Part shown: piece by piece, positions 1 through 31,694 of the stretch | Layout of the letters: each line of letters starts with the position of its first letter | Numbering within the stretch: the first letter of the stretch is position 1 | Notes under the pieces: generated by a model | Seen by the model: only the letters and a program-made list of their open reading frames with translations | What the model was told of the DNA's origin: nothing | The model's database searches: none | Made by a program: the position numbers and the translations under genes | From: a virus | Lineage: Duplodnaviria; Heunggongvirae; Uroviricota; Caudoviricetes; Peduoviridae | Length of the DNA: 31,694 nt | IMG/VR virus record: IMGVR_UViG_3300045988_104496 | Location: 1-31,694 of that record | Strand: one strand, 5' to 3'

Positions 1-40
1 TATTACCCGATCTCGATGGAAGTTATTGAGTGATCTCCTT

Positions 41-229
41 TCATGAAAATACGCAGGGATAAAGCACACCGGCAAGCGTGATGTTTTCCTCACCCACACC
101 GAGAAACTGAAAGGCATCCCGTTTACCGATACGGGAATTTGACGGCCAGCGATAATCTGATTCACGCTGCATGGTCTGGTGTGGCAGCGTCTGGCGCATA
201 AAAACAAACATACCTAACGCGAGCATCAT
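41..229 (-). pseudogene. Probable tail gene U, N-terminal fragment only (62 codons then stop)
   Basis: Starts 14 nt downstream of the T stop in the same orientation, which is the position of U in P2. P2 gpU is about 159 aa from memory, but this frame stops after 62 codons and the sequence to the left does not continue any tail gene. I could not confirm identity by sequence recall. Confidence 0.35.
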
Positions 230-243
230 TGTTCGTCACCTCC

Positions 244-2691
244 TTAACCGTCATGCATCATGCTGGCACGGGCGCGCGCACGTTTATCCCGCTCGTATTT
301 TTCGAGTGCATCCTGTAACTGGCGGTCAAGCTGTGTCCCCGGCGCAGTACCACCCGTAAGGCTGATGTGATATTCGTTTTTACTCTGGTCTACATAAGAG
401 CGGCCAGCCGGTGCCGTGACCGGCTGATAAGCCTGATAGCCTGCATAAGAGCTGGTCGCCGGAATATACCCACCGGTGCCATACGTGGCGGCATGAGTCC
501 TTGCGGCGGTCTGGTCAAGTGTGTCTGACTCTTTGTTGATAACACCGAGTTTTTCCAGTACCCAGTCAATACCGCTGCGCAGTTTGTTGAACGCATTAAG
601 CGGCAGCATCAGCGCGTCAGCCAGTGCCTGCCCGAACATGACGCCCGTGTCACGGCAACGGTTCAGGGTGTCCCGGGTGGCTTTGACCGGGGCAATCAGG
701 TTTTTAAACCACTGCCACGCGGCCTGTAACTTTTCGCCCAGCCAGTCAAACACCGGCTTAAGTGGCGTGAACAGTTCCCCCACCGGCGCAAATGCCGCTT
801 TCAGCCCTTCCACCACACCGCCAAAGAATGCGCTGACAGGCTCCCAATATTTACGGATAAGCAACGCCCCGGCGACAATGGCGGCCACCACGGCCACAAC
901 CGGCCAGCTAATCGCCCCGATGGCCGTCATAACAGCACTGCCAACCGTCGTGAAGATTGCCCCCATTGCGCCTGCTGCCGCGATGATGGCATTGATGCCA
1001 GTGATAACCGGCCAGGCTACGAGGCCAATGGCACCGATGACAGCAGTCAGCGCCAGTGCACCACCGGCAATGAGGCCGATGGTTGACGCCAGTGATTTGT
1101 TTTTCTGTATCCAGCCGTCGAGTTTTAACACATACTTTGTGGCCGTCTGCGTGAGCTTACGCAGTGCGCCTTCCTGCTGGTCAAACAGGTCAGTCCCCAC
1201 CGCCTCATAAGCGGACTGAAACTCCTTAAAGTCACCGCCGAGGTTGTCCTGCATGATATTTACCAGCTCGGCGGTCTTCCCGTCTGAGGCTTTAAACGCA
1301 GCGGTCAGTTTGTCCAGCTTTCCAGTTGAGGCGGCAGTCATCAGCACGGCGGCGGCTGAGCTGGCCTCCTCCCCGAAAATGGTTTTCATGTATTCAGCCT
1401 GCTGGGCAGTACCGAGCCGGTTTTTCTCAAAACTGGCCTGCATTTCTTTCAGAATGGTAAATACTGGTCGGGTATTCCCCTTGCTGTCTGAGGTTTTCAC
1501 GCCAAGCTCTTTGAGTGCATCCCATGCTTTTCCCGTCGGTGCCTGCAGGCGGCTTAACACGGCACGGCTTCCCGTCCCCGCCATTGAACCTGTGATTTTT
1601 GCATCATGCAGCGCCCCGACCATTGCGGCGGTTTCTTCAATGCTGACACCGGCATTTTTTGCCACAGGTGCGGCATAGGTCAGCGCATCGCTCATGCCGT
1701 CAAAATCAGCGGCGGTTTTGTTCATCGTCATGGAGAGAACATCCCCGATATGAGCGACCTTATCGTTTGAAAGCTGAAAGGCGGATTTCATCCCCATCAG
1801 CAGGGCGGCGTTTTCTTCCATCGTGCGGCGGTTCGCCAGTGCCATATTCAGCGTGACCGGCGTTGCCGCCTGAATGGCATCAACATCCCCACCGGCTTTC
1901 GCAATGATAATCTGTGCACCGGCTGCATCATCCGCCGAGGCGGCGGTATTGTCGCCGAGCTGGCGCGCCTGTTTGCGTAGTGCGGTCATTTCGGCGGAGT
2001 CTTTTGCCACTCCGAGCACGGCCTGCAATTCTGAGTTTTTCTGCGCAAACTCATAACCGGGCATCAGCAGCTTAACTCCGGCCATCGTTCCCGCCGCCGC
2101 AATCCCCACACCGGCAGCACCCACTGAGGCCATATTTCCGGCCAGTTCCTTTCCGGCCTGATAACGCTGTTTTACTGCGTTAAGTTTTGCCTGTTGTGCA
2201 CTGACACGCGCCAGCGCGTCGCGCTGACGGTTAAGCTGTGCGGTGGTTTCACTGATACGGTTTTTCAGTCCCTGCTCATCATGTGCAAGATTGCGGGTAT
2301 TAATTCCCACAACGGCCAGTTCCCGCTGCTGGCGTTTAACGGAATCCGTCAGGCGGTTATATTTCGCCTGTAAGTCCTCCGCCGCACGCTTCGCGGATTC
2401 CAGCACTTTCGCCTGAGCACGTGTCGGACGTTCGGTGTTTTTAAACTGTGTGGCAAGGGCTTCGGCCTCCTGCCGTGCCTTTTCAAGTGCATGACCAGTC
2501 ACGGCGAGCTGTGCGCTGGTCTTGCGAAATCCCTCAATACGGGATGCGTGACCGTTCAGCTCGCGCAGTGATTTTTGTGTTTCCCGGATATCCCCCGACA
2601 GCGACCTGCTCGCTGTACGGATGGATTTAAACGGGCGGGATGCCTGGTCAACAGCCCTGAGCAATACCTGTAATTTTACATTGTTACTCAT
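244..2691 (-). CDS. T: Tail tape measure protein (P2 gpT-like)
   Basis: 815-aa ORF, the same length as P2 gpT, with coiled-coil N-terminal region and Ala/Gly-rich hydrophobic central segments typical of tape measure proteins. Lies downstream of E and E+E' as in P2. Confidence 0.9.
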   Translation of the reverse strand: MSNNVKLQVLLRAVDQASRPFKSIRTASRSLSGDIRETQKSLRELNGHASRIEGFRKTSAQLAVTGHALEKARQEAEALATQFKNTERPTRAQAKVLESAKRAAEDLQAKYNRLTDSVKRQQRELAVVGINTRNLAHDEQGLKNRISETTAQLNRQRDALARVSAQQAKLNAVKQRYQAGKELAGNMASVGAAGVGIAAAGTMAGVKLLMPGYEFAQKNSELQAVLGVAKDSAEMTALRKQARQLGDNTAASADDAAGAQIIIAKAGGDVDAIQAATPVTLNMALANRRTMEENAALLMGMKSAFQLSNDKVAHIGDVLSMTMNKTAADFDGMSDALTYAAPVAKNAGVSIEETAAMVGALHDAKITGSMAGTGSRAVLSRLQAPTGKAWDALKELGVKTSDSKGNTRPVFTILKEMQASFEKNRLGTAQQAEYMKTIFGEEASSAAAVLMTAASTGKLDKLTAAFKASDGKTAELVNIMQDNLGGDFKEFQSAYEAVGTDLFDQQEGALRKLTQTATKYVLKLDGWIQKNKSLASTIGLIAGGALALTAVIGAIGLVAWPVITGINAIIAAAGAMGAIFTTVGSAVMTAIGAISWPVVAVVAAIVAGALLIRKYWEPVSAFFGGVVEGLKAAFAPVGELFTPLKPVFDWLGEKLQAAWQWFKNLIAPVKATRDTLNRCRDTGVMFGQALADALMLPLNAFNKLRSGIDWVLEKLGVINKESDTLDQTAARTHAATYGTGGYIPATSSYAGYQAYQPVTAPAGRSYVDQSKNEYHISLTGGTAPGTQLDRQLQDALEKYERDKRARARASMMHDG

Positions 2692-3111
2692 TCGTGTTTC
2701 CGCTTCGCCGGAGCGCCTTTTCGCGCCATGTGATGAGTTCGGTCAGGCTCATGGGATACAGTTCTGATGGCGGCCAGTGAAATATCACTGCCACATCCGC
2801 CATCAGGTCATCGACCGAGAGATTTTTCGGAAACGTCACTGCACCGAGTTCGGCGACAAAAAACCGACCACCTTACCGGCCAGCGCCACAAGGTCAGGCA
2901 GTTCCAGCGCGGCGACTTCCTGCTCGGTCAGCATCGGTGCCGTCATGCGCGGCAGCACTTTAATCAGTGCATCGACTTCGGAGTTCGCGACTGCAGCCAG
3001 ACTGACACCGCGCAGCGTCCCGGCATTGGGTTTCATCAGCGTGACCTGTTCGATAACCTGCTCACCACGTTTGACCGGATTGTCCAGGGTAATGACGTTT
3101 TCTTTGTTCAT
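2684..3111 (-). CDS. E+E': gpE+E' frameshift product (programmed -1 frameshift at TTTTTTG, 2857..2863)
   Basis: Slippery heptamer T_TTT_TTG on the minus strand at 2857..2863. The -1 frame stays open to a TAA at 2684..2686 overlapping the T start, giving about 142 aa, the size I recall for P2 E+E'. Confidence 0.55.
2836..3111 (-). CDS. E: Tail assembly chaperone gpE
   Basis: 91-aa ORF between FII and T, matching P2 gpE size and position. It ends just after a T_TTT_TTG slippery heptamer. Confidence 0.85.
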   Translation of the reverse strand: MNKENVITLDNPVKRGEQVIEQVTLMKPNAGTLRGVSLAAVANSEVDALIKVLPRMTAPMLTEQEVAALELPDLVALAGKVVGFLSPNSVQ

Positions 3112-3138
3112 GGTTTTCTCACTTCTGAATCGGGGTTA

Positions 3139-3161
3139 ACCGGTCAGCCAGGCTGACCGGA
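3139..3161 (-). other. Perfect 10-bp inverted repeat (ccggtcagcc a ggctgaccgg) between FII and E
   Basis: Read directly from the sequence; no adjacent U/T tract, so not a classical terminator. Possibly an intercistronic mRNA stem-loop. Confidence 0.4.
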
Positions 3162-3167
3162 TGAAAA

Positions 3168-3686
3168 TCACAGGCCGATATTGCGGCGGTGTTGCTCCAG
3201 CCGGTCGACGCCGTTCACCTTCTCAATCATGTTGATGGTGTCGATTTCGACCAGCTCCTTACCGTCCATCGTCAGCCGGAAATAGGTGCAGACCACGGAG
3301 ATTTTCGACTCGGTGTCTTCTCCCTGTTTGCCCTCGCCGGTGTCGATTTCTTTCTGACGTCCACGCATGACCACCTCGACGGCCACCGTTTCGCCGGTAT
3401 CGTCGCGCTGGTAAGAGCCTGCAAAACGAATCGGTACGGCATCCACACCGGTTGCGGCGTAAAGCTCCCAGATAACCGAATCCGGGAAGCCACCGAGCGA
3501 CCACTCCATTGACAGCGCATCGTCATCAAGGCCGAGGTCTACCGGTGCGCTGCCGTTCATCCCCGCACCGCGATAGTTTTCGAGCTTACGGGTCAGTTTT
3601 GGCAGCGTGACGGACTTCGCGACGCCCTGATAGCTGTAGCCGTTCAGAAAGACGTTCATTAACTTGAGTTTGCGCGGCATTGCCAT
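3168..3686 (-). CDS. FII: Tail tube protein (P2 gpFII-like)
   Basis: 172-aa ORF, P2 FII size, immediately downstream of the sheath gene. Confidence 0.9.
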   Translation of the reverse strand: MAMPRKLKLMNVFLNGYSYQGVAKSVTLPKLTRKLENYRGAGMNGSAPVDLGLDDDALSMEWSLGGFPDSVIWELYAATGVDAVPIRFAGSYQRDDTGETVAVEVVMRGRQKEIDTGEGKQGEDTESKISVVCTYFRLTMDGKELVEIDTINMIEKVNGVDRLEQHRRNIGL

Positions 3687-3698
3687 CGGTCAGGCTCC

Positions 3699-4889
3699 TT
3701 AATTGCTGTTAACCGAGGTGACCAGATTTGCCAGGTATTTATCGGTAATACGCTGGCGCAGGGTCAGGTTTTCGAGAGGAGGCACCGGTGTATAGTCGTA
3801 GTCGATATACAGTTTTCCGGCCTTGAGGGTTTCCGCATCGTTGGATTCTTCGCTGAACCAGCAGGTCGCATCCACGATATAGCCGTTTGTTTTCAGCTCA
3901 CGGAATTTGGCATTAATGCCGTCAACGATGTCGCGAATCAGCGTTGCGGTGATGGGCTTATCCACAGCCCACATGTGCGCCTCAGCCATCGTGTCGGCCA
4001 GCACCTGCGCAGTGCGGGTGTAGTTCTCAAAGAGGAACAGCGGGTCATCAGAGCAGGTACGGTTACCCCAGAAGCGGAAACCGTCGCGGCGAATCAGCGT
4101 TGTGACGCCTGCCTCGTTCAGCAGGTCAGCATCGGTGCCGGACTCCTGCAAATCCCAGAATACAGATGCGCTGATGCCGGTAACACCGTTCACCCCGACG
4201 TTGGACAGCGTTTTATGCCAGCCCTGCTCCTGGTCGATTTTAGCACGCAGCCCCAGCGCACGGGCGGTGGCATACGCGGTGGCGGTGGTACTGGCGACCG
4301 TATCCCATGCGAGGAAATCCGGCCAGATGACCATCAGCTCACGCTGGCTGAAATTCTGGCGGTAGGCTTTCACCTCGGAAATGGTTTTACAGCCCCATGC
4401 GCTGATATACCCGAAAGCGCGCAGCTTCTGACAGACTGATGCCAGTGCAACAGCCACCTCTTTGGTGTCCAGTCCCGGCACGCCGAGAATACGCGGTTTA
4501 ACACCGGTTACCGACTCCGCCGCCAGCAGGGCTTTCAGTCCGGTGTACTGACCGTTTTCGTCGGTGGTGCCGATGATATTGGAAACGGTCTGCGCGAGTT
4601 TCGTTTCTTCGTCTTCGCCGGTGCCGTCTTCCACACGCACGACAACGGTGACCGGTTTTGACTGGTCGGCGATGGCCTGTAACGATGCCGCCAGCGTGCC
4701 TTTTTTACCGGCCTTTGCAATTGCGCTCTGGGCATTGGTAATCAGCACAGGTTTATTGAGGGGGAAGGTTTCCGCATCCGCATCGCTGGCCGTGCAGACC
4801 ATGCCGACAATGGCAGTGGATACGGTGGAAATGACGCGGGTGCCGTCGTTAATCTCCAGCACCTGCACGCCATGATGATAGTCACTCAT
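3699..4889 (-). CDS. FI: Contractile tail sheath protein (P2 gpFI-like)
   Basis: 396-aa ORF, P2 FI size, first gene of the FI-FII-E-T block. Confidence 0.9.
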   Translation of the reverse strand: MSDYHHGVQVLEINDGTRVISTVSTAIVGMVCTASDADAETFPLNKPVLITNAQSAIAKAGKKGTLAASLQAIADQSKPVTVVVRVEDGTGEDEETKLAQTVSNIIGTTDENGQYTGLKALLAAESVTGVKPRILGVPGLDTKEVAVALASVCQKLRAFGYISAWGCKTISEVKAYRQNFSQRELMVIWPDFLAWDTVASTTATAYATARALGLRAKIDQEQGWHKTLSNVGVNGVTGISASVFWDLQESGTDADLLNEAGVTTLIRRDGFRFWGNRTCSDDPLFLFENYTRTAQVLADTMAEAHMWAVDKPITATLIRDIVDGINAKFRELKTNGYIVDATCWFSEESNDAETLKAGKLYIDYDYTPVPPLENLTLRQRITDKYLANLVTSVNSN

Positions 4890-4984
4890 CCGTTTAACTC
4901 CGTGGTTAATGGGTGCAACTATTTTCTGTTGTGCAGAGCATGAGACGCTATTTGACCTGGCTGGTCAGTGGATGAAACAACAGA

Positions 4985-5012
4985 TAAAGAAAAGGCGGGC
5001 AATTCGCCCGCC
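4985..5012 (-). terminator. Rho-independent terminator on the minus strand
   Basis: Minus strand reads GGCGGGC-gaatt-GCCCGCC followed by TTTTCTTT. Lies downstream of the low-GC accessory ORF and upstream of the FI start. Confidence 0.6.
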
Positions 5013-5218
5013 TGTCCTGATTTGAACTCACTCATTTTCCGACTGACAATTTACATAGCCCAAAAGTTATCAAATCTGACGGTCTGCTTTGAACAAGAAG
5101 CGGACATTTGCCTGTCAGGGTATATACCGCTCTGCGGTTATTATCCAGAATCAATAATTCATCTGAGTTGGATTACATATAAAACATAGTTACCCCATGA
5201 ATAACCATTAGCAGATTA

Positions 5219-5812
5219 TCAATTATGTAAATCTTTTGTTTTATGTTCTTTGGTGTGTTGTGACAACAAATGGCTATAGCGTTTAAGCAAAATATTAGAA
5301 AGATTAAGCTCATTCATGAAGTGTTCTTCTAATAAGTAACCATCAATATCAACTTTAATATCATTACCACTTTTCATCTTCTGTAACGTAGATTTTACAC
5401 GCTCCAGCAGGATGCTTTGCTCATGGTAATAGTCCATAAGAAGAGTAACATCCTCTTTATCAAGCTTACTTAATTCGCTGAAGTAGGATTTAAACACTTT
5501 ATCAGTCTGGTTTAATGCAATCTGTAAGCGAGGCCCCCCTAATGATTTGACATTAATGGCAAAAGGCTCGCCAACAAAATGCTCCGAATTTTCGTCAAAG
5601 CCAATATATCTCGTTTTATCAAGAAAAGTGAGAGCGCGATGGTTATTAGCGATTTCATATGCAAACATTGTTCTGATACTGTCCCTCTCAGCCTCCATAG
5701 TTATATCATCACGATGATTTGTATAAAATATATTTCCAACAAAGAGAACCATAGCAAGAATCACTGAACTTGCCTCCCAGTTAATATTTTTTAATCGTCG
5801 CTTAGTAAACAT
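5219..5812 (-). CDS. Low-GC accessory (moron) protein at the P2 Z/fun position; predicted single-pass membrane protein of unknown function
   Basis: 197-aa ORF with an AAGGTG Shine-Dalgarno 4 nt before the ATG. N-terminus is a basic stretch (KRRLK) followed by a hydrophobic helix (SSVILAMVLFVGNIFY). The gene and its flanks (about 4890..6033) are markedly AT-rich compared with the neighbouring tail genes. Sits between G and FI, where P2 carries Z/fun. Confidence 0.6.
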   Translation of the reverse strand: MFTKRRLKNINWEASSVILAMVLFVGNIFYTNHRDDITMEAERDSIRTMFAYEIANNHRALTFLDKTRYIGFDENSEHFVGEPFAINVKSLGGPRLQIALNQTDKVFKSYFSELSKLDKEDVTLLMDYYHEQSILLERVKSTLQKMKSGNDIKVDIDGYLLEEHFMNELNLSNILLKRYSHLLSQHTKEHKTKDLHN

Positions 5813-6033
5813 ACCGCACCTTAATTATCAAAAATATTCCTTCAGTGTTATCTGGTTAGCCTAAACCAAGTCATTAAAGTCTGCAGGATATCATATACAT
5901 AAAATGTATTGATTAGAATTTGCACTAATAAAATAATGCTTTACTAAAATCTACTCCAGACACAGAGCGGCCTGTCAGATTAGGCTTTACTCTGTGCCAT
6001 AGATATGTTTGCTCACTCCAGAGATCATACAAC

Positions 6034-6561
6034 TTATTGCGGCATTTCCGGCCATTCAGGATTTGCAGGATCCACACGACTGACCAGAACGCTGTAACGC
6101 TCCCATGCATCCAGTCGGCTACGCTCCTCATCTGTTGCCATGTTCAGTCTGACCGCGCGCTCCAGCGGCAAAATCACGGATTCAGCATCTGCAAGAAGTC
6201 TGGCTTTCCGGTTTTCTGCCTGCTGCAGCAATTCCTCTGCCGTATAAATGCGTTTAATCACTTTGCCGTCCTTAAACATCCAGTTCCCTGAAATGTCCGC
6301 CCGTCGGTTAGCAGTAATATCCGCCACTTCAACAACACTTAATCCATCCGGTCTGATAGCTGTCACATCCTTTTCCACATAGCGGATGATATTATCTTTG
6401 TCGTACGCTATTTTTAGCGTGTCATCAGCAAAATACTTTTGTTCTTCGTACCAGTTCTTACCATCTTCTGAAAAAAACCAGACAACATCAAAGTCTTTTG
6501 TCAATTGATATTGTTCAACCGTTTTTGGATTACCCGCCGTAATATTTTTTAAATGCTGCAT
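6034..6561 (-). CDS. G: Tail fiber assembly chaperone (P2 gpG / Tfa-like)
   Basis: 175-aa ORF directly downstream of the tail fiber gene, ending in the Tfa-type C-terminus (...[11 protein letters not shown]). Confidence 0.85.
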
Positions 6562-6564
6562 AAA

Positions 6565-9324
6565 TTATACCTGCGCCACGTTATACCATGTCCCGTTAAT
6601 GTATTTCTGAACCGGTCTGTAATATACACCACCAATGTTATCGGCAGAGTTTGAGCCGGTATCCTGAACAATAATGCCGGAATATACACACCCGGACGGT
6701 GCCTGATGTGTCCATGTCATGCCATTGTTCGCAGGTTTGTATGTGGCAGCACCACCAAGCCGGATATCCCGGACATAGCGGGAATCAAAGTTACCGTAAT
6801 CCGAGGGATTAACACGCCCCGTAATATTTATGGTTTTATTACTTTGAATACTTCCCGAGACAAAGCGCATAACATGGACGCTATTAGCATAAACATCCAG
6901 ATTACCATCACCATTTTGTTTAAAGCCCGTGTCATTATCACCCAAAACAATCGAATTACCGCCAAGAGCACTGGATGTTCCTATACCCAGAGCACCATTC
7001 AATTGACCACCAGATAACGGCAGTGCACCGACATCTCCCGCTGTAGGTTTTCGCGTTGTGGTATAAAACTCAGACCAGTCAGCCTCGAATCCGTAACCGT
7101 CACGAGCAGAACGATAAAAAATACCGCCGTTCTTATAATTAACGCGGAACTGGGCGGCGGGACAACTTCCTTCACCGATATTAAAATGAAGAATTAACGT
7201 TGATGCCCCACCAGTAGTTGCGTTATAGGCTCCGCTACTCCAGTTCCACCCAACGGCTTTATCATTCGCAACGGTGTCTCCTGTTTTTCCTGAAGCAAAT
7301 GCACCAATATTTTTCGGCGTCAGGTTAATATCTGATGTTCCATCAAACGAAACGTTATTAATTTTACGGGCTGTTTTCAGCTTTGTTGCTGTCGCCGCAT
7401 TGCCGGACAGTTCACCAGAAAGGCCAGCACTGAATGTCTGTTTCGCGCCCCATGTCTGGGCTTCGTCAATGATTGGTACTCGTCTTGCTGTGATCGTGCG
7501 GCTTCCCGGATTTCCTGAAATACGCACCATAAAAAATCGGTAGTTCGCTTTACTTACAGTGCTGCGCCATACATGCATTGAGCGCCCCGTACCGGAATCA
7601 TCACTCGGACCAACTGCGATGTTTATCAGGTTGCCATCAATGACGCCCCAGTCCATACCGTCGGGAATATTGGTCATATTATCCAGCCTAACGGTTATCA
7701 GACTGCCCGGCACAAAATCGTAGGTCTGCCAGTCCAGGCTGGTGAGCTTTGCCACAGCACCGCCGATACCCAGATTCAGGGGAAGTGAATACGAGGTGTA
7801 GACTTCCCGCCATTCGCTCCATGAGCTGCCGGTAAAGACGCGCTCAAAGGTGCGGCCTTTAAGGGTTGTACCTGTTCCGGCAGTTGTATAACGCTGCCAT
7901 ACATTAACACCATCAAACCGCCTCAACACTTCCAGAATGCCGAGTACAGTCACGCCGTTTCCGTCCAGTACTGGACCGTTGGTCGCTTTACCTGTAACGC
8001 TGTAAATACCTGGTGAGGTTACATCATTCAAATCACCTTCGTAATAACGACTCTCTGACTGATGACCGACTCTTAACCACGGTTCCCACTGCGGATTTGA
8101 TGCATCCCAGCTTGCCGCAAGGCAGCGGACATACATATTTCCACGGCGAGTGGTATAACGTTGCGTTCTTCCATAATTTCCGCCTTCGAGGATCTCAAGC
8201 ATCCCCTGAGCAAAGCCGCCTTCCTCTGGATAATTGCGTTCATATGAAGCTATAGCCGAGCTACTGTTACGCCATAAACCAAGATGTTCGGCGGCTCCAA
8301 GCGTATTCAGGTCTATAGTCGTACTCAAAGGGCGGGTAGCTGATTGAGTGTGACGCCATATGCCCCACGGACCATCAGAGCCATTCCACTTATTGGCGAG
8401 TCTGCGTATGTATACATTGCCGTCTCTCGTGGTGAAGCGTTGCGTACCTGCAAAATTGCCGGCAGCAAAAACCTCAAGCACACCGACAGCATTATCTTCC
8501 GGGAAATTTTTCTCCAGTGTTGCGTTAGTTGAGGTAGTTTTAGACCAGATTCCCAGATAAGCCTTAACGGGACCAAATGTATTCAGATCAGCATCAAGCG
8601 GCATTTCGCCATTGTTTTTCATAAACGTCAGGCTGGTAACGCCAACATTGTCCAGAAAAGCGTCCTTATCTGGAATATCGCCACCGTTCTGGTCTTTCTG
8701 CAGACGTTTCTCAGCATTGTCATAGGCTGCTTTTACTGCCTTTGGCGTTGCAGCCTGCTTTTCACTGGTGCTGTTTGTTGCACTGCTTAACTGAGTAAAA
8801 CCTTTTTCTGTCAGCGTGGCGTCAGGATGGCGGCGGGACTGCTCATGCTCTGCGATTTTGTCATCGACGTAATCCTGCGTCGCCATCACTGTGCTGGCAT
8901 CAATACTCAGCTCAACGGACGCCACGTTGCTGAGAATAATAACCATGCGGCAGGTCTGCGCACGTCCGGAGCCTTCAGCCAGTTCTGGCTTATAGCTTTC
9001 TGCCATGTTGGATACCGCAATCAGTGTTCCGGCATCGTCATACAGACCAAGCTCACGCATCCAGAAGCCGCCCACTTCTGGCGGAACAACCAGTTCAGCC
9101 ACGATATAGTTTTTATTCTTGTTATCCACACTGACTTTATTCAGTGCATGACGCCAGACTTCATGCACCAGTTTCGTCTGACCGGCATCCGGCACCGGCA
9201 ATTGGCCATTACCGTCACCCACAGCCATTGCAGACAGGTTTACTTTTTTCCCGCCGGGAACAGTGGCGGCTGCCAGCTTCGCGGCTCCGGCAGTAGTGAT
9301 AACGGTTTTAAATTTCGTGCTCAT
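6565..9324 (-). CDS. H: Tail fiber protein (P2 gpH-like N-terminus, divergent extended C-terminal receptor-binding region)
   Basis: 919-aa ORF. N-terminus MSTKFKTVITTAGAAKLAAATVPGG... is P2 H-like. The central part has three tandem repeats of about 80 aa sharing L..EVL/ILEG..N.G.TQRYTTR.G..Y.R. A GNAATATKL motif typical of long tail fibers is present. P2 gpH is about 669 aa from memory, so this one is longer and mosaic. Confidence 0.9.
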   Translation of the reverse strand: MSTKFKTVITTAGAAKLAAATVPGGKKVNLSAMAVGDGNGQLPVPDAGQTKLVHEVWRHALNKVSVDNKNKNYIVAELVVPPEVGGFWMRELGLYDDAGTLIAVSNMAESYKPELAEGSGRAQTCRMVIILSNVASVELSIDASTVMATQDYVDDKIAEHEQSRRHPDATLTEKGFTQLSSATNSTSEKQAATPKAVKAAYDNAEKRLQKDQNGGDIPDKDAFLDNVGVTSLTFMKNNGEMPLDADLNTFGPVKAYLGIWSKTTSTNATLEKNFPEDNAVGVLEVFAAGNFAGTQRFTTRDGNVYIRRLANKWNGSDGPWGIWRHTQSATRPLSTTIDLNTLGAAEHLGLWRNSSSAIASYERNYPEEGGFAQGMLEILEGGNYGRTQRYTTRRGNMYVRCLAASWDASNPQWEPWLRVGHQSESRYYEGDLNDVTSPGIYSVTGKATNGPVLDGNGVTVLGILEVLRRFDGVNVWQRYTTAGTGTTLKGRTFERVFTGSSWSEWREVYTSYSLPLNLGIGGAVAKLTSLDWQTYDFVPGSLITVRLDNMTNIPDGMDWGVIDGNLINIAVGPSDDSGTGRSMHVWRSTVSKANYRFFMVRISGNPGSRTITARRVPIIDEAQTWGAKQTFSAGLSGELSGNAATATKLKTARKINNVSFDGTSDINLTPKNIGAFASGKTGDTVANDKAVGWNWSSGAYNATTGGASTLILHFNIGEGSCPAAQFRVNYKNGGIFYRSARDGYGFEADWSEFYTTTRKPTAGDVGALPLSGGQLNGALGIGTSSALGGNSIVLGDNDTGFKQNGDGNLDVYANSVHVMRFVSGSIQSNKTINITGRVNPSDYGNFDSRYVRDIRLGGAATYKPANNGMTWTHQAPSGCVYSGIIVQDTGSNSADNIGGVYYRPVQKYINGTWYNVAQV
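7790..8580 (-). repeat. Three tandem intragenic repeats (about 80 aa each) within the tail fiber gene
   Basis: Seen in the translated ORF: ...GTQRFTTRDGNVYIRRL...W, ...GRTQRYTTRRGNMYVRCL...W, ...VWQRYTTAGTGTTLKGRTFERV...W. Coordinates are approximate. Confidence 0.6.
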
Positions 9325-9334
9325 TGTTTCTCAC

Positions 9335-9865
9335 TTATCCGGGATAAACAGTAATAACATCACCATCACAGACCACACCGCCTGTATACAGACAGCCGGG
9401 AATGTCCTGGATAATGTTCAGACCGATAAGGTGGCGACTTGCGGGTTTGGCATCGGCAATAAGCCGTTCCATTTCCAGATACATCTCCTCCGTGATGCCG
9501 CTTTCCAGTACGCCGATATCAAGGCGGAAGGTTCCGGGCGGGTCGTTTGTCTCCCACCATTCCTTTACGTTAATGAGATAGCCGAGCGGCTCCACCACAC
9601 GCCGGATTGCGCCGACAGTGCCTTTATGACAGTGGATGAAATAGGCATCGCGGATAACGGCGCGTTTTGTCGCTTCCGGCCACTTTTCATCCCACCTGTC
9701 GACCGAAAATGACCACGCCAGCCACGGCAGCAGATTTGCCGGGCAGGTGTCCGGGTTCCACAGCTCACGAATACTGACCGGCGTTTTTTCAATTTCCGCA
9801 CAGGCTTTTGCGGCGGCAACTTCAAGCGGCGATGAGCCGGTTGGCAGCAGGCGCGAATCACTCAT
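9335..9865 (-). CDS. I: Baseplate assembly protein gpI
   Basis: 176-aa ORF, P2 I size, between J and H. Confidence 0.85.
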   Translation of the reverse strand: MSDSRLLPTGSSPLEVAAAKACAEIEKTPVSIRELWNPDTCPANLLPWLAWSFSVDRWDEKWPEATKRAVIRDAYFIHCHKGTVGAIRRVVEPLGYLINVKEWWETNDPPGTFRLDIGVLESGITEEMYLEMERLIADAKPASRHLIGLNIIQDIPGCLYTGGVVCDGDVITVYPG

Positions 9866-10766
9866 CCGAGCCTCCGGTCACGACGCGGTATTCGGTGCAG
9901 AAAGACGCCTGCGTATTGTTAAGCACGATGTCGGCCAGCGGTGCAGCCAGTTCGACACGCTGCACGCCTTCCACATGCAAAGCGGCATAAATGGCAGACA
10001 GACGGATGTCGCGCCCCAGCCGGTGCTGTGCCGTGATGTACGCTTCCAGTTTTTTCACGGCAGCAGCGCGGATGGGTTCGCTTTCTGGACCAGGGTAAAG
10101 ATACAGCGTGGCGTTTATCTGGTATTCAACAATGGCGGCAGACTGCACGGTCACACGGTCAGCCACCGGCCTGACGTCCTCGCCATTAAGGGCGTTACGC
10201 ACCACAGCCAGCAGGTCTTCGGATGCCACACCGTTATTTTCACGTGACAGCACGGAGATGGTGACGCAGGCCGGAGACGGACTGGTAACAGAGATATCCG
10301 CGACACGCCCGTCAGCACTGCGACCATGATACTGATAGGCACCCACCGACCCGGCGACGCTTAAACCTTCAAAGGCCTGCTGAATACGCAGACGATAATC
10401 GGTGTCAGATTCCATCACTGCCGGTGTCGGCGGAATGGTCGAATCATCTGCCGGGGTGATAGTCAGGCGCGTGGTGTTGTAATTGGCACCAATCACATCA
10501 AGGTCATTACCGGCGGCACAGGCCAGCATTACCGCCCGTGCAGCCTCATTCACACGCTGACGCCAGATAAGCTCACGATAAGCATTTTCCTCCAGCAGTT
10601 TGACGAGAGGCTCAGATTCCAGCGTCAGGGTACGGGCGACCGCCTCCTGCTGGTCTTCCGGGTAAAGGGAAATCAGTGTCGCCTTGCGTTCGGCGAGAAT
10701 GGTTTCAAAGTCCAGCTCCTCAACCACATCCGGTGCGGGTAGCTGGTTCAGGTCGATAATCGGCAT
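9858..10766 (-). CDS. J: Baseplate protein gpJ
   Basis: 302-aa ORF, P2 J size, overlaps the I start by a few nt. Confidence 0.9.
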   Translation of the reverse strand: MPIIDLNQLPAPDVVEELDFETILAERKATLISLYPEDQQEAVARTLTLESEPLVKLLEENAYRELIWRQRVNEAARAVMLACAAGNDLDVIGANYNTTRLTITPADDSTIPPTPAVMESDTDYRLRIQQAFEGLSVAGSVGAYQYHGRSADGRVADISVTSPSPACVTISVLSRENNGVASEDLLAVVRNALNGEDVRPVADRVTVQSAAIVEYQINATLYLYPGPESEPIRAAAVKKLEAYITAQHRLGRDIRLSAIYAALHVEGVQRVELAAPLADIVLNNTQASFCTEYRVVTGGSDE

Positions 10767-10770
10767 GGTT

Positions 10771-11118
10771 TCAACTCACAGGGATGGTTAACGAAAGTGG
10801 CTGGCCGGTGTCGTTATGCTGGCCGGTTAACGTAACTGTCATTCGACCGTCAAAGCTGCGCGCCGTGGTGACGGATGACAGGGTGACGCGGGGTTCCCAT
10901 TTCAGCACCGCCATGTAACAGGCGACCTTAATCTGCAACTCAAGCGCCGGAGTCTGCGGCTGGTCAATCATTGACGCCAGCAACGAGCCGTAATCACGAC
11001 GCATCACCCGCGAGCCGACCGGTGTGCGCAGGATATCGCCGATACTCTGGCTGATATGCTCAAGGTCAGTGACAGTCAGGCCATCACTGCAATTCATTCC
11101 GAGATAACGCGCTGTCAT
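10771..11118 (-). CDS. W: Baseplate protein gpW
   Basis: 115-aa ORF, P2 W size and position. Confidence 0.85.
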   Translation of the reverse strand: MTARYLGMNCSDGLTVTDLEHISQSIGDILRTPVGSRVMRRDYGSLLASMIDQPQTPALELQIKVACYMAVLKWEPRVTLSSVTTARSFDGRMTVTLTGQHNDTGQPLSLTIPVS

Positions 11119-11750
11119 AGAGGGCTCCCGGTTGTGCCGCCGCTGTCGCCGGGGTGTTTATGGGTATGCAGCACCTTACCGTTTGATGAGAGTTCACCAC
11201 CGGTGTGTTCAATGTTGCCGCGCATCGTCCCACCCTTCTGCACTTCCAGCGTGCCGGTAGTCAGTTTGTTAGTGCAGACCACCTCCGGTGTGTCCAGGGT
11301 GACGCGGGTTGATGCTTTCACCATGACCACCGGCACCGTGGCAGTAACAGAATCAGAAGCCGTCACGCTGGCCGTTTTAATTCCGCTTACCGTGAGTGCA
11401 CTGGTTTCGGGTTCATACTCAATCACCGCCCCGTCAGGGAAACGGATATGCAGGGCATCCGCCGACGCAGACGGCGCGGGGTTATCGCCGGAATAAATCC
11501 CCGGCAGAACGAACGCCGTGTCGAGTTCACCGCCCACGGCCAGAATCAGCACCTGTTCCCCCACGGAAGGTGCCCACCATGTGCGCGAACGTCCGGCGCG
11601 ATGGGTCAGCCACTGCAGCCAGTCGGTACACATGCCGCCGGTCTGCACACGGCAGCGACCGGCGTTAAGGTCGGTTTCGACGATAACGCCGGTGCGAATC
11701 ATGTTGCGCAGTGCGCGCGCGAGTTCCTGAATATTTGCGAGAGTGTTCAT
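11115..11750 (-). CDS. V: Baseplate spike/assembly protein gpV
   Basis: 211-aa ORF, P2 V size and position; start overlaps the W gene boundary (ATGA-type coupling). Confidence 0.85.
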   Translation of the reverse strand: MNTLANIQELARALRNMIRTGVIVETDLNAGRCRVQTGGMCTDWLQWLTHRAGRSRTWWAPSVGEQVLILAVGGELDTAFVLPGIYSGDNPAPSASADALHIRFPDGAVIEYEPETSALTVSGIKTASVTASDSVTATVPVVMVKASTRVTLDTPEVVCTNKLTTGTLEVQKGGTMRGNIEHTGGELSSNGKVLHTHKHPGDSGGTTGSPL

Positions 11751-11761
11751 AACGGGAAGGA

Positions 11762-11785
11762 TGCCGCCGGGTCATACCGGCGGCA
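11762..11785 (-). promoter_or_regulatory. 9-bp dyad (tgccgccgg gtcata ccggcggca) in the S-V intergenic region; possible late promoter or attenuator element
   Basis: Perfect inverted repeat read from the sequence at the position of the P2 PV late promoter. No flanking T-run, so not an obvious terminator. Confidence 0.3.
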
Positions 11786-11816
11786 ATGTGACGATGAGGT
11801 GTCGGGAATGGCACAA

Positions 11817-12269
11817 CTAACGGTCGAGGTGAGCCAGGATAATCTCTTCAATCATCTGCACATCCTCACCGGTAAAGCCGAGCAGAGGACGCGCCGGATA
11901 ATCAATTTTCTTACCGTCTTTCCGGTTTTCTTCCGACAGACCGAACTGATGCACGCTGGCGATTTTCGGTGACTTCCCGCCGTAAAACTCCATTGATGCC
12001 TGTTCCGGGCTGGCGCGGATATGCAAAAAACGACTGGTGATAAGTTTCGCAAACATTTTTCGCTTAACGCGACCGGTCTTTTTTCTGGCGCTCTGCTGCT
12101 GGCGTGGCGCGTAGGGTGTGCCGTCCGGGGCTTTCTGTGCCATCACCCGACGCTGCTGACTCTGACGCAGACGTTTCGCCAGTTCGGCACTCAGTCGTCG
12201 ACGCCCTGACGGTGACAGCGATTCAATAAGTCCGGTCAGCCGGTCTTCAAAACGCTTAAACTCATTCAT
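11817..12269 (-). CDS. S: Tail completion protein gpS
   Basis: 150-aa ORF, P2 S size and position. Confidence 0.85.
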   Translation of the reverse strand: MNEFKRFEDRLTGLIESLSPSGRRRLSAELAKRLRQSQQRRVMAQKAPDGTPYAPRQQQSARKKTGRVKRKMFAKLITSRFLHIRASPEQASMEFYGGKSPKIASVHQFGLSEENRKDGKKIDYPARPLLGFTGEDVQMIEEIILAHLDR

Positions 12270-12729
12270 CCCACTTGCTCACCAGTTCGCCATTGATATA
12301 AAGCTCCACCGGGCGGGTGACCGGCTCCGGCGGCGGAGGTTCCGGGATATTCTTCACATGCAGTGCGCCGTCCACCTCACTGACCAGCGTTCGCTCGGTC
12401 AGCATCAGGCTGATGCTGATATCAAAGCTGCTGTCATTGTTGATGTCTGCATAAAACGTGAAGCCCTTTTTCTGACCTGCGTCGGTGGTCATGATGTCGG
12501 GCTGATTTTCCCGCAGCCACGCCAGCACCGGCACGATGAGCAGGTCAAAATCACCGGTAAAGTCGGTCACAATGACATTGAGCGTGTAACGCTTTTCGAA
12601 TGACAGCGACGTCGCCAGTGTGGAAGCAATACTCCCGTTATCCACGAATATCCGCAGCATATCGGGGTTAGTTTTCAGCACCGTGACGGCATCAGTCAGC
12701 GCCCTGCGCAGGCTGTCGGGTTTGAGCAT
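12262..12729 (-). CDS. R: Tail completion protein gpR
   Basis: 155-aa ORF, P2 R size and position. Confidence 0.85.
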   Translation of the reverse strand: MLKPDSLRRALTDAVTVLKTNPDMLRIFVDNGSIASTLATSLSFEKRYTLNVIVTDFTGDFDLLIVPVLAWLRENQPDIMTTDAGQKKGFTFYADINNDSSFDISISLMLTERTLVSEVDGALHVKNIPEPPPPEPVTRPVELYINGELVSKWDE

Positions 12730-12982
12730 CGTTTTCGTCCTGACAGTGTTTAATCATTTTTACCTGGCTGGCACAGCGTGCCAGCGCGTTCTCAAGCTGC
12801 CGGATATCGGCACTTAAATCGCCGTTCGTCTCCGGGTCACTGCCCGGCATCGGGCAAAGACTCACTTTCGGGCAGGCGTTGTGGACAATCACTGGCGTCG
12901 GTGCAGGCGGGGCGCTGGTGCAACCGGCGCACAGCATCAGGCAGGTCAGCGCCATACCAGCGGCGAAAATCCTCGTTTTCAT
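12692..12982 (-). CDS. lysC: Lysis lipoprotein LysC (Rz1-like), embedded in a different frame within lysB
   Basis: Internal start MKTRIFAAGMALTCLMLCAGC gives a signal peptide with lipobox LCAG|C and about 96 aa (P2 LysC size); proline-rich after the Cys. Nested in lysB as in Rz/Rz1 pairs. Confidence 0.6.
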   Translation of the reverse strand: MKTRIFAAGMALTCLMLCAGCTSAPPAPTPVIVHNACPKVSLCPMPGSDPETNGDLSADIRQLENALARCASQVKMIKHCQDENDAQTRQPAQGAD

Positions 12983-13262
12983 TAAGTAACCTCGTGATGG
13001 TTTTCTCGCGCAGTGCTTCACGCTTCGCGGCGTTCTCCAGTTCCTGACGCAGTGCCACCTGCGCCAGCTCGTTTTTGTCTGCCCTGGTGAGTGCAACATG
13101 AAGCTGATTTTTCAGCATGGTGATGGTCGTCTGCTGCCCGCTGGCGACGCTGTTCGCCCTGTCCAGTGAGGTGCGCAGGCTGGCGTTTTCATGCTTCGCC
13201 AGAAACAGCCCCGCCACCGCCAGCGATAACAACACGACCAGCACAATCATCAGCTTTGACAT
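12837..13262 (-). CDS. lysB: Lysis protein LysB (Rz-like spanin component)
   Basis: 141-aa ORF with N-terminal transmembrane segment (LMIVLVVLLSLAVAGLFLA) and coiled-coil remainder; P2 LysB size and position. Confidence 0.7.
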   Translation of the reverse strand: MSKLMIVLVVLLSLAVAGLFLAKHENASLRTSLDRANSVASGQQTTITMLKNQLHVALTRADKNELAQVALRQELENAAKREALREKTITRLLNENEDFRRWYGADLPDAVRRLHQRPACTDASDCPQRLPESESLPDAGQ

Positions 13263-13675
13263 AATTCCCGCCCCTCAAGACGCTGACGACAGGCTTTACG
13301 TATCAGCCGGAAAAACACCGACGCCACGAGGTAAATCAGCGCAGTAAAAATCCACCCGGCAGCGACCAGCGAGATAAACGTCGCCACCATCACCACCAGA
13401 GCCGCCGCCCGTCTGCGCCACGGCACCGGCTGCAAAAACAGCGACGCGACAATCTTCACGGCCAGCGATTCCGGCGACAGCTCCCGCCCGTAGCGCTCCA
13501 GTACATACTCTGTGGCATACACGCCGACACCACCGGCAACCACACAGATAACCGTCGCCAGAATCGCCCCGGCGGCGACAAAACTGACGGCCACGCTCTG
13601 CGGGTAAATCAGGGACAGTGCCAGCATCAGCGCCAGCGACACGTTCAGCATCAGTGAAAGGGATAATTTCTTCAT
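13250..13675 (-). CDS. lysA: Lysis regulatory membrane protein LysA
   Basis: 141-aa ORF with multiple hydrophobic helices; P2 LysA size and position. Confidence 0.7.
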   Translation of the reverse strand: MKKLSLSLMLNVSLALMLALSLIYPQSVAVSFVAAGAILATVICVVAGGVGVYATEYVLERYGRELSPESLAVKIVASLFLQPVPWRRRAAALVVMVATFISLVAAGWIFTALIYLVASVFFRLIRKACRQRLEGRELCQS

Positions 13676-13689
13676 GGTGTTTACTCCGT

Positions 13690-14187
13690 TTAAGCCGGTA
13701 CGCCGCCAGCGGTACGCCAGACGGTGACCAGTTTTTCCAGTGAATGCTCACGCTGACCGTAACCGGCTCCCGGCAGGGACGCCCAGATATTGCGACAGCG
13801 TGAAATAGCGCGCTCAATGCGTCCCGCCCGGATGTCATCCAGTGCACCGCGTTCGCGGATCAACTGAATGGCGAGCCTGTCCTGTGACAACGGACTGAAA
13901 TCCGGCAGGGCAAGCTGTTTGCGGTAGTGCGGCCAGAACAGGTAAAGCTGCTGATAGCGACCGGATGCCGTGGACTTTTCACCGCGACGGTTAAACACCT
14001 TCGCCGGTCGGCCATGCGCGAACGGGTGGTCACTGTAGTCGGTGAAAATTTCCGGCTTCCCGTCCAGTCCGGTGACTATCACGTCATAGCCCCGGTTTTT
14101 CGTCAGCGGATGGTTTGCCGTCCCTTCGGACACGGCCAGCATGTCGAGAAAGGCGGCGATATTCTGATGCGTGTTAATAACCGGCAT
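13690..14187 (-). CDS. K: Endolysin (P2 gpK-like lysozyme)
   Basis: 165-aa ORF, P2 K size, directly downstream of the holin. Confidence 0.9.
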   Translation of the reverse strand: MPVINTHQNIAAFLDMLAVSEGTANHPLTKNRGYDVIVTGLDGKPEIFTDYSDHPFAHGRPAKVFNRRGEKSTASGRYQQLYLFWPHYRKQLALPDFSPLSQDRLAIQLIRERGALDDIRAGRIERAISRCRNIWASLPGAGYGQREHSLEKLVTVWRTAGGVPA

Positions 14188-14468
14188 TACGGTTTCCCCC
14201 TGCCCTTAAAGCGGCGCTGAATGGCAATCTCAATCACCTGATAACCGGCGATACCCAGCATGGAGCCGATGCCGCACACCGCAGGCAGTGACAGGTCAGG
14301 AAACTGCACCAGAACAACACCGGCAACCATCGAGACAAAACCACCGAGCAACATGCGCCCGATAAACAGACGCGGGGTGATGGGTTCACCACCGGCAAGC
14401 ACCTTGCCGACAACAATCAGCACCCCAATCATGAAAAGCGACAGGACGCTTTTTTCTTCTGCTGTCAT
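14187..14468 (-). CDS. Y: Holin (P2 gpY-like)
   Basis: 93-aa ORF with two or three hydrophobic helices and a charged C-terminus (RRFKGRGKP); P2 Y size. Confidence 0.85.
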   Translation of the reverse strand: MTAEEKSVLSLFMIGVLIVVGKVLAGGEPITPRLFIGRMLLGGFVSMVAGVVLVQFPDLSLPAVCGIGSMLGIAGYQVIEIAIQRRFKGRGKP

Positions 14469-14471
14469 GCG

Positions 14472-14675
14472 TTACTCCCACAGATTGACAGTTTCAGCCA
14501 CGGGCGCGGTCTGAACGTCGGGCAGTTCGACGGCGGTGCCGTGTGGCAGCACCGCACCCAGTTCAGCCAGTCCCGGATTTGCGGCGAGCACGGTCTCAAC
14601 CACGCCCTCAGTGCGCCCGTAATACCGGACACAAATGGCGTCGAGCGTGTCGCCCTGTAGCGCAAAGGTCTTCAT
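14472..14675 (-). CDS. X: Tail protein gpX
   Basis: Six-frame ORF is 90 aa; the internal start MKTFALQGDTLDAI... gives 67 aa (P2 X size), and its ATG overlaps the L stop (ATGA). Confidence 0.75.
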   Translation of the reverse strand: MKTFALQGDTLDAICVRYYGRTEGVVETVLAANPGLAELGAVLPHGTAVELPDVQTAPVAETVNLWE

Positions 14676-15184
14676 CAGATTTGACTCACGATGCAGCGCG
14701 GCTTGCCCTGGATGCGCGCCACTGCCCAGCGCATATCCCGCCACAGCTCATCAATGGTGCTGTCAATGCTGTCGGCCTTCTTGTCGCCTTTCGCACTGGC
14801 ATCCACACCGCGATAACGTTCATAAAGCGACGCGGTCGCCATCGCACACACGGCGCGCTCGTAGTAAAAAACTTTGATGCTTTCACCGTCGATGTCGTCC
14901 GCCGGGACGTCCGCCAGACGCGTAAAACCGGCGGCAATTTTCTGTTCGCGGTACTCGTACAGCTCCGCATTCGTCTCCGCCATGCCTGACTTGATGGCCT
15001 CACGCAGACGGGCGGGGGCGACGGTCTGCTCAAGGCGCATACGTTCCCGGACGCGCTTCGGGTCGATATCGGGAAAAAAGAACGTGTTTTTAATCACCGG
15101 CTCGTCGCCTGCCGGTTGCGGGATGACCACCGTACCCTCACCGGACACGGGAGCCTCCTTTCGCGGAATAATCAGCGTCATCAT
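14675..15184 (-). CDS. L: Head completion/stabilisation protein gpL
   Basis: Internal start MMTLIIPRKEAP... gives 169 aa, P2 L size; the six-frame ORF extends to 15244. Confidence 0.8.
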   Translation of the reverse strand: MMTLIIPRKEAPVSGEGTVVIPQPAGDEPVIKNTFFFPDIDPKRVRERMRLEQTVAPARLREAIKSGMAETNAELYEYREQKIAAGFTRLADVPADDIDGESIKVFYYERAVCAMATASLYERYRGVDASAKGDKKADSIDSTIDELWRDMRWAVARIQGKPRCIVSQI

Positions 15185-15283
15185 GACTACCTCTGAAAAG
15201 TCGGGCGGTGGACGCCGGTGCAGTGTCAGGTGATTCACCCTCACTGACCGGCGTGCCGCCCTGGCGCGGGGCGCATTCGGTTG

Positions 15284-16027
15284 TTAACTGGCTTTCTTTT
15301 TCGGGCGTCCACGTTTTGCCGGTGTCACGCTCCGGATCTTACGCGGGGCGCGGGTGGCCGCTTTGGGCTGCGGCTCCGGCTTCGGTTTCAGCTCCCGCTC
15401 CAGTCGTTCAATCTCTTTTTTGACGCCTGCCTGACAGTCGAGCTGTGTCGCACGTTGCAGGTGAGCCAGCGCACCGGCGGCATCACCACCGTCACGCAGA
15501 AACAGACCGGTGATTTTGTGCAGCTTTGCGCGCACTTCATCAGGCATGTCAGCCGTGGCGGTCAGTTCAAGGGTCTCCGTCAGCAGGCGGGTATCCACAG
15601 ACTCACCGGCAGCGTGAGCGCGCATGGCCGCAAGCGCTACCTCCTCGGTGAACATGTACGGCGGGGTACGGCGGTGTTTACCCGGCATGGTCAGACCGTA
15701 CTTCAGGGCATAACGGGCAATCTCCAGCGCACCGGCAATATCGCCGGTATCCAGACGCCACAGCATGACCGTCATCAGAATGTCATCCTGTGCACCTTTG
15801 CCCTGCTCCAGCACGCCGTTCACCCACGGCAACCAGAACGGCAGCAGTTCGCGTTTTTTCGCGGCCTTCAGCTCTTTTGAATAAATCGCTTTCAGTGTGC
15901 GCTGGTCTGCGGCGAGCTTAACCAGCATCTGCTCATAGACAGTTGCATGTCGCAGCGGGGCGGCTTCCCGCTGCGCGGTCATCGCTGCCGAGACCCGCAT
16001 CATGTGGCGCTGTGCGGGACTCGTCAT
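15284..16027 (-). CDS. M: Terminase small (endonuclease) subunit gpM
   Basis: 247-aa ORF, P2 M size and position, with a basic C-terminal tail. Confidence 0.9.
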   Translation of the reverse strand: MTSPAQRHMMRVSAAMTAQREAAPLRHATVYEQMLVKLAADQRTLKAIYSKELKAAKKRELLPFWLPWVNGVLEQGKGAQDDILMTVMLWRLDTGDIAGALEIARYALKYGLTMPGKHRRTPPYMFTEEVALAAMRAHAAGESVDTRLLTETLELTATADMPDEVRAKLHKITGLFLRDGGDAAGALAHLQRATQLDCQAGVKKEIERLERELKPKPEPQPKAATRAPRKIRSVTPAKRGRPKKKAS

Positions 16028-16030
16028 CGG

Positions 16031-17104
16031 TTACGCTCCCGGCTCTGCGGTCGCTTTAGCCAGTGTGGAGAAATCACCGACCTTAATTTTTTCCACCAGA
16101 CAACCGGCGGCGTAGTCTTCCACCACGTAATCAATGTTCATTGACTCGTAGTTCTCCACGCGGTCGAGTTTCGGGTTTTCCTCAATCACGCGGCGATGGC
16201 TGTCATCCATGTAGTAGATGGACAGGTTTTCCAGCTTTGTGATGAGCATCGCATCCGCCGGGAAGTACGGGACGCGTACCGCCGGCAGGTTACCGATGCG
16301 TTTCTGGCTGATGATGACGTCAGCGGCCAGCATTTCGCTGTTGTCCTGCTCCTTGTTGACGATGGGAAAATACTTGTCCGCCAGTAGCTGACGTCCCACA
16401 ATCACCACAAGGTCAGGGTCTTCCTGATACCACGGCTCAATCAGGTTGTTGGTCGCATCCATCACCAGTGCGTCAAGGCTGGCATAATCACCGCCCTTAC
16501 CCACGCGGATGACCTCAGAGGTGGTGCGACCTTCCTCGTCAGCGACCTTGCTCATCACGCGCGCCGGGGCTTCATTGCGGTATTTCTGCAGCCAGCCGAC
16601 CGCCACATCCTGCAGCATCGGATTGCTGCTGCGGTCAGAGGTTCCGGCACGCCTCACGCCGTTAAAACCGGCCATGATTAAATCAAGGGACTGGCGTTTG
16701 ATAATGGCGTTACGGACACGGAGCTGGAAATCCTGATAACGCGCCCACAGGTCCAGCGTTTTGTAGCGGATATAAAAATCGAAGTTAATCTGGTCGCATT
16801 CGTACTTGTTTGACGCCAGCTTCGAGAAGTCCTTCGGCTGACGCTCGGTGCCACCGGCGGTGTCGGTGGTGCTGGCGATGGAGCCGGTGACACCGATGCC
16901 AATTTTTTCCCCTTTCATTTCGCTGACCGGCACAATGTTGATGCGGGTCAGAAAGTCAGAGGACTCCTGCATGGTGTTCATCAGGGTCTGGGTGACCGAC
17001 GGTTCAACGGTGAATTTTTTCGACACATCACCGGCGTCGATGCCGTTCAGTTCGGCAACACGGGACAGGTAGGCATTAAATTTAAAGCGGGTTTCCTGGC
17101 GCAT
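16031..17104 (-). CDS. N: Major capsid protein gpN
   Basis: 357-aa ORF, P2 N size and position. Confidence 0.9.
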   Translation of the reverse strand: MRQETRFKFNAYLSRVAELNGIDAGDVSKKFTVEPSVTQTLMNTMQESSDFLTRINIVPVSEMKGEKIGIGVTGSIASTTDTAGGTERQPKDFSKLASNKYECDQINFDFYIRYKTLDLWARYQDFQLRVRNAIIKRQSLDLIMAGFNGVRRAGTSDRSSNPMLQDVAVGWLQKYRNEAPARVMSKVADEEGRTTSEVIRVGKGGDYASLDALVMDATNNLIEPWYQEDPDLVVIVGRQLLADKYFPIVNKEQDNSEMLAADVIISQKRIGNLPAVRVPYFPADAMLITKLENLSIYYMDDSHRRVIEENPKLDRVENYESMNIDYVVEDYAAGCLVEKIKVGDFSTLAKATAEPGA

Positions 17105-17162
17105 AGTTTTTCCTGAAATTAAGGGTTAATCGTGAAGGTTTTCCCGGACTGACTGACGCCGG

Positions 17163-18017
17163 TCAGCAGTTCGTCATCAGGGCGTCACCGCCACCACCGG
17201 TGGCCTTGCTGCGGCGCTGCTGGGTCAGACTTTCGGTGTGGTCGAGACTGTTTTTCAGGCGGGTGAATGCCTGGCTGGTTTCATCCGCCCTGTCAGTCAC
17301 ATCCTGCTTAAGTGCGGAAAAAGCGGTTTCCATCTCAGCGAGGCGCTGCTCAGTGGCGCTCAGTTTTTCCTGCACATGTTCAGCAACAGCGGTCACCGCT
17401 TCATGCACGTCATTCAGACGGGCGTCATCGCTGGCCTGTTTGCGGCCAAAAATGGACTTCACCTTTTCGGTCAGGGCGGTGAACACGGTTTCAGGCAGGT
17501 CTTCAAATTCCAGCTCAACGGGCGTTGCCACTGAAATCAGGTTTTCAGGGCTTAATTTGAAGCGGTTCAGGGGGTTGTGTTTTGCCGTGCGGCAGAATTC
17601 CAGGTATTCCGTGCCGAGGCTTGCCGGGTCATCGGTGACGGCCAGACCCACCAGATAACATTTGCCGGTATTGGCAAAGTTCGGCTGAATTTCCATTGAG
17701 GTATAGACCTTCTGCGCGGCCTTGTTCATCGCGATAAGGTCATCGGTCGGGGTGATTTTCGCAAACAGCGCCCATTTGCCTTTCAGCGCCGAATCATCGT
17801 CAATCTTTTCGGCCTTCAGTTCGACCACATCGCCATAACGCTTAAAAATACCGTCAGGCAGGACGCCGCGCAGATGTTCCAGGTTAATGCGGCAACCATA
17901 GACTCGCGGGTCAAAGGTTTCGGCCATTTCCTGAATATCCTGCGCACTGATGACACGCCCGTCACAGGTGTCACCCTCAACGCCGATACGAAAGAATTTT
18001 GAGACTTTTTTTGCCAT
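17163..18017 (-). CDS. O: Capsid scaffold protein gpO
   Basis: Six-frame ORF is 306 aa; internal start MAKKVSKFFRIGVEGD... gives 284 aa, P2 O size. Confidence 0.85.
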   Translation of the reverse strand: MAKKVSKFFRIGVEGDTCDGRVISAQDIQEMAETFDPRVYGCRINLEHLRGVLPDGIFKRYGDVVELKAEKIDDDSALKGKWALFAKITPTDDLIAMNKAAQKVYTSMEIQPNFANTGKCYLVGLAVTDDPASLGTEYLEFCRTAKHNPLNRFKLSPENLISVATPVELEFEDLPETVFTALTEKVKSIFGRKQASDDARLNDVHEAVTAVAEHVQEKLSATEQRLAEMETAFSALKQDVTDRADETSQAFTRLKNSLDHTESLTQQRRSKATGGGGDALMTNC

Positions 18018-18190
18018 TGTCAGGAGTCCTGAATAGTGATTAGAGGAGTCACATGTCGGCATCAGTTTCCCGACGATACGCATCCTCCGCCATCAGTCCC
18101 GGATGGCTTATCACTGACACAACAGCACCTTAGCGAATCGCGGGGCGCGACTCAGTAGCCTTGCCGTGTATTCATCACGGCGAGGTATTC
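18018..18190. promoter_or_regulatory. Divergent late promoter region (PO leftward, PP rightward)
   Basis: Intergenic region between divergently transcribed O and P; contains a partial dyad tGTCGGcatcagtttcCCGACg of the TGT-N-ACA kind bound by Ogr-type activators. Position-based inference. Confidence 0.4.
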
Positions 18191-19963
18191 ATGACCATCA
18201 CCACAGACACCACTCTTTTACACGACCCGCGTCGTCAGGCGGCGCTGCTGTACTGGCAGGGGTTTTCCGTGCCGCAGATTGCCGCCATGTTGCAGATGAA
18301 ACGCCCGACGGTGCAGAGCTGGAAACAGCGCGACGGCTGGGACAGCGTTGCCCCCATCAGCCGTGTCGAAATGAGCCTGGAAGCGCGGCTGACCCAGCTC
18401 ATCATCAAACCGCAGAAAACCGGCGGTGACTTCAAGGAAATTGACCTGCTGGGACGCCAGATTGAACGACTGGCACGGGTAAACCGCTACAGCCAGACCG
18501 GCAACGAGGCAGACCTTAATCCGAACGTCGCTAACCGCAACAAAGGCGGGCGTCGCAAACCGAAAAAGAATTTTTTCAGTGACGAAGCCATCGAAAAGCT
18601 GGAGCAGATTTTCTTTGAGCAGTCTTTCGACTATCAGTTGCACTGGTATCGCGCCGGGCTTGAGCACCGCATCCGCGATATCCTGAAATCCCGCCAGATT
18701 GGCGCGACGTTTTATTTTTCCCGCGAGGCACTGCTGCGCGCCCTGAAAACCGGTCATAACCAGATTTTTCTGTCGGCCAGTAAAACGCAGGCGTATGTGT
18801 TCCGCGAATACATCATCGCCTTTGCCCGTCTGGTGGACGTTGACCTTACCGGTGACCCGATTGTCCTGGGCAATAACGGCGCAAAACTGATTTTTCTCGG
18901 CACCAACTCCAACACCGCGCAGAGCCATAACGGCGACCTGTACGTCGATGAGATTTTCTGGATCCCGAATTTTCAGGTACTGCGTAAGGTGGCATCAGGT
19001 ATGGCCTCACAGAGTCACCTGCGCTCGACCTATTTCTCCACCCCGTCCACGCTGGCGCACGACGCCTACCCGTTCTGGTCAGGTGAACTGTTCAACCGGG
19101 GACGTGCCAGCGCCGCCGAACGTGTGGAAATCGACGTCAGTCATAACGCCCTTGCCAGCGGGCTTCTCTGTGCGGACGGCCAGTGGCGGCAGATTGTCAC
19201 CATTGAGGACGCCCTGAAAGGCGGCTGCACACTGTTCGACATTGAGCAGCTCAAACGTGAAAACAGCGCCGACGATTTTAAAAACCTGTTCATGTGTGAA
19301 TTTGTTGACGACAAGGCGTCGGTGTTCCCGTTCGAGGAGCTGCAACGCTGCATGGTCGACACGCTGGAAGAATGGGAAGACTATGCACCCTTTGCCGCCA
19401 ATCCGTTCGGCTCCCGCCCGGTATGGATTGGTTACGACCCGTCACACCGTGGCGACAGTGCCGGATGCGTGGTGCTGGCACCGCCGGTGGTGGCCGGTGG
19501 CAAATTCAGAATACTTGAGCGTCACCAGTGGAAAGGCATGGACTTTGCCACTCAGGCTGAATCCATCCGCAAACTCACCGAAAAATACAACGTCGAATAC
19601 ATCGGTATTGATGCCACCGGCCTCGGTGTCGGCGTGTTCCAGCTCGTGCGCTCGTTCTATCCCGCCGCGCGCGATATCCGCTACACACCGGAAATGAAAA
19701 CCGCAATGGTGCTCAAGGCAAAAGACGTTATCCGCCGTGGCTGTCTGGAATATGACGTCAGCGCCACCGACATCACCAGCTCGTTTATGGCTATCCGCAA
19801 GACCATGACCAGCAGCGGACGCAGCGCCACTTATGAGGCCAGCCGCAGCGAGGAAGCCAGCCACGCCGACCTCGCCTGGGCGACCATGCACGCCCTGTTA
19901 AATGAGCCACTCACCGCCGGTATCAGCACCCCGCTGACATCCACCATTCTGGAGTTTTACTGA
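18191..19963 (+). CDS. P: Terminase large (ATPase) subunit gpP
   Basis: Starts MTITTDTTLLHDPRRQAALLYWQGFSVPQIAAMLQ..., which I recognise as the P2 gpP N-terminus; GAGG 5 nt upstream of this ATG. The six-frame ORF begins 10 codons earlier. Confidence 0.9.
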   Translation: MTITTDTTLLHDPRRQAALLYWQGFSVPQIAAMLQMKRPTVQSWKQRDGWDSVAPISRVEMSLEARLTQLIIKPQKTGGDFKEIDLLGRQIERLARVNRYSQTGNEADLNPNVANRNKGGRRKPKKNFFSDEAIEKLEQIFFEQSFDYQLHWYRAGLEHRIRDILKSRQIGATFYFSREALLRALKTGHNQIFLSASKTQAYVFREYIIAFARLVDVDLTGDPIVLGNNGAKLIFLGTNSNTAQSHNGDLYVDEIFWIPNFQVLRKVASGMASQSHLRSTYFSTPSTLAHDAYPFWSGELFNRGRASAAERVEIDVSHNALASGLLCADGQWRQIVTIEDALKGGCTLFDIEQLKRENSADDFKNLFMCEFVDDKASVFPFEELQRCMVDTLEEWEDYAPFAANPFGSRPVWIGYDPSHRGDSAGCVVLAPPVVAGGKFRILERHQWKGMDFATQAESIRKLTEKYNVEYIGIDATGLGVGVFQLVRSFYPAARDIRYTPEMKTAMVLKAKDVIRRGCLEYDVSATDITSSFMAIRKTMTSSGRSATYEASRSEEASHADLAWATMHALLNEPLTAGISTPLTSTILEFY

Positions 19964-20997
19964 TGAGCAAGAAAAAAGGGAAAACACCGCAACCTGCGGC
20001 AAAAAAAATGACCGCCAGCGCCCCGAAAATGGAGGCATTCACCTTTGGTGAGCCGGTGCCGGTGCTCGACCGCCGTGACATTCTGGATTACGTCGAATGT
20101 ATCAGTAACGGCAGATGGTATGAGCCGCCGGTCAGCTTTACCGGTCTGGCAAAAAGCCTGCGTGCTGCCGTGCATCACAGCTCACCGATTTACGTCAAAC
20201 GTAATATTCTGGCTTCAACGTTTATCCCGCACCCGTGGCTTTCCCAGCAGGATTTCAGCCGCTTTGTGCTGGATTTTCTGGTGTTCGGTAATGCGTTTCT
20301 GGAAAAGCGTTACAGCACCACCGGTAAGGTCATCAGACTGGAAACCTCACCGGCAAAATATACCCGCCGTGGCGTGGAGGAGGATGTTTACTGGTGGGTG
20401 CCGTCCTTCAACGAGCCGACAGCCTTCGCGCCCGGCTCCGTGTTTCACCTGCTGGAGCCGGATATTAATCAGGAGCTGTACGGCCTGCCGGAATATCTCA
20501 GCGCCCTTAACTCTGCCTGGCTGAATGAGTCGGCCACGCTGTTCCGCCGCAAGTATTACGAAAATGGCGCACATGCCGGATACATCATGTACGTCACCGA
20601 TGCCGTGCAGGATCGCAACGATATCGAAATGCTTCGCGAAAACATGGTGAAGTCGAAAGGCCGCAACAACTTTAAAAACCTGTTTCTCTATGCCCCGCAG
20701 GGGAAAGCCGACGGCATTAAAATTATCCCGCTCAGTGAAGTGGCGACGAAGGACGATTTTTTTAATATCAAAAAAGCCAGCGCCGCTGACCTGCTGGACG
20801 CACACCGCATCCCCTTTCAGTTGATGGGTGGCAAGCCGGAGAACGTCGGGTCACTGGGTGATATTGAGAAAGTGGCAAAGGTCTTTGTCCGCAATGAGCT
20901 AATCCCGTTACAGGACAGGATTCGGGAAATAAACGGCTGGCTCGGCCAGGAGGTCATCCGCTTTAAAAACTACTCACTGGACACTGACAACGGCTGA
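19963..20997 (+). CDS. Q: Portal protein gpQ
   Basis: 344-aa ORF, P2 Q size; its ATG overlaps the P stop (ATGA). Confidence 0.9.
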   Translation: MSKKKGKTPQPAAKKMTASAPKMEAFTFGEPVPVLDRRDILDYVECISNGRWYEPPVSFTGLAKSLRAAVHHSSPIYVKRNILASTFIPHPWLSQQDFSRFVLDFLVFGNAFLEKRYSTTGKVIRLETSPAKYTRRGVEEDVYWWVPSFNEPTAFAPGSVFHLLEPDINQELYGLPEYLSALNSAWLNESATLFRRKYYENGAHAGYIMYVTDAVQDRNDIEMLRENMVKSKGRNNFKNLFLYAPQGKADGIKIIPLSEVATKDDFFNIKKASAADLLDAHRIPFQLMGGKPENVGSLGDIEKVAKVFVRNELIPLQDRIREINGWLGQEVIRFKNYSLDTDNG

Positions 20998-21002
20998 ACA
21001 TC

Positions 21003-21024
21003 GCCGCCTGCGGGCGGCTTTTTT
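21003..21024 (+). terminator. Rho-independent terminator after Q
   Basis: gccgcc-tgcg-ggcggc followed by TTTTTT, 6 nt after the Q stop. Confidence 0.7.
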
Positions 21025-21166
21025 ACACCCCGTCATCACGCCCTCACACGCTCACCACCGCACAAAACACCCCGCAGACACACCAACGCCCTAGCAGGCC
21101 AAGTAAACGCCTTCACGACGCGCTCAGACGCTGAAAAAATAAAATCCGCACCACCGCCAGCGCGCA

Positions 21167-21185
21167 GTGCTTTCCCCGCCTCGCC
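21167..21185 (-). other. cos: cos site (19-nt P2 cohesive end)
   Basis: Plus strand gtgctttccccgcctcgcc is the exact reverse complement of the P2 cohesive end GGCGAGGCGGGGAAAGCAC as I remember it; position next to Q is as in P2. Confidence 0.7.
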
Positions 21186-21509
21186 CGCCCGCTTCATAGG
21201 GCGCTTTTAATGCAATTGCATTAAAACACAGTAACCGCATCAACACTGGTAACAAACATGGAAAAGCATGGCAACTAACACACGCAAAAAAATGCACTTA
21301 ATGAATGCAGTAATAAAAATCTCAGGAAATTGACAATTCATTTATTTTTTCAAAATCCCAGTTAGTTAAAGGCTCGCTATCATTACAAGCAATCAAAAAA
21401 TGTCTTAGCTCTAACAGCAAGTAGTAATAGTAGTTGCCACCAACAAGCGTTAACATTACCATAACAAACAACAAGCATTCCTACACCTACATCAGATGAA
21501 CAGGTAATT

Positions 21510-22874
21510 ATGATTAATTTAATTATGGGTGGTTTTCCCGACCACTACGACCACTGGAAACCATTCAGCCAAAATAATGGAGAATTCTCATTTCTTTTAT
21601 CACGAATGTTTGAAAACACCTCCGATGGTATTCGCAAAAAACTATCCCCATTAAGCAGCAATGTACTATCTTATCTTGAAAAACTCCCAACAATATTCAT
21701 GAGTGAAGCTTATCAAATAGAGGGAGCAAAACCTTATTATGTCGACATACGAATTGGAAGAATTTCAAATATTCACATTAAGGGAAAAGAAATCAACTTC
21801 CAATTTGCAATCACCCATACACACAATGAAATCAAAATATCAGACGCCAAAAGTGTTGAAAGCAGTTTAGAACTCGGAACTTATGGCCTTAAAAGAACAC
21901 ACTGGGCCATAAAAGACAAAAATATAGATGATATCCTTAAGACATTTGGTATTAACCAAAATGCACAAGTGGATAGCAGTCCAGCGCCTCTCCCAGACGA
22001 AGATAGCACATTATTAACCGTAAATAGTTTACAAGAATTTATTGAAAAAGTTCTCCATATAACAGCAGATATGGATGAGGAGATTTTTTACAGGGGTCAT
22101 TCAGATTCATCTTATGAACTTGCACCATCTCTTTTCAGAAAATATGAAAATGGGAACTATAAATTTCTACATAATGAAATCAACCTTGTTAAAGAAGCAT
22201 TGAGCGCAAGACCCTCAGAATTCATTGATGATACATCAATGCTTGATAAACTTGTAAGAATGCAACATTATGGCATACCTACTCGCTTACTTGACATCAC
22301 ATCAAATCCATTAATTGCACTTTATTTTGCATGCAGTAGTATAAATTCCGACAAAAACGATATCGATGGTCAAGTAATAATATTTAAAACACACAGAGAG
22401 AACATTAAATTTTTCGATTCCGACACTGTCAGTTGCATATCTAATTTATGCATGCTATCAAAAGACATGAAAGACAAGCTTTCTTTCGAAGAAAGAAATA
22501 ATGATTTTAACAACTCTCATGCTTGCCTTAAACTCTTAGAATCCATAAAGCATGAAAAACCATATTTTCAAAGCATAATAAATCCAGATGATTTGGAAAA
22601 GATAATTTTTGTAAAAAGCAGGATAAATAATGAAAGAATATCATCTCAATCCGGTGCCTTTTTATTATTCGGTAATAACGCCGTTTTTCCTGAGATATCC
22701 AACGATCAGGCAGATAATTCACCATACAACTTTAAGACAGAAAAAATAAACATCAGAGACAAAAAGAAAATTTTAAAAGAACTTGCCGTGCTCAATATTA
22801 CTGATGCCACTGTATATTTAGGATTGGAAAGAACAATGAAACTAATCACAGAAAAATACACATTAAAAAATTAG
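21510..22874 (+). CDS. FRG-domain protein, function unknown; candidate anti-phage cargo gene
   Basis: 454-aa ORF in a strongly AT-rich island. Contains the two FRG-domain signature blocks, EEIFYRGHSDSSYELAPSLFR and LVRMQHYGIPTRLLDITSNPLIALYFAC, recognised from memory of the Pfam FRG family. AGGT 6 nt before the ATG. Sits where P2 has old/tin. Confidence 0.65.
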   Translation: MINLIMGGFPDHYDHWKPFSQNNGEFSFLLSRMFENTSDGIRKKLSPLSSNVLSYLEKLPTIFMSEAYQIEGAKPYYVDIRIGRISNIHIKGKEINFQFAITHTHNEIKISDAKSVESSLELGTYGLKRTHWAIKDKNIDDILKTFGINQNAQVDSSPAPLPDEDSTLLTVNSLQEFIEKVLHITADMDEEIFYRGHSDSSYELAPSLFRKYENGNYKFLHNEINLVKEALSARPSEFIDDTSMLDKLVRMQHYGIPTRLLDITSNPLIALYFACSSINSDKNDIDGQVIIFKTHRENIKFFDSDTVSCISNLCMLSKDMKDKLSFEERNNDFNNSHACLKLLESIKHEKPYFQSIINPDDLEKIIFVKSRINNERISSQSGAFLLFGNNAVFPEISNDQADNSPYNFKTEKINIRDKKKILKELAVLNITDATVYLGLERTMKLITEKYTLKN

Positions 22875-22982
22875 CATTCCATAACCAAAATATCTCCATA
22901 CTTCCCCGCAGAAATTAAGGCTACGGGGAAATAACATCAGTAAGTATCTTAAGAACAATATAATCACTTACAGGAACCTGTA

Positions 22983-23960
22983 TTAAAGTGCAGTACTTGC
23001 TTTTAATGTAAGCACCTTTGATCTATAACGTTGTTCAATTACCCCCATAGAATGCAATCGTCCAAATAACTTTTTGGCAGTATGAGTTTCTCTTGCACAC
23101 GCTGCATCCTTTATCATTTTCCAATATTCAATTTCTTGAGACATTAAAAGATGCTGCTTATTCCTGACTTTTAAAGAACCGCCCAAAACAATAACACCTG
23201 TTACCAACTTAGGCTTTTCTCTACTATAAATTTTTGTTTTATCCGCATGCATCACATGACCATGCTTATTTATTATTTTGCGAATCACTGAACAAAATAG
23301 TCTATTAACGTTTTGTCCTGAAAAAGTTAGATCATCAACATAAACAGACATATTTACGTGTAGTTTATTACAAAGTTGGTGTATTTCTCCGAACATTCTT
23401 GAATTTGCAAAATATGCAAGAGGCATACTAATCCTGCTACCTGTAGGCAAACGCCCATAGCAAGTACATATATACGATAATACATCCGCAACATCAGATG
23501 ACATCTTCATAACAGAAAAAAAGAATGAAAATATCATTTCTCTAGTAGTTGATGGAAAAAAAGCCCTGATGTCGGTTGTCATCAACCTTTCATTATTAAG
23601 GTGGATTTTAGCATTAGTAACATTAGAACATCCCTTCTTTCCAGAATGTAGATAATCTGGCAAGGTAATTCGCGATAGCAGACTTGCAATACGAGTATGC
23701 ACCACATCTAATTTTTCTAATGGTTTTTGTATCTTACGTGGCTTTCCGTTTTTAGATAACTGTTCAAAAATAGAATAATTGCCTTCATCTTTTTTTAAGG
23801 TTGATAAATCCCCTACATCAACCCCCAATAAAGAAGCCAATTTCCTTTTACTTCTCATTTTATAAAACGGCGAATCAATTATATCGTAAGATTTATTTTT
23901 AGTGGAAATTTTGAGTTTTATTCGTCTTTTCATTTTTCTTATTCGCCCACTCAATAACAT
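22983..23960 (-). CDS. Retron-type reverse transcriptase (start codon uncertain)
   Basis: Contains the retron RT hallmarks in order: NAxxH (VTNAKIHL), motif A (TDIRAFFPS), motif B-like LPTGSRISMPLAYFANS, catalytic YVDD (SVYVDDLTF) and the retron VTG motif (KLVTGVIV). Overall length and N-terminal pattern resemble Ec86-class RTs as I remember them. Alternative starts at 23933 (MKRRIK) or 23858 (MRSKRK); none has a strong Shine-Dalgarno. Confidence 0.8.
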   Translation of the reverse strand: MLLSGRIRKMKRRIKLKISTKNKSYDIIDSPFYKMRSKRKLASLLGVDVGDLSTLKKDEGNYSIFEQLSKNGKPRKIQKPLEKLDVVHTRIASLLSRITLPDYLHSGKKGCSNVTNAKIHLNNERLMTTDIRAFFPSTTREMIFSFFFSVMKMSSDVADVLSYICTCYGRLPTGSRISMPLAYFANSRMFGEIHQLCNKLHVNMSVYVDDLTFSGQNVNRLFCSVIRKIINKHGHVMHADKTKIYSREKPKLVTGVIVLGGSLKVRNKQHLLMSQEIEYWKMIKDAACARETHTAKKLFGRLHSMGVIEQRYRSKVLTLKASTAL

Positions 23961-24231
23961 CTAATACTTTACCAGCTAAATTTAAACGGAAACGCTTAGA
24001 TAAACGCCCCTGCGTACCTAACGATTCTGAAAAAAATACTAAAGAAGATACCGGCATATCGAAATGGGAGGCGTAACGCTGTAAAACATCAATTGTAGGC
24101 GACCAAACCCCACTTTCGAGTTCTACTATTTTTTCTTTTGGAATACCTAAAGATGTTGATAAATCAACCAATGACTCTTTATGGTATTGCCTTATTAAAC
24201 GAAGGGCTCTGTGTAACATAGGCAACTCCAT
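23899..24231 (-). CDS. XRE-family helix-turn-helix protein, directly upstream of the RT gene
   Basis: LHRALRLIRQYHKESLVDLSTSLGIPKEKIVELESGVWSPTIDVLQRYASHFDMPVSSL fits the Cro/C1-type HTH pattern. The likely true start is the second Met at 24219, which has GGAG 6 nt upstream. The 3' end overlaps the longest RT reading frame. Confidence 0.65.
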   Translation of the reverse strand: MELPMLHRALRLIRQYHKESLVDLSTSLGIPKEKIVELESGVWSPTIDVLQRYASHFDMPVSSLVFFSESLGTQGRLSKRFRLNLAGKVLDVIEWANKKNEKTNKTQNFH

Positions 24232-24255
24232 GCTATTGAAACTAGGGAGGACGCA

Positions 24256-24411
24256 TTACTCATCACCCCCTTCAAAGTAGTCCAGTGCTCGAGTGGCTAA
24301 ATCAAACAGTCTAATACCCCATTTGATTAATTTCCAAACATAACCAGCCCACTTTTTCAGGTTTGACTTGTTCTGCGCCTGCTGTTCGTTGGTTAATTTA
24401 TCATTCTTCAT
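24256..24411 (-). CDS. Small ORF (51 aa) with a consensus Shine-Dalgarno; hypothetical small protein
   Basis: AAGGAG, a 6-nt spacer, then ATG at 24411; encodes MKNDKLTNEQQAQNKSNLKKWAGYVWKLIKWGIRLFDLATRALDYFEGGDE with a Trp-rich amphipathic segment. The 3' arm of the upstream hairpin (CATAAG) abuts and partly overlaps the SD. Confidence 0.4.
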   Translation of the reverse strand: MKNDKLTNEQQAQNKSNLKKWAGYVWKLIKWGIRLFDLATRALDYFEGGDE

Positions 24412-24660
24412 GATTTGCTCCTTATGCCCATAGTGTGCAAACGATATGTCTGCTCCAACACTATGGTTCGCCCTCATAAGGATGAGATTGAACAGCACTA
24501 GCCCCCTGCTCCACGAACCCTTGGTCGCCCAAAGGGTTCGAATACCCATACGCCATACCGCCTGATCCTGTGACTCTTGTCGCTGGCAGGGGCGTTGCGC
24601 GGGGTAAATGTTAGAAAGCGTTAACTTTCCACGGGTAAAGTTACCCAATTGATGGCGATG
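24412..24660 (-). ncRNA. GC-rich structured leader; candidate retron msr-msd ncRNA (boundaries not determined)
   Basis: A GC-rich patch inside an AT-rich island. On the minus strand there is a long imperfect hairpin of about 15 bp at 24421..24480, a 9-bp stem cgaaccctt/aagggttcg at 24514..24540, and further short hairpins at about 24612..24650. The only ORF covering it needs a TTG start and has odd amino-acid composition. No convincing a1/a2 inverted repeat pair was found by eye. Confidence 0.35.
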
Positions 24661-24827
24661 TATCTCACTAACTAACCAATGTTTGCATCATAACAAGTAA
24701 ACCGTTGTATTTGATCTCCCTATATATAATATTTTTTTATATTAAATAAACAATTAATAAATATTAAACATAAAACATATTAAAGCGACCTCCTCTATGC
24801 CTTCATTGCATTGAATTTTAACGTTTT
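24661..24827 (-). promoter_or_regulatory. AT-rich putative promoter region for the ncRNA/small ORF/HTH/RT operon
   Basis: Minus strand reads TTGTTT, a 17-nt spacer, then ATTATA/TATATA around 24745..24715, followed by gggagatcaaat... Positioned between the A stop and the structured leader. By-eye promoter call only. Confidence 0.3.
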
Positions 24828-27158
24828 TTATATAAAAAATGACACTTCATCTTGAAATCCGAACCACTCATCAGCGACCGGATACGTGAATTTTTTCCCG
24901 TCATAATTTACGGTCGCGCCACGCGCCAGCGCCTCAAGCTCCCATCGCTGCGGCCTGATACCGTTCTGAGCAAGGTCAACGCGGATACGGGTAATTTGCA
25001 TTCGTTCCGACCGGGCCAGTCTGGCCGATGGTGCAATTTCATGTGGTTTTAACGGGCTTCCGTTTCTTTGCTGACGATTTGGCGTTCTCCGACCGTGTTT
25101 TAATGCACCTCTGAGCGCCCTCACGACCTCCGGGTCACTCCATTCGATAACACCGTCATCAACCAGATTAAGCACTGCTGCGGCGTGCTCAGAAGGTGTG
25201 GGAACCGGTAACGAAGTATCACCACCGGTGAGTTTTCCACAGTTATTGACAGGACTCCGAGGCGCGGCGATGCCGCTTTTTAAAGTCAAAGGCTCAACGA
25301 CCGGAACTTTCGGCACAATGCGCCAGTCCGTCGTTCTGGTGATATGAATATGACGCGCGCCGAGATGCGGCGCGTAAATGCCGACCACTCTCTCGACTTC
25401 TTCCTCGTACTCGTTAACGTCATCCGACGGGATACGGGCGACTCTGACAGTCTGACAATCGCGCGGGACATTTGCCCCACCCTGCGCGCTGATATACAAC
25501 GCAAAATCACCACTGTCTGCGGCGGCGCGTGCAGCCTCGACGCGCTCGTCAAACTCATCAGCAATGCTGACGCCGCGCGGCAATTTGCGTAGTTCACGGT
25601 AAGCCCCCATTGTCGGCAGGCCAACCGTTTTAAATTGCGGGATGCGCCACGTTGACGCCCATGCGCTAACAGCCGCTGCAGTGTCTTTCAGCGGCCTGCC
25701 GGTGTCGTTATCGAGCTGACCATCCAGTGCATAGCCGTCGATGTTTTTTGAAATGTATTTCGCGATATATCCCGCAGCACCGCCCCGGTTAAGATGTTTT
25801 GCCTGAAAACGGTTTCGCGCGGCTCCTCTTTCGTCGCCATCCTCTTTGAGCGCATAGCGACGCATGATTTCGATAATCTGGTTACGCTGGCGCGGATTAC
25901 AAAAAAGCATCATATGCCAGTGCGGCGTTCCGTCGTGGTGTGGCTCGACGACACGCAAACCGTAGACCTGTAAATCATTATCCTTGAATGCCGTGCGCAT
26001 CAGGCTCCAGATACGGCAGAGATAACGCTGCGCATCCTTTGGATTAAATGCCTCATCGTTCCAGCCGTGATTTAGCTGGACGGTTTTACTTTCGCCTTTT
26101 CTGACCTGACGTGTCGGGTGATACTTTGACGGCGCGGTCAGCGTGATAAACATCCCCACATCACCCTCTGCTGCGGCGTAACGCTCAATACCGGCAATGG
26201 TGTTCATCAGCTCCATCCGGCGAATTTCAGGATTAGAAATACTGCCCATCACCTTACTGATAAGGTCGATGCGCTCGCCGGTTTCCCTGTTTTCGAGATC
26301 ACACGATTTAAGAAATTCCAGATTTGCCTGGCGGCGTGCACGCACATCACGAATGGCATGTTTACTGGCATAAGGAGAACGGTCTTTATTGACCTCCCCG
26401 ACAGCAATCAGTAACGCCTCATGCCAGCGCATACGCTGGCCTTTAAGCTGATGGGTCCACCACTCATCGTTAAACAGACGGACAATGGCAGAATATGCCT
26501 GCCTCGTGGTCATCTGCCCTTTACGGTATTTTTTCCAGTAGAGAGGGGAAATATTGAAAGCACGTGCAGCACCAGCAACATGACCATAGAGGTGAGCCTG
26601 CGCCTCATCCGTAAACAGCGATTCTTTTTCGCCATGCGCATCCACCCAGGCATCGCAGAGTTCCTCATACATCATGAAAAGCTGCGATGAGATACGGGCG
26701 GCAAACTTTTTCAGCTCCTTGTCATTCATCCCCGGCAGACGCGCATAATGGTCACGCTCTGCCAGAAACAGCAACGACGCGTCGGTGTTCATTTCATGGC
26801 GCTGATTCACACGCTCAATGCGCGGCCATAAACGACGCTGAAAAGTGGATGTGAGAAAATAAAACCCGTGCACCGGGCTTTTATTGCGCCGGATGTAGTC
26901 ATAGCGTGAAGTAAACAGCGAGCGCAAAAAGTAAGGCAGGCGGTTAATCGTGGATAAAACACCTTGCACCTGACGCATCTCGTCACGTGTAAGGGGTCTT
27001 TCGCGCCCGACAGCCTCGCGTGGCGCGTTCCATGCATAAGCACCGGTAAACGCCTTACCGGTGCCTGCGGCAAATGCTGACGGAGGGACAAAACGCCCGG
27101 AGGCTTTAACGGCCATATGAGCCAAAAGCCTCTGAACAACGCTTGCTGAGTTGCTCAA
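24828..27158 (-). CDS. A: Rolling-circle replication initiator (P2 gpA-like)
   Basis: 776-aa ORF with the HUH metal-binding motif (VEPHHDGTPHWHMMLF) and paired active-site tyrosines (YIAKYISK). The true start may be the Met at 27116, giving about 762 aa close to the P2 A size. Confidence 0.9.
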   Translation of the reverse strand: MSNSASVVQRLLAHMAVKASGRFVPPSAFAAGTGKAFTGAYAWNAPREAVGRERPLTRDEMRQVQGVLSTINRLPYFLRSLFTSRYDYIRRNKSPVHGFYFLTSTFQRRLWPRIERVNQRHEMNTDASLLFLAERDHYARLPGMNDKELKKFAARISSQLFMMYEELCDAWVDAHGEKESLFTDEAQAHLYGHVAGAARAFNISPLYWKKYRKGQMTTRQAYSAIVRLFNDEWWTHQLKGQRMRWHEALLIAVGEVNKDRSPYASKHAIRDVRARRQANLEFLKSCDLENRETGERIDLISKVMGSISNPEIRRMELMNTIAGIERYAAAEGDVGMFITLTAPSKYHPTRQVRKGESKTVQLNHGWNDEAFNPKDAQRYLCRIWSLMRTAFKDNDLQVYGLRVVEPHHDGTPHWHMMLFCNPRQRNQIIEIMRRYALKEDGDERGAARNRFQAKHLNRGGAAGYIAKYISKNIDGYALDGQLDNDTGRPLKDTAAAVSAWASTWRIPQFKTVGLPTMGAYRELRKLPRGVSIADEFDERVEAARAAADSGDFALYISAQGGANVPRDCQTVRVARIPSDDVNEYEEEVERVVGIYAPHLGARHIHITRTTDWRIVPKVPVVEPLTLKSGIAAPRSPVNNCGKLTGGDTSLPVPTPSEHAAAVLNLVDDGVIEWSDPEVVRALRGALKHGRRTPNRQQRNGSPLKPHEIAPSARLARSERMQITRIRVDLAQNGIRPQRWELEALARGATVNYDGKKFTYPVADEWFGFQDEVSFFI

Positions 27159-27381
27159 CCTGCACGTTTAAATCAGCAAAAGACTTTGCGCTTCCGGTCA
27201 GAATATCGTGATGCATCAGGCCTGAAACGAGCTGGCTTAATTTCGGGTAATAACCAACCACCGCCAGCCATTCCTGACCGGCGTTTTTACCGCTTTCCGC
27301 TCTCTTTTTCTCGTGGAGAATAAACTGAAAGCTGTCACTGGTAACGACATAACGTTCGCCAATTTCAATACGAATACTCAT
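27106..27381 (-). CDS. Small early-region protein (P2 orf83 position)
   Basis: 91-aa ORF between the zinc-finger ORF and A; position-based call. Confidence 0.5.
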   Translation of the reverse strand: MSIRIEIGERYVVTSDSFQFILHEKKRAESGKNAGQEWLAVVGYYPKLSQLVSGLMHHDILTGSAKSFADLNVQVEQLSKRCSEAFGSYGR

Positions 27382-27602
27382 GCCGTTCTCCGGTAATGTT
27401 TGTTTTTTGCTTCAAAGACTGACTGACAGGAAACACAACGCGTGGCTGACGGGTAAGCCGCACGACGGGCAGCAGGTATTGGCGCGTCACACTCTTCGCA
27501 AACCAGCGCAGAAGCACCGCAATGTTTTACCCTTGCCGCGTTAATCTGGCGCTCCAGTAATTCAGCCTGTTGTTCCTGAATAAAATCTACGTTGTCCGGC
27601 AT
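27378..27602 (-). CDS. DksA/TraR-type C4 zinc-finger protein (P2 orf82 position)
   Basis: 74-aa ORF with CxxC-N17-CxxC (CEECDAPIPAARRAAYPSATRCVSC). Confidence 0.65.
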   Translation of the reverse strand: MPDNVDFIQEQQAELLERQINAARVKHCGASALVCEECDAPIPAARRAAYPSATRCVSCQSVFEAKNKHYRRTA

Positions 27603-27907
27603 TACCAGTTCCTTTTGTCGTTAAGGTTTTTAAATTCATCAGCGCAATAGCTGGCGATTTCTGTCGTTAATTTCGTCAGTTCATCCACGGAGGAGATTTG
27701 CTTGTGAAACACAGCGCGTTTAACAAGTAAATTGACCACATCAGACAGGAGGTTTAATTCGTTCTGATAAATCGCGATAACAGACTCAGTTATTTCGCGT
27801 TTTTCTTTATCAAGACCAAGTTGAATAAGAGACAAATCGCCATTTTTCATAACGGCGATTTTTAAGGCGTTATTCAGTAATACAACTGAACGAGAACAGA
27901 ACATCAA
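27602..27907 (-). CDS. Small early-region protein (P2 orf81 position)
   Basis: 101-aa ORF; an internal Met would give about 82 aa. Position-based call. Confidence 0.45.
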
Positions 27908-28161
27908 AGCACCTCCCCGCGAGACAATCCGATATTGTGAAATTTTTCCGACTCCTGACTGAGCAGCTCGACTATCTCCACGCGGGATAACTCCGCCTTT
28001 GTGATGTGGCGAATCATGGCATCAAGATGAGAAGAAAAGCGCGTCGCAGCGTCGGCCTGTGCTTCGGTTCTGGCCTGTTGCAGCAGTAATGCGTATATAC
28101 CGCACTGATTTTCAGAAACTGTATGCATAACTTTCTCCAGGCAAAAAGAAGCCCCGCACAA
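27904..28161 (-). CDS. Small early-region protein (P2 orf80 position)
   Basis: 85-aa ORF; position-based call. Confidence 0.45.
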
Positions 28162-28191
28162 TTAAGTGCGTTAAAAACTCTGGTTAATTAC

Positions 28192-28692
28192 TTAATGCAG
28201 ATATTGCTCCGGTTTTACCGACGTCAGAATTATCGGTGCATACTCAAACAGACTGAATAATTCACGTAATGCACGGAATAAAGCATCACGCCAGTAACAT
28301 GACTCTTCATTAATTCGCCAGTATGGCTGGTTGAATTCTTTTTCAGTCAATCCGGCATGCATAAATAAAGTACGACGCTGACTGACTGTTAAAAAACTAA
28401 TATATGCATACTCACTTGCGCCAACCTGACGGCGTTTTGAGAATGCACCACGCAATTCATCAATTGCACATACCAGTCGTTCACGTTCGACGTCGTTCAT
28501 TTCTTCAAAACACATCGTTGCGTGACGCTGTTTTAACTGAGCATGGAAGCAAACCGTTAACCGTTCGCGCTCCATCATCTGATTATAATAATCACATGTA
28601 TCCTGCCAGCGAGGAACGGCAAGATGCTTACCAATTATCCGGCGCATAGCTGCTGGCTGTTTTTCAACGAGATTGAGCGTCATCACTGTCAT
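28192..28692 (-). CDS. B: Replication protein gpB
   Basis: Start at the Met of MTVMTLNL... gives 166 aa, P2 B size; lies between cox/orf78 and the small ORFs before A. Confidence 0.8.
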   Translation of the reverse strand: MTVMTLNLVEKQPAAMRRIIGKHLAVPRWQDTCDYYNQMMERERLTVCFHAQLKQRHATMCFEEMNDVERERLVCAIDELRGAFSKRRQVGASEYAYISFLTVSQRRTLFMHAGLTEKEFNQPYWRINEESCYWRDALFRALRELFSLFEYAPIILTSVKPEQYLH

Positions 28693-28883
28693 TTCCATAC
28701 CCTCCGGCTTTTCAGAAAGGTCAGAGCCTTTTTTAACGGACTCTGTTTTTTGGTGCGGATAATGATTCCCTTACGCCCCTTACCGTGGGTGATGGTGAAG
28801 TCAATCGCCCTGGGGCTTTCGTTACGCAGTAACTGAGCAATACAACGAGGCTCATTCATACGGTTCTCCTTAACGTGGTTCAC
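28689..28883 (-). CDS. Small protein (P2 orf78 position)
   Basis: 64-aa ORF; the internal start MNEPRC... gives 56 aa. Overlaps the B start and the cox stop. Confidence 0.45.
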   Translation of the reverse strand: MNHVKENRMNEPRCIAQLLRNESPRAIDFTITHGKGRKGIIIRTKKQSPLKKALTFLKSRRVWK

Positions 28884-29145
28884 CGAGACCTAACCACATC
28901 AACCAGCCGTCACGAATCTCTTTAGGGCGGCTTTCATAAGCCAGTTTTAGTCCGTTATTCCATGCCGGAAGGTATACCCAATATTCACCTGCACGACCTG
29001 AAGCTGATTGTGGATCGGTCATATCAATTACAGGCAGCTTTCCTTTATCGATCATCCGACGAACCGCTCCTGTCGATTTTCCTATTAGTTTTGCGAACTC
29101 CTGATAAGGAATCGCATCAGTCATGAGTGTTACTTGCTTGCTCAT
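28870..29145 (-). CDS. cox: Cox (excisionase / repressor of Pc)
   Basis: 91-aa ORF, P2 Cox size, first gene of the early operon and divergent from C. Confidence 0.85.
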   Translation of the reverse strand: MSKQVTLMTDAIPYQEFAKLIGKSTGAVRRMIDKGKLPVIDMTDPQSASGRAGEYWVYLPAWNNGLKLAYESRPKEIRDGWLMWLGLGEPR

Positions 29146-29259
29146 GTCGTCCTCTAGCCCTCATGAATTGCGTTTAATGTCTTATAATGCCTTTTAGTGC
29201 CCACATCCAAGCACTAAACAATCTACATCTAAACTAAATACTATTGAGATCTAAACACC
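29146..29259. promoter_or_regulatory. Pe/Pc immunity switch region with candidate C-repressor operator
   Basis: The 8-bp direct repeat ATCTAAAC occurs at 29227..29234 and 29249..29256 (22 bp apart), with an inverted repeat TAGTGC/GCACTA at 29194..29216 and a TATAAT hexamer at 29183..29188. Lies between divergent cox and C. Confidence 0.5.
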
Positions 29260-29559
29260 ATGTCAAACACGATAAGCGAGAAGATAGTCTTAATGCGAAA
29301 ATCAGAGTATTTGAGCAGACAACAACTTGCTGATTTAACAGGGGTTCCGTATGGCACGCTGAGTTACTATGAAAGTGGTCGTTCAACACCTCCAACAGAT
29401 GTCATGATGAACATCCTGCAGACCCCACAATTCACCAAATACACTTTATGGTTCATGACCAATCAGATCGCTCCTGAGTCCGGGCAAATTGCGCCCGCTC
29501 TCGCACACTTTGGGCAAAACGAAACAACGTCGCCCCACTCCGGTCAAAAGACTGGTTAA
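29260..29559 (+). CDS. C: Immunity repressor C
   Basis: 99-aa ORF MSNTISEKIVLMRKSEYLSRQQLADLTGVPYGTLSYYESGRSTP... with an HTH; P2 C size and position. Confidence 0.9.
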   Translation: MSNTISEKIVLMRKSEYLSRQQLADLTGVPYGTLSYYESGRSTPPTDVMMNILQTPQFTKYTLWFMTNQIAPESGQIAPALAHFGQNETTSPHSGQKTG

Positions 29560-29674
29560 CAATTCATCGTGAATATATTCATCACAAGTGCCTACTATTG
29601 GTGGCTAAATTTCAGCCACCACGAAAAAAGCGATTAGTAGTCGCAAAAAAACACACCACTCGGAGGGTTTTCTG

Positions 29675-30688
29675 ATGGCAATCAAAAAACTCGATGATGG
29701 TCGATATGAAGTGGACATCCGCCCTACTGGACGTAATGGAAAACGCATCCGTAGGAAGTTTGATAAGAAAAGCGAAGCTGTCGCTTTCGAGAAATACACG
29801 TTGTACAACCACCACAATAAAGAATGGCTATCAAAACCAACAGACAAGCGACGTCTGTCGGAGCTGACACAGATCTGGTGGGATTTAAAGGGTAAACACG
29901 AAGAGCATGGGAAATCTAATCTTGGAAAAATTGAAATCTTCACAAAAATAACGAATGACCCATGCGCATTTCAAATTACGAAATCGCTTATCAGCCAGTA
30001 CTGCGCCACCCGAAGAAGTCAGGGTATTAAACCTTCGAGTATCAATCGTGATTTAACATGTATTAGCGGCATGTTTACAGCCCTGATTGAAGCGGAGTTA
30101 TTCTTTGGTGAGCACCCTATCAGAGGGACAAAAAGGCTTAAGGAGGAAAAACCAGACACAGGCTATCTCACGCAGGAAGAAATTGCCTTACTGCTTGCTG
30201 CTCTTGACGGCGACAACAAAAAGATTGCGATTCTTTGCCTGAGTACTGGAGCACGTTGGGGAGAAGCAGCTCGTTTGAAAGCAGAAAATATCATCCATAA
30301 CCGCGTCACGTTTGTTAAAACGAAAACAAACAAACCACGCACCGTCCCGATCTCAGAGGCTGTTGCCAAAATGATCGCGGATAACAAACGAGGTTTTTTA
30401 TTCCCTGATGCTGATTACCCTCGCTTCAGACGAACAATGAAAGCAATAAAACCGGATTTGCCAATGGGGCAAGCCACACATGCACTAAGGCACAGCTTTG
30501 CCACTCATTTCATGATTAATGGAGGAAGTATTATCACGCTACAACGGATACTAGGTCACACGCGGATTGAGCAAACTATGGTTTACGCTCATTTTGCGCC
30601 AGAGTACCTTCAGGACGCCATTTCTCTTAATCCGCTAAGAGGTGGTACTGAGGCCGAGAGTGTCCACACAGTGTCCACAGTAGAGTAA
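29675..30688 (+). CDS. int: Tyrosine integrase
   Basis: 337-aa ORF, P2 Int size, with a tyrosine-recombinase C-terminus (HALRHSF...HTRIEQTMVYAH). GGAGG-type SD upstream; att core 80 bp downstream. Confidence 0.95.
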   Translation: MAIKKLDDGRYEVDIRPTGRNGKRIRRKFDKKSEAVAFEKYTLYNHHNKEWLSKPTDKRRLSELTQIWWDLKGKHEEHGKSNLGKIEIFTKITNDPCAFQITKSLISQYCATRRSQGIKPSSINRDLTCISGMFTALIEAELFFGEHPIRGTKRLKEEKPDTGYLTQEEIALLLAALDGDNKKIAILCLSTGARWGEAARLKAENIIHNRVTFVKTKTNKPRTVPISEAVAKMIADNKRGFLFPDADYPRFRRTMKAIKPDLPMGQATHALRHSFATHFMINGGSIITLQRILGHTRIEQTMVYAHFAPEYLQDAISLNPLRGGTEAESVHTVSTVE

Positions 30689-30767
30689 CGTTTAAGGGCT
30701 TTCAGTGGTAATTTATGCCGCTCAAACCCGCATTGTACCGTTGAAAGCCCCTACTGGTGACACCCTA

Positions 30768-30794
30768 AATCTCCCTTACACGGGCTTATTTTTT
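30768..30794 (-). other. att: att core (27 bp, P2-type)
   Basis: Plus strand aatctcccttacacgggcttatttttt is the reverse complement of the P2 core AAAAAATAAGCCCGTGTAAGGGAGATT as I remember it. Confidence 0.7.
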
Positions 30795-30951
30795 ATGCAT
30801 AAGCCGTATCCTGGTCACCGTCTTCCATTGACCACATCGATAGAATCCCCCTTCATAACACGATGCCTTTCACGTAACGGCATCGTGCTCGTACAGATTC
30901 CGGCTACGCACAACCAGAACGCGCATGTTTGACGCTTACCAAAAAATATTC

Positions 30952-31269
30952 TCACTCTCCACATTTGAATGTCAGACGAGCGACGCCATGTAATCCTGCA
31001 CCTTCTGTCTTCAGGTCAACTATCTGCATTTTTTTGCCCTGAGTAACACAGAAATGAGCTGCATCATTTTTTACTATATTTTCTGCACCAGAAATTCTGC
31101 CCCTGGCTAAAGAAGCTTCGGCTTCGGTGTAGTATTGGTTATCGAGTTTACGCTGAATATTACTTTTATATGCAAGACCAAATTTACCGATACTTGTCTC
31201 ATCATTATGTACAGCACACCCAGACATAAGAAAAACACTAATTAATGATATAGCAGCTATCTTTTTCAT
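30952..31269 (-). CDS. Small lipoprotein of unknown function outside the att core
   Basis: Start MKKIAAISLISVFLMSGC gives a signal peptide with lipobox LMSG|C and about 105 aa; the six-frame ORF extends to 31329. Lower GC than the phage core. Confidence 0.55.
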   Translation of the reverse strand: MKKIAAISLISVFLMSGCAVHNDETSIGKFGLAYKSNIQRKLDNQYYTEAEASLARGRISGAENIVKNDAAHFCVTQGKKMQIVDLKTEGAGLHGVARLTFKCGE

Positions 31270-31584
31270 CTTACCTTCCCCCATTAAATACCAACGACAC
31301 GCTCTGGTGTTAAAATATAATAATGGCATGATTATTATAATTGAATAGGATTATAATAAATGTTCTGTACAACATTTCCTACATAAGTAGGAATTACATA
31401 CACGGAGGCCCTTCCGGGTAACCCCATGGGGGGGTTAATATATTTTTAATAGTATATTGAAGATGCCACTGTTTAGTTGAATATTAGGTATATGCTCTTT
31501 TTTGAAATTTACCTATGGCTACCGTTAACATTCACTGTCCCCATTGCAAGCTCCTGGTGGTAACCACTGAATCCTCTATACTTG

Positions 31585-31694
31585 GGTAATGACTCCAACT
31601 TATTGATAGTGTTTTATGTTCAGATAATGCCCGATGACTTTGTCATGCAGCTCCACCGATTTTGAGAACGACAGTGACTTCCGTCCCAGCCTTG
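31585..31694 (-). mobile_element. IS1 terminal inverted repeat and adjacent end (partial; continues past the window edge)
   Basis: ggtaatgactccaacttattgatagtgttttatgttcagataatgcccgatgactttgtcatgcagctccaccgattttgagaacgacag matches the IS1 right end as I remember it, with a few point differences typical of IS1 isoforms. Confidence 0.85.

Follow-up and report, generated by a model that had tools for sequence, protein, structure and literature searches.

What is the function of the one gene that this P2-like phage carries between its tail-fibre assembly gene G and its tail sheath gene FI? The original prediction saw in it a moron that may serve in superinfection exclusion or defence. We examined the gene, ORF197, in the window, meaning the whole stretch of 31,694 nucleotides analysed. 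The window matched Peduovirus P2_2H1 (NC_049386) at 99.98-100% identity, reverse-complemented and circularly permuted, and is a P2-like phage genome. Our preferred answer, which we hold tentatively, is that ORF197 is a stand-alone exclusion factor acting at the envelope, chiefly against other phages. The reality of the gene, its conservation, its mobility, its position in a hotspot and its predicted topology and fold are in silico results.

The slot between G and FI in the window corresponds to the position of fun(Z) in P2. This Z/fun slot is regarded as a second defence-enriched locus of P2-like phages (PMC9519451; bioRxiv 2024.10.15.618418; PMC13586616). Three validated defence systems are known from the hotspot, which holds fun in P2 (PMC9519451). 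Such hotspots also hold toxins, partition systems and tail-fibre cassettes. The placement of the gene at this locus was borne out by the Caudo_TAP and sheath domains of the flanking genes and by comparison with P2. The strand of the ORF was missing from the original prediction; we determined it as minus, which is also the strand of the late genes G and FI.

Comparison with P2 by blastn showed that backbone similarity stopped at 5961, 72 nt past the G stop, and restarted at 5104, 215 nt before the FI start. ORF197 was the sole ORF of the cargo between these points. The AT-rich character proposed for the gene was confirmed along with the ORF itself, as ORF197 has a GC content of 35% and the GC profile dipped to 0.32-0.40 over positions 5100-6000, versus 0.54-0.62 for the neighbouring genes of the sheath and tube. 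No direct repeats or att-like sites were found flanking the cargo, and an Rfam scan of positions 4800-6100 gave only chance-level matches. The coordinates of all features are collected in the table.

Table. Features of the G-FI slot and of the gene that it holds, in coordinates of the window.
Feature	Position	Strand	Basis or remark
Gene G, tail-fibre assembly	6034..6561	minus	Pfam Caudo_TAP 2.2e-34; annotation of identical records
Hairpin just past the G stop	5955..5996	minus	RNA fold z = -2.2
Exchangeable AT-rich cargo, 856 bp	5105..5960		blastn against P2 and GC profile
Conserved 5' non-coding block	5888..5917	minus	Alignment with Pantoea island loci L019 and L016
Shine-Dalgarno AAGGTG	5817..5822	minus	4 nt before the ATG; read from the sequence
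ORF197	5219..5812	minus	ATG at 5812, stop at 5219; 197 codons plus stop (ORF list)
N-terminus MFTKRRLKNINW, positively charged	5777..5812	minus	Precedes the TM helix
Codons 13-31, predicted single TM helix (signal anchor)	5720..5776	minus	Hydropathy and flank charges
Codons 32-197, predicted periplasmic four-helix bundle, ~165 residues	5222..5719	minus	AlphaFold model
Rho-independent terminator	4993..5013	minus	206 nt downstream of the ORF197 stop; terminator scan
Gene FI, tail sheath	3699..4889	minus	Pfam Phage_sheath_1 and Phage_sheath_1C; annotation

ORF197 is a real gene under purifying selection. The dN/dS of its family was 0.07-0.16 between genera. By simple arithmetic, with about 7% of random codons being stops at about 35% GC, the chance of an open frame of 197 codons is about 5e-7. 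Every copy in the family had a GC content of 31-37%, regardless of the host. This retained composition, together with the purifying selection, points to a functional gene that moves horizontally. The opposite reading, of a chance ORF or a decaying remnant without function, could draw on the missing annotation and domain matches and on the inconsistency of several records, which annotate the gene in 181-aa or 99-aa versions. However, the length of the open frame at this GC content, the dN/dS values, the conservation over the full length (from 53-70% down to ~20-38% identity) and the conserved Shine-Dalgarno (SD) sequence argue against it, and we regard this reading as effectively refuted.

We then placed the protein in a family. 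The profile phrog_3829 matched ORF197 over residues 1-197 of 197 (E = 5.7e-137) and matched all 42 of 42 aligned relatives. It carries no annotated function, and the NCBI sources name these proteins either 'lysogenic conversion protein' or 'hypothetical protein'. In a literature search, no experiment could be traced behind the first of these names; the literature and the DefensePredictor supplements held no mention of the ORF197 protein, and no published test of it was found there. Searches of ORF197 against Pfam, NCBIfam and PADLOC returned no match, with 0 families at E <= 10 in PADLOC-DB 2.0.0. When the 42 relatives were searched against Pfam, NCBIfam, PADLOC and PHROGs, the unannotated phrog_3829 was the only match found family-wide. 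Matches of the relatives to PADLOC-DB were scattered and confined to single members, and none of the annotated exclusion PHROGs was reached at E <= 0.1 by any of the 42 members.

The family is small and confined to Enterobacterales. A word-indexed search of 5.8 billion clusters yielded 38 family clusters, and profile searches raised this to ~50. The two word-indexed profile searches behind this rise gained a 217-aa subfamily and no named relative. When 1.84 billion representatives were searched exhaustively with a profile, 29 matches resulted, with no annotated relative among them. A profile scan of genome contigs with the alignment of close homologues gave only two loci. All named sources were Enterobacterales (Escherichia, Salmonella, Pantoea, Kosakonia, Pluralibacter, Enterobacter, Dickeya, Pectobacterium, and Proteus). 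Full-length identity to ORF197 was 53-70% in other genera and ~20-38% in the distant members, which share the same architecture of a positive N-terminus, a single hydrophobic helix and a helical domain of ~160 residues. The helical domain opens with the motif IRTMFAYEI-x2-N. Residues R47, N57, and L117 were invariant in the family, and S16, F24, A51, Y52, I54, Y128, F165, and S172 were nearly invariant.

The original prediction had also proposed an N-terminal signal anchor, and the data agreed with it in showing a single TM segment with flanks of +4 and -3 and a continuous helix in the AlphaFold model. The hydrophobic segment at residues 13-31 had a KD19 score of 1.54 in ORF197 and of more than 1.6 in most homologues. 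The net charge of +4 in ORF197 lies on the N-terminal side of the segment and that of -3 on the C-terminal side. Across the family the N-side was net positive and the C-side neutral or negative, so that the positive-inside rule held family-wide. The topology prediction accordingly placed the N-terminus of ORF197 inside and its C-terminal domain in the periplasm. In distant members the C-terminal tail contains CxxxxC pairs, as would fit a location of this domain in the oxidising periplasm. In both alignments no part of the protein was as conserved as the TM helix, with its conserved polar residues N11, W12, E13, S16, and N27. This conservation goes beyond what a passive anchor would need and suggests a specific partner within the membrane.

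The C-terminal domain was predicted to form a four-helix bundle. AlphaFold run on the 30 close homologues alone gave a pLDDT of 51 and an unusable model, and the addition of the distant members raised it to 84. The AlphaFold2 model from the resulting 42-sequence alignment had a pLDDT of 84.4 and a pTM of 0.73. In this model one continuous helix runs over residues 12-66 and comprises both the TM helix and the first helix of the bundle. The other modelled helices span residues 92-116 (broken at 101-104), 119-148, and 151-178. Residues 67-91 form a conserved loop, and the tail at 179-197 was modelled with low confidence. A sequence profile search of the PDB found no relative, and Foldseek against PDB and BFVD gave nothing at E <= 0.001, the best fold matches being to a generic helical bundle. 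The remote-homology and structure searches thus lent the proposed defence role no known defence or exclusion model, and the fold they returned was a generic helical bundle only. Two known protein classes of similar outline were considered and rejected. The 4HB_MCP/TarH type of sensor was set aside, as ORF197 did not match the Pfam profile and has neither a further TM helix nor a signalling module in the cytoplasm. An i-spanin (Rz/LysB-like) is similar in architecture, but the cargo holds no partner ORF, the phage has its own holin, endolysin and spanins elsewhere, and relatives occur in non-phage elements.

We next compared the surroundings of the relatives. In a P2-like contig, one relative immediately follows a KAP NTPase gene in hotspot #1, on the portal side. 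In P4-like satellites of Pantoea ananatis and Kosakonia the gene lies after the primase, in the primase-att hotspot; the site after the primase is one of the minor P4 defence hotspots (PMC13586616). In a Pectobacterium siphophage a relative, encoded on the opposite strand, separates the tape-measure gene from the distal-tail gene, and in a Salmonella lambdoid prophage one lies at the prophage end and adjoins a DNA methylase gene and a DUF4928 gene. Other relatives were found among the tra genes of a Salmonella ICE, on an IncFII plasmid, in a plasmid leading region beside ArdA, in a CP4-like island (preceded by CbtA/CbeA and followed by a gene for an HNH protein), and in integrase islets. Chromosomal islets carried relatives beside SIR2 and DUF87 in Dickeya, beside putAbiC and an HD protein in Proteus mirabilis, and next to restriction-modification genes. 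At locus L013 the relative is directly downstream of, and on the same strand as, a gene for a 593-aa KAP NTPase; at L009 it stands in the same relation to a gene for a 1524-aa AAA protein. At L019 it is near Rhs/WHH toxin-immunity cassettes and at L026 near T6SS genes. The family is therefore mobile across cargo sites of at least eight kinds, a pattern typical of genes engaged in mobile-element conflicts. Its recurrence in variable sites of so many element types argues that the protein works without a fixed partner.

The same hotspot and defence-island contexts that speak for exclusion would also suit abortive infection, in which the bundle in the periplasm would detect damage to the envelope or a component of the phage, either at entry or late in infection, and the TM helix would oligomerise, depolarise the membrane and kill the cell before progeny are made. 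The relatives behind the KAP NTPase (L013) and the AAA protein (L009) resemble pairs of a sensor and a membrane effector, and one relative adjoins a gene with a putAbiC domain. The highly conserved TM helix with its polar residues and the sensor-like fold are likewise compatible with such a role. However, the protein has one TM helix and a cytoplasmic part of only ~12 residues, and no partner gene accompanies it in P2, P4 or most other contexts. It matched no Abi model in PADLOC or Pfam, and its likeness in fold is one generic to four-helix bundles. Abortive infection is therefore rather unlikely in our assessment.

The cargo was common in E. coli. Of 1018 complete E. coli genomes matching the locus, 201 held the full cargo, always on the chromosome, which corresponds to ~3.7% of all 5426 complete E. 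coli genomes searched. The carriers included human clinical isolates and one avian pathogenic strain. Among phages, the cargo was present in 13 records, representing 8 distinct phages, all Peduovirus; the cultured carriers were P2_2H1, PhiR44_1, P2_AC1, D8, and 12W. Phage P2_AC1 carries an intact 197-aa ortholog with ~95% amino-acid identity. In an E. coli C lysogen of P2_AC1, protection extended to lambda and LF82_P8 and to no other phage of the panel, and the cloned TIR system was enough to reproduce it (Rousset et al. 2022). The panel in that study comprised lambda, T4, P1, 186, CLB_P2, LF82_P8, AL505_P2, and T7, with no T5-like phage (Rousset et al. 2022). As the TIR system accounts for the protection by P2_AC1, no additional protection was evident against T4, P1, 186, CLB_P2, AL505_P2, or T7.

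This panel result is also compatible with a conversion factor of the envelope that is not directed at phages. Such a protein could confer orphan immunity to a toxin acting in the periplasm. Alternatively, as a small protein anchored in the membrane, it could modulate a sensor or transporter in the inner membrane of the host. Examples of the toxin would be a bacteriocin or a T6SS or CDI effector, and the modulator version would change surface or stress properties. A periplasmic domain with a type-II anchor is also seen in the colicin M immunity protein and in the connector MzrA, and by analogy the shared architecture may count in favour of this role. The neighbourhoods of L019 (Rhs/WHH toxin-immunity cassettes) and L026 (T6SS genes), the NCBI name 'lysogenic conversion protein' and the non-defence cargo that P2 hotspots carry as well point the same way. 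On the other hand, a cognate toxin gene is not linked in most contexts, similarity to known immunity or connector families was not detected, and the NCBI name could be traced to no experiment in the literature. The range of gut, clinical and plant-associated Enterobacterales hosts argues against a niche-specific virulence role. We consider a conversion factor of this kind somewhat unlikely.

The expression signals around ORF197 were mixed. The gene has its own SD, as originally predicted, with AAGGTG at 5822..5817; an AAGGAG-like motif with invariant GG was present in 7 of 7 aligned homologous loci. The downstream terminator of the original prediction is real: a strong hairpin with a T-run behind it lies on the ORF197 strand, with a stem of 9 bp, 7 GC pairs, and an RNA fold of -20.1 kcal/mol (z = -3.3). 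However, this terminator is common to P2, Wphi and 569R9 despite their different cargo, and lies immediately upstream of the promoter region of the F operon. Being part of the conserved P2 backbone, it is not the cargo's own. The description of the gene as a moron accordingly stands with respect to the deviant GC content and the discrete insertion, but not with respect to a terminator of its own.

Upstream, the hairpin just past the G stop lies mostly in the conserved flank, has no canonical T-tract and was not called by the terminator scan. With no clear terminator after G, late transcripts of the V operon may read through into ORF197. A promoter scan found 2 sites versus 3.8 expected by chance. 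The only one able to drive ORF197 has a -10 ending at 5824, and its transcript start would fall inside the SD. A weak sigma-70 candidate, below the threshold of the promoter scan, consists of TTCTAA (5918..5913), a 17-nt spacer and TATGAT (5895..5890). The ~150 bp 5' of ORF197, which include this TATGAT and TTTTTGATAATTAAGG, were conserved with Pantoea cassettes outside the P2 context. This conservation in non-P2 loci argues that the cassette brings its own 5' region, and we infer from the sequence that the 5' block is a candidate promoter. The Ogr-type dyad TGT-N12-ACA had 2 matches in the window, neither at an expected late promoter; an exact match to this pattern is too stringent a requirement to tell much.

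The late-operon orientation, together with the lack of a clear terminator after G, means that ORF197 may be a late gene. It could then act in the lytic cycle of the phage itself, as the last gene of the V-W-J-I-H-G operon, and block re-adsorption of progeny to the dying cell or injection into it, or tune lysis from the periplasm in the manner of T4 RI. Its strand is that of G and FI, the gap between G and ORF197 has only a weak hairpin, and the first strong terminator is the backbone one at 5013..4993. Other cargo found in the slot, namely Wphi orf44 and a 183-aa ORF of 569R9, is also oriented with the late genes, and ORF197 has a receptor-binding module as its neighbour. However, neither a tail operon nor a lysis cassette exists in the satellites, ICEs, plasmids and chromosomal islets where relatives are found, and the cassette takes its conserved 5' region with it into these contexts. 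The lysis cassette of the phage is already complete (holin, endolysin, and spanins), and the same cargo was found beside differing G alleles. We consider a late phage function improbable.

Exclusion of incoming foreign DNA at the envelope, chiefly that of other phages, is the reading we prefer for ORF197. The protein would be a bitopic inner-membrane protein with its short N-terminus in the cytoplasm and its four-helix bundle in the periplasm, and from the inner membrane it would interfere with a trans-envelope step of infection. It may do so by binding the incoming channel of tail-tip, tape-measure or ejection proteins, or its conserved TM helix may occupy a host inner-membrane factor that the phage channel needs. 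An adsorbed phage would then fail to deliver its genome, and the cell would survive. We infer that the protein is expressed in the lysogen, has a phage target and blocks entry.

Several results argue for this exclusion role. ORF197 is the only ORF of the cargo in a defence hotspot, and its relatives hop between hotspots and islands, often beside known or putative defence genes; insertion into tail-gene clusters has occurred repeatedly. A single-gene cargo with its own conserved 5' region and SD is suited to work alone. The predicted periplasm-facing domain is suited to act on entry, and the TM helix, as the most conserved segment, suggests an intramembrane partner. Purifying selection at 31-37% GC marks a mobile functional gene, and the presence of the cargo in 201 of 1018 locus-matching E. 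coli genomes shows it to be frequent. Against exclusion stand the lack of a tie in sequence or fold to known exclusion or defence proteins, and the weakness of guilt by location when the same hotspots carry non-defence cargo. The P2_AC1 lysogen, with its intact ortholog, showed no protection beyond that of TIR, and the promoter scan was not above chance. The exclusion or defence role first proposed for the gene is thus upheld by the hotspot, the predicted topology and the relatives in cargo sites, but not by homology to Fun(Z) or by a match to any known system, and nothing found ties the protein to T5 in particular.

A broader version of this exclusion role would make the whole family a new, self-sufficient single-protein barrier at an inner-membrane step of DNA entry that is common to different invaders. 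Recognition of the incoming channel would fall to the periplasmic bundle, while the TM helix would dock on a membrane factor of the host. Such a barrier would explain why the gene is carried by elements as different as P2-like phages, P4-like satellites, siphophages, ICEs and plasmids. In P2-like phages its expression might have two phases: in the lysogen a promoter of its own would serve, and late in infection transcripts would read through from the tail-fibre operon. We regard this extension as quite improbable.

The locus and the idea of hotspot cargo were already known, and the gene is present in databases as a hypothetical protein. New here are the definition and limits of the family, a confident fold model and the argument on topology, together with the mobility across cargo sites, the assignment of the terminator to the backbone and the location of the gene on the late strand. 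Candidacy for defence of a gene in the Z/fun slot will not surprise specialists; the ORF197 gene is, in addition, common and tractable. As a single 594-bp gene that is easy to clone or delete and for which cultured carriers exist, it offers a clean test of 'guilt by hotspot'. If it excludes phages, it would be a frequent and uncatalogued determinant of phage susceptibility, with a bearing on phage therapy and host-range prediction. As an exclusion or defence factor it would represent a new family within a known strategy.

Among known systems, P2 Fun(Z) is the closest in position and, like ORF197, is the product of a single non-essential cargo gene between G and FI. Fun(Z), which confers T5 exclusion and FUdR sensitivity, is 528 residues long and its gene runs antisense to the late genes, whereas ORF197 has 197 aa, is encoded on the late strand and has a predicted membrane anchor. 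BLASTP between the two gave a best E of 2.1 over 19 residues, i.e. no homology. Four-helix-bundle periplasmic sensor domains of chemoreceptors (Tar, Tsr, and PcaY) are also among the closest known systems.

P22 SieA is an inner-membrane protein that blocks DNA entry (PMC10883804). ORF197 resembles SieA and HK97 gp15 in its predicted location in the inner membrane and, like gp15, is a moron amid tail genes, as is its Pectobacterium relative, but it has no detectable homology to either and differs from them in size and architecture. HK97 gp15 is an inner-membrane protein that blocks DNA entry, and its gene is a moron inside the tail gene cluster; gp15 and SieA both depend on tape-measure or ejection proteins. 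Among the small phage-encoded products of single genes that block entry after adsorption are lactococcal Sie2009, T4 Spackle and P1 Sim, each with an extracytoplasmic domain behind an N-terminal anchor or signal. If the exclusion role holds, ORF197 would bring both a new protein family and a new fold to the few envelope exclusion factors known, whose mechanisms are poorly understood. With no basis in homology, ORF197 is like Sie2009, Spackle and Sim in being small, encoded by a single gene and built of a predicted N-terminal anchor and a predicted extracytoplasmic domain.

The gene for ORF197, the 197-aa cargo protein of this phage, was annotated from an internal start in several phage records, giving a product of 181 aa. 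This shorter version loses residues 1-16 and thereby truncates the predicted membrane anchor. Further database entries for the protein were 99-aa fragments. At the sequence level, both the SD and the N-terminus were conserved, which supports the 197-aa reading.

The cargo slot is framed by a rho-independent terminator and the stop codon of G. The terminator was conserved in the phages P2, Wphi and 569R9. The cargo ORFs of two of these, Wphi orf44 and the 183-aa ORF of 569R9, showed late-gene orientation, as did ORF197. The hairpin that follows the G stop had no T-tract and lay largely within the conserved flank; it could serve the tail-fibre operon as a leaky terminator or as a stabiliser of the RNA 3' end. 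The 73-aa ORF on the strand opposite ORF197 is probably not a gene; some phage records list shortened forms of it under the label hypothetical protein. At the second hotspot of this phage, between gpA and portal (window 21510..24219), we found two items, a type VI retron and the gene for an FRG-domain protein.

Features of the window and of loci with ORF197 relatives (L-numbers; positions within each locus) or database records
Feature	Position	Strand	Remarks
Strong rho-independent terminator	4993..5013	-	directly upstream of F-operon promoter region
73-aa ORF	4968..5189	+	overlaps backbone terminator and promoter region
Hairpin, 10 + 4 bp	5955..5996	-	just 3' of G stop; z = -2.2, RNA fold
Tail fibre protein H, 919 aa	6565..9324	-	
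FRG-domain protein, 454 aa	21510..22874	+	matches PADLOC candidate PDC-S15, E = 7e-98
RT_VI gene of type VI retron	22983..23933	-	E = 1e-105
HTH_VI gene of type VI retron	23899..24219	-	
130-aa ORF	24256..24648	-	without annotation
181-aa annotation	NC_049386 15480..16025		
181-aa annotation	OV192280 17235..17780		= L020 1830-2375
Satellite homologue	L007 5402-6001		
Satellite homologue	L014 about 5989-6591		
KAP NTPase, 593 aa, plus ORF197 relative	L013 4172-6585		NTPase 45 bp upstream of ORF197 relative
AAA protein, 1524 aa, plus ORF197 relative	L009 1152-6489		upstream of ORF197 relative
IS110-family transposase	L004 6640-7662		Dickeya island
IS110-family transposase	L006 10117-11355		Salmonella ICE
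IS110-family transposase	L025 5101-5724		plasmid leading region

P4-like satellites of Pantoea ananatis and Kosakonia carried homologues of ORF197, at 62% identity, that follow the primase. Defence genes are almost never common to P2 and P4 (PMC13586616), so the ORF197 family, if it is a defence gene, would be one exception to this near-absence of sharing. Two further relatives, distant or truncated, lay directly downstream of large NTPase genes on the same strand, and each of these pairs may represent a two-gene form of the system. In three unrelated contexts, an IS110-family transposase gene was present about 0.3-1.5 kb from the ORF197 homologue; this proximity could reflect coincidence or a mobilisation route.

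Among the carrier phages, the same ORF197 cargo was accompanied by differing G alleles; it is thus not linked to any one receptor-binding module. The neighbouring tail fibre protein H also differed in length from that of P2, where the H gene spans 12734..14743 and encodes about 669 aa, compared with 919 aa for H in the window.

Follow-up and report, generated by a model that had tools for sequence, protein, structure and literature searches.

The window analysed here, a 31,694-nucleotide stretch of viral DNA that is 100% identical to Peduovirus P2_2H1 over the 4.3 kb compared, carries an FRG-domain gene and a Type VI retron between its cos site and its replication gene A (Table 1). BLASTN against P2 (NC_001895) aligned window positions 11815–21185 to P2 9369–1, 21167–21214 to P2 33593–33546 and 24852–30795 to P2 30299–24355. 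The alignment ends 29 nt beyond cos and restarts 20 nt ahead of the P2 gene A stop, leaving 3,637 bp that have no P2 counterpart and that occupy the place of P2 30300–33545 (orf91, tin and old). The original prediction had put this cargo at 21200–24827, about 3.6 kb, and each of its ends falls within about 25 nt of the breakpoints set by the P2 alignment, the check it had proposed. It had also reported old, tin and orf91 missing from the slot, and TBLASTN of the whole window indeed found no homologue of Old, Tin or Orf91 (best E values 0.28, 0.15 and 0.19, respectively). Sequence identity to P2 reaches 97–98% in the flanks, across A on one side and cos-Q-P on the other. The gene A product keeps 97% identity to P2 A across residues 1–754 of 761 and then diverges in its C-terminal tail; because the A-side junction lies inside gene A, its last seven residues and stop codon are cargo-derived. 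GC content is 0.349 in the island versus 0.527 in the remainder of the window. The expectation that the cargo would be poorer in GC than Q and A (both 0.53) holds for its protein genes (FRG CDS 0.33, RT 0.33, HTH 0.36) but not for a 257-nt structured ncRNA, the one exception at 0.51.

Table 1. Features of the cos-to-A interval and its borders, in window coordinates.
Feature	Position	Strand	Basis or remark
P2 cos site, 19-nt cohesive end	21167..21185	.	Equals P2 cosL/cosR GGCGAGGCGGGGAAAGCAC in reverse complement
Whole replaced interval (cargo in P2 orf91-tin-old slot)	21215..24851	.	No P2 alignment; GC; junctions recurring in five phages
FRG cassette, cos-proximal module	21221..22982	+	Homology loss in prophages sharing the retron
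50-aa ORF, doubtful gene in FRG upstream region	21322..21474	-	RefSeq HYP13_gp45, hypothetical, 150 nt, 49 aa
FRG-domain protein, 454 aa	21510..22874	+	PADLOC candidate PDC-S15; phrog_4962
Type VI retron cassette	22983-24851	-	Hybrid RNA, 51-aa SP ORF, HTH, RT
Retron RT, 316 aa, Type VI	22983..23933	-	PADLOC RT_VI 1.1e-105
HTH protein, 106 aa	23899..24219	-	PADLOC HTH_VI 7e-30; overlaps RT start by 35 nt
IR2 (CCUCCCUAGUUUCA), 3' arm of long-range helix	24237..24250	-	Between SP stop and HTH start
Small protein (SP) ORF, 51 aa, predicted toxic effector	24256..24411	-	phrog_15287 3e-39, full length
SP codons 9-11 and first bases of codon 12 (GAACAGCA)	24380..24387	-	Paired to ncRNA 24490-24497 (UGCUGUUC)
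Non-coding part of hybrid RNA (msr-msd region)	24412..24697	-	24697 is a homology-defined limit
IR1, 5' arm of long-range helix enclosing SP ORF	24502..24513	-	Helix 7
Conserved hairpin UUCGAACCCUUUGG-GCGA-CCAAGGGUUCG	24514..24542	-	Helix 6: 8/10 pairs with compensatory change
Predicted msd (reverse-transcription template), long hairpin	24544..24605	-	Consensus helices 3-5; base conserved
AT-rich spacer, gene A to retron RNA	24669..24851	-	GC 0.235
Replication gene A (flank)	24828..27116	-	Pfam Phage_GPA 7e-123

An FRG gene and an operon of ncRNA, small ORF, HTH and RT had been proposed as the cargo, and Pfam FRG, PADLOC RT_VI and PADLOC HTH_VI matches, together with the small ORF and a structured RNA, agree with that list. 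Judged from its sequence, the operon can be classed more narrowly as a Type VI retron belonging to the Vpa2-like lineage, with the small ORF a predicted toxin. For the RT, the next-best retron type among the PADLOC HMMs scores 5e-45, against the far stronger RT_VI match; we set its start nine codons inside the mechanical ORF because its homologues have 316 aa. The YVDD catalytic box, NAKIH (NAxxH) and VTG motifs, reportedly described by Mestre and colleagues as retron RT signatures, are invariant in the RT alignment. A Cro/C1-type HTH gene overlaps the RT gene, as in Type VI retrons, and an upstream in-frame ATG at 24231 offers the HTH protein an alternative start. The SP gene, with its hydrophobic C-terminal helix, lies upstream of HTH, again the Type VI arrangement, and has a ribosome-binding site, TAAGGAG, at 24418–24424. 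PGAP annotates the same gene, 156 nt long, in E. coli genomes, and among 60 Type VI loci nearly all have a syntenic ORF of 45–65 aa with a ribosome-binding site. The 130-aa ORF annotated at 24256–24648 in the phage record is a read-through of the ncRNA.

The hybrid RNA matches no Rfam family and has a fold z-score of -5.4. Its consensus structure comprises 72 pairs (96% paired, 36 of the 72 with compensatory change); none of 500 shuffles was as good, and slid controls gave 40–50%. As Type VI requires, this is a structured hyRNA with an msr-msd region and an SP ORF enclosed by long-range inverted repeats: IR1 and IR2 form helix 7 through 12 pairs (94.8% paired, five with compensatory change), and IR2 is kept in all 15 aligned relatives, Retron-Vpa2 included. 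Helix 8, which joins SP codons to the ncRNA, has eight pairs (100% paired, two compensatory). The predicted msd hairpin occupies the position of the stem-loop that gives Vpa2 msDNA, and its apex varies in length and sequence among relatives. One GGGCGA repeat (24525–24530) sits at the loop and closing base pair of the helix 6 hairpin and a second at 24468–24473, both invariant in the RNA alignment; the Vpa2 model places one copy in the msd loop and one beside the SP ribosome-binding site, an arrangement found here too. The ribosome-binding site itself is unpaired in the consensus structure, and near the SP start there is only a short start-codon hairpin, whose register differs among relatives. 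The retron promoter presumably lies in the AT-rich spacer, where a scan found no consensus promoter and the RNA 5' end was likewise not located. This spacer is common only to P2 prophages with the same retron; the Klebsiella phage copy shows homology starting from 24697, and the chromosomal copy from 24667.

Among described systems, Retron-Vpa2 of Vibrio parahaemolyticus (Zhang et al. 2025, bioRxiv 10.1101/2025.10.22.683967), whose locus we identified by the published SP and HTH residues K15, I39, F43, F45 and R7, shares the operon order, with hybrid RNA and SP followed by HTH and then RT. The RT proteins are 54% identical and the HTH proteins 50%, Arg7 included. The two RNAs are collinear with identical motif order, Vpa2 keeping 54 of the 72 pairs, and have in common the helices, the IR1–IR2 enclosure of SP and a duplicated loop repeat. 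The repeat reads GGACGAA in Vpa2, where it occurs twice at corresponding places, and our GGGCGA pair fits the conserved 7-nt direct repeats of Zhang et al. (2025). Both SPs end their C-terminal hydrophobic helix in F(E/D)GGD, but they are only weakly similar pairwise (51 versus 55 aa, E 0.012), the msd apex differs, and the retron here is on a P2 prophage whereas Vpa2 is a chromosomal locus adjoining rpoD. Retron-Eco12, a Vpa2-related Type VI retron protective against lambda-vir (bioRxiv 10.1101/2025.10.22.683967), shares both species and retron type with ours and may be the same retron or one of four E. coli variants that we found, at 100%, about 96%, 87% and 72% RNA identity.

By analogy with Vpa2, a single transcript would carry both the msr-msd template and, within long-range helices, the ORF of the hydrophobic putative toxin SP, with HTH and RT encoded downstream. 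A complex of RT, HTH and RNA would hold off reverse transcription and SP translation until the recombination or RecBCD-inhibiting functions of an infecting phage (lambda Red/Gam, for example) caused msDNA to build up. The 5' stem-loop of the msDNA, bearing the complement of GGGCGA, could then pair with the second repeat beside the SP ribosome-binding site and open that site, and the SP so produced would stop growth of the infected cell, an abortive infection.

Type VI retrons are mechanistically diverse, and what applies to Vpa2 may not hold at this locus: in Retron-Sen3 (Garcia-Rodriguez et al. 2026, bioRxiv 10.64898/2026.04.27.721009) ssDNA and SP are constitutive and control is post-translational. 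Sen3, which is activated by lambda Red or RecBCD loss, resembles our retron in SP-HTH-RT order, extended transcript, an IR1–IR2 helix flanking SP and covariation within the SP coding region. The unpaired ribosome-binding site would also suit a retron of this kind, in which SP and ssDNA are always present, HTH acts as a protein antitoxin and loss of RecBCD activity frees the toxin, with no translational control by msDNA. We consider such working unlikely here: the Sen3 SP belongs to another cluster (cl2075) and has 79 aa with an N-terminal extension, whereas ours is close in length to that of Vpa2 (the 'Large' lineage); the collinearity with Vpa2 RNA extends to the paired repeats proposed for msDNA-dependent derepression; and msDNA of the E. 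coli relative Eco12 is undetectable at rest, as in Vpa2. Vpa2-like translational control is the reading we prefer.

The other gene of the island encodes an FRG-domain protein with a full-length family match (PDC-S15 7.3e-98, Pfam PF08867 2.4e-21). The residues F193-Y194-R195-G196-H197, which carry the (F/Y)RG motif, are invariant in 30 homologues. Over 3,500 proteins in Enterobacterales, Rhizobiales and Aeromonas belong to the family, most of them full length, and the single-gene architecture recurs in thousands of homologues. A structure model suggests an ADP-ribosyltransferase-like C-terminal domain and, in the N-terminal 150 residues, a probable EVE/YTH-like domain, a fold that reads modified bases elsewhere. 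The Frg clade has been assigned to the ART superfamily and put forward as a possible antiviral effector or NADase (PMC9503650). On this basis the protein would likely sense some feature of phage nucleic acid and respond by NAD+ consumption or ADP-ribosylation. The doubtful 50-aa ORF in its upstream region had no match in Pfam and PHROG searches.

Although the original prediction treated the island as one unit, it is a mosaic of two separately exchangeable cassettes. In three P2 prophages with the same retron, homology is lost exactly at 22983/22979 and regained at about 21220, with other genes between; the cassette junction falls exactly at the RT stop codon, and FRG and retron are convergently transcribed. 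Peduoviridae prophages of O157:H7, EH01 and Klebsiella, as well as a non-phage island, carry the retron with other partners. Three unrelated neighbours have been seen beside the same retron, and 80 other loci with a Type VI RT all lack an FRG gene within 3.5 kb. These observations, the size of an FRG family whose members are mostly full length and the separate entry that Rousset et al. 2022 (PMC9122126) give FRG among their systems make it very improbable that FRG and retron work as one system in which FRG is a further effector or sensor of the retron. That proposal draws on the complete E. coli genomes searched, where the FRG allele (at least 80% of its length) and the intact island each occur in 60 genomes, so the allele appears always beside the retron, and on the retron copy of E. 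coli C5, which has a distant FRG-domain gene about 3 kb away. The 60 co-occurrences are, however, at least 99% identical and hence represent one recent lineage.

Both the arrangement and its position are already known. Rousset et al. 2022 (PMC9122126) described the gpA-gpQ region beside cos as a hotspot with 1,650 arrangements, and their tables include the arrangement 'hypothetical + FRG + RVT_1' and the exact FRG protein (system 56). Nothing essential differs from that hotspot, and neither FRG nor retron was tested in the paper; what we add is the division into two cassettes and the anatomy of the RNA. The locus is therefore cargo already on record for a known variable hotspot, not a new kind of element, and the one lead it offers is what the FRG protein does. 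As the original prediction had stated, anti-phage systems gather at this variable cos-to-A position, and five other P2-like phages hold different cargo there (Fic/VbhT, DUF4209, cytolethal distending toxin, an Ec48-type retron and DUF4238). Their homology breaks at window 21221–21250 on the cos side and 24852–24864 on the A side (25027 in pro483), and the junctions here match those of P2, STYP1, 569R9, P2-magyaro, pro147 and pro483. Of the 5,426 complete E. coli genomes, 60 contain the intact island; the query matched at 2,935 places in 2,152 E. coli genomes, mostly via short P2 edges, and presence in only 60 of these shows that the island is not conserved core sequence of the lineage, the outcome that would have spoken against a replacement.

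Very probably, then, the cos-to-A interval is the known P2-like hotspot and holds, where P2 has orf91, tin and old, two independent predicted anti-phage cassettes of horizontal origin. The sequence analysis shows the replacement and its breakpoints, the family assignments, the RNA structure with its covariation, the modularity and the distribution; defence activity, triggers, msDNA production, SP toxicity and each step of FRG action are inferences from related systems and models. Hotspot cargo can also be non-defensive (cytolethal distending toxin, partition systems), and the literature searched reports no experimental defence phenotype for FRG proteins, which under PDC-S15, PF08867 and phrog_4962 form a candidate family only. 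The FRG gene could accordingly serve prophage or host as a counter-defence factor, a lysogenic-conversion toxin or a selfish addiction gene, a reading that deserves some weight but that we hold to be somewhat unlikely: PADLOC lists the family as a defence candidate, the Frg clade has been proposed as a prokaryotic immunity effector (PMC9503650), and the modelled combination of a modified-base-reader fold with an ART fold would be a typical sensor-effector layout.

A more specific and quite doubtful extension is that the FRG protein works as a single-chain sensor-effector, in which the EVE/YTH-like N-terminal domain would bind a modified base of phage nucleic acid, such as the hydroxymethyl- or glucosyl-cytosine of T-even DNA, and so switch on the ART-fold FRG domain, whose output would be NAD+ depletion or ADP-ribosylation of a target. 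With a retron that responds to lambda Red/Gam or to RecBCD inhibition, the cargo would then re-create by unrelated means the specificities of Old against lambda, in RecBCD-compromised cells, and of Tin against T-even phages. P2 Old was discovered via its lethality in recB cells and its exclusion of lambda, and recB or recC mutants do not allow Sen3 to be established (bioRxiv 10.64898/2026.04.27.721009); taken with the triggering of Type VI retrons by lambda Red/Gam, this suggests that the slot may keep its surveillance logic through exchange of its genes. The components themselves, an ABC-ATPase/TOPRIM nuclease in P2 Old and an RT, an RNA and a small putative toxin here, are unrelated in sequence and fold.

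Homology to P2, at 91–98% identity nearly throughout the window, reaches its last position at window 30795, the P2 attP core (P2 24355), which identifies the window as an integrated prophage plus ~0.9 kb of flanking host DNA; it begins within tail gene U, and the second prophage end lies outside it. Because the order along the window is P, Q, cos, cargo, A, the cargo occupies the position of P2 orf91, tin and old. On the cos side, P2 homology stops at 21214 (P2 33546), 29 nt beyond the 19-nt cos site (21167–21185), and on the A side it resumes at 24852 (P2 30299), 20 nt ahead of the P2 gene A stop, leaving 3,637 bp without a P2 counterpart. Residues 1–754 of the 761 encoded by gene A align to P2, and the cargo supplies a different seven-residue tail. 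The original prediction, an AT-rich cargo island of ~3.6 kb at 21200–24827 in the old/tin/orf91 slot, is correct and was placed to within ~25 nt. GC content is 0.349 in the island versus 0.527 outside it, with the structured non-coding RNA as an exception (0.51). TBLASTN across the whole window found no homologue of P2 Old, Tin or Orf91 (best E 0.15), including the old/tin homologues that had been named beforehand as evidence against replacement.

The further claim, that this is a variable position rich in anti-phage systems, is supported by related phages and by earlier work. Five other P2-like phages carry different cargo in the same slot (Fic/VbhT, DUF4209, a cytolethal distending toxin, an Ec48-type retron or DUF4238), with breakpoints at 21221–21250 on the cos side and 24852–24864 on the A side (25027 in pro483). 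Across 5,426 complete E. coli genomes, the query matched 2,152, mostly through its short P2 edges; the island itself is in only 60, every copy at least 99% identical. That count and the differing cargo rule out the island as conserved core of the phage lineage. Rousset et al. 2022 (PMC9122126) described a hotspot in the gpA–gpQ region beside cos; its 18,150 loci fall into 1,650 arrangements, retrons included, and P2 itself provides old and tin as the reference content. Their Table S5A lists 'hypothetical + FRG + RVT_1', and their Table S5B gives a system 56, 'FRG' (75 occurrences), with the exact protein of the window. The locus type, the cargo combination and both families had been recorded before, and the sequence is present in public phage and genome records (window 21212–25500, 4.3 kb compared, is 100% identical to Peduovirus P2_2H1, LR595870 / NC_049386). 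Our contribution is to locate the cassette junction, place the retron in a Vpa2-like lineage, map its RNA and interpret FRG in structural terms. Phage pro147 has an Ec48-type retron between portal gene Q and cos (L096 826–3037), on the opposite cos side from the usual slot, and a second RT gene in the cos-to-A slot.

The cargo resolves into two convergent cassettes. The retron occupies the identical slot in E. coli O157:H7 FRIK944, PapRG-06-5 and EH01-18-02 and in Klebsiella Peduoviridae phages, and these relatives match the window from gene A (or 24697) exactly to the RT stop codon (22983/22979); past it, homology returns only at ~21220, adjoining cos. In between lie unrelated genes: some relatives encode a 145-aa protein plus small ORFs, others a 266-aa protein. 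A Type VI RT search with a single query returned no genomic loci, and an alignment-based scan gave 80 from diverse bacteria, none with an FRG homologue within 3.5 kb. Given the boundary at the RT stop, the other partners elsewhere and the lack of a nearby FRG gene at these loci, we treat FRG (21221–22982) and the retron (22983–24851) as separate modules; on the strength of the junction and the 80 loci we reject FRG as a retron component. The retron RNA family is found in 100 of the 5,426 E. coli genomes, 60 of which also carry the window FRG gene. The locus illustrates, with clean and sharp boundaries, how the P2 hotspot exchanges cassettes.

The alternative partners may be further uncharacterised hotspot cargo. 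In FRIK944 (L085 6873–7310) and Klebsiella phage ST147-VIM1phi7.1 (L004 3412–3843), the partner is a conserved protein of 143–145 aa ending in a hydrophobic Gly/Ala-rich tail, and in EH01-18-02 it is the 266-aa protein, which has a transmembrane segment at its C-terminal end. A 72% identical retron copy in E. coli C5 lies in a non-phage chromosomal island near yeiP, followed by a convergent gene for a 465-aa hypothetical protein, a recombinase and a distant FRG-domain gene (L088 6787–8184, 9644–10436; 30% identity over 100 aa), a region that looks like a small defence island.

Features of the retron cassette, with window coordinates (minus strand; RNA elements from the consensus structure)
Feature	Position	Details
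RT	22983-23933	316 aa, start fixed from homologues; PADLOC RT_VI 1e-105
HTH protein	overlaps RT	106 aa; PADLOC HTH_VI 7e-30
SP ORF	24256-24411	51 aa, upstream of HTH; TAAGGAG ribosome-binding site
Two small 5' hairpins	24648-24632, 24630-24613	
Long hairpin	24605-24544	apex variable; likely msd (reverse-transcription template)
Strongly covarying hairpin	24542-24514	GGGCGA across loop and closing pair
IR1 with IR2	24513-24502 with 24250-24237	IR2 past SP stop
Helix with SP codons	24497-24490 with 24387-24380	
Second GGGCGA copy	24473-24468	
Stem		finishes just short of SP ribosome-binding site

The retron encodes an RT, an HTH protein and a small protein, SP. The SP is a full-length member of phrog_15287, and PGAP annotates the same gene in E. 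coli genomes. The RefSeq phage record instead has a 130-aa, TTG-start 'hypothetical protein' (24256–24648), which is a read-through across the retron non-coding RNA; the true product of this region is the 51-aa SP. The same record labels the RT merely 'polymerase'. Among the 60 Type VI loci whose HTH match is full-length and correctly oriented, nearly all have, at the SP position, a 45–65 aa ORF equipped with a ribosome-binding site, whose product is basic in its N-terminal half and has a hydrophobic helix at the C terminus. These ORFs lie ~200 nt upstream of the HTH genes (L005–L084), and their frequency is far above the ~27% of HTH-encoding Type VI systems that the original classification credits with an SP from a defined cluster.

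No Rfam family matched 20900–25000 (E <= 1), so the retron RNA was defined by comparison. Folding of the 499 nt upstream of HTH exceeds that of shuffled sequences by 5.4 standard deviations, and the consensus structure derived from 13 aligned relatives has 14 helices with 72 pairs. Pairing holds in 96.1% of cells, versus 40–50% with slid partners; compensatory changes occur at 36 of the 72 pairs, versus 4–14 in slid controls, and none of 500 shuffles equals any observed pairing measure. A possible alternative a1/a2-like helix, joining the RNA 5' end (UGAGAU) with the 3' UAGUUUCA, is 95.8% paired with almost no covariation and competes with IR1–IR2, and we do not claim it. A start-codon hairpin (AUCAU-GAAGA-AUGAU) is seen here and in close relatives, its register shifting in distant ones. 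A consensus scan found no convincing retron promoter and no convincing terminator between the cassettes. The map of msd hairpin, repeat pair, IR1/IR2 and SP-codon pairing could guide mutagenesis in the native host.

Two recently described retrons suggest how this one might work. In Retron-Vpa2, Zhang et al. (bioRxiv 10.1101/2025.10.22.683967) describe a single 'hybrid RNA' that unites msr-msd with the SP coding sequence, SP as the toxin and HTH as a repressor of reverse transcription; msDNA accumulates only when phage recombination proteins act as trigger and is required to derepress SP translation. We recognised the Vpa2 locus among the relatives by its published residues (55-aa SP with K15, I39, F43 and F45; HTH R7). 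Its RT and HTH are 54% and 50% identical to those of the window, whereas the SPs share only the C-terminal helix and an F(D/E)GGD end. The RNA elements and their order are the same, with 54 of the 72 consensus pairs retained in a plain alignment and GGACGAA as the duplicated repeat in place of GGGCGA. The window GGGCGA pair is the counterpart of the conserved 7-nt direct repeats through which, in the proposal of Zhang et al., the msDNA 5' stem-loop contacts the riboregulator. The main rival is the scheme of Retron-Sen3 (bioRxiv 10.64898/2026.04.27.721009), in which the cell makes SP and ssDNA constitutively, HTH acts as a protein antitoxin and lost RecBCD function is the trigger. By analogy, the window retron probably follows the Vpa2 scheme. 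Eco12, an E. coli Type VI retron, defends against lambda-vir (bioRxiv 10.1101/2025.10.22.683967), and the present locus offers a natural E. coli/P2 setting for a retron type whose mechanism was worked out only in 2025–26.

The slot itself invites a functional comparison. Old first came to notice through its lethality in recB cells and its exclusion of lambda, and lambda Red/Gam and RecBCD loss are triggers of Type VI retrons (bioRxiv 10.1101/2025.10.22.683967; 10.64898/2026.04.27.721009), so that Old and the retron are both tied to RecBCD status and lambda Red/Gam. From this parallel, we infer that the slot may retain a surveillance logic while the machinery changed, and selection there may preserve function rather than a gene.

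The FRG protein is the sole part of the locus able to yield something new. Its 454 residues match Pfam FRG at 191–281, 14 PDC-S15 profiles (best 7e-98) and, over the full length, phrog_4962. More than 3,500 homologues are spread across Enterobacterales, Rhizobiales, Aeromonas and other groups; of the best 120, most are full-length, and invariant residues include FYRGH (193–197), RMQHxGxPTRLLDxTxNP (250–267), DSDTVSC (303–309) and SQxGxFLxFG (379–388). In an AlphaFold model based on 30 homologues, pLDDT averages 77.6 and is 80–92 over the N-terminal 150 residues. An ART-like reading of the modelled C-terminal domain is consistent with earlier work that places the Frg clade in the ART superfamily and regards it as a possible antiviral NADase (PMC9503650). 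An EVE/YTH-like assignment of the N-terminal domain found no support at sequence level, and a literature search turned up no FRG protein with an experimental phenotype; we therefore offer a sensor-plus-ART mechanism as a hypothesis. A reader-plus-ART layout is plausible for this widespread candidate defence family. If FRG is a defence gene, it would add a new single-gene, NAD+/ADP-ribose-linked system.

Elsewhere in the prophage, the P2 fun(Z) locus (P2 15347–17432) is swapped for 856 nt (window 5105–5960) holding one ORF of 197 aa (5219–5812, minus strand) with a hydrophobic N-terminal segment and no Pfam or PADLOC match, a second cargo slot carrying an unannotated gene. Non-essential P2 orf30 (P2 9370–10307) is missing, and 64 unaligned nt (window 11751–11814) separate S and V. 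The host flank (30796–31694) has a 125-aa lipoprotein-like ORF (30952–31329, minus strand) without a family match. The tail-fibre region H/G (5961–8718) is far from P2, with short pieces 77–81% identical and 1.7 kb unalignable, which fits expected host-range variation.

Follow-up and report, generated by a model that had tools for sequence, protein, structure and literature searches.

The stretch of DNA analyzed here (the window) is the entire 31,694-nucleotide record IMGVR_UViG_3300045988_104496, from a virus of the Peduoviridae, and represents a P2-like prophage. Between the end of the portal gene gpQ at 20997 and the replication gene gpA at 24828-27158 lies an AT-rich island that contains a gene for an FRG-family protein and, converging on it from the opposite strand, the reverse transcriptase (RT) and helix-turn-helix (HTH) genes of a type VI retron. 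The features of this locus are listed below.

21167-21185, minus strand: P2 cos 19-mer, an exact match with 0 expected by chance; context, outside the gene
21434-21462, plus strand: promoter-like site (TTGCCA, 17 nt, TACCAT), 48 bp 5' of the ATG; weak evidence
21510-22874, plus strand: FRG-family coding sequence, 454 amino acids and a stop codon, two-domain, from the open reading frame list with an ATG start
22902-22930, either strand: hairpin without a U-tract between the convergent FRG and RT genes
22983-23960, minus strand: RT gene
23899-24231, minus strand: gene for the HTH protein

The GC content is 0.33 in the FRG open reading frame and 0.35 across the island (21212-24827), compared with 0.526 in the rest of the window. 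The 19-mer at 21167-21185, whose letters are presumed here to be those of P2 cos, lies 325 bp from the FRG open reading frame, and the linear genome of Peduovirus P22H1 terminates at this same site. Positions 21212-24900 are 100% identical to P22H1, and this cassette is also carried by 60 complete E. coli genomes. The cos-proximal gpA-gpQ slot of P2-like phages was previously described as a reservoir of anti-phage systems, among them old and tin of P2, and the arrangement "hypothetical + FRG + RVT_1" is tabulated in the supplement of that study (Rousset et al. 2022, PMC9122126). The FRG gene belongs to a variable cassette of just this kind, between gpQ and gpA and adjoining cos. An earlier note on this DNA, made from its letters, had described a 454-amino-acid open reading frame of low GC content, convergent with an RT gene, in a prophage defense hotspot; all of this was borne out by the coordinates, the composition, the cos match, the flanking genes and the identity to P22H1. 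A second low-GC cargo gene was observed elsewhere in the window, at 5219-5812 on the minus strand (197 amino acids, GC 0.348, no PADLOC match). GC falls to 36% around it, between a gene at 3699-4889 and the genes on the tail-fibre side at 6034-9324, which is where P2 has its second variable region (Z/fun type); this cargo gene may be another exclusion gene.

The FRG gene is already on record. The identical 454-amino-acid protein was found on 589 contigs in public collections, where it is named 'FRG domain-containing protein' (E. coli, Peduovirus P22H1), and PHROG 4962, labelled as of unknown function, matches it over its full length (E 1.4e-200). It is thus annotated, is included in the P2 hotspot survey, and is covered by a PADLOC candidate family described below. 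Because these three records predate it, the core idea of the earlier note, that of a candidate defense gene, is reasonable but not new. What is new in the present analysis is the assignment of the C-terminal region to the FRG module, the finding of a shuffled and previously unannotated PUA-like N-terminal domain, and the rejection of a link with the retron. The ATG start codon is supported by the N-terminus, MxNLIMGG..., which is kept in the full-length homologues of the alignment. A promoter and terminator of its own had also been attributed to the gene, and neither was upheld. Promoter-like sites in the region number 17, compared with 14.8 +/- 4.2 in shuffled sequences, and the scan 3' of the gene found no terminator, only the U-tract-less hairpin at 22902-22930. 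Of the two strands, that of the retron gives the more stable form of this hairpin (-18.9 kcal/mol, z -3.5; FRG strand, -11.9 kcal/mol, z -1.8).

The neighboring genes, at 22983-24231 on the minus strand, form a type VI retron, whose locus reaches upstream to about 24800. The RT matches the PADLOC model RT_VI (E 1e-105) and the HTH protein matches HTH_VI (E 7e-30); the two genes overlap by 62 nt on the minus strand, and a gap of 108 bp separates the RT gene from the FRG gene. The retron ncRNA could not be placed by Rfam because no ncRNA family matched in a scan of positions 20900-25000. Hairpins with perfect 9-nt arms were noted at 24428-24466 and 24514-24540 and may be part of the msr/msd region. 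In related type VI retron loci, a 51-amino-acid 'hypothetical protein' is annotated directly upstream of the HTH gene (5274-5429 in L014, 5264-5419 in L015 and 5255-5410 in L001), and in the window the same stretch, 24256-24648 on the minus strand, holds a 130-amino-acid open reading frame with a TTG start and no Pfam or PADLOC match. Instead of coding for a protein, the region 24256-24648 may hold the retron ncRNA.

The 454-amino-acid protein consists of two domains, a PUA-like N-terminal domain (the N-domain) and an FRG module, joined by a linker, with the following parts.

21510-21959, plus strand: N-terminal domain (aa 1-150), a beta-barrel of PUA-like type (ASCH/EVE/YTH-like) with a proposed role in sensing or ligand binding
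21600-21620, plus strand: motif S31-R32-x-x-E35-x-T37; R32, E35 and T37 kept in at least 95% of 148 representatives
21894-21914, plus strand: motif R129-T130-H131-W132-A133-x-K135, 80-90% conserved across architectures
21960-22010, plus strand: inter-domain linker (aa 151-167); pLDDT 59-67 in blocks 151-170, gappy and variable in the alignment
22011-22871, plus strand: FRG module (aa 168-454), proposed NAD+-dependent effector
22080-22352, plus strand: Pfam FRG core (aa 191-281), within the FRG module
22086-22103, plus strand: F-Y-R195-G-H-S (aa 193-198), with a candidate NAD-binding Arg, at the end of predicted strand 190-197
22263-22310, plus strand: Q252-H-Y-G-x-P-T-R259-L-L-D262-I-T-S-N266-P, a strand and then a helix, from the alignment and the model
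22641-22661, plus strand: S-S379-Q380-S-G382-A-F384, before strand 383-387, with Q380 as a candidate for the catalytic residue

The AlphaFold model of the full-length protein has a pLDDT of 81.9, and a model of residues 1-166 as a domain on its own reaches a pLDDT of 90.9 and a pTM of 0.86. Enterobacterales, Aeromonas, Rhizobiales and Pseudomonas are among the groups in which full-length homologues of about 450 amino acids are common. The FRG motifs that the earlier note had placed mid-protein are present (FYRGHSD at aa 193, PSLFR at aa 206 and QHYGIPTRLLDITSNPLIALYFA at aa 252). Its statement that they are flanked by regions of about 190 and 180 amino acids that resist recognition holds for the lengths, with 190 residues before and 173 after the Pfam match, but both flanks can be assigned. 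The 173 C-terminal residues are part of the conserved FRG module, aa 168-451 in the PDC-S15 models of PADLOC, and the N-terminal part is, by structure, a discrete PUA-like domain.

Profile searches, which the earlier note had proposed as a check, confirmed the FRG assignment. Pfam FRG (PF08867) matches aa 191-281 over model positions 2-92 of 94 (E 2.4e-21; 76.9 bits, with a cut-off of 25), and aa 168-451 match 14 models of the PADLOC family PDC-S15. The best of these, PDLC04936, aligns over positions 21-297 of 300 (277 of 300 covered; E 7.3e-98), and PDLC04933 aligns over positions 8-282 of 286 (E 7.9e-97). Residues 168-451 are conserved as a single block in homologues down to 33% identity and, judging by the extents of these matches, the Pfam FRG model spans only the first third of the module. 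FRG relatives numbered 3,517 among the candidates scored and occur in at least 556 species-representative genomes. The sequence F-Y-R-G-H-S is invariant in 40 homologues, and R195 and G196 are retained in members at 33-44% identity. The conserved residues of the module, R195 (after a strand), R210, H253, P-T-R259-L-L-D262, N266-P and S379-Q380-x-G382 (before a strand), appear compatible with an R-type ADP-ribosyltransferase (ART) or NADase site, in which R195 and Q380 would be candidates for roles in NAD binding and catalysis. No conserved Glu was seen at the classical position in the FRG module, and no R-S-E or H-Y-E triad could be made out. A PDB sequence-profile search with the full-length family gave no match at E <= 1, and to our knowledge no structure of an FRG domain has been solved. 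A literature search found no experimental work on FRG or PDC-S15. The one statement on its function that the literature search turned up comes from the Aravind laboratory, where Frg is placed in the ART superfamily as a potential antiviral effector that may act as a NADase (PMC9503650). The description of FRG as a domain of unknown function in the earlier note therefore needs qualifying, since this prediction of an ART-superfamily, NADase-like effector has been published.

The N-domain was not detected by sequence in Pfam (E <= 10), in NCBIfam or in PDB sequence profiles (E <= 10). The structure prediction and fold search suggested for this flank in the earlier note did yield an answer: according to the predicted model, the fold class of the N-domain is a PUA-like beta-barrel. 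Lower-ranked matches in the structural comparison included Lon-N (5.3), McrB-N (4.9 and 4.6) and PD-T4-3 (4.6), the last of which is a 5hmC-specific enzyme. In the less sensitive Foldseek comparison of the full-length model with the PDB, nothing was found at E <= 1e-3; the matches were weak ones to YTH, which ranked top without reaching significance (E 0.025), and none was to an ART. These structural scores fix the fold class of the modelled domain and not its function. The Pfam models for EVE, YTH and ASCH gave no match to the N-domain even at E <= 10, and it is therefore a fold relative rather than a member of those families. A profile search of 1.84 billion representatives with the N-domain returned 868 clusters at E <= 1e-3, counted at 50% identity. 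In 148 diverse representatives, R32, E35, T37, P60, E66, G83, R129, H131, W132 and K135 are 80-97% conserved, a pattern that would fit a ligand pocket. The ASCH signature is G-x-K-x-x-[ETS]-x-R (PMC9599836), with which S-R-x-x-E-x-T appears to share only the spacing i, i+3, i+5 and the central E.

The domains to which the N-domain is fused were tabulated for 66 longer members. They are CAP12/Pycsar-type TIR (19), FRG (13), Abi_C (6), TIR_2 (6), TIR (4), protein kinase (3) and SEFIR (2), with single instances of KAP NTPase, Schlafen AlbA_2, EAD2 and AbiJ_NTD3; one N-domain protein carries the N-terminal region of Lamassu LmuA. The N-domain is nearly always upstream of the effector. As read from these architectures, such shuffling is typical of a module that has a sensory or regulatory role in conflict systems. 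Since the same domain precedes FRG, TIR, Abi_C and others, FRG and established effectors of the NADase and abortive-infection types can stand in for one another. Pfam detected no nuclease family in the 454-amino-acid protein or among the families of the 66 N-domain proteins. Neither FRG nor PUA-TIR fusions are mentioned in the eLife 2020 conflict-systems paper or in the EVE/DCD survey.

Several of the larger architectures deserve separate description. A metagenomic protein of 760 amino acids (P0184, L016 6001-8283) contains a DncV-like nucleotidyltransferase (aa 52-136), the N-domain (aa 313-444) and FRG (aa 482-747), and its locus is flanked by transposases; this fusion raises the possibility of a nucleotide signal as the ligand of the N-domain. 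Among four other proteins (P0219, P0195, P0263 and P0229) are EAD2 followed by the N-domain, a protein kinase and FGE-sulfatase (867 aa), the N-domain with a kinase (786 aa), the N-domain with a KAP NTPase (1061 aa), and the Lamassu LmuA N-terminal region followed by the N-domain (314 aa). Such architectures are typical of NTP-dependent conflict systems.

Homologues of the FRG protein were found in four other contexts, each lacking a retron. One at 48% identity occupies the same P2 hotspot and adjoins unrelated genes of 198 and 243 amino acids, and one at 58% identity lies in the tail-fibre/sheath hotspot of Klebsiella P2-like prophages. A third, at 47% identity, is located at the end of a lambdoid prophage beside a PD-DExK/NucC-like protein, and a fourth, at 56% identity, is in an integrase/AlpA island two genes from SIR2-HerA. 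For 33 species loci, the two open reading frames nearest to the FRG gene on either side were examined. Models of GajB (Gabija) and of IetA each matched at least three of these frames and were present in at least 3 of the 33 loci, counts that are lower bounds taken among the matches listed and have no matched control. PDC-S15 is a single-gene PADLOC candidate, one of 145 PDCs, nominated on account of members that lie inside BREX, DISARM or type I RM loci (Payne et al., bioRxiv 10.1101/2024.01.29.577857). These defense-gene neighbors and mobile-element contexts support a defense role for the FRG gene. The suggestion that it is a candidate stand-alone anti-phage gene accordingly gains from the PDC-S15 match, the documented hotspot (PMC9122126) and the homologues beside SIR2-HerA, Gabija, Iet and a NucC-like nuclease.

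Two of these neighborhoods contain further genes. On the same strand as the FRG homologue of Klebsiella P2-like prophages (P0007), and ahead of it, is a gene of 439-465 amino acids with no Pfam or PADLOC match (6510-7829, plus strand, in L002; also 6432-7829 in L003-L005), which is possibly a partner there or else a further cargo gene. The SIR2-HerA pair (L017 2657-5661, plus strand; HerA E 2.7e-181, SIR2 E 1.1e-48) lies two genes upstream of a Morganellaceae FRG homologue (P0013), in an integrase/Fic/AlpA island with several unannotated genes of 343-504 amino acids.

The interpretation preferred here, for which the chances are put at about even, is that the FRG gene is a stand-alone, prophage-borne anti-phage gene, of the superinfection-exclusion or abortive-infection type, whose product would act as a sensor and effector in a single chain and independently of the retron. 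The PUA-like N-domain (aa 1-150) would bind an infection-associated ligand; the analogy with domains of related structure makes a modified base or another nucleic-acid or nucleotide feature the most likely candidate. Binding would activate the C-terminal FRG module (aa 168-454), a predicted ADP-ribosyltransferase-superfamily-like enzyme, which would consume NAD+ or ADP-ribosylate a target such that the infected cell stops making phage. The infection would thereby be aborted and the lysogen population protected, with the adjacent type VI retron as a second, separate cargo whose presence the FRG gene would not need. The NAD+ chemistry and the nucleic-acid or modified-base ligand are each held with less confidence than this overall sensor-effector reading. 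A broader proposal, in which the N-domain is a widespread sensor that reads a phage-specific nucleic-acid or nucleotide mark (for example, a hypermodified base) and switches on suicide effectors that consume NAD+ or act in other ways (FRG, TIR, SEFIR, Abi_C, kinases), is put forward tentatively and is probably not correct in that general form.

It had been raised in the earlier note that the FRG gene might be a partner of the neighboring retron; a partner of this kind would be an effector or an accessory protein. The FRG allele is indeed next to the retron allele in all 60 complete E. coli genomes that carry it, and the convergent units are just 108 bp apart, but the co-occurrence in these 60 genomes represents one nearly clonal cassette with at least 99% identity. 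Of 98 E. coli genomes, 38 carry a type VI retron without the FRG gene, as does the Klebsiella phage ST147-VIM1phi7.1; these retron alleles are diverged (75-80% nucleotide identity) and sit in the same hotspot, with other small genes replacing FRG. Conversely, the FRG homologues at 47-58% identity described above have no RT beside them, and the co-occurrence analysis suggested in the earlier note found no RT or HTH_VI within 10 kb of FRG homologues in any of 80 loci from 80 species. The RT and HTH proteins already match the type VI retron models fully, and the opposite orientation excludes co-transcription. A role for FRG as a type VI retron component was rejected, as each occurs without the other, and the partnership is rated highly improbable. 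By the distribution of their sequences, the FRG gene and the type VI retron are independent cargos of the same P2 hotspot. A role outside defense, as a moron gene providing counter-defense against NAD/ADP-ribose signaling, lysogenic conversion or a selfish toxin, is quite unlikely. Phages do carry NAD/ADPr-processing enzymes as counter-defenses (PMC9503650), and the PHROG label assigns the family no function. Against this, homologues are also found on chromosomes and islands outside phages, beside SIR2-HerA, Gabija and Iet; PDC-S15 was nominated from its embedding in BREX, DISARM or RM loci; the hotspot is documented as a defense reservoir (PMC9122126); and NADase-type domains of the ART superfamily are characteristic of host immunity, with viruses carrying disproportionately few (PMC9503650).

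The remaining alternatives concern what the N-domain does. It could be a substrate-targeting module that docks on RNA or DNA (tRNA, rRNA or phage DNA), with FRG ADP-ribosylating the nucleic acid directly, in the manner of DarT or the tRNA- or rRNA-directed ART toxins. This is considered unlikely. The N-domain is also fused to kinases, a KAP NTPase, and TIR and SEFIR domains, and as these effectors have unrelated substrates a general sensor fits better than a substrate clamp; nor was an antitoxin or immunity gene adjacent in any context examined. That 19 of the 66 members carry the TIR of CAP12/Pycsar effectors, the commonest TIR partner, and that P0184 has a DncV-like nucleotidyltransferase in the same polypeptide as the N-domain and FRG, would instead favor an N-domain that is a receptor for a nucleotide second messenger, similar to the SAVED, STING or cNMP-binding domains of CBASS and Pycsar effectors. 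The FRG protein would then be an effector awaiting a signal made elsewhere in the cell. The nucleotidyltransferase fusion is, however, a single example, no cyclase or nucleotidyltransferase gene was found in the island or the other contexts examined, and a gene carried by itself on prophage hotspots is more likely to be self-sufficient, so that a second-messenger receptor is regarded as improbable.

FRG is a common bacterial domain, and the E. coli/P2 allele is a convenient test case that is separable from the retron, being a single gene with its native promoter region in a well-studied phage-host pair. Whether the gene is in fact a single-protein sensor-effector defense with an unusual domain pair is, in our estimate, evenly balanced. 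If so, the PUA-like module that precedes TIR, SEFIR, Abi_C, kinase and FRG effectors would represent a sensor family new to bacterial immunity, and the ligand of the N-domain, once identified, would explain the triggering of many single-gene systems. The broader sensor proposal, if true, would mean that targets are recognized as in type IV restriction but that abortive infection takes the place of DNA cleavage, and this gene would then offer a first way to approach the function of the FRG domain. Another fold would be added to the NAD+-centered defense repertoire should FRG turn out to be a NADase or ADP-ribosyltransferase.

Comparison with known systems helps to place the protein. P2 old and tin are found in the same phage slot, near cos and between gpQ and gpA, and are presumed, like the FRG gene, to shield the lysogen from other phages (PMC9122126), but they are not homologous to it, and old is described as an ATPase-TOPRIM nuclease (PMC9122126). 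A further match is to PDC-S15, which is, like the FRG gene, a single-gene unit in a defense setting. It matches aa 168-451, and all matches of its models start at aa 160 or later and leave the PUA-like N-domain uncovered; the match denotes membership of a predicted family and not of a characterized one. FRG is grouped with the ART toxins (RES/ParT, the pertussis-like ArtA and TreX), which use NAD+, by the Aravind laboratory (PMC9503650), but it differs from them in having no recognized R-S-E/H-Y-E triad, no cognate antitoxin gene and no Foldseek or PDB-sequence match. Modification-dependent (type IV) restriction enzymes provide parallels to the N-domain, as PUA-like readers occur in VcaM4I/TspA15I (EVE-HNH), in the N-domain of McrB and in PD-T4-3 (GIY-YIG). 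In contrast to these enzymes, the FRG protein has no nuclease domain and carries FRG as its effector (TIR, SEFIR, Abi_C or kinase in paralogous architectures), and its N-domain has no sequence-level relation to EVE, YTH or ASCH models. A further likeness is to bSEFIR and to TIR-based candidates such as PDC-S35, whose models match SEFIR and TIR domains that occur in fusion with the N-domain. A link of the N-domain to the validated bSEFIR protein was considered and rejected, as the bSEFIR model covers only the SEFIR part (one protein checked). Unlike that of the SEFIR and TIR systems, the effector fold here is FRG/ART-like and not TIR-like. With the single-protein, NAD+-depleting abortive-infection systems in general, the FRG protein would nonetheless share its predicted logic, that of a sensor joined to an NAD-consuming effector.

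Follow-up and report, generated by a model that had tools for sequence, protein, structure and literature searches.

A complete Type VI retron related to Retron-Vpa2 in the gpA-cos slot of a P2-like phage

The window analysed here (the whole stretch of 31,694 nucleotides of phage DNA) contains a complete and intact Type VI retron, a system of an already known kind. It comprises genes for a reverse transcriptase (RT), an HTH protein and a small protein (SP), together with a structured RNA in which the SP coding sequence is embedded; gene content, gene order and family assignment, as well as the architecture of the RNA and its covariation, were observed directly. Our preferred reading, to which we give a probability of about three in four, is that this locus is an anti-phage system of the Retron-Vpa2 lineage, carried as gpA-cos cargo by the P2-like phage P2_2H1 and working by a Vpa2-type mechanism. 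Its parts and neighbors are:

19963..20997: cos/portal, flanking the retron locus on one side
22983..23933, minus strand: retron RT of 316 aa, its gene sharing 35 nt with the HTH gene
23899..24219, minus strand: HTH protein of Cro/C1 type, 106 aa, PADLOC HTH_VI
24256..24411, minus strand: SP MKNDKLTNEQQAQNKSNLKKWAGYVWKLIKWGIRLFDLATRALDYFEGGDE, 51 aa, predicted toxic effector, directly upstream of the HTH gene and with a Shine-Dalgarno sequence (SD)
24232..24681, minus strand: hybrid RNA (hyRNA), ~450 nt, 3' end approximate
24687..24695, minus strand: putative extended -10 promoter TGTTATGAT, read from the sequence; the transcript would start near 24681
24828..27158: gpA, flanking the retron locus on the other side

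The longest ORFs for RT and HTH protein (22983..23960 and 23899..24231, both on the minus strand) coincide exactly with those reported in a preliminary description of this DNA; because its coordinates end at 24231, half of the system was left out. The locus lies in a low-GC island (~21000-25000, GC 0.32-0.43 against ~0.55). What we take to be the P2 cos sequence is matched exactly at 21167..21185, which places the retron between gpA and cos/portal. As the preliminary description had recognized, this gpA-cos slot is where P2 carries old/tin; it is a known P2 defence hotspot (PMC9122126). Old/tin and the other cargo of the hotspot (Rousset et al. 2022, PMC9122126) share with the retron the slot and, as we predict for our locus, a function in defending against rival phages, and Old, too, reacts to lambda and to RecBCD status. 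Their proteins are, however, unrelated to those of the retron.

The same island holds a gene for an FRG-domain protein (21510..22874), directly adjacent to the RT gene and convergent with it, whose product matches the defence-candidate family PDC-S15 (7e-98). Could this protein be the retron effector, making a new retron-FRG system? We find this scarcely credible: among the related loci examined, FRG homologues occur only in two sequence-identical copies, and in other alleles the space from the RT to the portal gene is either taken by different genes or contains no gene at all. The FRG gene was accordingly rejected as a retron partner and is regarded as separate cargo.

The retron locus is 100% identical to that of phage P2_2H1. 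The exact allele is present in 60 of 5426 complete E. coli genomes (~1%, or ~2% when all alleles are counted), and several alleles, of ~100, 84, 78 and 67% DNA identity, occur across E. coli genomes. The order ncRNA-SP-HTH-RT, which is that of Type VI operons (bioRxiv 10.1101/2025.10.22.683967), is kept in P2-like prophages of Serratia, Yersinia and Klebsiella, and also in Vibrio. The defence role of this particular allele is predicted from homology, and one could suppose that the locus is decayed and inactive, or that it serves the life cycle of the phage instead of defence. Against this, none of the three ORFs is disrupted and each has a length typical of its family, compensatory changes preserve the RNA helices, the same sequence is present in all 60 genomes, and diverged alleles retain the architecture; we consider such a reading very improbable.

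The RT contains NVTNAKIH, TTDIRAFFPS, SVYVDDLTF and KLVTGV; all the signatures named in the preliminary description (NAKIH, DIRAFFPS, YVDD, VTG) are thus in the translation, and the YVDD catalytic site is intact. The NAxxH and VTG motifs, the intact YxDD and best profiles from retron RT clades mark it as a retron RT. A profile search, one of the checks that had been proposed, put PADLOC RT_VI on top (E=1.1e-105, model positions 1-278 of 279) with 350.9 bits, where the next model, RT_III-A, reached 151.8, and by profile score the enzyme falls in the clade 3 / RT_VI group of Mestre et al. 2020. All 25 top PADLOC matches are retron RT models, NCBIfam gave weak matches to retron St85, TIR and Ec67 RT only, and 328 homologues were found at E<=1e-20. 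Translation probably starts at the ATG at 23933, a little downstream of the longest-ORF start at 23960; this agrees with the 316 aa annotated by PGAP and with the 316-317 aa of most of the listed full-length homologues.

The earlier claim that this is a retron-class RT and neither a group II intron nor an Abi-type enzyme holds. Pfam gave RVT_1 alone (1e-7) and Rfam showed no intron RNA, which rules out a group II intron RT. RTs of the Abi-P2/AbiK type have ~500-600 aa with a C-terminal helical domain and are without an ncRNA; these are ruled out by the length of 316 aa, the 25 listed PADLOC matches, all to retrons, and the conserved ncRNA. The RT reported earlier in the P2 hotspot, in P2-EC30, is presumably Abi-P2 and so a different enzyme, an AbiK-type protein-priming polymerase instead of a retron RT. 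(A paper on the structure of the Abi-P2 polymerase cites P2-EC30.)

For the HTH protein, PADLOC HTH_VI was likewise on top (E=7.2e-30, model positions 1-91 of 92). It is a Cro/C1-type protein (cluster 2_1, 91-110 aa) encoded upstream of the RT gene and overlapping it. Its start is probably the ATG at 24219, which is preceded by GGAG, slightly downstream of the longest-ORF start; the ATG at 24231 is not kept in relatives. HTH-associated retrons had been thought to be catalogued already, and they are, as Type VI of Mestre et al. 2020 (PMC7736814). The N-terminus, M[L/I]HRALRLIRQYH, is identical to that of the Vpa2 HTH protein, including R7, and the R7D mutation is toxic in Retron-Vpa2 (bioRxiv 10.1101/2025.10.22.683967). 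We predict that the HTH protein is a repressor of reverse transcription and/or an SP antitoxin.

Does the retron have an effector? The preliminary description had seen none, and there is indeed no ATPase, nuclease, NDT or 2TM gene, but it had missed the 51-aa SP gene. This gene lies immediately upstream of the HTH gene, the position by which SP is defined in Vpa2 and Sen3. PGAP annotates the protein as WP_001754918.1, and it matches phrog_15287 (3e-39); identity is 76% to an Acerihabitans homologue and 55% to one from UBA5654. With the Vpa2 SP it has in common a C-terminal aromatic helix and an F(D/E)GGD tail (33% over 24 aa). Of the related loci examined that carry an HTH gene, nearly all have an ORF of 47-65 aa, homologous or analogous to SP, at this position. 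SP is an experimentally shown toxin in Retron-Vpa2 (10.1101/2025.10.22.683967) and in Retron-Sen3 (10.64898/2026.04.27.721009), and from these two systems we infer that the SP in the window is probably toxic as well.

One might still read the locus as a two-gene RT + HTH retron without a toxin effector, the HTH protein being only a transcription factor and the mechanism unknown. The lack of the four effector types named above would fit, as would PADLOC 2.0, which is without an SP model. This is nonetheless highly unlikely given the conservation of the small ORF, its recognition by PGAP and PHROGs, and the toxicity of SP in two systems. RefSeq NC_049386 annotates instead a 130-aa TTG-start ORF (24256..24648), which we rejected: it has no family match and crosses conserved RNA helices, and its 3' part contains the real gene, that of the 51-aa SP. 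Because of this spurious ORF and the missing SP model, pipelines see "RT + HTH, no effector".

A search for msr-msd, also proposed earlier, was answered by folding and alignment, which located the equivalent upstream, at 24681..24412. This non-coding msr-msd-like domain, a riboregulator and the SP coding sequence together make up the hyRNA, which is closed by a long-range inverted repeat. Its elements, 5' to 3' within the transcript except for those nested in the riboregulator, are:

24649..24659, minus strand: conserved 5' element AUCGCCAUCAA, nearly invariant in the alignment
24614..24647, minus strand: msr-like hairpins H1 (UGGGUA/UACCCG) and H2 (GAAAGU/GCUUUC), each 99.1% paired
24545..24604, minus strand: variable long stem-loop, predicted msd core, with stem base CCC/GGG, GCGC/GCGU
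24514..24540, minus strand: hairpin H6 CGAACCCUU/AAGGGUUCG, whose loop carries repeat 1, GGGCGAC (24524..24530)
24502..24513, minus strand: IR1 UGGAGCAGGGGG, 5' arm of the long-range closing helix
24490..24497, minus strand: 5' arm UGCUGUUC of a long-range helix into the SP coding sequence
24418..24482, minus strand: riboregulator (anti-SD, repeat 2, H8, Shine-Dalgarno)
24475..24482, minus strand: anti-SD UCCUUAUG
24467..24473, minus strand: repeat 2, GGGCGAA, inside the riboregulator
24428..24466, minus strand: hairpin H8, 13 of 15 pairs compensatory
24418..24426, minus strand: Shine-Dalgarno of SP CAUAAGGAG
24237..24250, minus strand: IR2 CCUCCCUAGUUUCA, 3' arm of the closing helix, just past the SP stop codon

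The unconstrained fold of the hyRNA (-159.2 kcal/mol, z=-5.0) has three arms leaving a central node. From end to end the RNA can be aligned with its counterparts at 18 other loci, that of Vpa2 (L094) among them, so that the ncRNA upstream of SP and the SP coding region share one conserved fold. Over the 19 loci, 90-94% of cells are paired, against 38-52% with partners slid, and 30-35 pairs are changed on both sides. These figures are somewhat inflated by the kinship of 13 of the 19 loci, which are enterobacterial, and by the use of a structure that came from the window itself.

Individual helices agree with this picture. Pairs changed on both sides number four of six in H1 and two of six in H2, and H6 is 93.5% paired with three compensatory pairs. 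The base of the predicted msd stem is conserved while its interior varies in length and sequence between loci; it sits where the Vpa2 msDNA maps, at the position of the long stem-loop, and is probably the template for reverse transcription. IR1 pairs with IR2 in the unconstrained fold and across loci (92% paired, two compensatory pairs), and IR2 is highly conserved though non-coding. The IR1:IR2 geometry resembles a2:a1. A search for a canonical a1/a2 pair with a branching G found no conserved G after IR2. The UGCUGUUC arm pairs with GAACAGCA at 24380..24387, SP codons E9-Q10-Q11, and all 19 loci keep this helix 100% paired, although three of its pairs are changed on both sides.

The riboregulator has a local fold of -28.8 kcal/mol (z=-3.8), in which SD and anti-SD form an 8-bp helix and a 5-bp hairpin contains the AUG. 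Across loci the helix between anti-SD and SD is 91.4% paired and includes four compensatory pairs, and each lineage has its own matching pair, which reaches 12 bp in Vpa2. A small hairpin, H7 (CUCAU/AUGAG), also covaries and overlaps the anti-SD, as an alternative conformer. The CGCC of the 5' element is complementary to both 7-nt repeats (CGCC/GGCG 94.7% paired); the Vpa2 counterpart has CGUC, with GGACGA in both repeats.

Upstream of the RNA, 13 enterobacterial loci have TGnTAnnAT at one shared position of the alignment, which suggests an extended -10 promoter; a sigma-70 consensus scanner did not call the site at 24687..24695, because there is no -35 match. An initial fold (24225..24725) had the RNA closed by TAGGGAG/CTCCCTA (24716-24731 with 24234-24249) and was rejected, since other loci do not share the 5' arm, which is located upstream of the conserved extended -10. 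An Rfam scan of 20900..25000 at a permissive E-value gave no match, which is no evidence either way as the Type VI ncRNA has no Rfam family.

How close is the locus to known Type VI systems? To Retron-Vpa2 it is alike in the order ncRNA-SP-HTH-RT, in hyRNA size (~450 nt, ~470 nt in Vpa2), in the HTH N-terminus with R7 and in the C-terminal aromatic helix and GGD tail of SP. The unconstrained folds show the three-arm layout, the sequestered ribosome-binding site and AUG and the closing inverted repeat described in the Vpa2 preprint. Both 7-nt direct repeats are placed as in the preprint's model, where one lies in the msd loop, at the 5' end of full-length msDNA (10.1101/2025.10.22.683967), a position that the H6 loop repeat fits. 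Vpa2-type SP, anti-SD riboregulator and 7-nt repeats together assign the locus to the Vpa2-like ('Large') sub-lineage. The two differ in sequence (RT 54%, HTH 50% and SP ~33% identical, the last over the C-terminus), SP length (51 against 55 aa), repeats (GGGCGA against GGACGA), msd interiors, which are unrelated in sequence, and setting (a P2-like phage in an E. coli host against a Vibrio parahaemolyticus chromosome). L094 encodes SP as printed for Vpa2; its RT reads YVDD, where the preprint writes YADD. Retron-Eco12 is an E. coli Type VI retron phylogenetically related to Vpa2 that defends against lambda-vir with no detectable basal msDNA (10.1101/2025.10.22.683967). It is of the same species and type as the window retron, which may be identical with it or another of the E. 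coli alleles; the comparison was made by description, and an accession search for Eco12 found nothing.

The mechanism of HTH-associated retrons, called essentially uncharacterised in the preliminary description, has since been addressed in two preprints (10.1101/2025.10.22.683967 and 10.64898/2026.04.27.721009). By homology with these systems, we propose the following course. A promoter near 24690 would drive the ~450-nt hyRNA, holding both the template (msd stem and H6) and the SP toxin coding sequence, followed by the HTH and RT genes. At rest, RT, HTH protein and hyRNA would form one complex in which the HTH protein restrains reverse transcription; with the SP ribosome-binding site locked in the anti-SD helix and the start codon in a hairpin, little or no SP would be made. 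Phage recombination or anti-RecBCD functions (lambda Red/Gam type) would trigger accumulation of msDNA, whose 5' stem-loop, carrying the complement of GGGCGAC, would hybridize to GGGCGAA of repeat 2 and open the SD. SP would then be translated and arrest the cell (abortive infection), protecting the lysogen population.

A different course is known from another enterobacterial Type VI retron, Retron-Sen3 (10.64898/2026.04.27.721009), and the mechanism is consequently not uniform within Type VI. There, SP and ssDNA are made constitutively, SP is neutralized post-translationally by the HTH antitoxin, and inhibition of RecBCD frees the toxin independently of ssDNA levels. Retron-Sen3 resembles our locus in its SP-HTH-RT order, in IR1-IR2 pairing around SP, in a ribosome-binding site buried in the ncRNA and in a trigger tied to lambda Red / RecBCD (10.64898/2026.04.27.721009). 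The toxicity of HTH R7D in Vpa2 also makes an antitoxin-like HTH role compatible, and the two models are not mutually exclusive. However, the Sen3 SP belongs to cluster cl2075 (SPs of ~75-79 aa, three-helix bundle) and, at ~79 aa, has no detectable similarity to the Vpa2-like 51-aa SP of the window. A tblastn search with Sen3 and Yersinia SPs found no cl2075-type SP in the window or in 95 related loci (L001-L095), and membership of that lineage was rejected. The hyRNA, moreover, can be aligned with that of Vpa2 down to both direct repeats and the co-evolving anti-SD, and Eco12 gave no basal msDNA. We therefore regard Sen3-type operation as unlikely here, though a real possibility, and favor the Vpa2-type switch.

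Two further ideas are distinctly speculative. The AUCGCCA of the 5' element shares its CGCC core with the complement of repeat 1; the element could occupy both GGGCGA repeats in the resting state and might thus be an internal mimic of the msDNA 5' stem-loop. Separately, the retron may be a functional replacement for Old in P2-like phages.

The locus is a phage-borne, E. coli-native Type VI retron and adds no new kind of system. Standard phage annotation misses half of it. It would be a convenient native-host setting in which the translational switch put forward for Vpa2, with its dependence on msDNA, could be studied. If the 5' element is a mimic, there would be a three-way competition between 5' element, msDNA and riboregulator that neither preprint spells out; if the retron replaces Old, it would be a sensor of lambda Red/Gam or RecBCD status in P2-like phages.

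By profile search, the family assignment of the reverse transcriptase (RT) and the helix-turn-helix (HTH) protein encoded upstream of it is beyond doubt. Both ORFs named in the preliminary description are present on the minus strand (22983..23960 and 23899..24231), and the retron motifs quoted there (NAKIH, DIRAFFPS, YVDD and VTG) are all found in the translation. The RT matches the PADLOC model RT_VI over its full length (E=1.1e-105; next-best model RT_III-A, 5e-45) and the HTH protein matches HTH_VI (7.2e-30); Pfam finds RVT_1 in the former and HTH_3, below threshold, in the latter. The true starts are probably 23933 for the RT (316 aa) and 24219 for the HTH protein (106 aa), since PGAP annotates identical E. 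coli copies with these starts, most full-length RT homologues among those listed are 316-317 aa long, and ATG 24219 has GGAG ahead of it while ATG 24231 is not kept in the alignment of related loci.

Missed in that description, a 51-aa ORF (24256..24411) with a strong Shine-Dalgarno (SD) sequence ahead of it lies directly 5' of the HTH gene. This ORF is the small protein (SP) of Type VI retrons. An ORF of 47-65 aa occupies this position in nearly all HTH-bearing loci (80 related loci from genome contigs), with a polar basic N-terminus, an aromatic/hydrophobic helix and an acidic or glycine-rich tail in common. Databases hold SP as WP_001754918.1 (PGAP) and phrog_15287 (function unknown). The resulting order, ncRNA-SP-HTH-RT, is exactly that described for Type VI (bioRxiv 10.1101/2025.10.22.683967). 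Experiments established SP as the toxic effector of Retron-Vpa2 (bioRxiv 10.1101/2025.10.22.683967) and of Retron-Sen3 (bioRxiv 10.64898/2026.04.27.721009). In the RefSeq record of phage P2_2H1, a 130-aa TTG-start ORF is called over the ncRNA and the SP gene (24256..24648, minus strand; NC_049386 29205..29597), and the record thus hides both the RNA and the predicted toxin; in identical E. coli copies PGAP calls the 51-aa SP instead.

The window is the genome of a P2-like phage, with the following features, the first five in minus-strand reading order:

27158..24828: gpA
24695..22983, minus strand: the retron
21510..22874, plus strand: gene for a 454-aa FRG-domain protein, convergent with the RT gene (Pfam FRG 2e-21; PADLOC candidate PDC-S15 7e-98; phrog_4962)
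21167..21185: the P2 cos sequence, by an exact 19-nt match
Beyond cos: the portal gene
5219..5812, minus strand: 197-aa ORF in a low-GC patch (~5000-6000), with a hydrophobic N-terminal segment (phrog_3829, unknown function)

The retron island is low in GC (0.32-0.43) and, as the preliminary description stated, sits in the slot of old and tin in P2, which is the gpA-gpQ hotspot (PMC9122126); retrons were already catalogued in this gpA-cos hotspot in 2022 (PMC9122126). The retron region is 100% identical in Escherichia virus P2_2H1 (NC_049386) and in 60 of 5426 complete E. coli genomes, and further E. coli alleles exist at ~84, 78 and 67% identity. Relative to the P2_2H1 genome the window is circularly permuted, with cos internal and int-ogr-gpD contiguous, and so is not a prophage junction; ~950 bp of the 32,662 bp are absent, at the window ends. 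The family also occurs beyond P2-like phages, beside QatB/QueC/TatD genes in Dickeya (locus L092, 3727..5951) and in a non-phage island near yeiP in E. coli C5 (L086).

The FRG gene, which adjoins cos, is separate hotspot cargo. We considered it as part of the retron and rejected this: it is absent from the other retron loci compared, sequence-identical copies aside, and the RT-to-portal interval of other alleles holds different genes or none. The N-terminal ~165 residues of its product match no family. In E. coli WP7-S17-ESBL-01 (L001, 1..2085), ISEc12 lies beyond the FRG gene, at the expected place of the cos/portal region. Between the convergent RT and FRG genes, an 8-bp GC-rich hairpin (22904..22928; CCCCGUAG / CUGCGGGG), with a U-tract on neither strand, may be a bidirectional transcription barrier. 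The 197-aa ORF, flanked by tail-fibre assembly and sheath genes (the P2 Z/fun slot), is a second cargo gene; it has no match in PADLOC or NCBIfam and is possibly a further defence or exclusion gene.

Over its full 473 nt, the stretch between 24689 and the HTH start can be aligned with 18 other loci (E. coli alleles, a Klebsiella phage, Serratia, Yersinia, Acerihabitans, Dickeya, Vibrio, Xenorhabdus and Vpa2), as conserved blocks with a stem of variable length between. A structure drawn by hand was tested on this 19-locus alignment against slid partners and 500 shuffles. It paired 90.3% of cells (39-52% with slid partners) and both sides had changed in 35 of 78 pairs (10-22 when slid), values reached by 0 of 500 shuffles, with controls that are somewhat flattering as the structure came from the window sequence itself and 13 of the 19 loci come from enterobacteria. 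In the corrected structure, riboregulator included, pairing reaches 93.9% and 30 of the 57 pairs are compensatory; such changes recur in independent lineages. Hairpins H1, H2, H6 (whose loop carries GGGCGAC) and H8 are the best-supported elements by covariation, together with three helices on the minus strand:

24475..24482 with 24419..24426: anti-SD:SD helix, 8 bp, well supported by covariation
24490..24497 with 24380..24387 (SP codons 9-11): long-range helix, 8 bp, paired in 19 of 19 loci
24502..24513 (IR1) with 24237..24250 (IR2, directly past the SP stop codon): closing helix

Matching anti-SD/SD pairs are lineage-specific, and own pairs are in most cases more stable than cross-lineage pairs. 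Unconstrained folding of 24681..24232 (-159.2 kcal/mol, z=-5.0) recovers every listed best-supported helix. Folded alone, the riboregulator holds the SD inside a helix and the AUG inside a 5-bp hairpin. A CUCAU/AUGAG hairpin (24473..24486, minus strand), which overlaps the anti-SD and is 84.9% paired with some compensatory change, could be an alternative, SD-open conformer. The conserved TGnTAnnAT at 24687..24695 could plausibly act as an extended -10 promoter. With its three arms, sequestered ribosome-binding site and AUG, closing inverted repeat and two 7-nt direct repeats, the RNA corresponds to the hybrid RNA of Zhang et al. for Vpa2.

Is the element then closer to Vpa2 or to Sen3? A V. 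parahaemolyticus locus (L094) encodes the SP printed as that of Vpa2 in the Sen3 preprint (bioRxiv 10.64898/2026.04.27.721009), and we accordingly regard it as either the Vpa2 locus itself or a copy nearly identical to it. Its RT and HTH protein are 54% and 50% identical to those of the window, the HTH N-termini being identical, R7 included; the SPs are 33% identical, over the C-terminus. A search of the window and the related loci compared turned up no cl2075-type (Sen3-like) SP. On these grounds we infer that the retron belongs with Vpa2 rather than Sen3.

The likeliest mechanism is drawn wholly from homology with other Type VI retrons. In Vpa2, RT, HTH and hybrid RNA associate in a complex, with HTH repressing reverse transcription and SP translation silent; an 86-nt msDNA accumulates with lambda Red Beta+Exo, Gam acting via RecBCD inhibition, and turns on SP translation, in trans too, for which its 5' stem-loop is needed (bioRxiv 10.1101/2025.10.22.683967). 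Eco12, a Type VI retron of E. coli, protects against lambda-vir without basal msDNA (bioRxiv 10.1101/2025.10.22.683967). In the window, the msd stem together with H6 (~24514..24604) would serve as the corresponding msDNA template. A complement of repeat 1 would be present in the 5' stem-loop of the msDNA and could pair with repeat 2, which is sited between the anti-SD and H8. Control as known from Retron-Sen3, where SP and ssDNA are constitutive, HTH is a post-translational antitoxin and RecBCD inhibition is the trigger (bioRxiv 10.64898/2026.04.27.721009), is less likely here, given the lineage and the co-evolving riboregulator, though the two models are not mutually exclusive.

A conserved 5' AUCGCCA (24649..24659) is complementary to both repeats, GGGCGAC (24524..24530) and GGGCGAA (24467..24473), on the minus strand. 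At the Vpa2 locus, the one lineage concerned, all three have changed together (CGUC with GGACGA twice), suggesting a contact between RNA segments for which msDNA could be a competitor.

The definition of Type VI retrons dates from 2020 (PMC7736814), PADLOC detects them, and this one is already in RefSeq within a named phage. The preliminary description recognized a known system correctly; its parts list was incomplete and its picture of the state of knowledge out of date, two preprints (Vpa2 and Sen3) having dissected Type VI experimentally. The system is real, intact, interpretable and already known; its 5' CGCC element, a lead from a single lineage, is the sole possibly new detail.

What the first reader, a model, noticed from the sequence alone, without database searches (positions are those of the whole stretch)
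24256..24411. Strong-RBS 51-codon small ORF gated by an upstream hairpin
A consensus AAGGAG with 6-nt spacing precedes the ATG, and the 3' arm of the long hairpin ends in CATAAG, overlapping the first bases of the SD. That suggests structure-controlled translation of a small Trp-rich amphipathic peptide (WAGYVWKLIKWGIRLF). It could be a small toxin or effector, or simply part of the ncRNA.
Basis: inference. Interest (0 to 1): 0.5.

Follow-up and report, generated by a model that had tools for sequence, protein, structure and literature searches.

The report
Type VI retron small toxin gene
The 51-codon ORF is a real, conserved gene: the small-protein (SP) effector of a type VI retron anti-phage system carried by a P2-like phage, embedded in the retron's structured RNA with its ribosome-binding site held in a conserved stem, a design described in 2025-2026 preprints, so this is a correct rediscovery rather than something new.

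Summary
On the minus strand, AAGGAG (24423-24418), a 6-nt spacer, ATG (24411) and 51 codons end at TAA (24258-24256). A hairpin's 3' arm, CAUAAGGA (24426-24419), covers 5 of the 6 SD bases.

Context: P2 gpA, structured ncRNA, this ORF, HTH (PADLOC HTH_VI, 7e-30), RT (RT_VI, 1e-105). That is a type VI retron with SP-HTH-RT order, in Peduovirus P22H1 (100% identical) and 100 of 5,426 complete E. coli genomes.

The ORF is protein-coding. It sits at the same position (47-55 codons) in 19 loci whose RTs diverge to 53% identity. dN/dS is 0.08-0.70, and the start, SD and stop are conserved.

The ORF lies inside a hybrid RNA homologous to that of Retron-Vpa2 (covariance model, E about 2e-18 on the Vpa2 locus). 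The anti-SD:SD helix has compensatory changes in 7 of 8 pairs.

The likely mechanism, by homology only, is that SP translation is repressed until phage-triggered msDNA relieves it.

Caveat: the predicted cost of opening the initiation site in this lineage (5.6 kcal/mol) is no higher than in shuffled controls. A Sen3-like model, with constitutive SP neutralised by HTH, is therefore not excluded.

Novelty is low: a new member of a known kind, possibly Retron-Eco12 itself.

The parts
24256..24411 (-). SP gene: 51 codons plus TAA; small-protein effector (toxin) of the type VI retron
   Evidence: ORF and translation. PGAP annotates it as WP_001754918.1 'hypothetical protein'. Hits PHROG 15287 at 3e-39. 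Conserved in frame in 19 loci with dN/dS 0.08-0.70.
24418..24423 (-). Shine-Dalgarno AAGGAG, 6 nt upstream of the ATG
   Evidence: Sequence. An AAGGAG/AAGGAA/GGAGG-type SD lies 5-9 nt upstream of the ATG in all loci.
24419..24482 (-). Riboregulator hairpin: anti-SD arm UCCUUAUG (24482-24475), internal loop with repeat copy 2 GGGCGAA (24473-24467), variable inner hairpin (24466-24428), and SD arm CAUAAGGA (24426-24419)
   Evidence: Local fold dG -25.8 kcal/mol. The same design is seen in 18 loci. The outer helix has 7 of 8 pairs with changes on both sides and is 98.6% paired. Own arms pair 8/8 in 5 of 7 arm types (7.1/8 on average), against 4.3/8 for cross-locus arms.
24514..24540 (-). Hairpin CGAACCCUU-UGGGCGACC-AAGGGUUCG carrying repeat copy 1 (GGGCGAC, 24530-24524) in its loop. 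[quoted passage not shown]
   Evidence: The stem has 6 of 10 pairs with compensatory changes. It is the equivalent of the GGACGAA loop in the Vpa2 locus.
24544..24605 (-). Long imperfect stem-loop whose apex varies in length; inferred main msd (reverse-transcription template)
   Evidence: MFE and consensus folds. Length-variable insert in the alignment. Same position as the long stem that yields the 63-nt msDNA in Vpa2.
24613..24646 (-). Two 5' stem-loops, SL1 (24646-24633) and SL2 (24630-24613); msr-like region
   Evidence: compensatory pairs in both; same layout in Vpa2.
24502..24513 (-). IR1, UGGAGCAGGGGG; long-range partner of IR2
   Evidence: Consensus fold helix 7: 12 pairs, 99% paired, no double changes within the close clade. 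By eye, the Vpa2 locus shows compensatory differences: UCGAGA with UUUCGA.
24237..24250 (-). IR2, CCUCCCUAGUUUCA, just downstream of the SP stop; it closes the hybrid RNA onto IR1
   Evidence: Conserved although it is non-coding.
24490..24497 (-). ncRNA strand UGCUGUUC, which pairs with SP codons 9-11
   Evidence: Helix of 8 pairs, 100% paired; 2 pairs with double changes across the distant loci.
24374..24387 (-). SP codons 9-13 (GAACAGCA GGCGCA, encoding E-Q-Q-A-Q) that also serve as RNA helix strands. GAACAGCA pairs with 24497-24490, and GGCGCA pairs with UGCGUC at 24255-24250.
   Evidence: (pair 343-466 switches GC to AU in 3 sequences).
23899..24219 (-). HTH gene (106 aa from the PGAP start at 24219; the mechanical ORF starts at 24231)
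   Evidence: PADLOC HTH_VI 7.2e-30; weak Pfam HTH_3 hit; PGAP coordinates.
22983..23933 (-). Retron reverse transcriptase (316 aa; YVDD motif intact)
   Evidence: PADLOC RT_VI 1.1e-105; Pfam RVT_1; 54% identical to the RT of the Vpa2 locus.
24232..24670 (-). Inferred hybrid RNA (hyRNA): ncRNA, SP CDS and IR2, about 440 nt. The 5' end is set by where conservation begins, not by a mapped transcription start.
   Evidence: MFE -157.1 kcal/mol, z = -6.05. Conservation begins at about 24667. 114 consensus pairs are 97% paired, with 20 showing double changes against 10.8 +/- 2.1 in shuffles.

Best explanation
The ORF is the SP (small protein) effector gene of a type VI retron carried in the variable cargo locus of a P2-like phage (Peduovirus P22H1). 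The operon, on the minus strand, reads: structured ncRNA (msr/msd-like), SP, HTH, RT.

SP is transcribed as part of a ~440-nt hybrid RNA. An upstream pyrimidine tract (UCCUUAUG) pairs with the SD region (CAUAAGGA). SP codons 9-13 and the sequence just after the stop codon are also woven into helices with the ncRNA.

By homology with Retron-Vpa2, in uninfected cells the RT-HTH-hyRNA complex keeps SP translation low. Phage recombination or anti-RecBCD functions then let reverse-transcribed msDNA accumulate. That msDNA carries the complement of a short repeat (GGGCGA) that recurs in the riboregulator's internal loop. It is proposed to invade the hairpin, free the SD and allow synthesis of the amphipathic helical SP, which arrests the infected cell (abortive infection).

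Shown here: the gene is real, it is conserved as a protein, it sits in a type VI retron, the RNA is homologous to the Vpa2 hyRNA, and the SD helix is under selection.

Inferred by homology only: SP toxicity, msDNA-dependent derepression, the triggers, and anti-phage activity at this locus.
For: Retron identity: RT_VI 1.1e-105 and HTH_VI 7.2e-30, with SP-HTH-RT order.

The gene is real:
- Annotated by PGAP and a full-length match to PHROG 15287 at 3e-39.
- An ORF of 47-55 codons at the same position in 19 loci from Escherichia, Klebsiella, Enterobacter, Serratia, Kosakonia, Acerihabitans, Dickeya, Yersinia, Providencia, Vibrio, Aeromonas and Shewanella.
- dN/dS 0.08-0.70 with dS up to saturation; the only indel in the close clade is an in-frame loss of 3 codons.
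- The in-frame upstream extension is not conserved.

Link to the characterised system:
- Locus L016 encodes a 55-aa SP with K15, I39, F43 and F45, matching the published Vpa2 SP.
- hhalign of the SP family against it gives E = 1.8e-5. The second V. parahaemolyticus SP gives BLASTP 5e-11.
- A covariance model built only from the close clade hits L016 full length at 75.4 bits, E = 1.7e-18.

SD gate:
- The MFE pairs the SD with the upstream anti-SD in 15 of 18 loci.
- Seven different arm sequences co-vary.
- 7 of 8 pairs have double changes and 98.6% of cells are paired, against 36-44% in slid controls for the whole structure.

Repeat: both copies change together. GGGCGA in most loci, GGACGA in Vpa2, AGGCGA in Shewanella.

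Published function of homologues: Vpa2 SP is toxic, translationally repressed and derepressed by msDNA. Sen3 SP is toxic and required for defence.
Against: No experiment exists for this locus; toxicity, translation, msDNA and defence are all extrapolated.

Thermodynamic modelling does not predict a strong gate in this lineage:
- Opening the SD costs 1.6 kcal/mol. Opening -15..+6 costs 5.6 kcal/mol.
- Neither is above controls with a shuffled 5' part: 2.4 +/- 1.1 (29 of 40 at least as high) and 7.1 +/- 1.6 (26 of 30 at least as high).
- Vpa2 gives 9.6 and 10.8 kcal/mol, with 2 of 30 shuffles at least as high for the -15..+6 site.
- The mean unpaired probability of the SD in the window RNA is 0.51.

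Within the close clade the anti-SD:SD helix never varies, so its covariation support comes only from more distant loci aligned to a model of this same structure.

The small hairpin over the start codon is not supported (72-81% paired).

Protein similarity to the Vpa2 SP is weak (hhalign probability 78%, C-terminal 29 residues only).

In Retron-Sen3, another type VI retron, SP is made constitutively and controlled post-translationally by HTH, so the Vpa2 mechanism is not universal in the family.

Similarity between the flanks of the two repeat copies is only weakly locus-specific (8.2 against 6.9).
Confidence: 0.8

Rival explanations
1. Sen3-like control. SP is translated constitutively at a low level, the conserved helix only tunes expression or serves RT/HTH binding, and the real switch is post-translational: HTH acts as an antitoxin that neutralises SP until a phage (for example by inhibiting RecBCD) breaks that control.
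For: This was demonstrated for Retron-Sen3, another SP-HTH-RT type VI retron. In the window RNA the predicted opening cost of the SD and initiation site is no higher than in shuffled controls, and the SD is about 50% unpaired in the ensemble. The SD is a strong consensus AAGGAG with ideal spacing. HTH immediately follows SP.
Against: The window RNA matches the Vpa2-type hyRNA, including the repeat pair proposed as the msDNA toehold. Compensatory evolution specifically preserves pairing of the SD arm. This SP is 51 aa, like Vpa2-type SPs, and lacks the ~25-residue N-terminal extension of the cl2075/Sen3 SPs. L002 and L003 share an identical HTH yet differ at 5 SP residues. The two models are not mutually exclusive.
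Confidence: 0.3
2. Regulatory leader ORF. What matters is the act of translating the ORF, not the peptide. Ribosomes unzip the helices that tie codons 9-13 and the post-stop IR2 to the ncRNA, thereby controlling reverse transcription or HTH/RT expression.
For: Codons 9-13 and the sequence after the stop are strands of conserved helices. The N-terminal codons are nearly invariant even at synonymous sites.
Against: There is amino-acid-level purifying selection across the whole ORF, with a conserved amphipathic helix and C-terminal [ED]GG[DE] motif maintained through many nucleotide changes. Homologous peptides are toxic on their own, and point mutations in the hydrophobic helix reduce toxicity.
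Confidence: 0.07
3. Not a gene. The ORF is a chance open frame inside a purely non-coding retron RNA.
For: No Pfam, NCBIfam or PADLOC family matches. Strong RNA structure overlaps the ORF.
Against: The frame, start, stop and SD are conserved in 19 loci although dS is saturated; dN/dS is below 1; the indel is in frame. A profile search finds a coherent family of 47-55-aa proteins. There is experimental evidence for homologues.
Confidence: 0.02
4. The true product is the 130-aa protein annotated in the RefSeq phage record (gp41, TTG start at 24648), with the 51 codons as its C-terminus.
For: The frame is open for 92 codons upstream in the window, and the phage record annotates the 393-nt ORF.
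Against: In 9 loci an in-frame stop lies 3-21 codons upstream of the ATG, 7 of them with no alternative start. The upstream region carries indels that are not multiples of three and evolves as RNA helices with compensatory changes. PGAP calls the 51-aa ORF in all E. coli genomes inspected.
Confidence: 0.01

Closest known systems
Retron-Vpa2 SP and hybrid RNA (type VI retron, Vibrio parahaemolyticus; Zhang et al., bioRxiv 10.1101/2025.10.22.683967)
   Same: SP-HTH-RT order. The small ORF follows the msr/msd-like RNA on one structured RNA of ~440-470 nt. The SD lies in a stem opposite a pyrimidine arm. A short direct repeat occurs in an msd hairpin loop and in the riboregulator loop. An inverted repeat after the stop codon folds back onto the ncRNA. 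The SP is ~50 aa with a hydrophobic or amphipathic C-terminal helix and a C-terminal [DE]GGD[ET]. The covariance model from this clade hits the Vpa2 locus at E about 2e-18.
   Different: The RT is only 54% identical. The SP is 51 rather than 55 aa, with weak sequence similarity. The repeat is GGGCGA(C/A), identical over 6 nt, rather than the 7-nt GGACGAA. The predicted initiation-site opening cost is about half that of Vpa2. The host is a P2-like coliphage rather than a Vibrio chromosome. Nothing has been tested experimentally here.
Retron-Eco12 (E. coli type VI retron tested by Zhang et al.)
   Same: An E. coli type VI retron related to Vpa2. It defends against lambda-vir and gives no detectable msDNA at baseline. 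This window could be that very system or a close variant.
   Different: No sequence or accession for Eco12 is available in the held text or supplements, so identity could not be tested. E. coli carries at least three sequence classes of this locus: >=99%, ~84% and ~78% identity.
Retron-Sen3 SP (cl2075 clade; Garcia-Rodriguez et al., bioRxiv 10.64898/2026.04.27.721009)
   Same: SP-HTH-RT type VI retron. The SP is a small helical toxin. The SP RBS is predicted to lie within an ncRNA stem. [quoted passage not shown]
   Different: The Sen3 SP is 79 aa with a ~25-residue N-terminal extension. In Sen3, SP and ssDNA are made constitutively and control is post-translational, through HTH and RecBCD surveillance. 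The window's SP is 51 aa and its RNA matches the Vpa2-type model.
Type I toxin-antitoxin mRNAs (hok/sok-type), from general knowledge
   Same: A small toxic peptide whose SD is sequestered by long-range mRNA folding and whose translation needs an RNA rearrangement.
   Different: No antisense RNA antitoxin is evident. The activator here would be reverse-transcribed DNA. The peptide is amphipathic and not a predicted transmembrane helix. There is no sequence relationship.

Membership tests
Type VI retron (Mestre et al. 2020 classification) | Reverse transcriptase of the type VI clade | tested here: met
   PADLOC RT_VI 1.1e-105, far above the other retron types, whose best hit is 5e-45. YVDD motif present.
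Type VI retron (Mestre et al. 2020 classification) | Cro/C1-type HTH gene immediately upstream of, or overlapping, the RT gene | tested here: met
   PADLOC HTH_VI 7.2e-30. HTH spans 24219-23899 and overlaps the RT start at 23933.
Type VI retron (Mestre et al. 2020 classification) | Small accessory protein upstream of HTH (SP-HTH-RT arrangement; present in a subset) | tested here: met
   A 51-aa ORF lies 36 nt upstream of the HTH start, with the same arrangement in 19 loci.
Type VI retron (Mestre et al. 2020 classification) | RT-dependent msDNA/ssDNA production and anti-phage defence | not testable with these tools
   Needs wet-lab assays; shown only for the homologues Vpa2, Eco12 and Sen3.
Vpa2-type hybrid RNA (hyRNA) | RNA homologous in sequence and structure to the Vpa2 hyRNA | tested here: met
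   Model R1, built without Vpa2, hits the Vpa2 locus L016 full length at 75.4 bits, E = 1.7e-18. It also hits 7 other distant loci and finds nothing in an unrelated RT locus. The SL1/SL2/long stem/repeat-hairpin layout is the same.
Vpa2-type hybrid RNA (hyRNA) | SP RBS (and start codon) sequestered in stem-loops | tested here: inconclusive
   The SD helix is strongly supported by covariation: 7 of 8 pairs with double changes, and own arms pair better than cross-locus arms. The start-codon hairpin is not supported. The predicted opening energy in this lineage is not above shuffled controls.
Vpa2-type hybrid RNA (hyRNA) | Conserved short direct repeat, one copy in an msd loop and one in the riboregulator loop | tested here: met
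   GGGCGAC lies in the hairpin loop (24530-24524) and GGGCGAA in the riboregulator internal loop (24473-24467). The two copies co-change across loci, but only 6 nt are identical here, against 7 in Vpa2.
Vpa2-type hybrid RNA (hyRNA) | The 3' end folds back onto the ncRNA through inverted repeats (IR after the SP stop) | tested here: met
   IR1 (24513-24502) pairs with IR2 (24250-24237): 12 pairs, 99% paired. The support is conservation rather than covariation within the close clade.
Vpa2-type hybrid RNA (hyRNA) | ncRNA and SP CDS on one abundant contiguous transcript | not testable with these tools
   Needs RNA-seq or end mapping. The consensus scan found no promoter or terminator between them on the retron strand.
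Type VI retron SP toxin family (Vpa2/Eco12-like) | Sequence homology to the characterised Vpa2 SP | tested here: met
   hhalign of the family profile against the Vpa2 SP gives E = 1.8e-5, probability 78%, over the C-terminal 29 residues. The link via the second V. parahaemolyticus SP is BLASTP 5e-11. The profile search recovers Vibrio SPs. The direct similarity is weak.
Type VI retron SP toxin family (Vpa2/Eco12-like) | C-terminal helix with a conserved hydrophobic core required for toxicity | tested here: met
   Amphipathic helix over residues ~18-46 with conserved W26, I33, R34 and L35. Toxicity itself was not tested.
Type VI retron SP toxin family (Vpa2/Eco12-like) | Intrinsic toxicity of the peptide | not testable with these tools
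   Shown for the Vpa2 and Sen3 SPs only.
cl2075 (Sen3-type) SP | About 79-aa SP with a ~25-residue N-terminal extension ahead of the shared helical core | tested here: not met
   This SP is 51 aa, and the upstream extension of the frame is not conserved. Even the Y. enterocolitica relative has 51 aa.
Type I toxin-antitoxin (hok/sok-like) | Hydrophobic transmembrane toxin plus a cis-encoded antisense RNA antitoxin | tested here: not met
   Mean Kyte-Doolittle hydropathy stays below 1 in all 11-residue windows, and charged residues occur throughout the helix. No match to any Rfam family. An antisense RNA was not specifically sought.

The most novel reading that the evidence does not exclude
In this P2-phage-borne lineage the two published type VI models may operate together. 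The conserved but thermodynamically weak SD helix would give a leaky, bistable gate, since the anti-SD segment can alternatively pair with the AUG region. Basal SP would then be buffered by HTH, while msDNA invasion at the GGGCGA loop tips the RNA to the open state. Once translation starts, ribosomes would unzip the helices formed by SP codons 9-13 and IR2, dismantling the RT template scaffold and making the switch irreversible. In that reading the invariant EQQAQ motif is dual-coded, serving as both peptide and RNA helix.
Probability: 0.2. Interest if true: 0.55.

Novelty: new member of a known kind. Interest (0 to 1): 0.3.

Why it matters
The work assigns a function to a gene annotated as 'hypothetical protein' in about 100 complete E. 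coli genomes and placed in a PHROG of unknown function. It also corrects the RefSeq record of Peduovirus P22H1, where the gene is over-extended to 130 aa.

It shows that the Vpa2-type hybrid RNA design (small toxin gene, SD-sequestering helix, repeat pair) extends to P2-like phages of Enterobacterales. It provides independent covariation evidence for the SD helix.

The weak predicted gate in this clade, compared with Vpa2, bears on an open question: whether type VI retrons control SP translationally, post-translationally, or both.

It is not a new kind of system.

Tried and rejected
- Rfam (gathering thresholds) found nothing anywhere in the window; no curated family exists for this RNA.
- Pfam, NCBIfam and PADLOC have no model for the SP.
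- A single-sequence scan of genome contigs with the RT found nothing. An alignment-based scan gave only 3 loci, so most comparative loci came from exact-protein look-ups.
- A MAFFT alignment of riboregulator hairpins across clades (A5) lost the register of the arms. I abandoned it for structure-anchored counting and a covariance-model alignment.
- Identity with Retron-Eco12 could not be established, because no sequence or accession is in the held papers or supplements.
- The Vpa2 RT accession WP_069548583.1 was not among the accessions listed for either V. parahaemolyticus cluster. I instead identified the Vpa2 locus from the published SP length and residues K15/I39/F43/F45.
- I tried to place the locus relative to the cl2075/Sen3 clade through a Y. 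enterocolitica RT. That locus turned out to carry the same 51-aa SP family, so the relation to cl2075 remains unresolved.
- Odegrip et al. 2006 (RT in the P2 variable locus) is not held and remains only a lead.
- Opening-energy calculations do not discriminate the window RNA from shuffled controls. I report this as evidence against a strong RNA-only gate.
- The flank similarity of the two repeat copies is only weakly locus-specific.
- The consensus promoter scan found no convincing promoter for the hyRNA. The 5' end is inferred from where conservation begins.
- I did not run a fold search on the AlphaFold model, because a single helix would give meaningless matches.
Full report
OBSERVATION. 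The feature lies on the minus strand. Reading that strand, GGGCATAAGGAGCAAATCATG places AAGGAG at 24423-24418, a 6-nt spacer, and ATG at 24411-24409. The ORF has 51 sense codons and ends at TAA 24258-24256. The peptide is MKNDKLTNEQQAQNKSNLKKWAGYVWKLIKWGIRLFDLATRALDYFEGGDE. The exact pattern AAGGAG-N6-ATG occurs twice in the window against 0.23 expected. The hairpin just upstream is real: -24.1 kcal/mol, z = -4.2. Its outer 3' arm, CAUAAGGA (24426-24419), pairs with UCCUUAUG (24482-24475) and covers five of the six SD bases.

CONTEXT. On the same strand the order is: P2 replication gene A (27158-24828; Pfam Phage_GPA, 7e-123), an AT-rich gap, a ~250-nt structured region, the small ORF, an HTH gene (24219-23899) and a reverse transcriptase (23933-22983). 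PADLOC assigns the RT to RT_VI (1.1e-105) and the HTH to HTH_VI (7.2e-30). This is a type VI retron with the SP-HTH-RT arrangement. The 1.9-kb region is 100% identical to Peduovirus P22H1. It occurs in 100 of 5,426 complete E. coli genomes, in three sequence classes (>=99%, ~84%, ~78% identity), almost always between the P2 portal and gpA genes. That position is the variable cargo locus of P2-like phages, which is known to hold defence systems including retrons (PMC9122126). PGAP already annotates the 51-aa ORF as a hypothetical protein (WP_001754918.1). It matches PHROG 15287, 'unknown function', at 3e-39. No Pfam, NCBIfam, PADLOC or Rfam family covers the ORF or the RNA.

IS IT A GENE? I collected 19 loci: the window, E. 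coli variants, Klebsiella, Enterobacter, Serratia, Kosakonia, Acerihabitans, an Enterobacteriaceae MAG, Dickeya, Yersinia, Providencia, two Vibrio parahaemolyticus, V. splendidus, Aeromonas and Shewanella. Their RTs are 53-100% identical to the window's RT. Every locus has an ORF of 47-55 codons at the same position, with an SD 5-9 nt upstream. In the 11 closer loci, Nei-Gojobori dN/dS is 0.08-0.70 (mostly 0.2-0.45) while dS reaches saturation. The only indel is an in-frame loss of three codons. Invariant residues include M1, K2, D4, T7, E9-Q13, K19, K20, W26, K30, I33, R34 and the C-terminal E47-G48-G49. An exhaustive profile search of 1.84 billion representatives finds only 13 clusters. All are ~50-aa proteins (or over-extended calls of them) with the same [ED]QQ...hydrophobic helix...[ED]GG[DE] layout, and several are from Vibrio. 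The long 130-aa frame annotated in the RefSeq phage record is not conserved. In nine loci an in-frame stop lies 3-21 codons upstream of the ATG, and the upstream region has indels that are not multiples of three. The 51-codon ORF is therefore a genuine protein-coding gene. The peptide has a polar N-terminal half and a strongly amphipathic C-terminal half (hydrophobic moment up to 0.8, three Trp, net charge +2) and is not transmembrane-like. AlphaFold2 predicts one long helix.

WHAT IS KNOWN. Two preprints describe exactly this component. Zhang et al. (10.1101/2025.10.22.683967) studied Retron-Vpa2. They show that the msr-msd and the SP coding sequence form one ~470-nt 'hybrid RNA', that the SP RBS and AUG lie in stem-loops, and that SP alone is toxic. 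They show that deleting the non-coding part or mutating HTH is toxic. msDNA is undetectable at baseline but accumulates on triggering (lambda Red, RecBCD inhibition), and msDNA, even supplied in trans, derepresses SP translation. They propose that a conserved 7-nt direct repeat acts as a toehold, with one copy in an msd loop and the other in the riboregulator loop. They also tested an E. coli relative, Retron-Eco12. Garcia-Rodriguez et al. (10.64898/2026.04.27.721009) studied Retron-Sen3 of the cl2075 clade, whose SP is 79 aa. There the SP and ssDNA are constitutive, HTH neutralises SP post-translationally, and RecBCD inhibition is the trigger. The SP RBS is again predicted to lie in an ncRNA stem, and an IR1-IR2 pairing brackets the SP gene.

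DIRECT COMPARISON WITH Vpa2. Locus L016 is a V. parahaemolyticus type VI retron whose RT is 54% identical to the window's. It encodes a 55-aa SP with K15, I39, F43 and F45, exactly the published length and mutated residues of the Vpa2 SP, so L016 is Vpa2 or a locus whose SP matches it in all those features. The window's SP family aligns to it at hhalign E = 1.8e-5 over the C-terminal 29 residues, and to the SP of the second V. parahaemolyticus retron at BLASTP 5e-11.

At the RNA level, the inferred 439-nt RNA (24670-24232) folds at -157.1 kcal/mol, z = -6.05. The RNAalifold consensus over 11 loci has 114 pairs that are 97% paired. Twenty pairs show changes on both sides, against 10.8 +/- 2.1 in shuffles and 2-6 in slid registers. 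Its elements are:
- Two 5' stem-loops.
- A long stem with a length-variable apex (24605-24544).
- A hairpin with GGGCGAC in its loop (24540-24514).
- IR1 (24513-24502), pairing with IR2 (24250-24237) just after the SP stop.
- UGCUGUUC (24497-24490), pairing with SP codons 9-11 (GAACAGCA).
- GGCGCA (codons 12-13), pairing with UGCGUC after the stop. One pair here switches GC to AU together with a synonymous codon change.
- The anti-SD:SD helix.

A covariance model built from the close clade only (177 positions, from the hairpin through codon 13) hits all eight distant loci full length at the expected place. The Vpa2 locus scores 75.4 bits, E = 1.7e-18, and an unrelated RT locus gives no hit. 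The window and Vpa2 ncRNAs have the same SL1/SL2/long-stem/repeat-hairpin layout. By analogy with Vpa2's 63- and 86-nt msDNA, I infer that 24605-24514 (~92 nt) is the reverse-transcription template.

THE GATE. Within the close clade the anti-SD:SD helix never varies, which says nothing either way. Across the wider set the hairpin keeps one design: a pyrimidine arm, an internal loop with G(G/A)CGAA, a variable inner hairpin, and an arm running into the SD. The arm sequences differ, for example UCCUUAUG/CAUAAGGA, UUUUCCUAUA/UAUAGGAGAA, CUCUGUAAUU/GAUUACGGAG, UCUCUGAUUG/CAAUUGGAGA and CUCCA.AUUAC/GUAA.CUGGAG. Own arms pair 8/8 in five of seven arm types, against 4.3/8 for arms swapped between loci and 3.3-4.0/8 for slid registers. 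On the model-guided alignment, 7 of the 8 pairs have changes on both sides and 98.6% of cells pair; that alignment leans towards the structure, but slid controls give 36-44%. The helix is therefore under selection. The MFE pairs the SD with this arm in 15 of 18 loci. The two repeat copies change together: GGGCGA in most loci, GGACGA in Vpa2, AGGCGA in Shewanella. That fits the toehold idea, although flank similarity is only weakly locus-specific. The small hairpin over the AUG is not supported.

CAVEAT. Energetically the gate looks weak in this lineage. Opening the 9-nt SD window costs 1.6 kcal/mol and opening -15..+6 costs 5.6 kcal/mol. Neither exceeds controls in which the 5' part is shuffled: 2.4 +/- 1.1 (29 of 40 at least as high) and 7.1 +/- 1.6 (26 of 30 at least as high). 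Vpa2 gives 9.6 and 10.8 kcal/mol, with 2 of 30 shuffles at least as high. The SD is about half unpaired in the window's ensemble, partly because the anti-SD segment can alternatively pair with the AUG region. RNA folding alone may therefore not suffice. Binding by RT and HTH (shown for Vpa2) or a Sen3-like antitoxin role of HTH may contribute.

MECHANISM AND CONFIDENCE. That the ORF is the translated SP effector gene of a type VI retron, embedded in a Vpa2-type hybrid RNA with a selected SD-pairing helix, I hold at about 0.8. That translation here is derepressed by msDNA, as in Vpa2, is inference by homology, at about 0.5. A Sen3-like post-translational control as the main switch is at about 0.3, and the two are not exclusive. 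Readings in which the ORF is not a gene, is only a leader, or is the 130-aa protein are unlikely (0.02, 0.07, 0.01).

NOVELTY. This particular locus is unannotated or mis-annotated in public records, and I could not check it against Retron-Eco12. I rate it a new member of a known kind, which would become 'already known' if it proves identical to Eco12, with low-to-moderate interest (0.3).

Noticed in passing
window 21510-22874 (+): A divergently oriented 454-aa FRG-domain protein sits next to the retron in the same P2 cargo locus (Pfam FRG 2.4e-21; PADLOC candidate system PDC-S15 7e-98; PHROG 4962, unknown function). An FRG gene also flanks the retron in Kosakonia (L014), but other neighbours replace it in O157 and other E. 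coli variants (L002-L005). It looks like a separate candidate defence gene.
   Followed up: partly
window 24256-24648 (-); NC_049386.1 gp41 (L022 3066-3458): The RefSeq record of Peduovirus P22H1 annotates a 130-aa ORF from a TTG start that runs through the retron ncRNA. Comparative data show that only the last 51 codons are conserved as a frame. In the same record the HTH is 'hypothetical protein' and the RT is 'polymerase', so the retron is not recognised.
   Followed up: yes
L003 2768-2923 (-) versus window 24256-24411: The SP of E. coli O139:H1 W13-16 differs from the window's by 7 nonsynonymous and 0 synonymous changes (W21R, V25A, K27E, I29F, A39V, F46L, D50G). Its HTH is identical to that of the O157 variant L002, which differs from it at 5 SP residues. 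This may reflect accelerated or adaptive change, or attenuation of the toxin in that lineage.
   Followed up: partly
L006 (E. coli C5, near yeiP), L011, L017 (Dickeya): A subclade of the same retron sits outside P2 prophages, for example next to a YkgJ-family gene near yeiP/yeiQ. In it the SD-to-ATG spacer is 9 nt, through a 3-nt insertion (GTCGAC-ATG). The retron module therefore moves independently of the phage.
   Followed up: partly
window 24219-24231 (-): The mechanical ORF for HTH starts at ATG 24231. PGAP and the conserved GGAG RBS favour ATG 24219 (106 aa). The GGAG lies only a few nucleotides downstream of IR2.
   Followed up: partly
window 24374-24387 (-), SP codons 9-13: The invariant E-Q-Q-A-Q motif is encoded by nucleotides that are also strands of two conserved helices, one with the ncRNA and one with the post-stop sequence. 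Synonymous sites there are almost frozen, a case of overlapping protein and RNA constraint.
   Followed up: yes
window 24395-24480 (-): In the isolated hairpin, the anti-SD segment can alternatively pair with the start-codon region (UUAUGA with UCAUGA). This suggests two competing closed states rather than one; no covariation supports the alternative.
   Followed up: partly
P0017 (50 aa, from the representative search): A metagenomic variant reads MLEQTYRLHTMGIREQIMKNDKLTNEQQAQNKSNLKKVGWLRLEINQMGY. It matches the family only through residue ~21 of the SP and then diverges, as expected from a frameshifted (possibly inactivated) copy.
   Followed up: no
L019 2907-3059 (-): In the Aeromonas locus a hok/gef-family toxin gene lies about 450 nt downstream of the retron RT, so two small-toxin modules sit side by side.
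   Followed up: no
whole window: The window is essentially a P2-like phage genome (Peduovirus P22H1 is 32,662 bp) with tail, baseplate, lysis, capsid and portal genes. In one E. coli genome (L001) an ISEc12 transposase lies just beyond the FRG gene.
   Followed up: partly

What the first reader, a model, noticed from the sequence alone, without database searches (positions are those of the whole stretch)
24412..24660. GC-rich structured RNA candidate (possible msr-msd) upstream of the HTH-RT pair
A GC-rich patch in an otherwise AT-rich island, with several stable hairpins on the minus strand. It is covered only by an implausible TTG-initiated ORF and is preceded by a sigma70-like promoter. This is the expected location for a retron ncRNA when accessory genes lie between the ncRNA and the RT. 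I could not identify the a1/a2 repeats or the branching G, so the boundaries are open; a longer weak inverted repeat (ttggttagtt near 24678 versus aattaaccaa near 24397) would imply an unusually long ncRNA.
Basis: seen in the sequence. Interest (0 to 1): 0.7.

Follow-up and report, generated by a model that had tools for sequence, protein, structure and literature searches.

The report
Type VI retron template-and-toxin RNA
The GC-rich patch is the non-coding part of the structured RNA of a Type VI retron, an anti-phage system carried by a P2-like E. coli prophage; the RNA holds the reverse-transcription template and runs on into a 51-codon toxin gene, a kind of element first described in 2025-2026 preprints.

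Summary
The window is an E. coli P2-like prophage (100% identical to Peduovirus P22H1). Its AT-rich hotspot carries a Type VI retron: RT (PADLOC RT_VI, 1e-105), HTH (HTH_VI, 7e-30) and a conserved 51-aa small protein (SP, 24256-24411, minus strand).

The patch at 24412-24660 is the non-coding two-thirds of a ~450-nt minus-strand "hybrid RNA" (~24680 to ~24232). In 18 homologous loci the 130-aa TTG frame is not kept, and there is no codon periodicity upstream of the SP start. Of 119 consensus pairs, 97% of cells are paired, against 34-43% in slid controls, and 29 pairs show compensatory changes.

A covariance model of the core finds the same element upstream of the RT in more distant relatives, including a locus matching the published Retron-Vpa2. 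All published hyRNA landmarks are present:
- a variable-length msd hairpin;
- a GGGCGA direct repeat;
- a sequestered SP ribosome-binding site;
- inverted repeats tying the non-coding part to both ends of the SP gene.

The branching G, the RNA ends and msDNA production remain untested. It is a new member of a known kind, of modest interest.

The parts
24687..24695 (-). Candidate extended -10 promoter element TGTTATGAT. A weak -35-like ATCAAA lies at 24715-24710.
   Evidence: Conserved as TGnTATGAT, TAGTAT or TATTAT, with A2 and T6 kept. A variable spacer of fixed 7-nt length separates it from the first conserved RNA base (alignment). The orthologue in L122 passes the promoter scan; the window site itself does not. 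The transcription start near 24680 is inferred.
24232..24680 (-). Inferred hybrid RNA (hyRNA): msr-msd-like arm, riboregulator arm, SP coding arm and 3' inverted repeat.
   Evidence: MFE -159.2 kcal/mol, z -4.99. Consensus structure on 18 loci: 97.2% of cells paired against 34-43% in slid controls. No terminator-like site in 24000-25000. The ends are inferred from where conservation stops and from the published RNA-seq of Vpa2 and Sen3.
24412..24680 (-). Non-coding part of the hyRNA. The finding (24412-24660) lies inside it.
   Evidence: No codon periodicity: 37/38/41 variable columns by frame position, p 0.80. The frame is broken in homologues.
24670..24679 (-).
   Evidence: Pairs with 24398-24389. 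GC to AU in 3 sequences and UA to GC in 6. Cognate duplexes average -12.4 against -8.7 kcal/mol for non-cognate, 0/10000 permutations.
24389..24398 (-). H1 3' arm, AATTAACCAA, inside SP codons 5-8.
24662..24667 (-). H2 5' arm, TGAGAT; pairs with ATCTCA at 24488-24483.
   Evidence: Invariant in the near set. In distant loci GAGAT/ATCTC becomes GGGAT/ATCCC, GAGAG/CTCTC or GGGAG/CTCCC.
24613..24647 (-). Two small conserved hairpins, H3 (24647-24632) and H4 (24630-24613); msr-like.
   Evidence: H3 has 3 pairs with compensatory changes and H4 has 1. Both recur in Vibrio, Xenorhabdus and Shewanella loci.
24545..24603 (-). Long hairpin with a conserved base and a variable apex: the candidate msd stem.
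   Evidence: It folds as one hairpin in every lineage where it could be extracted, with the extracted segment ranging from 55 to 115 nt. Three pairs near its base show compensatory changes. It corresponds to the Vpa2 long stem-loop covered by msDNA (bioRxiv 10.1101/2025.10.22.683967).
24514..24540 (-). Hairpin H8, CGAACCCTTTGGGCGACCAAGGGTTCG. Its loop holds direct repeat 1, GGGCGAC (24530-24524). [quoted passage not shown]
   Evidence: 10 of 10 pairs show compensatory changes in the wider family. GGCGA in the loop is conserved in 18 of the 19 matches.
24502..24513 (-). IR1, TGGAGCAGGGGG, directly 3' of the msd (a2-like position).
   Evidence: Pairs with IR2. This pairing is used in the full-length MFE. 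Cognate against non-cognate duplexes: 19/10000 permutations. Compensatory variants were also seen by eye.
24490..24497 (-). Hx 5' arm, TGCTGTTC; pairs with GAACAGCA at 24387-24380 (SP codons 9-11).
   Evidence: I19. Cognate duplexes average -13.2 against -8.3 kcal/mol, 0/10000 permutations. Used in the MFE.
24418..24482 (-). Riboregulator arm. TCCTTATG (24482-24475) pairs with CATAAGGA (24426-24419) and so hides the SP Shine-Dalgarno AAGGAG (24423-24418). The arm encloses direct repeat 2, GGGCGAA (24473-24467), and a covarying hairpin (24466-24428).
   Evidence: The closing stem is invariant in the near set, and 7 pairs of the inner hairpins show compensatory changes. The closing stem does covary in distant relatives (helices 3-4).
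24256..24411 (-). SP gene: 51 aa plus stop; the predicted toxin.
   Evidence: The ORF is kept in all 27 near loci, with amino-acid variation. Third-position excess: 28/25/40 variable columns, p 0.006. Annotated by PGAP.
24237..24250 (-). IR2, CCTCCCTAGTTTCA, just after the SP stop codon (a1-like position).
   Evidence: Near-invariant non-coding block. Pairs with IR1.
23899..24219 (-). HTH gene (106 aa from ATGTTACAC), preceded by a GGAG Shine-Dalgarno.
   Evidence: PADLOC HTH_VI, 7.2e-30. 50% identical to the Vpa2-locus HTH.
22983..23933 (-). Retron reverse transcriptase (316 aa); overlaps the end of the HTH gene by 35 nt.
   Evidence: PADLOC RT_VI, 1.1e-105, 351 bits; the next family scores 152 bits. 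54% identical to the Vpa2-locus RT.

Best explanation
The patch is the non-coding part of the hybrid RNA (hyRNA) of a Type VI retron, made up of ncRNA, SP, HTH and RT, sitting in the defence hotspot of a P2-like prophage.

Inferred: a constitutive promoter with an extended -10 (24695-24687) starts a ~450-nt minus-strand transcript near 24680.

Shown by comparative analysis: the transcript folds into several elements.
- Two small hairpins.
- A long, variable-apex hairpin (24603-24545) plus a conserved hairpin (24540-24514). Together these are the msd template.
- A riboregulator arm that hides the SP ribosome-binding site.
- The SP coding region, tied back to the non-coding part by three long-range helices: H1, Hx and IR1-IR2.

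Inferred by homology to Retron-Vpa2:
- HTH keeps reverse transcription low, and host nucleases remove the little msDNA that is made.
- Phage recombination or anti-RecBCD proteins let a roughly 90-nt msDNA accumulate.
- The 5' hairpin loop of that msDNA (the complement of GGGCGAC) anneals to the second GGGCGAA repeat in the riboregulator. This frees the SP ribosome-binding site and start codon.
- The 51-aa SP is then translated and stops growth of the infected cell.
For: Identity of the system:
- RT_VI 1.1e-105 and HTH_VI 7.2e-30.
- A 51-aa SP conserved in every relative.
- The trio is linked across different genomic contexts: P2 prophages, near yeiP in E. coli C5, next to Qat genes, and near rpoD in Vibrio.

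RNA and not protein:
- The 130-aa frame is open for only 4-92 codons upstream of the SP start in homologues, with region lengths not multiples of 3.
- No codon periodicity upstream of the SP start (p 0.80), against p 0.006 within SP.

Structure:
- z -4.5 to -5.0 on the minus strand, against -1.9 on the plus strand.
- 119 consensus pairs: 97.2% of cells paired against 34-43% in slid controls.
- 29 pairs with double changes against 5-11 in slid controls; 0/500 shuffles reach this.

Family-wide conservation:
- Covariance model R1 finds the core upstream of the RT, same strand, in 19 sequences, 16 of them at E below 0.01.
- 37 of 39 pairs show compensatory changes.

Homology to the characterised system:
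- R1 scores 58.6 bits (E 1.5e-12) on L127. That locus encodes a 55-aa SP with K15, I39, F43 and F45, the residues mutated in Retron-Vpa2.
- RT 54% and HTH 50% identical.

Published landmarks found here:
- The 7-nt direct repeat in the msd loop and in the riboregulator loop.
- The sequestered ribosome-binding site.
- Inverted repeats linking the arms.

Mechanism: taken from bioRxiv 10.1101/2025.10.22.683967.
Against: - No transcript, msDNA or defence data exist for this locus.
- RNA ends, promoter use and msd boundaries are all inferred.
- No conserved G could be placed next to either candidate a1 arm, so the priming site is unknown.
- Rfam has no family that matches.
- The SP is only weakly similar to the Vpa2 SP (33% over 24 residues, E 0.012), so the effector step may differ.
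- Another Type VI retron, Sen3, makes ssDNA and SP constitutively and is controlled post-translationally (bioRxiv 10.64898/2026.04.27.721009). The Vpa2-type switch therefore cannot simply be assumed.
- The helix sets {H1, H2} and {Hx, IR1-IR2} cross each other. The true fold could be a pseudoknot or two alternative conformers; this is unresolved.
Confidence: 0.85

Rival explanations
1. The RNA is the same retron RNA, but control follows the Sen3 model. ssDNA and SP are made constitutively. HTH neutralises SP as a protein antitoxin. Inhibition of RecBCD by the phage releases the toxin, with no msDNA-driven translational switch.
For: Retron-Sen3 has the same SP-HTH-RT layout and an ncRNA with a sequestered SP ribosome-binding site and an IR1-IR2 pair flanking SP, yet it works this way. 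In Vpa2 too, an HTH mutation is toxic.
Against: This retron is nearer to Vpa2 than to Sen3. Its SP has 51 aa, like the 55-aa Vpa2 SP and unlike the 79-aa Sen3 SP with its N-terminal extension. Its RNA core matches the Vpa2 locus. The GGCGA direct repeat, which Zhang et al. proposed (not tested) to act in the translational switch, is kept in 18 of the 19 matches. The related Retron-Eco12 from E. coli gave no detectable msDNA at baseline.
Confidence: 0.2
2. The structured region is only a cis-acting translational leader for the SP-HTH-RT operon and is not reverse-transcribed. It would then not be an msr-msd.
For: The SP ribosome-binding site is sequestered. Type VI retrons gave no visible msDNA in a census of retrons, and no ncRNA was found for them in the 2020 classification.
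Against: In Vpa2 the homologous long hairpin is covered by RT-dependent DNA. The variable-apex hairpin on a conserved base is typical of an msd and is unnecessary for a leader. The RNA always travels with a retron-clade RT.
Confidence: 0.04
3. The region encodes the 130-aa protein annotated in NC_049386 (HYP13_gp41).
For: An uninterrupted TTG-initiated ORF is present and is annotated in one phage record.
Against: The N-terminal 79 codons are interrupted or frame-shifted in most homologues. They show no third-position bias and match no Pfam or PADLOC family. Variation is compensatory in RNA helices. PGAP annotates only the 51-aa ORF. A similar spurious 115-aa ORF overlies the Vpa2 ncRNA.
Confidence: 0.01

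Closest known systems
Retron-Vpa2 hybrid RNA (Type VI retron of Vibrio parahaemolyticus; Zhang et al., bioRxiv 10.1101/2025.10.22.683967)
   Same: - Same gene order: ncRNA, SP, HTH, RT.
- RT 54% and HTH 50% identical.
- The RNA core is matched by the covariance model at 58.6 bits.
- Same succession of RNA elements: two small hairpins, a long msd hairpin, a conserved hairpin carrying a direct repeat, a riboregulator hiding the ribosome-binding site with the second repeat, and inverted repeats that bind the SP coding region and the sequence after its stop codon.
- Similar length: about 450 nt here against about 470 nt.
   Different: - Host and context: an E. coli P2-like prophage hotspot.
- The SP is barely similar in sequence.
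- The direct repeat reads GGGCGA(C/A) here and GGACGAA in Vpa2.
- The msd apex sequence is unrelated.
- Nothing has been tested experimentally here.
Retron-Eco12 (E. coli Type VI retron tested alongside Vpa2)
   Same: An E. coli Type VI retron related to Vpa2. It defends against lambda-vir and gives no detectable msDNA at baseline.
   Different: Its sequence is not in the text or supplements held, so identity with this locus could not be checked. E. coli carries at least two divergent lineages of this retron: the P2 type here and the C5 type in L117, about 61% RT identity.
Retron-Sen3 and the cl2075 lineage (Garcia-Rodriguez et al., bioRxiv 10.64898/2026.04.27.721009)
   Same: A Type VI SP-HTH-RT module. 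The ncRNA lies within about 280 nt of the SP start. The SP ribosome-binding site is sequestered. A variable internal stem is the candidate DNA template. An IR1-IR2 pair flanks the SP gene. Covariation extends into the SP coding sequence.
   Different: The Sen3 SP has 79 aa with an N-terminal extension, against 51 aa here. Sen3 makes ssDNA of about 112 and 145 nt constitutively and is controlled post-translationally. That paper places Vpa2 in a separate lineage ("Large"), outside cl2075; I infer this retron lies nearer Vpa2 from its RT and RNA similarity.
Canonical retron msr-msd (for example Retron-Eco1/Ec86)
   Same: A retron-clade RT next to a structured RNA. An msd hairpin with a variable apex. 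Terminal inverted repeats next to the start of the template.
   Different: The a2-like arm (IR1) pairs with a sequence downstream of an embedded toxin gene, not with the 5' end of the RNA. No conserved branching G was found. By analogy, msDNA acts as an activator and not as an antitoxin. There is no Rfam match.

Membership tests
Retron (general) | Reverse transcriptase of the retron clade | tested here: met
   The best PADLOC hits are all retron RT models, led by RT_VI at 1.1e-105. Pfam RVT_1 scores above its cut-off.
Retron (general) | Adjacent, same-strand structured ncRNA with evolutionary support | tested here: met
   29 of 119 pairs (near set) and 37 of 39 pairs (wider family) show compensatory changes.
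Retron (general) | a1/a2 inverted repeats flanking msr-msd, with a conserved branching G next to a1 | tested here: inconclusive
   Covarying long-range repeats exist: H1, and IR1-IR2. IR1 sits where a2 would. No conserved G lies within 4 nt of the 3' end of IR2, and the G after H1 is not invariant.
Retron (general) | Production of msDNA (RT-dependent ssDNA, 2'-5' branched or debranched) | not testable with these tools
   Needs gel analysis or sequencing of RT-dependent DNA. Shown only for the homologue Vpa2.
Type VI retron (Mestre et al. 2020 classification) | RT of the Type VI clade | tested here: met
   RT_VI scores 351 bits over the full profile (1-278 of 279); the next family scores 152 bits.
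Type VI retron (Mestre et al. 2020 classification) | Cro/C1-type HTH gene immediately upstream of, or overlapping, the RT gene | tested here: met
   HTH_VI at 7.2e-30. The HTH gene's 3' end (23899) overlaps the RT start (23933) by 35 nt.
Type VI retron (Mestre et al. 2020 classification) | Small accessory protein (SP) gene upstream of the HTH gene | tested here: met
   A 51-aa ORF kept in all relatives, with codon-like variation.
Vpa2-type hybrid RNA (hyRNA) | Sequence and structure homology to the Vpa2 RNA | tested here: met
   R1 hits L127 (SP with K15, I39, F43, F45) at 58.6 bits, E 1.5e-12.
Vpa2-type hybrid RNA (hyRNA) | SP ribosome-binding site held in a stem; conserved 7-nt direct repeat in an msd loop and in the riboregulator loop | tested here: met
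   24482-24475 pairs with 24426-24419. The repeats lie at 24530-24524 and 24473-24467. GGCGA is conserved in 18 of the 19 matches.
Vpa2-type hybrid RNA (hyRNA) | One abundant transcript containing both msr-msd and the SP coding sequence | not testable with these tools
   Indirect support only: no terminator-like site, and helices that join the non-coding part to the SP coding sequence covary.
cl2075 / Retron-Sen3 lineage | SP of about 79 aa with an N-terminal extension of about 25 residues | tested here: not met
   The SP here has 51 aa, and the upstream frame is not conserved.
Protein-coding gene (130-aa ORF, HYP13_gp41) | Reading frame conserved, with third-position bias across the ORF | tested here: not met

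The most novel reading that the evidence does not exclude
The two sets of covariation-supported long-range helices cross each other. One set is H1 plus H2. The other is Hx plus IR1-IR2. They might be the two states of a switch whose shared hub is SP codons 5-11. [quoted passage not shown] That would make this a permuted retron: the toxin ORF lies between the template and the strand that positions the primer, so reverse transcription physically remodels the toxin mRNA. The preprints mention alternative conformations and an a1/a2-like 3' repeat. They do not describe the crossing topology, nor H1 and Hx as hub helices, in the text I could read.
Probability: 0.2. Interest if true: 0.6.

Novelty: new member of a known kind. 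Interest (0 to 1): 0.33.

Why it matters
It shows that the long-missing ncRNA of Type VI retrons can be recognised from sequence alone. It also supplies an E. coli prophage example: present in 100 of 5,426 complete E. coli genomes, and unannotated in RefSeq and absent from Rfam. This example has a well-resolved comparative structure.

The locus gives a native-host system for testing the two competing Type VI mechanisms: msDNA-triggered toxin translation and constitutive arming with a protein antitoxin. It also corrects a mis-annotated 130-aa CDS in a RefSeq phage genome.

It does not reveal a new kind of system.

Tried and rejected
- Rfam at gathering and permissive thresholds: nothing relevant, only a chance PinT hit at E 8.5.
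- Consensus promoter and terminator scan of the window: no minus-strand promoter passes the criteria here. The promoter call therefore rests on conservation.
- I first assumed the retron belonged to the Sen3/cl2075 lineage, because a Yersinia enterocolitica relative exists. I dropped this on reading that cl2075 SPs have about 79 aa.
- The RNAalifold helices H9 (24511-24490) and H13 (SP codons 9-16 with the region after the stop codon) compete with Hx and IR1-IR2. H9 is poorly supported in the wider family (78.8% paired), and the full-length MFE prefers Hx plus IR1-IR2. I treat H9 and H13 as less likely or alternative states. One H13 pair does covary in 6 sequences.
- I checked whether the 2006 'functional RT in P2-like coliphages' (P2-EC30) was this system. 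It is Abi-P2, an unrelated RT class.
- I looked for the Retron-Eco12 sequence in supplements and found none.
- I searched for a covarying stem-loop upstream of 24680, as reported for cl2075. Only an inconsistent 3-5-bp pairing overlapping the -35/-10 region could be seen by eye, so I make no claim.
- No conserved branching G could be assigned.

Full report
**Context.** The window is a P2-like E. coli prophage. Positions 22900-24830 are 100% identical to Peduovirus P22H1 (NC_049386) and to many E. coli chromosomes; 100 of 5,426 complete genomes carry the region. An AT-rich island (about 21200-24800, GC 0.30-0.37) lies between the packaging genes and the gene A-type replication gene at 24828-27158. 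In related loci this is the interval between the gene A-type replication gene and the portal gene. It appears to be the P2 hotspot for anti-phage systems described in PMC9122126. The island holds an FRG-domain gene (PADLOC PDC-S15) on the plus strand. On the minus strand it holds a reverse transcriptase (PADLOC RT_VI, 1.1e-105, 351 bits; the next family scores 152), an overlapping HTH gene (HTH_VI, 7.2e-30), and a 51-codon ORF with a good Shine-Dalgarno sequence. This is the SP-HTH-RT layout of Type VI retrons.

**The observation.**
- The GC-rich patch is real: 0.505-0.525, against 0.28-0.37 in most of the rest of the island and 0.40-0.44 in the windows next to the patch.
- Several exact 8-9-bp inverted repeats lie inside it.
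- The minus strand folds much better than shuffled sequence: z -4.5 for 24380-24720 and z -5.0 for 24232-24681. The plus strand gives z -1.9.
- The 130-aa TTG ORF exists and is annotated as a CDS in NC_049386. NCBI's pipeline annotates only the 51-aa ORF at 24256-24411.

**Coding or RNA?** I collected relatives from species-representative genomes, viral contigs, E. coli genomes, phage records and assemblies. I then aligned 25 distinct loci, of which 18 went into the structural alignment.
- The 51-aa SP is kept everywhere, with amino-acid variation.
- The reading frame upstream of its ATG is open for only 4-92 codons, and the aligned region differs in length by non-multiples of three.
- Variable columns upstream of the ATG are spread evenly over the three frame positions (37/38/41, p 0.80).
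- Within SP they pile up at third positions (28/25/40, p 0.006).

The region is non-coding, but the ORF's last third is a real gene.

**Structure.**
- RNAalifold on the 18 sequences gives 119 pairs. Of all cells, 97.2% form standard pairs, against 34-43% when partners are slid by 1-3 columns.
- 29 pairs carry changes on both sides, against 5-11 in slid controls. No shuffle out of 500 reaches the observed values.
- A covariance model of the core (24544-24416) finds one hit in the window. It also finds hits about 500-630 nt upstream of the RT, on the same strand, in Vibrio, Xenorhabdus, Shewanella, Hafnia, Rahnella, Colwellia and others. There are 19 matches in all, 16 of them below E 0.01.
- On that wider, model-fitted alignment, 37 of 39 pairs show compensatory changes.

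**Anatomy** (minus strand):
- A conserved extended -10 (TGTTATGAT, 24695-24687) lies exactly 7 variable nucleotides before the first conserved base. The L122 orthologue passes the promoter scan; the window copy has too weak a -35 to pass.
- H1 5' arm, TTGGTTAGTT (24679-24670).
- H2 5' arm, TGAGAT (24667-24662).
- Two small hairpins (24647-24632 and 24630-24613).
- A long hairpin with a conserved base and a variable apex (24603-24545). The extracted segment containing it is 55-115 nt long in other lineages, and it always forms a single hairpin.
- Hairpin H8 (24540-24514), with GGGCGAC in its loop.
- IR1, TGGAGCAGGGGG (24513-24502).
- Hx 5' arm, TGCTGTTC (24497-24490).
- H2 3' arm, ATCTCA (24488-24483).
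- A riboregulator arm in which TCCTTATG (24482-24475) pairs with CATAAGGA (24426-24419). This covers the SP Shine-Dalgarno. The arm encloses GGGCGAA (24473-24467) and a strongly covarying hairpin.
- The SP gene (24411-24256). It contains the H1 3' arm (24398-24389, codons 5-8) and the Hx 3' arm GAACAGCA (24387-24380, codons 9-11).
- IR2, CCTCCCTAGTTTCA (24250-24237), just after the stop codon.

**Long-range helices.** Within the near set it shows GC to AU in 3 sequences and UA to GC in 6. In distant lineages the arms differ completely in sequence yet stay complementary.

An alignment-free test on 15 lineages compared each locus's own pair of segments with all non-cognate combinations:

| Pairing | Cognate (kcal/mol) | Non-cognate (kcal/mol) | Permutations as good |
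|---|---|---|---|
| H1 | -12.4 | -8.7 | 0/10000 |
| Hx | -13.2 | -8.3 | 0/10000 |
| IR1-IR2 | -15.3 | -13.2 | 19/10000 |

Two control pairings show no cognate advantage (4461/10000 and 1736/10000). The full-length MFE uses IR1-IR2 and Hx. The sets {H1, H2} and {Hx, IR1-IR2} cross each other, so they form either a pseudoknot or alternative conformers. I could not decide between these.

**What is known.** Two preprints describe this class.
- Zhang et al. (10.1101/2025.10.22.683967) define the ~470-nt hybrid RNA of Retron-Vpa2. It has an msr-msd arm, a riboregulator arm hiding the SP ribosome-binding site and start codon, the SP coding arm, and a 3' end that anneals back through a1/a2-like repeats. 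A 7-nt direct repeat sits in an msd loop and in the riboregulator loop. msDNA of 63 nt, or 86 nt at full length, accumulates only on triggering. That msDNA is needed for SP translation.
- Garcia-Rodriguez et al. (10.64898/2026.04.27.721009) describe Retron-Sen3. Its ncRNA has a similar architecture and an IR1-IR2 pair, but ssDNA and SP are made constitutively and HTH acts as a protein antitoxin.

Locus L127 from V. parahaemolyticus encodes a 55-aa SP with K15, I39, F43 and F45, the residues named for Vpa2. The covariance model hits it at 58.6 bits. Its RT is 54% and its HTH 50% identical to the window's. In L127 the reported 63 + 23 = 86 nt fit the long hairpin plus H8 (1817-1902) and end immediately before IR1. 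This mapping is my own inference from the reported lengths, not from published coordinates. By homology, the window's template would be about 24607-24514 (~90 nt). IR1 would then be a2-like and IR2 a1-like.

**Mechanism.** Shown here: the RNA is non-coding upstream of SP, is structured, is conserved with the RT, and has every landmark of the Vpa2 hyRNA. Inferred: the transcript ends, the msd boundaries, and the Vpa2-type switch in which msDNA accumulation frees the SP ribosome-binding site. The Sen3-type alternative cannot be excluded. The SP size, the RNA homology and the conserved direct repeat all favour the Vpa2 type. The branching G is unassigned.

**Novelty.** This is a new, unannotated member of a recently described kind, and it may be identical to Retron-Eco12, whose sequence I could not obtain.

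Noticed in passing
window 21510-22874 (+): A 454-aa FRG-domain protein (Pfam FRG 2.4e-21; PADLOC candidate system PDC-S15, 7e-98) shares the AT-rich hotspot with the retron and is convergent with the RT. It is absent from the seven other retron loci compared, so it is probably an independent defence cargo.
   Followed up: partly
window 24256-24648 (-); NC_049386 HYP13_gp41: The RefSeq phage record annotates the non-conserved 130-aa TTG ORF as a CDS and labels the RT just 'polymerase'. PGAP genome records annotate only the 51-aa SP. A similar spurious 115-aa ORF overlies the ncRNA in the Vpa2 locus (L127 1828-2175).
   Followed up: yes
L088 and L090 compared with window 22983-24680: In other E. 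coli P2-type variants the non-coding hyRNA and SP are 95-97% identical to the window, and the SP-HTH spacer is 100% identical. Identity then drops to 84% in HTH and 78% in RT. The step falls at the SP/HTH junction. It suggests either recombination between modules or much stronger constraint on the RNA.
   Followed up: partly
L117 (E. coli C5, near yeiP), L124 (next to Qat genes), L127 (near rpoD/dnaG): The same ncRNA-SP-HTH-RT module occurs outside P2 prophages in several chromosomal contexts, so it moves as a unit independently of the phage.
   Followed up: partly
window 20900-21200: A short GC-rich stretch (0.58-0.62) with strong negative GC skew (down to -0.39) lies between the end of the 344-aa ORF and the AT-rich island. 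By position it may be the P2 cos region. I did not examine it.
   Followed up: no
window 24724-24745 (-): An A-rich tract followed by a conserved TATA-like block sits about 45-65 nt upstream of the inferred start and is conserved across relatives. It could be an UP-like element, an HTH operator or a second promoter. Unresolved.
   Followed up: no
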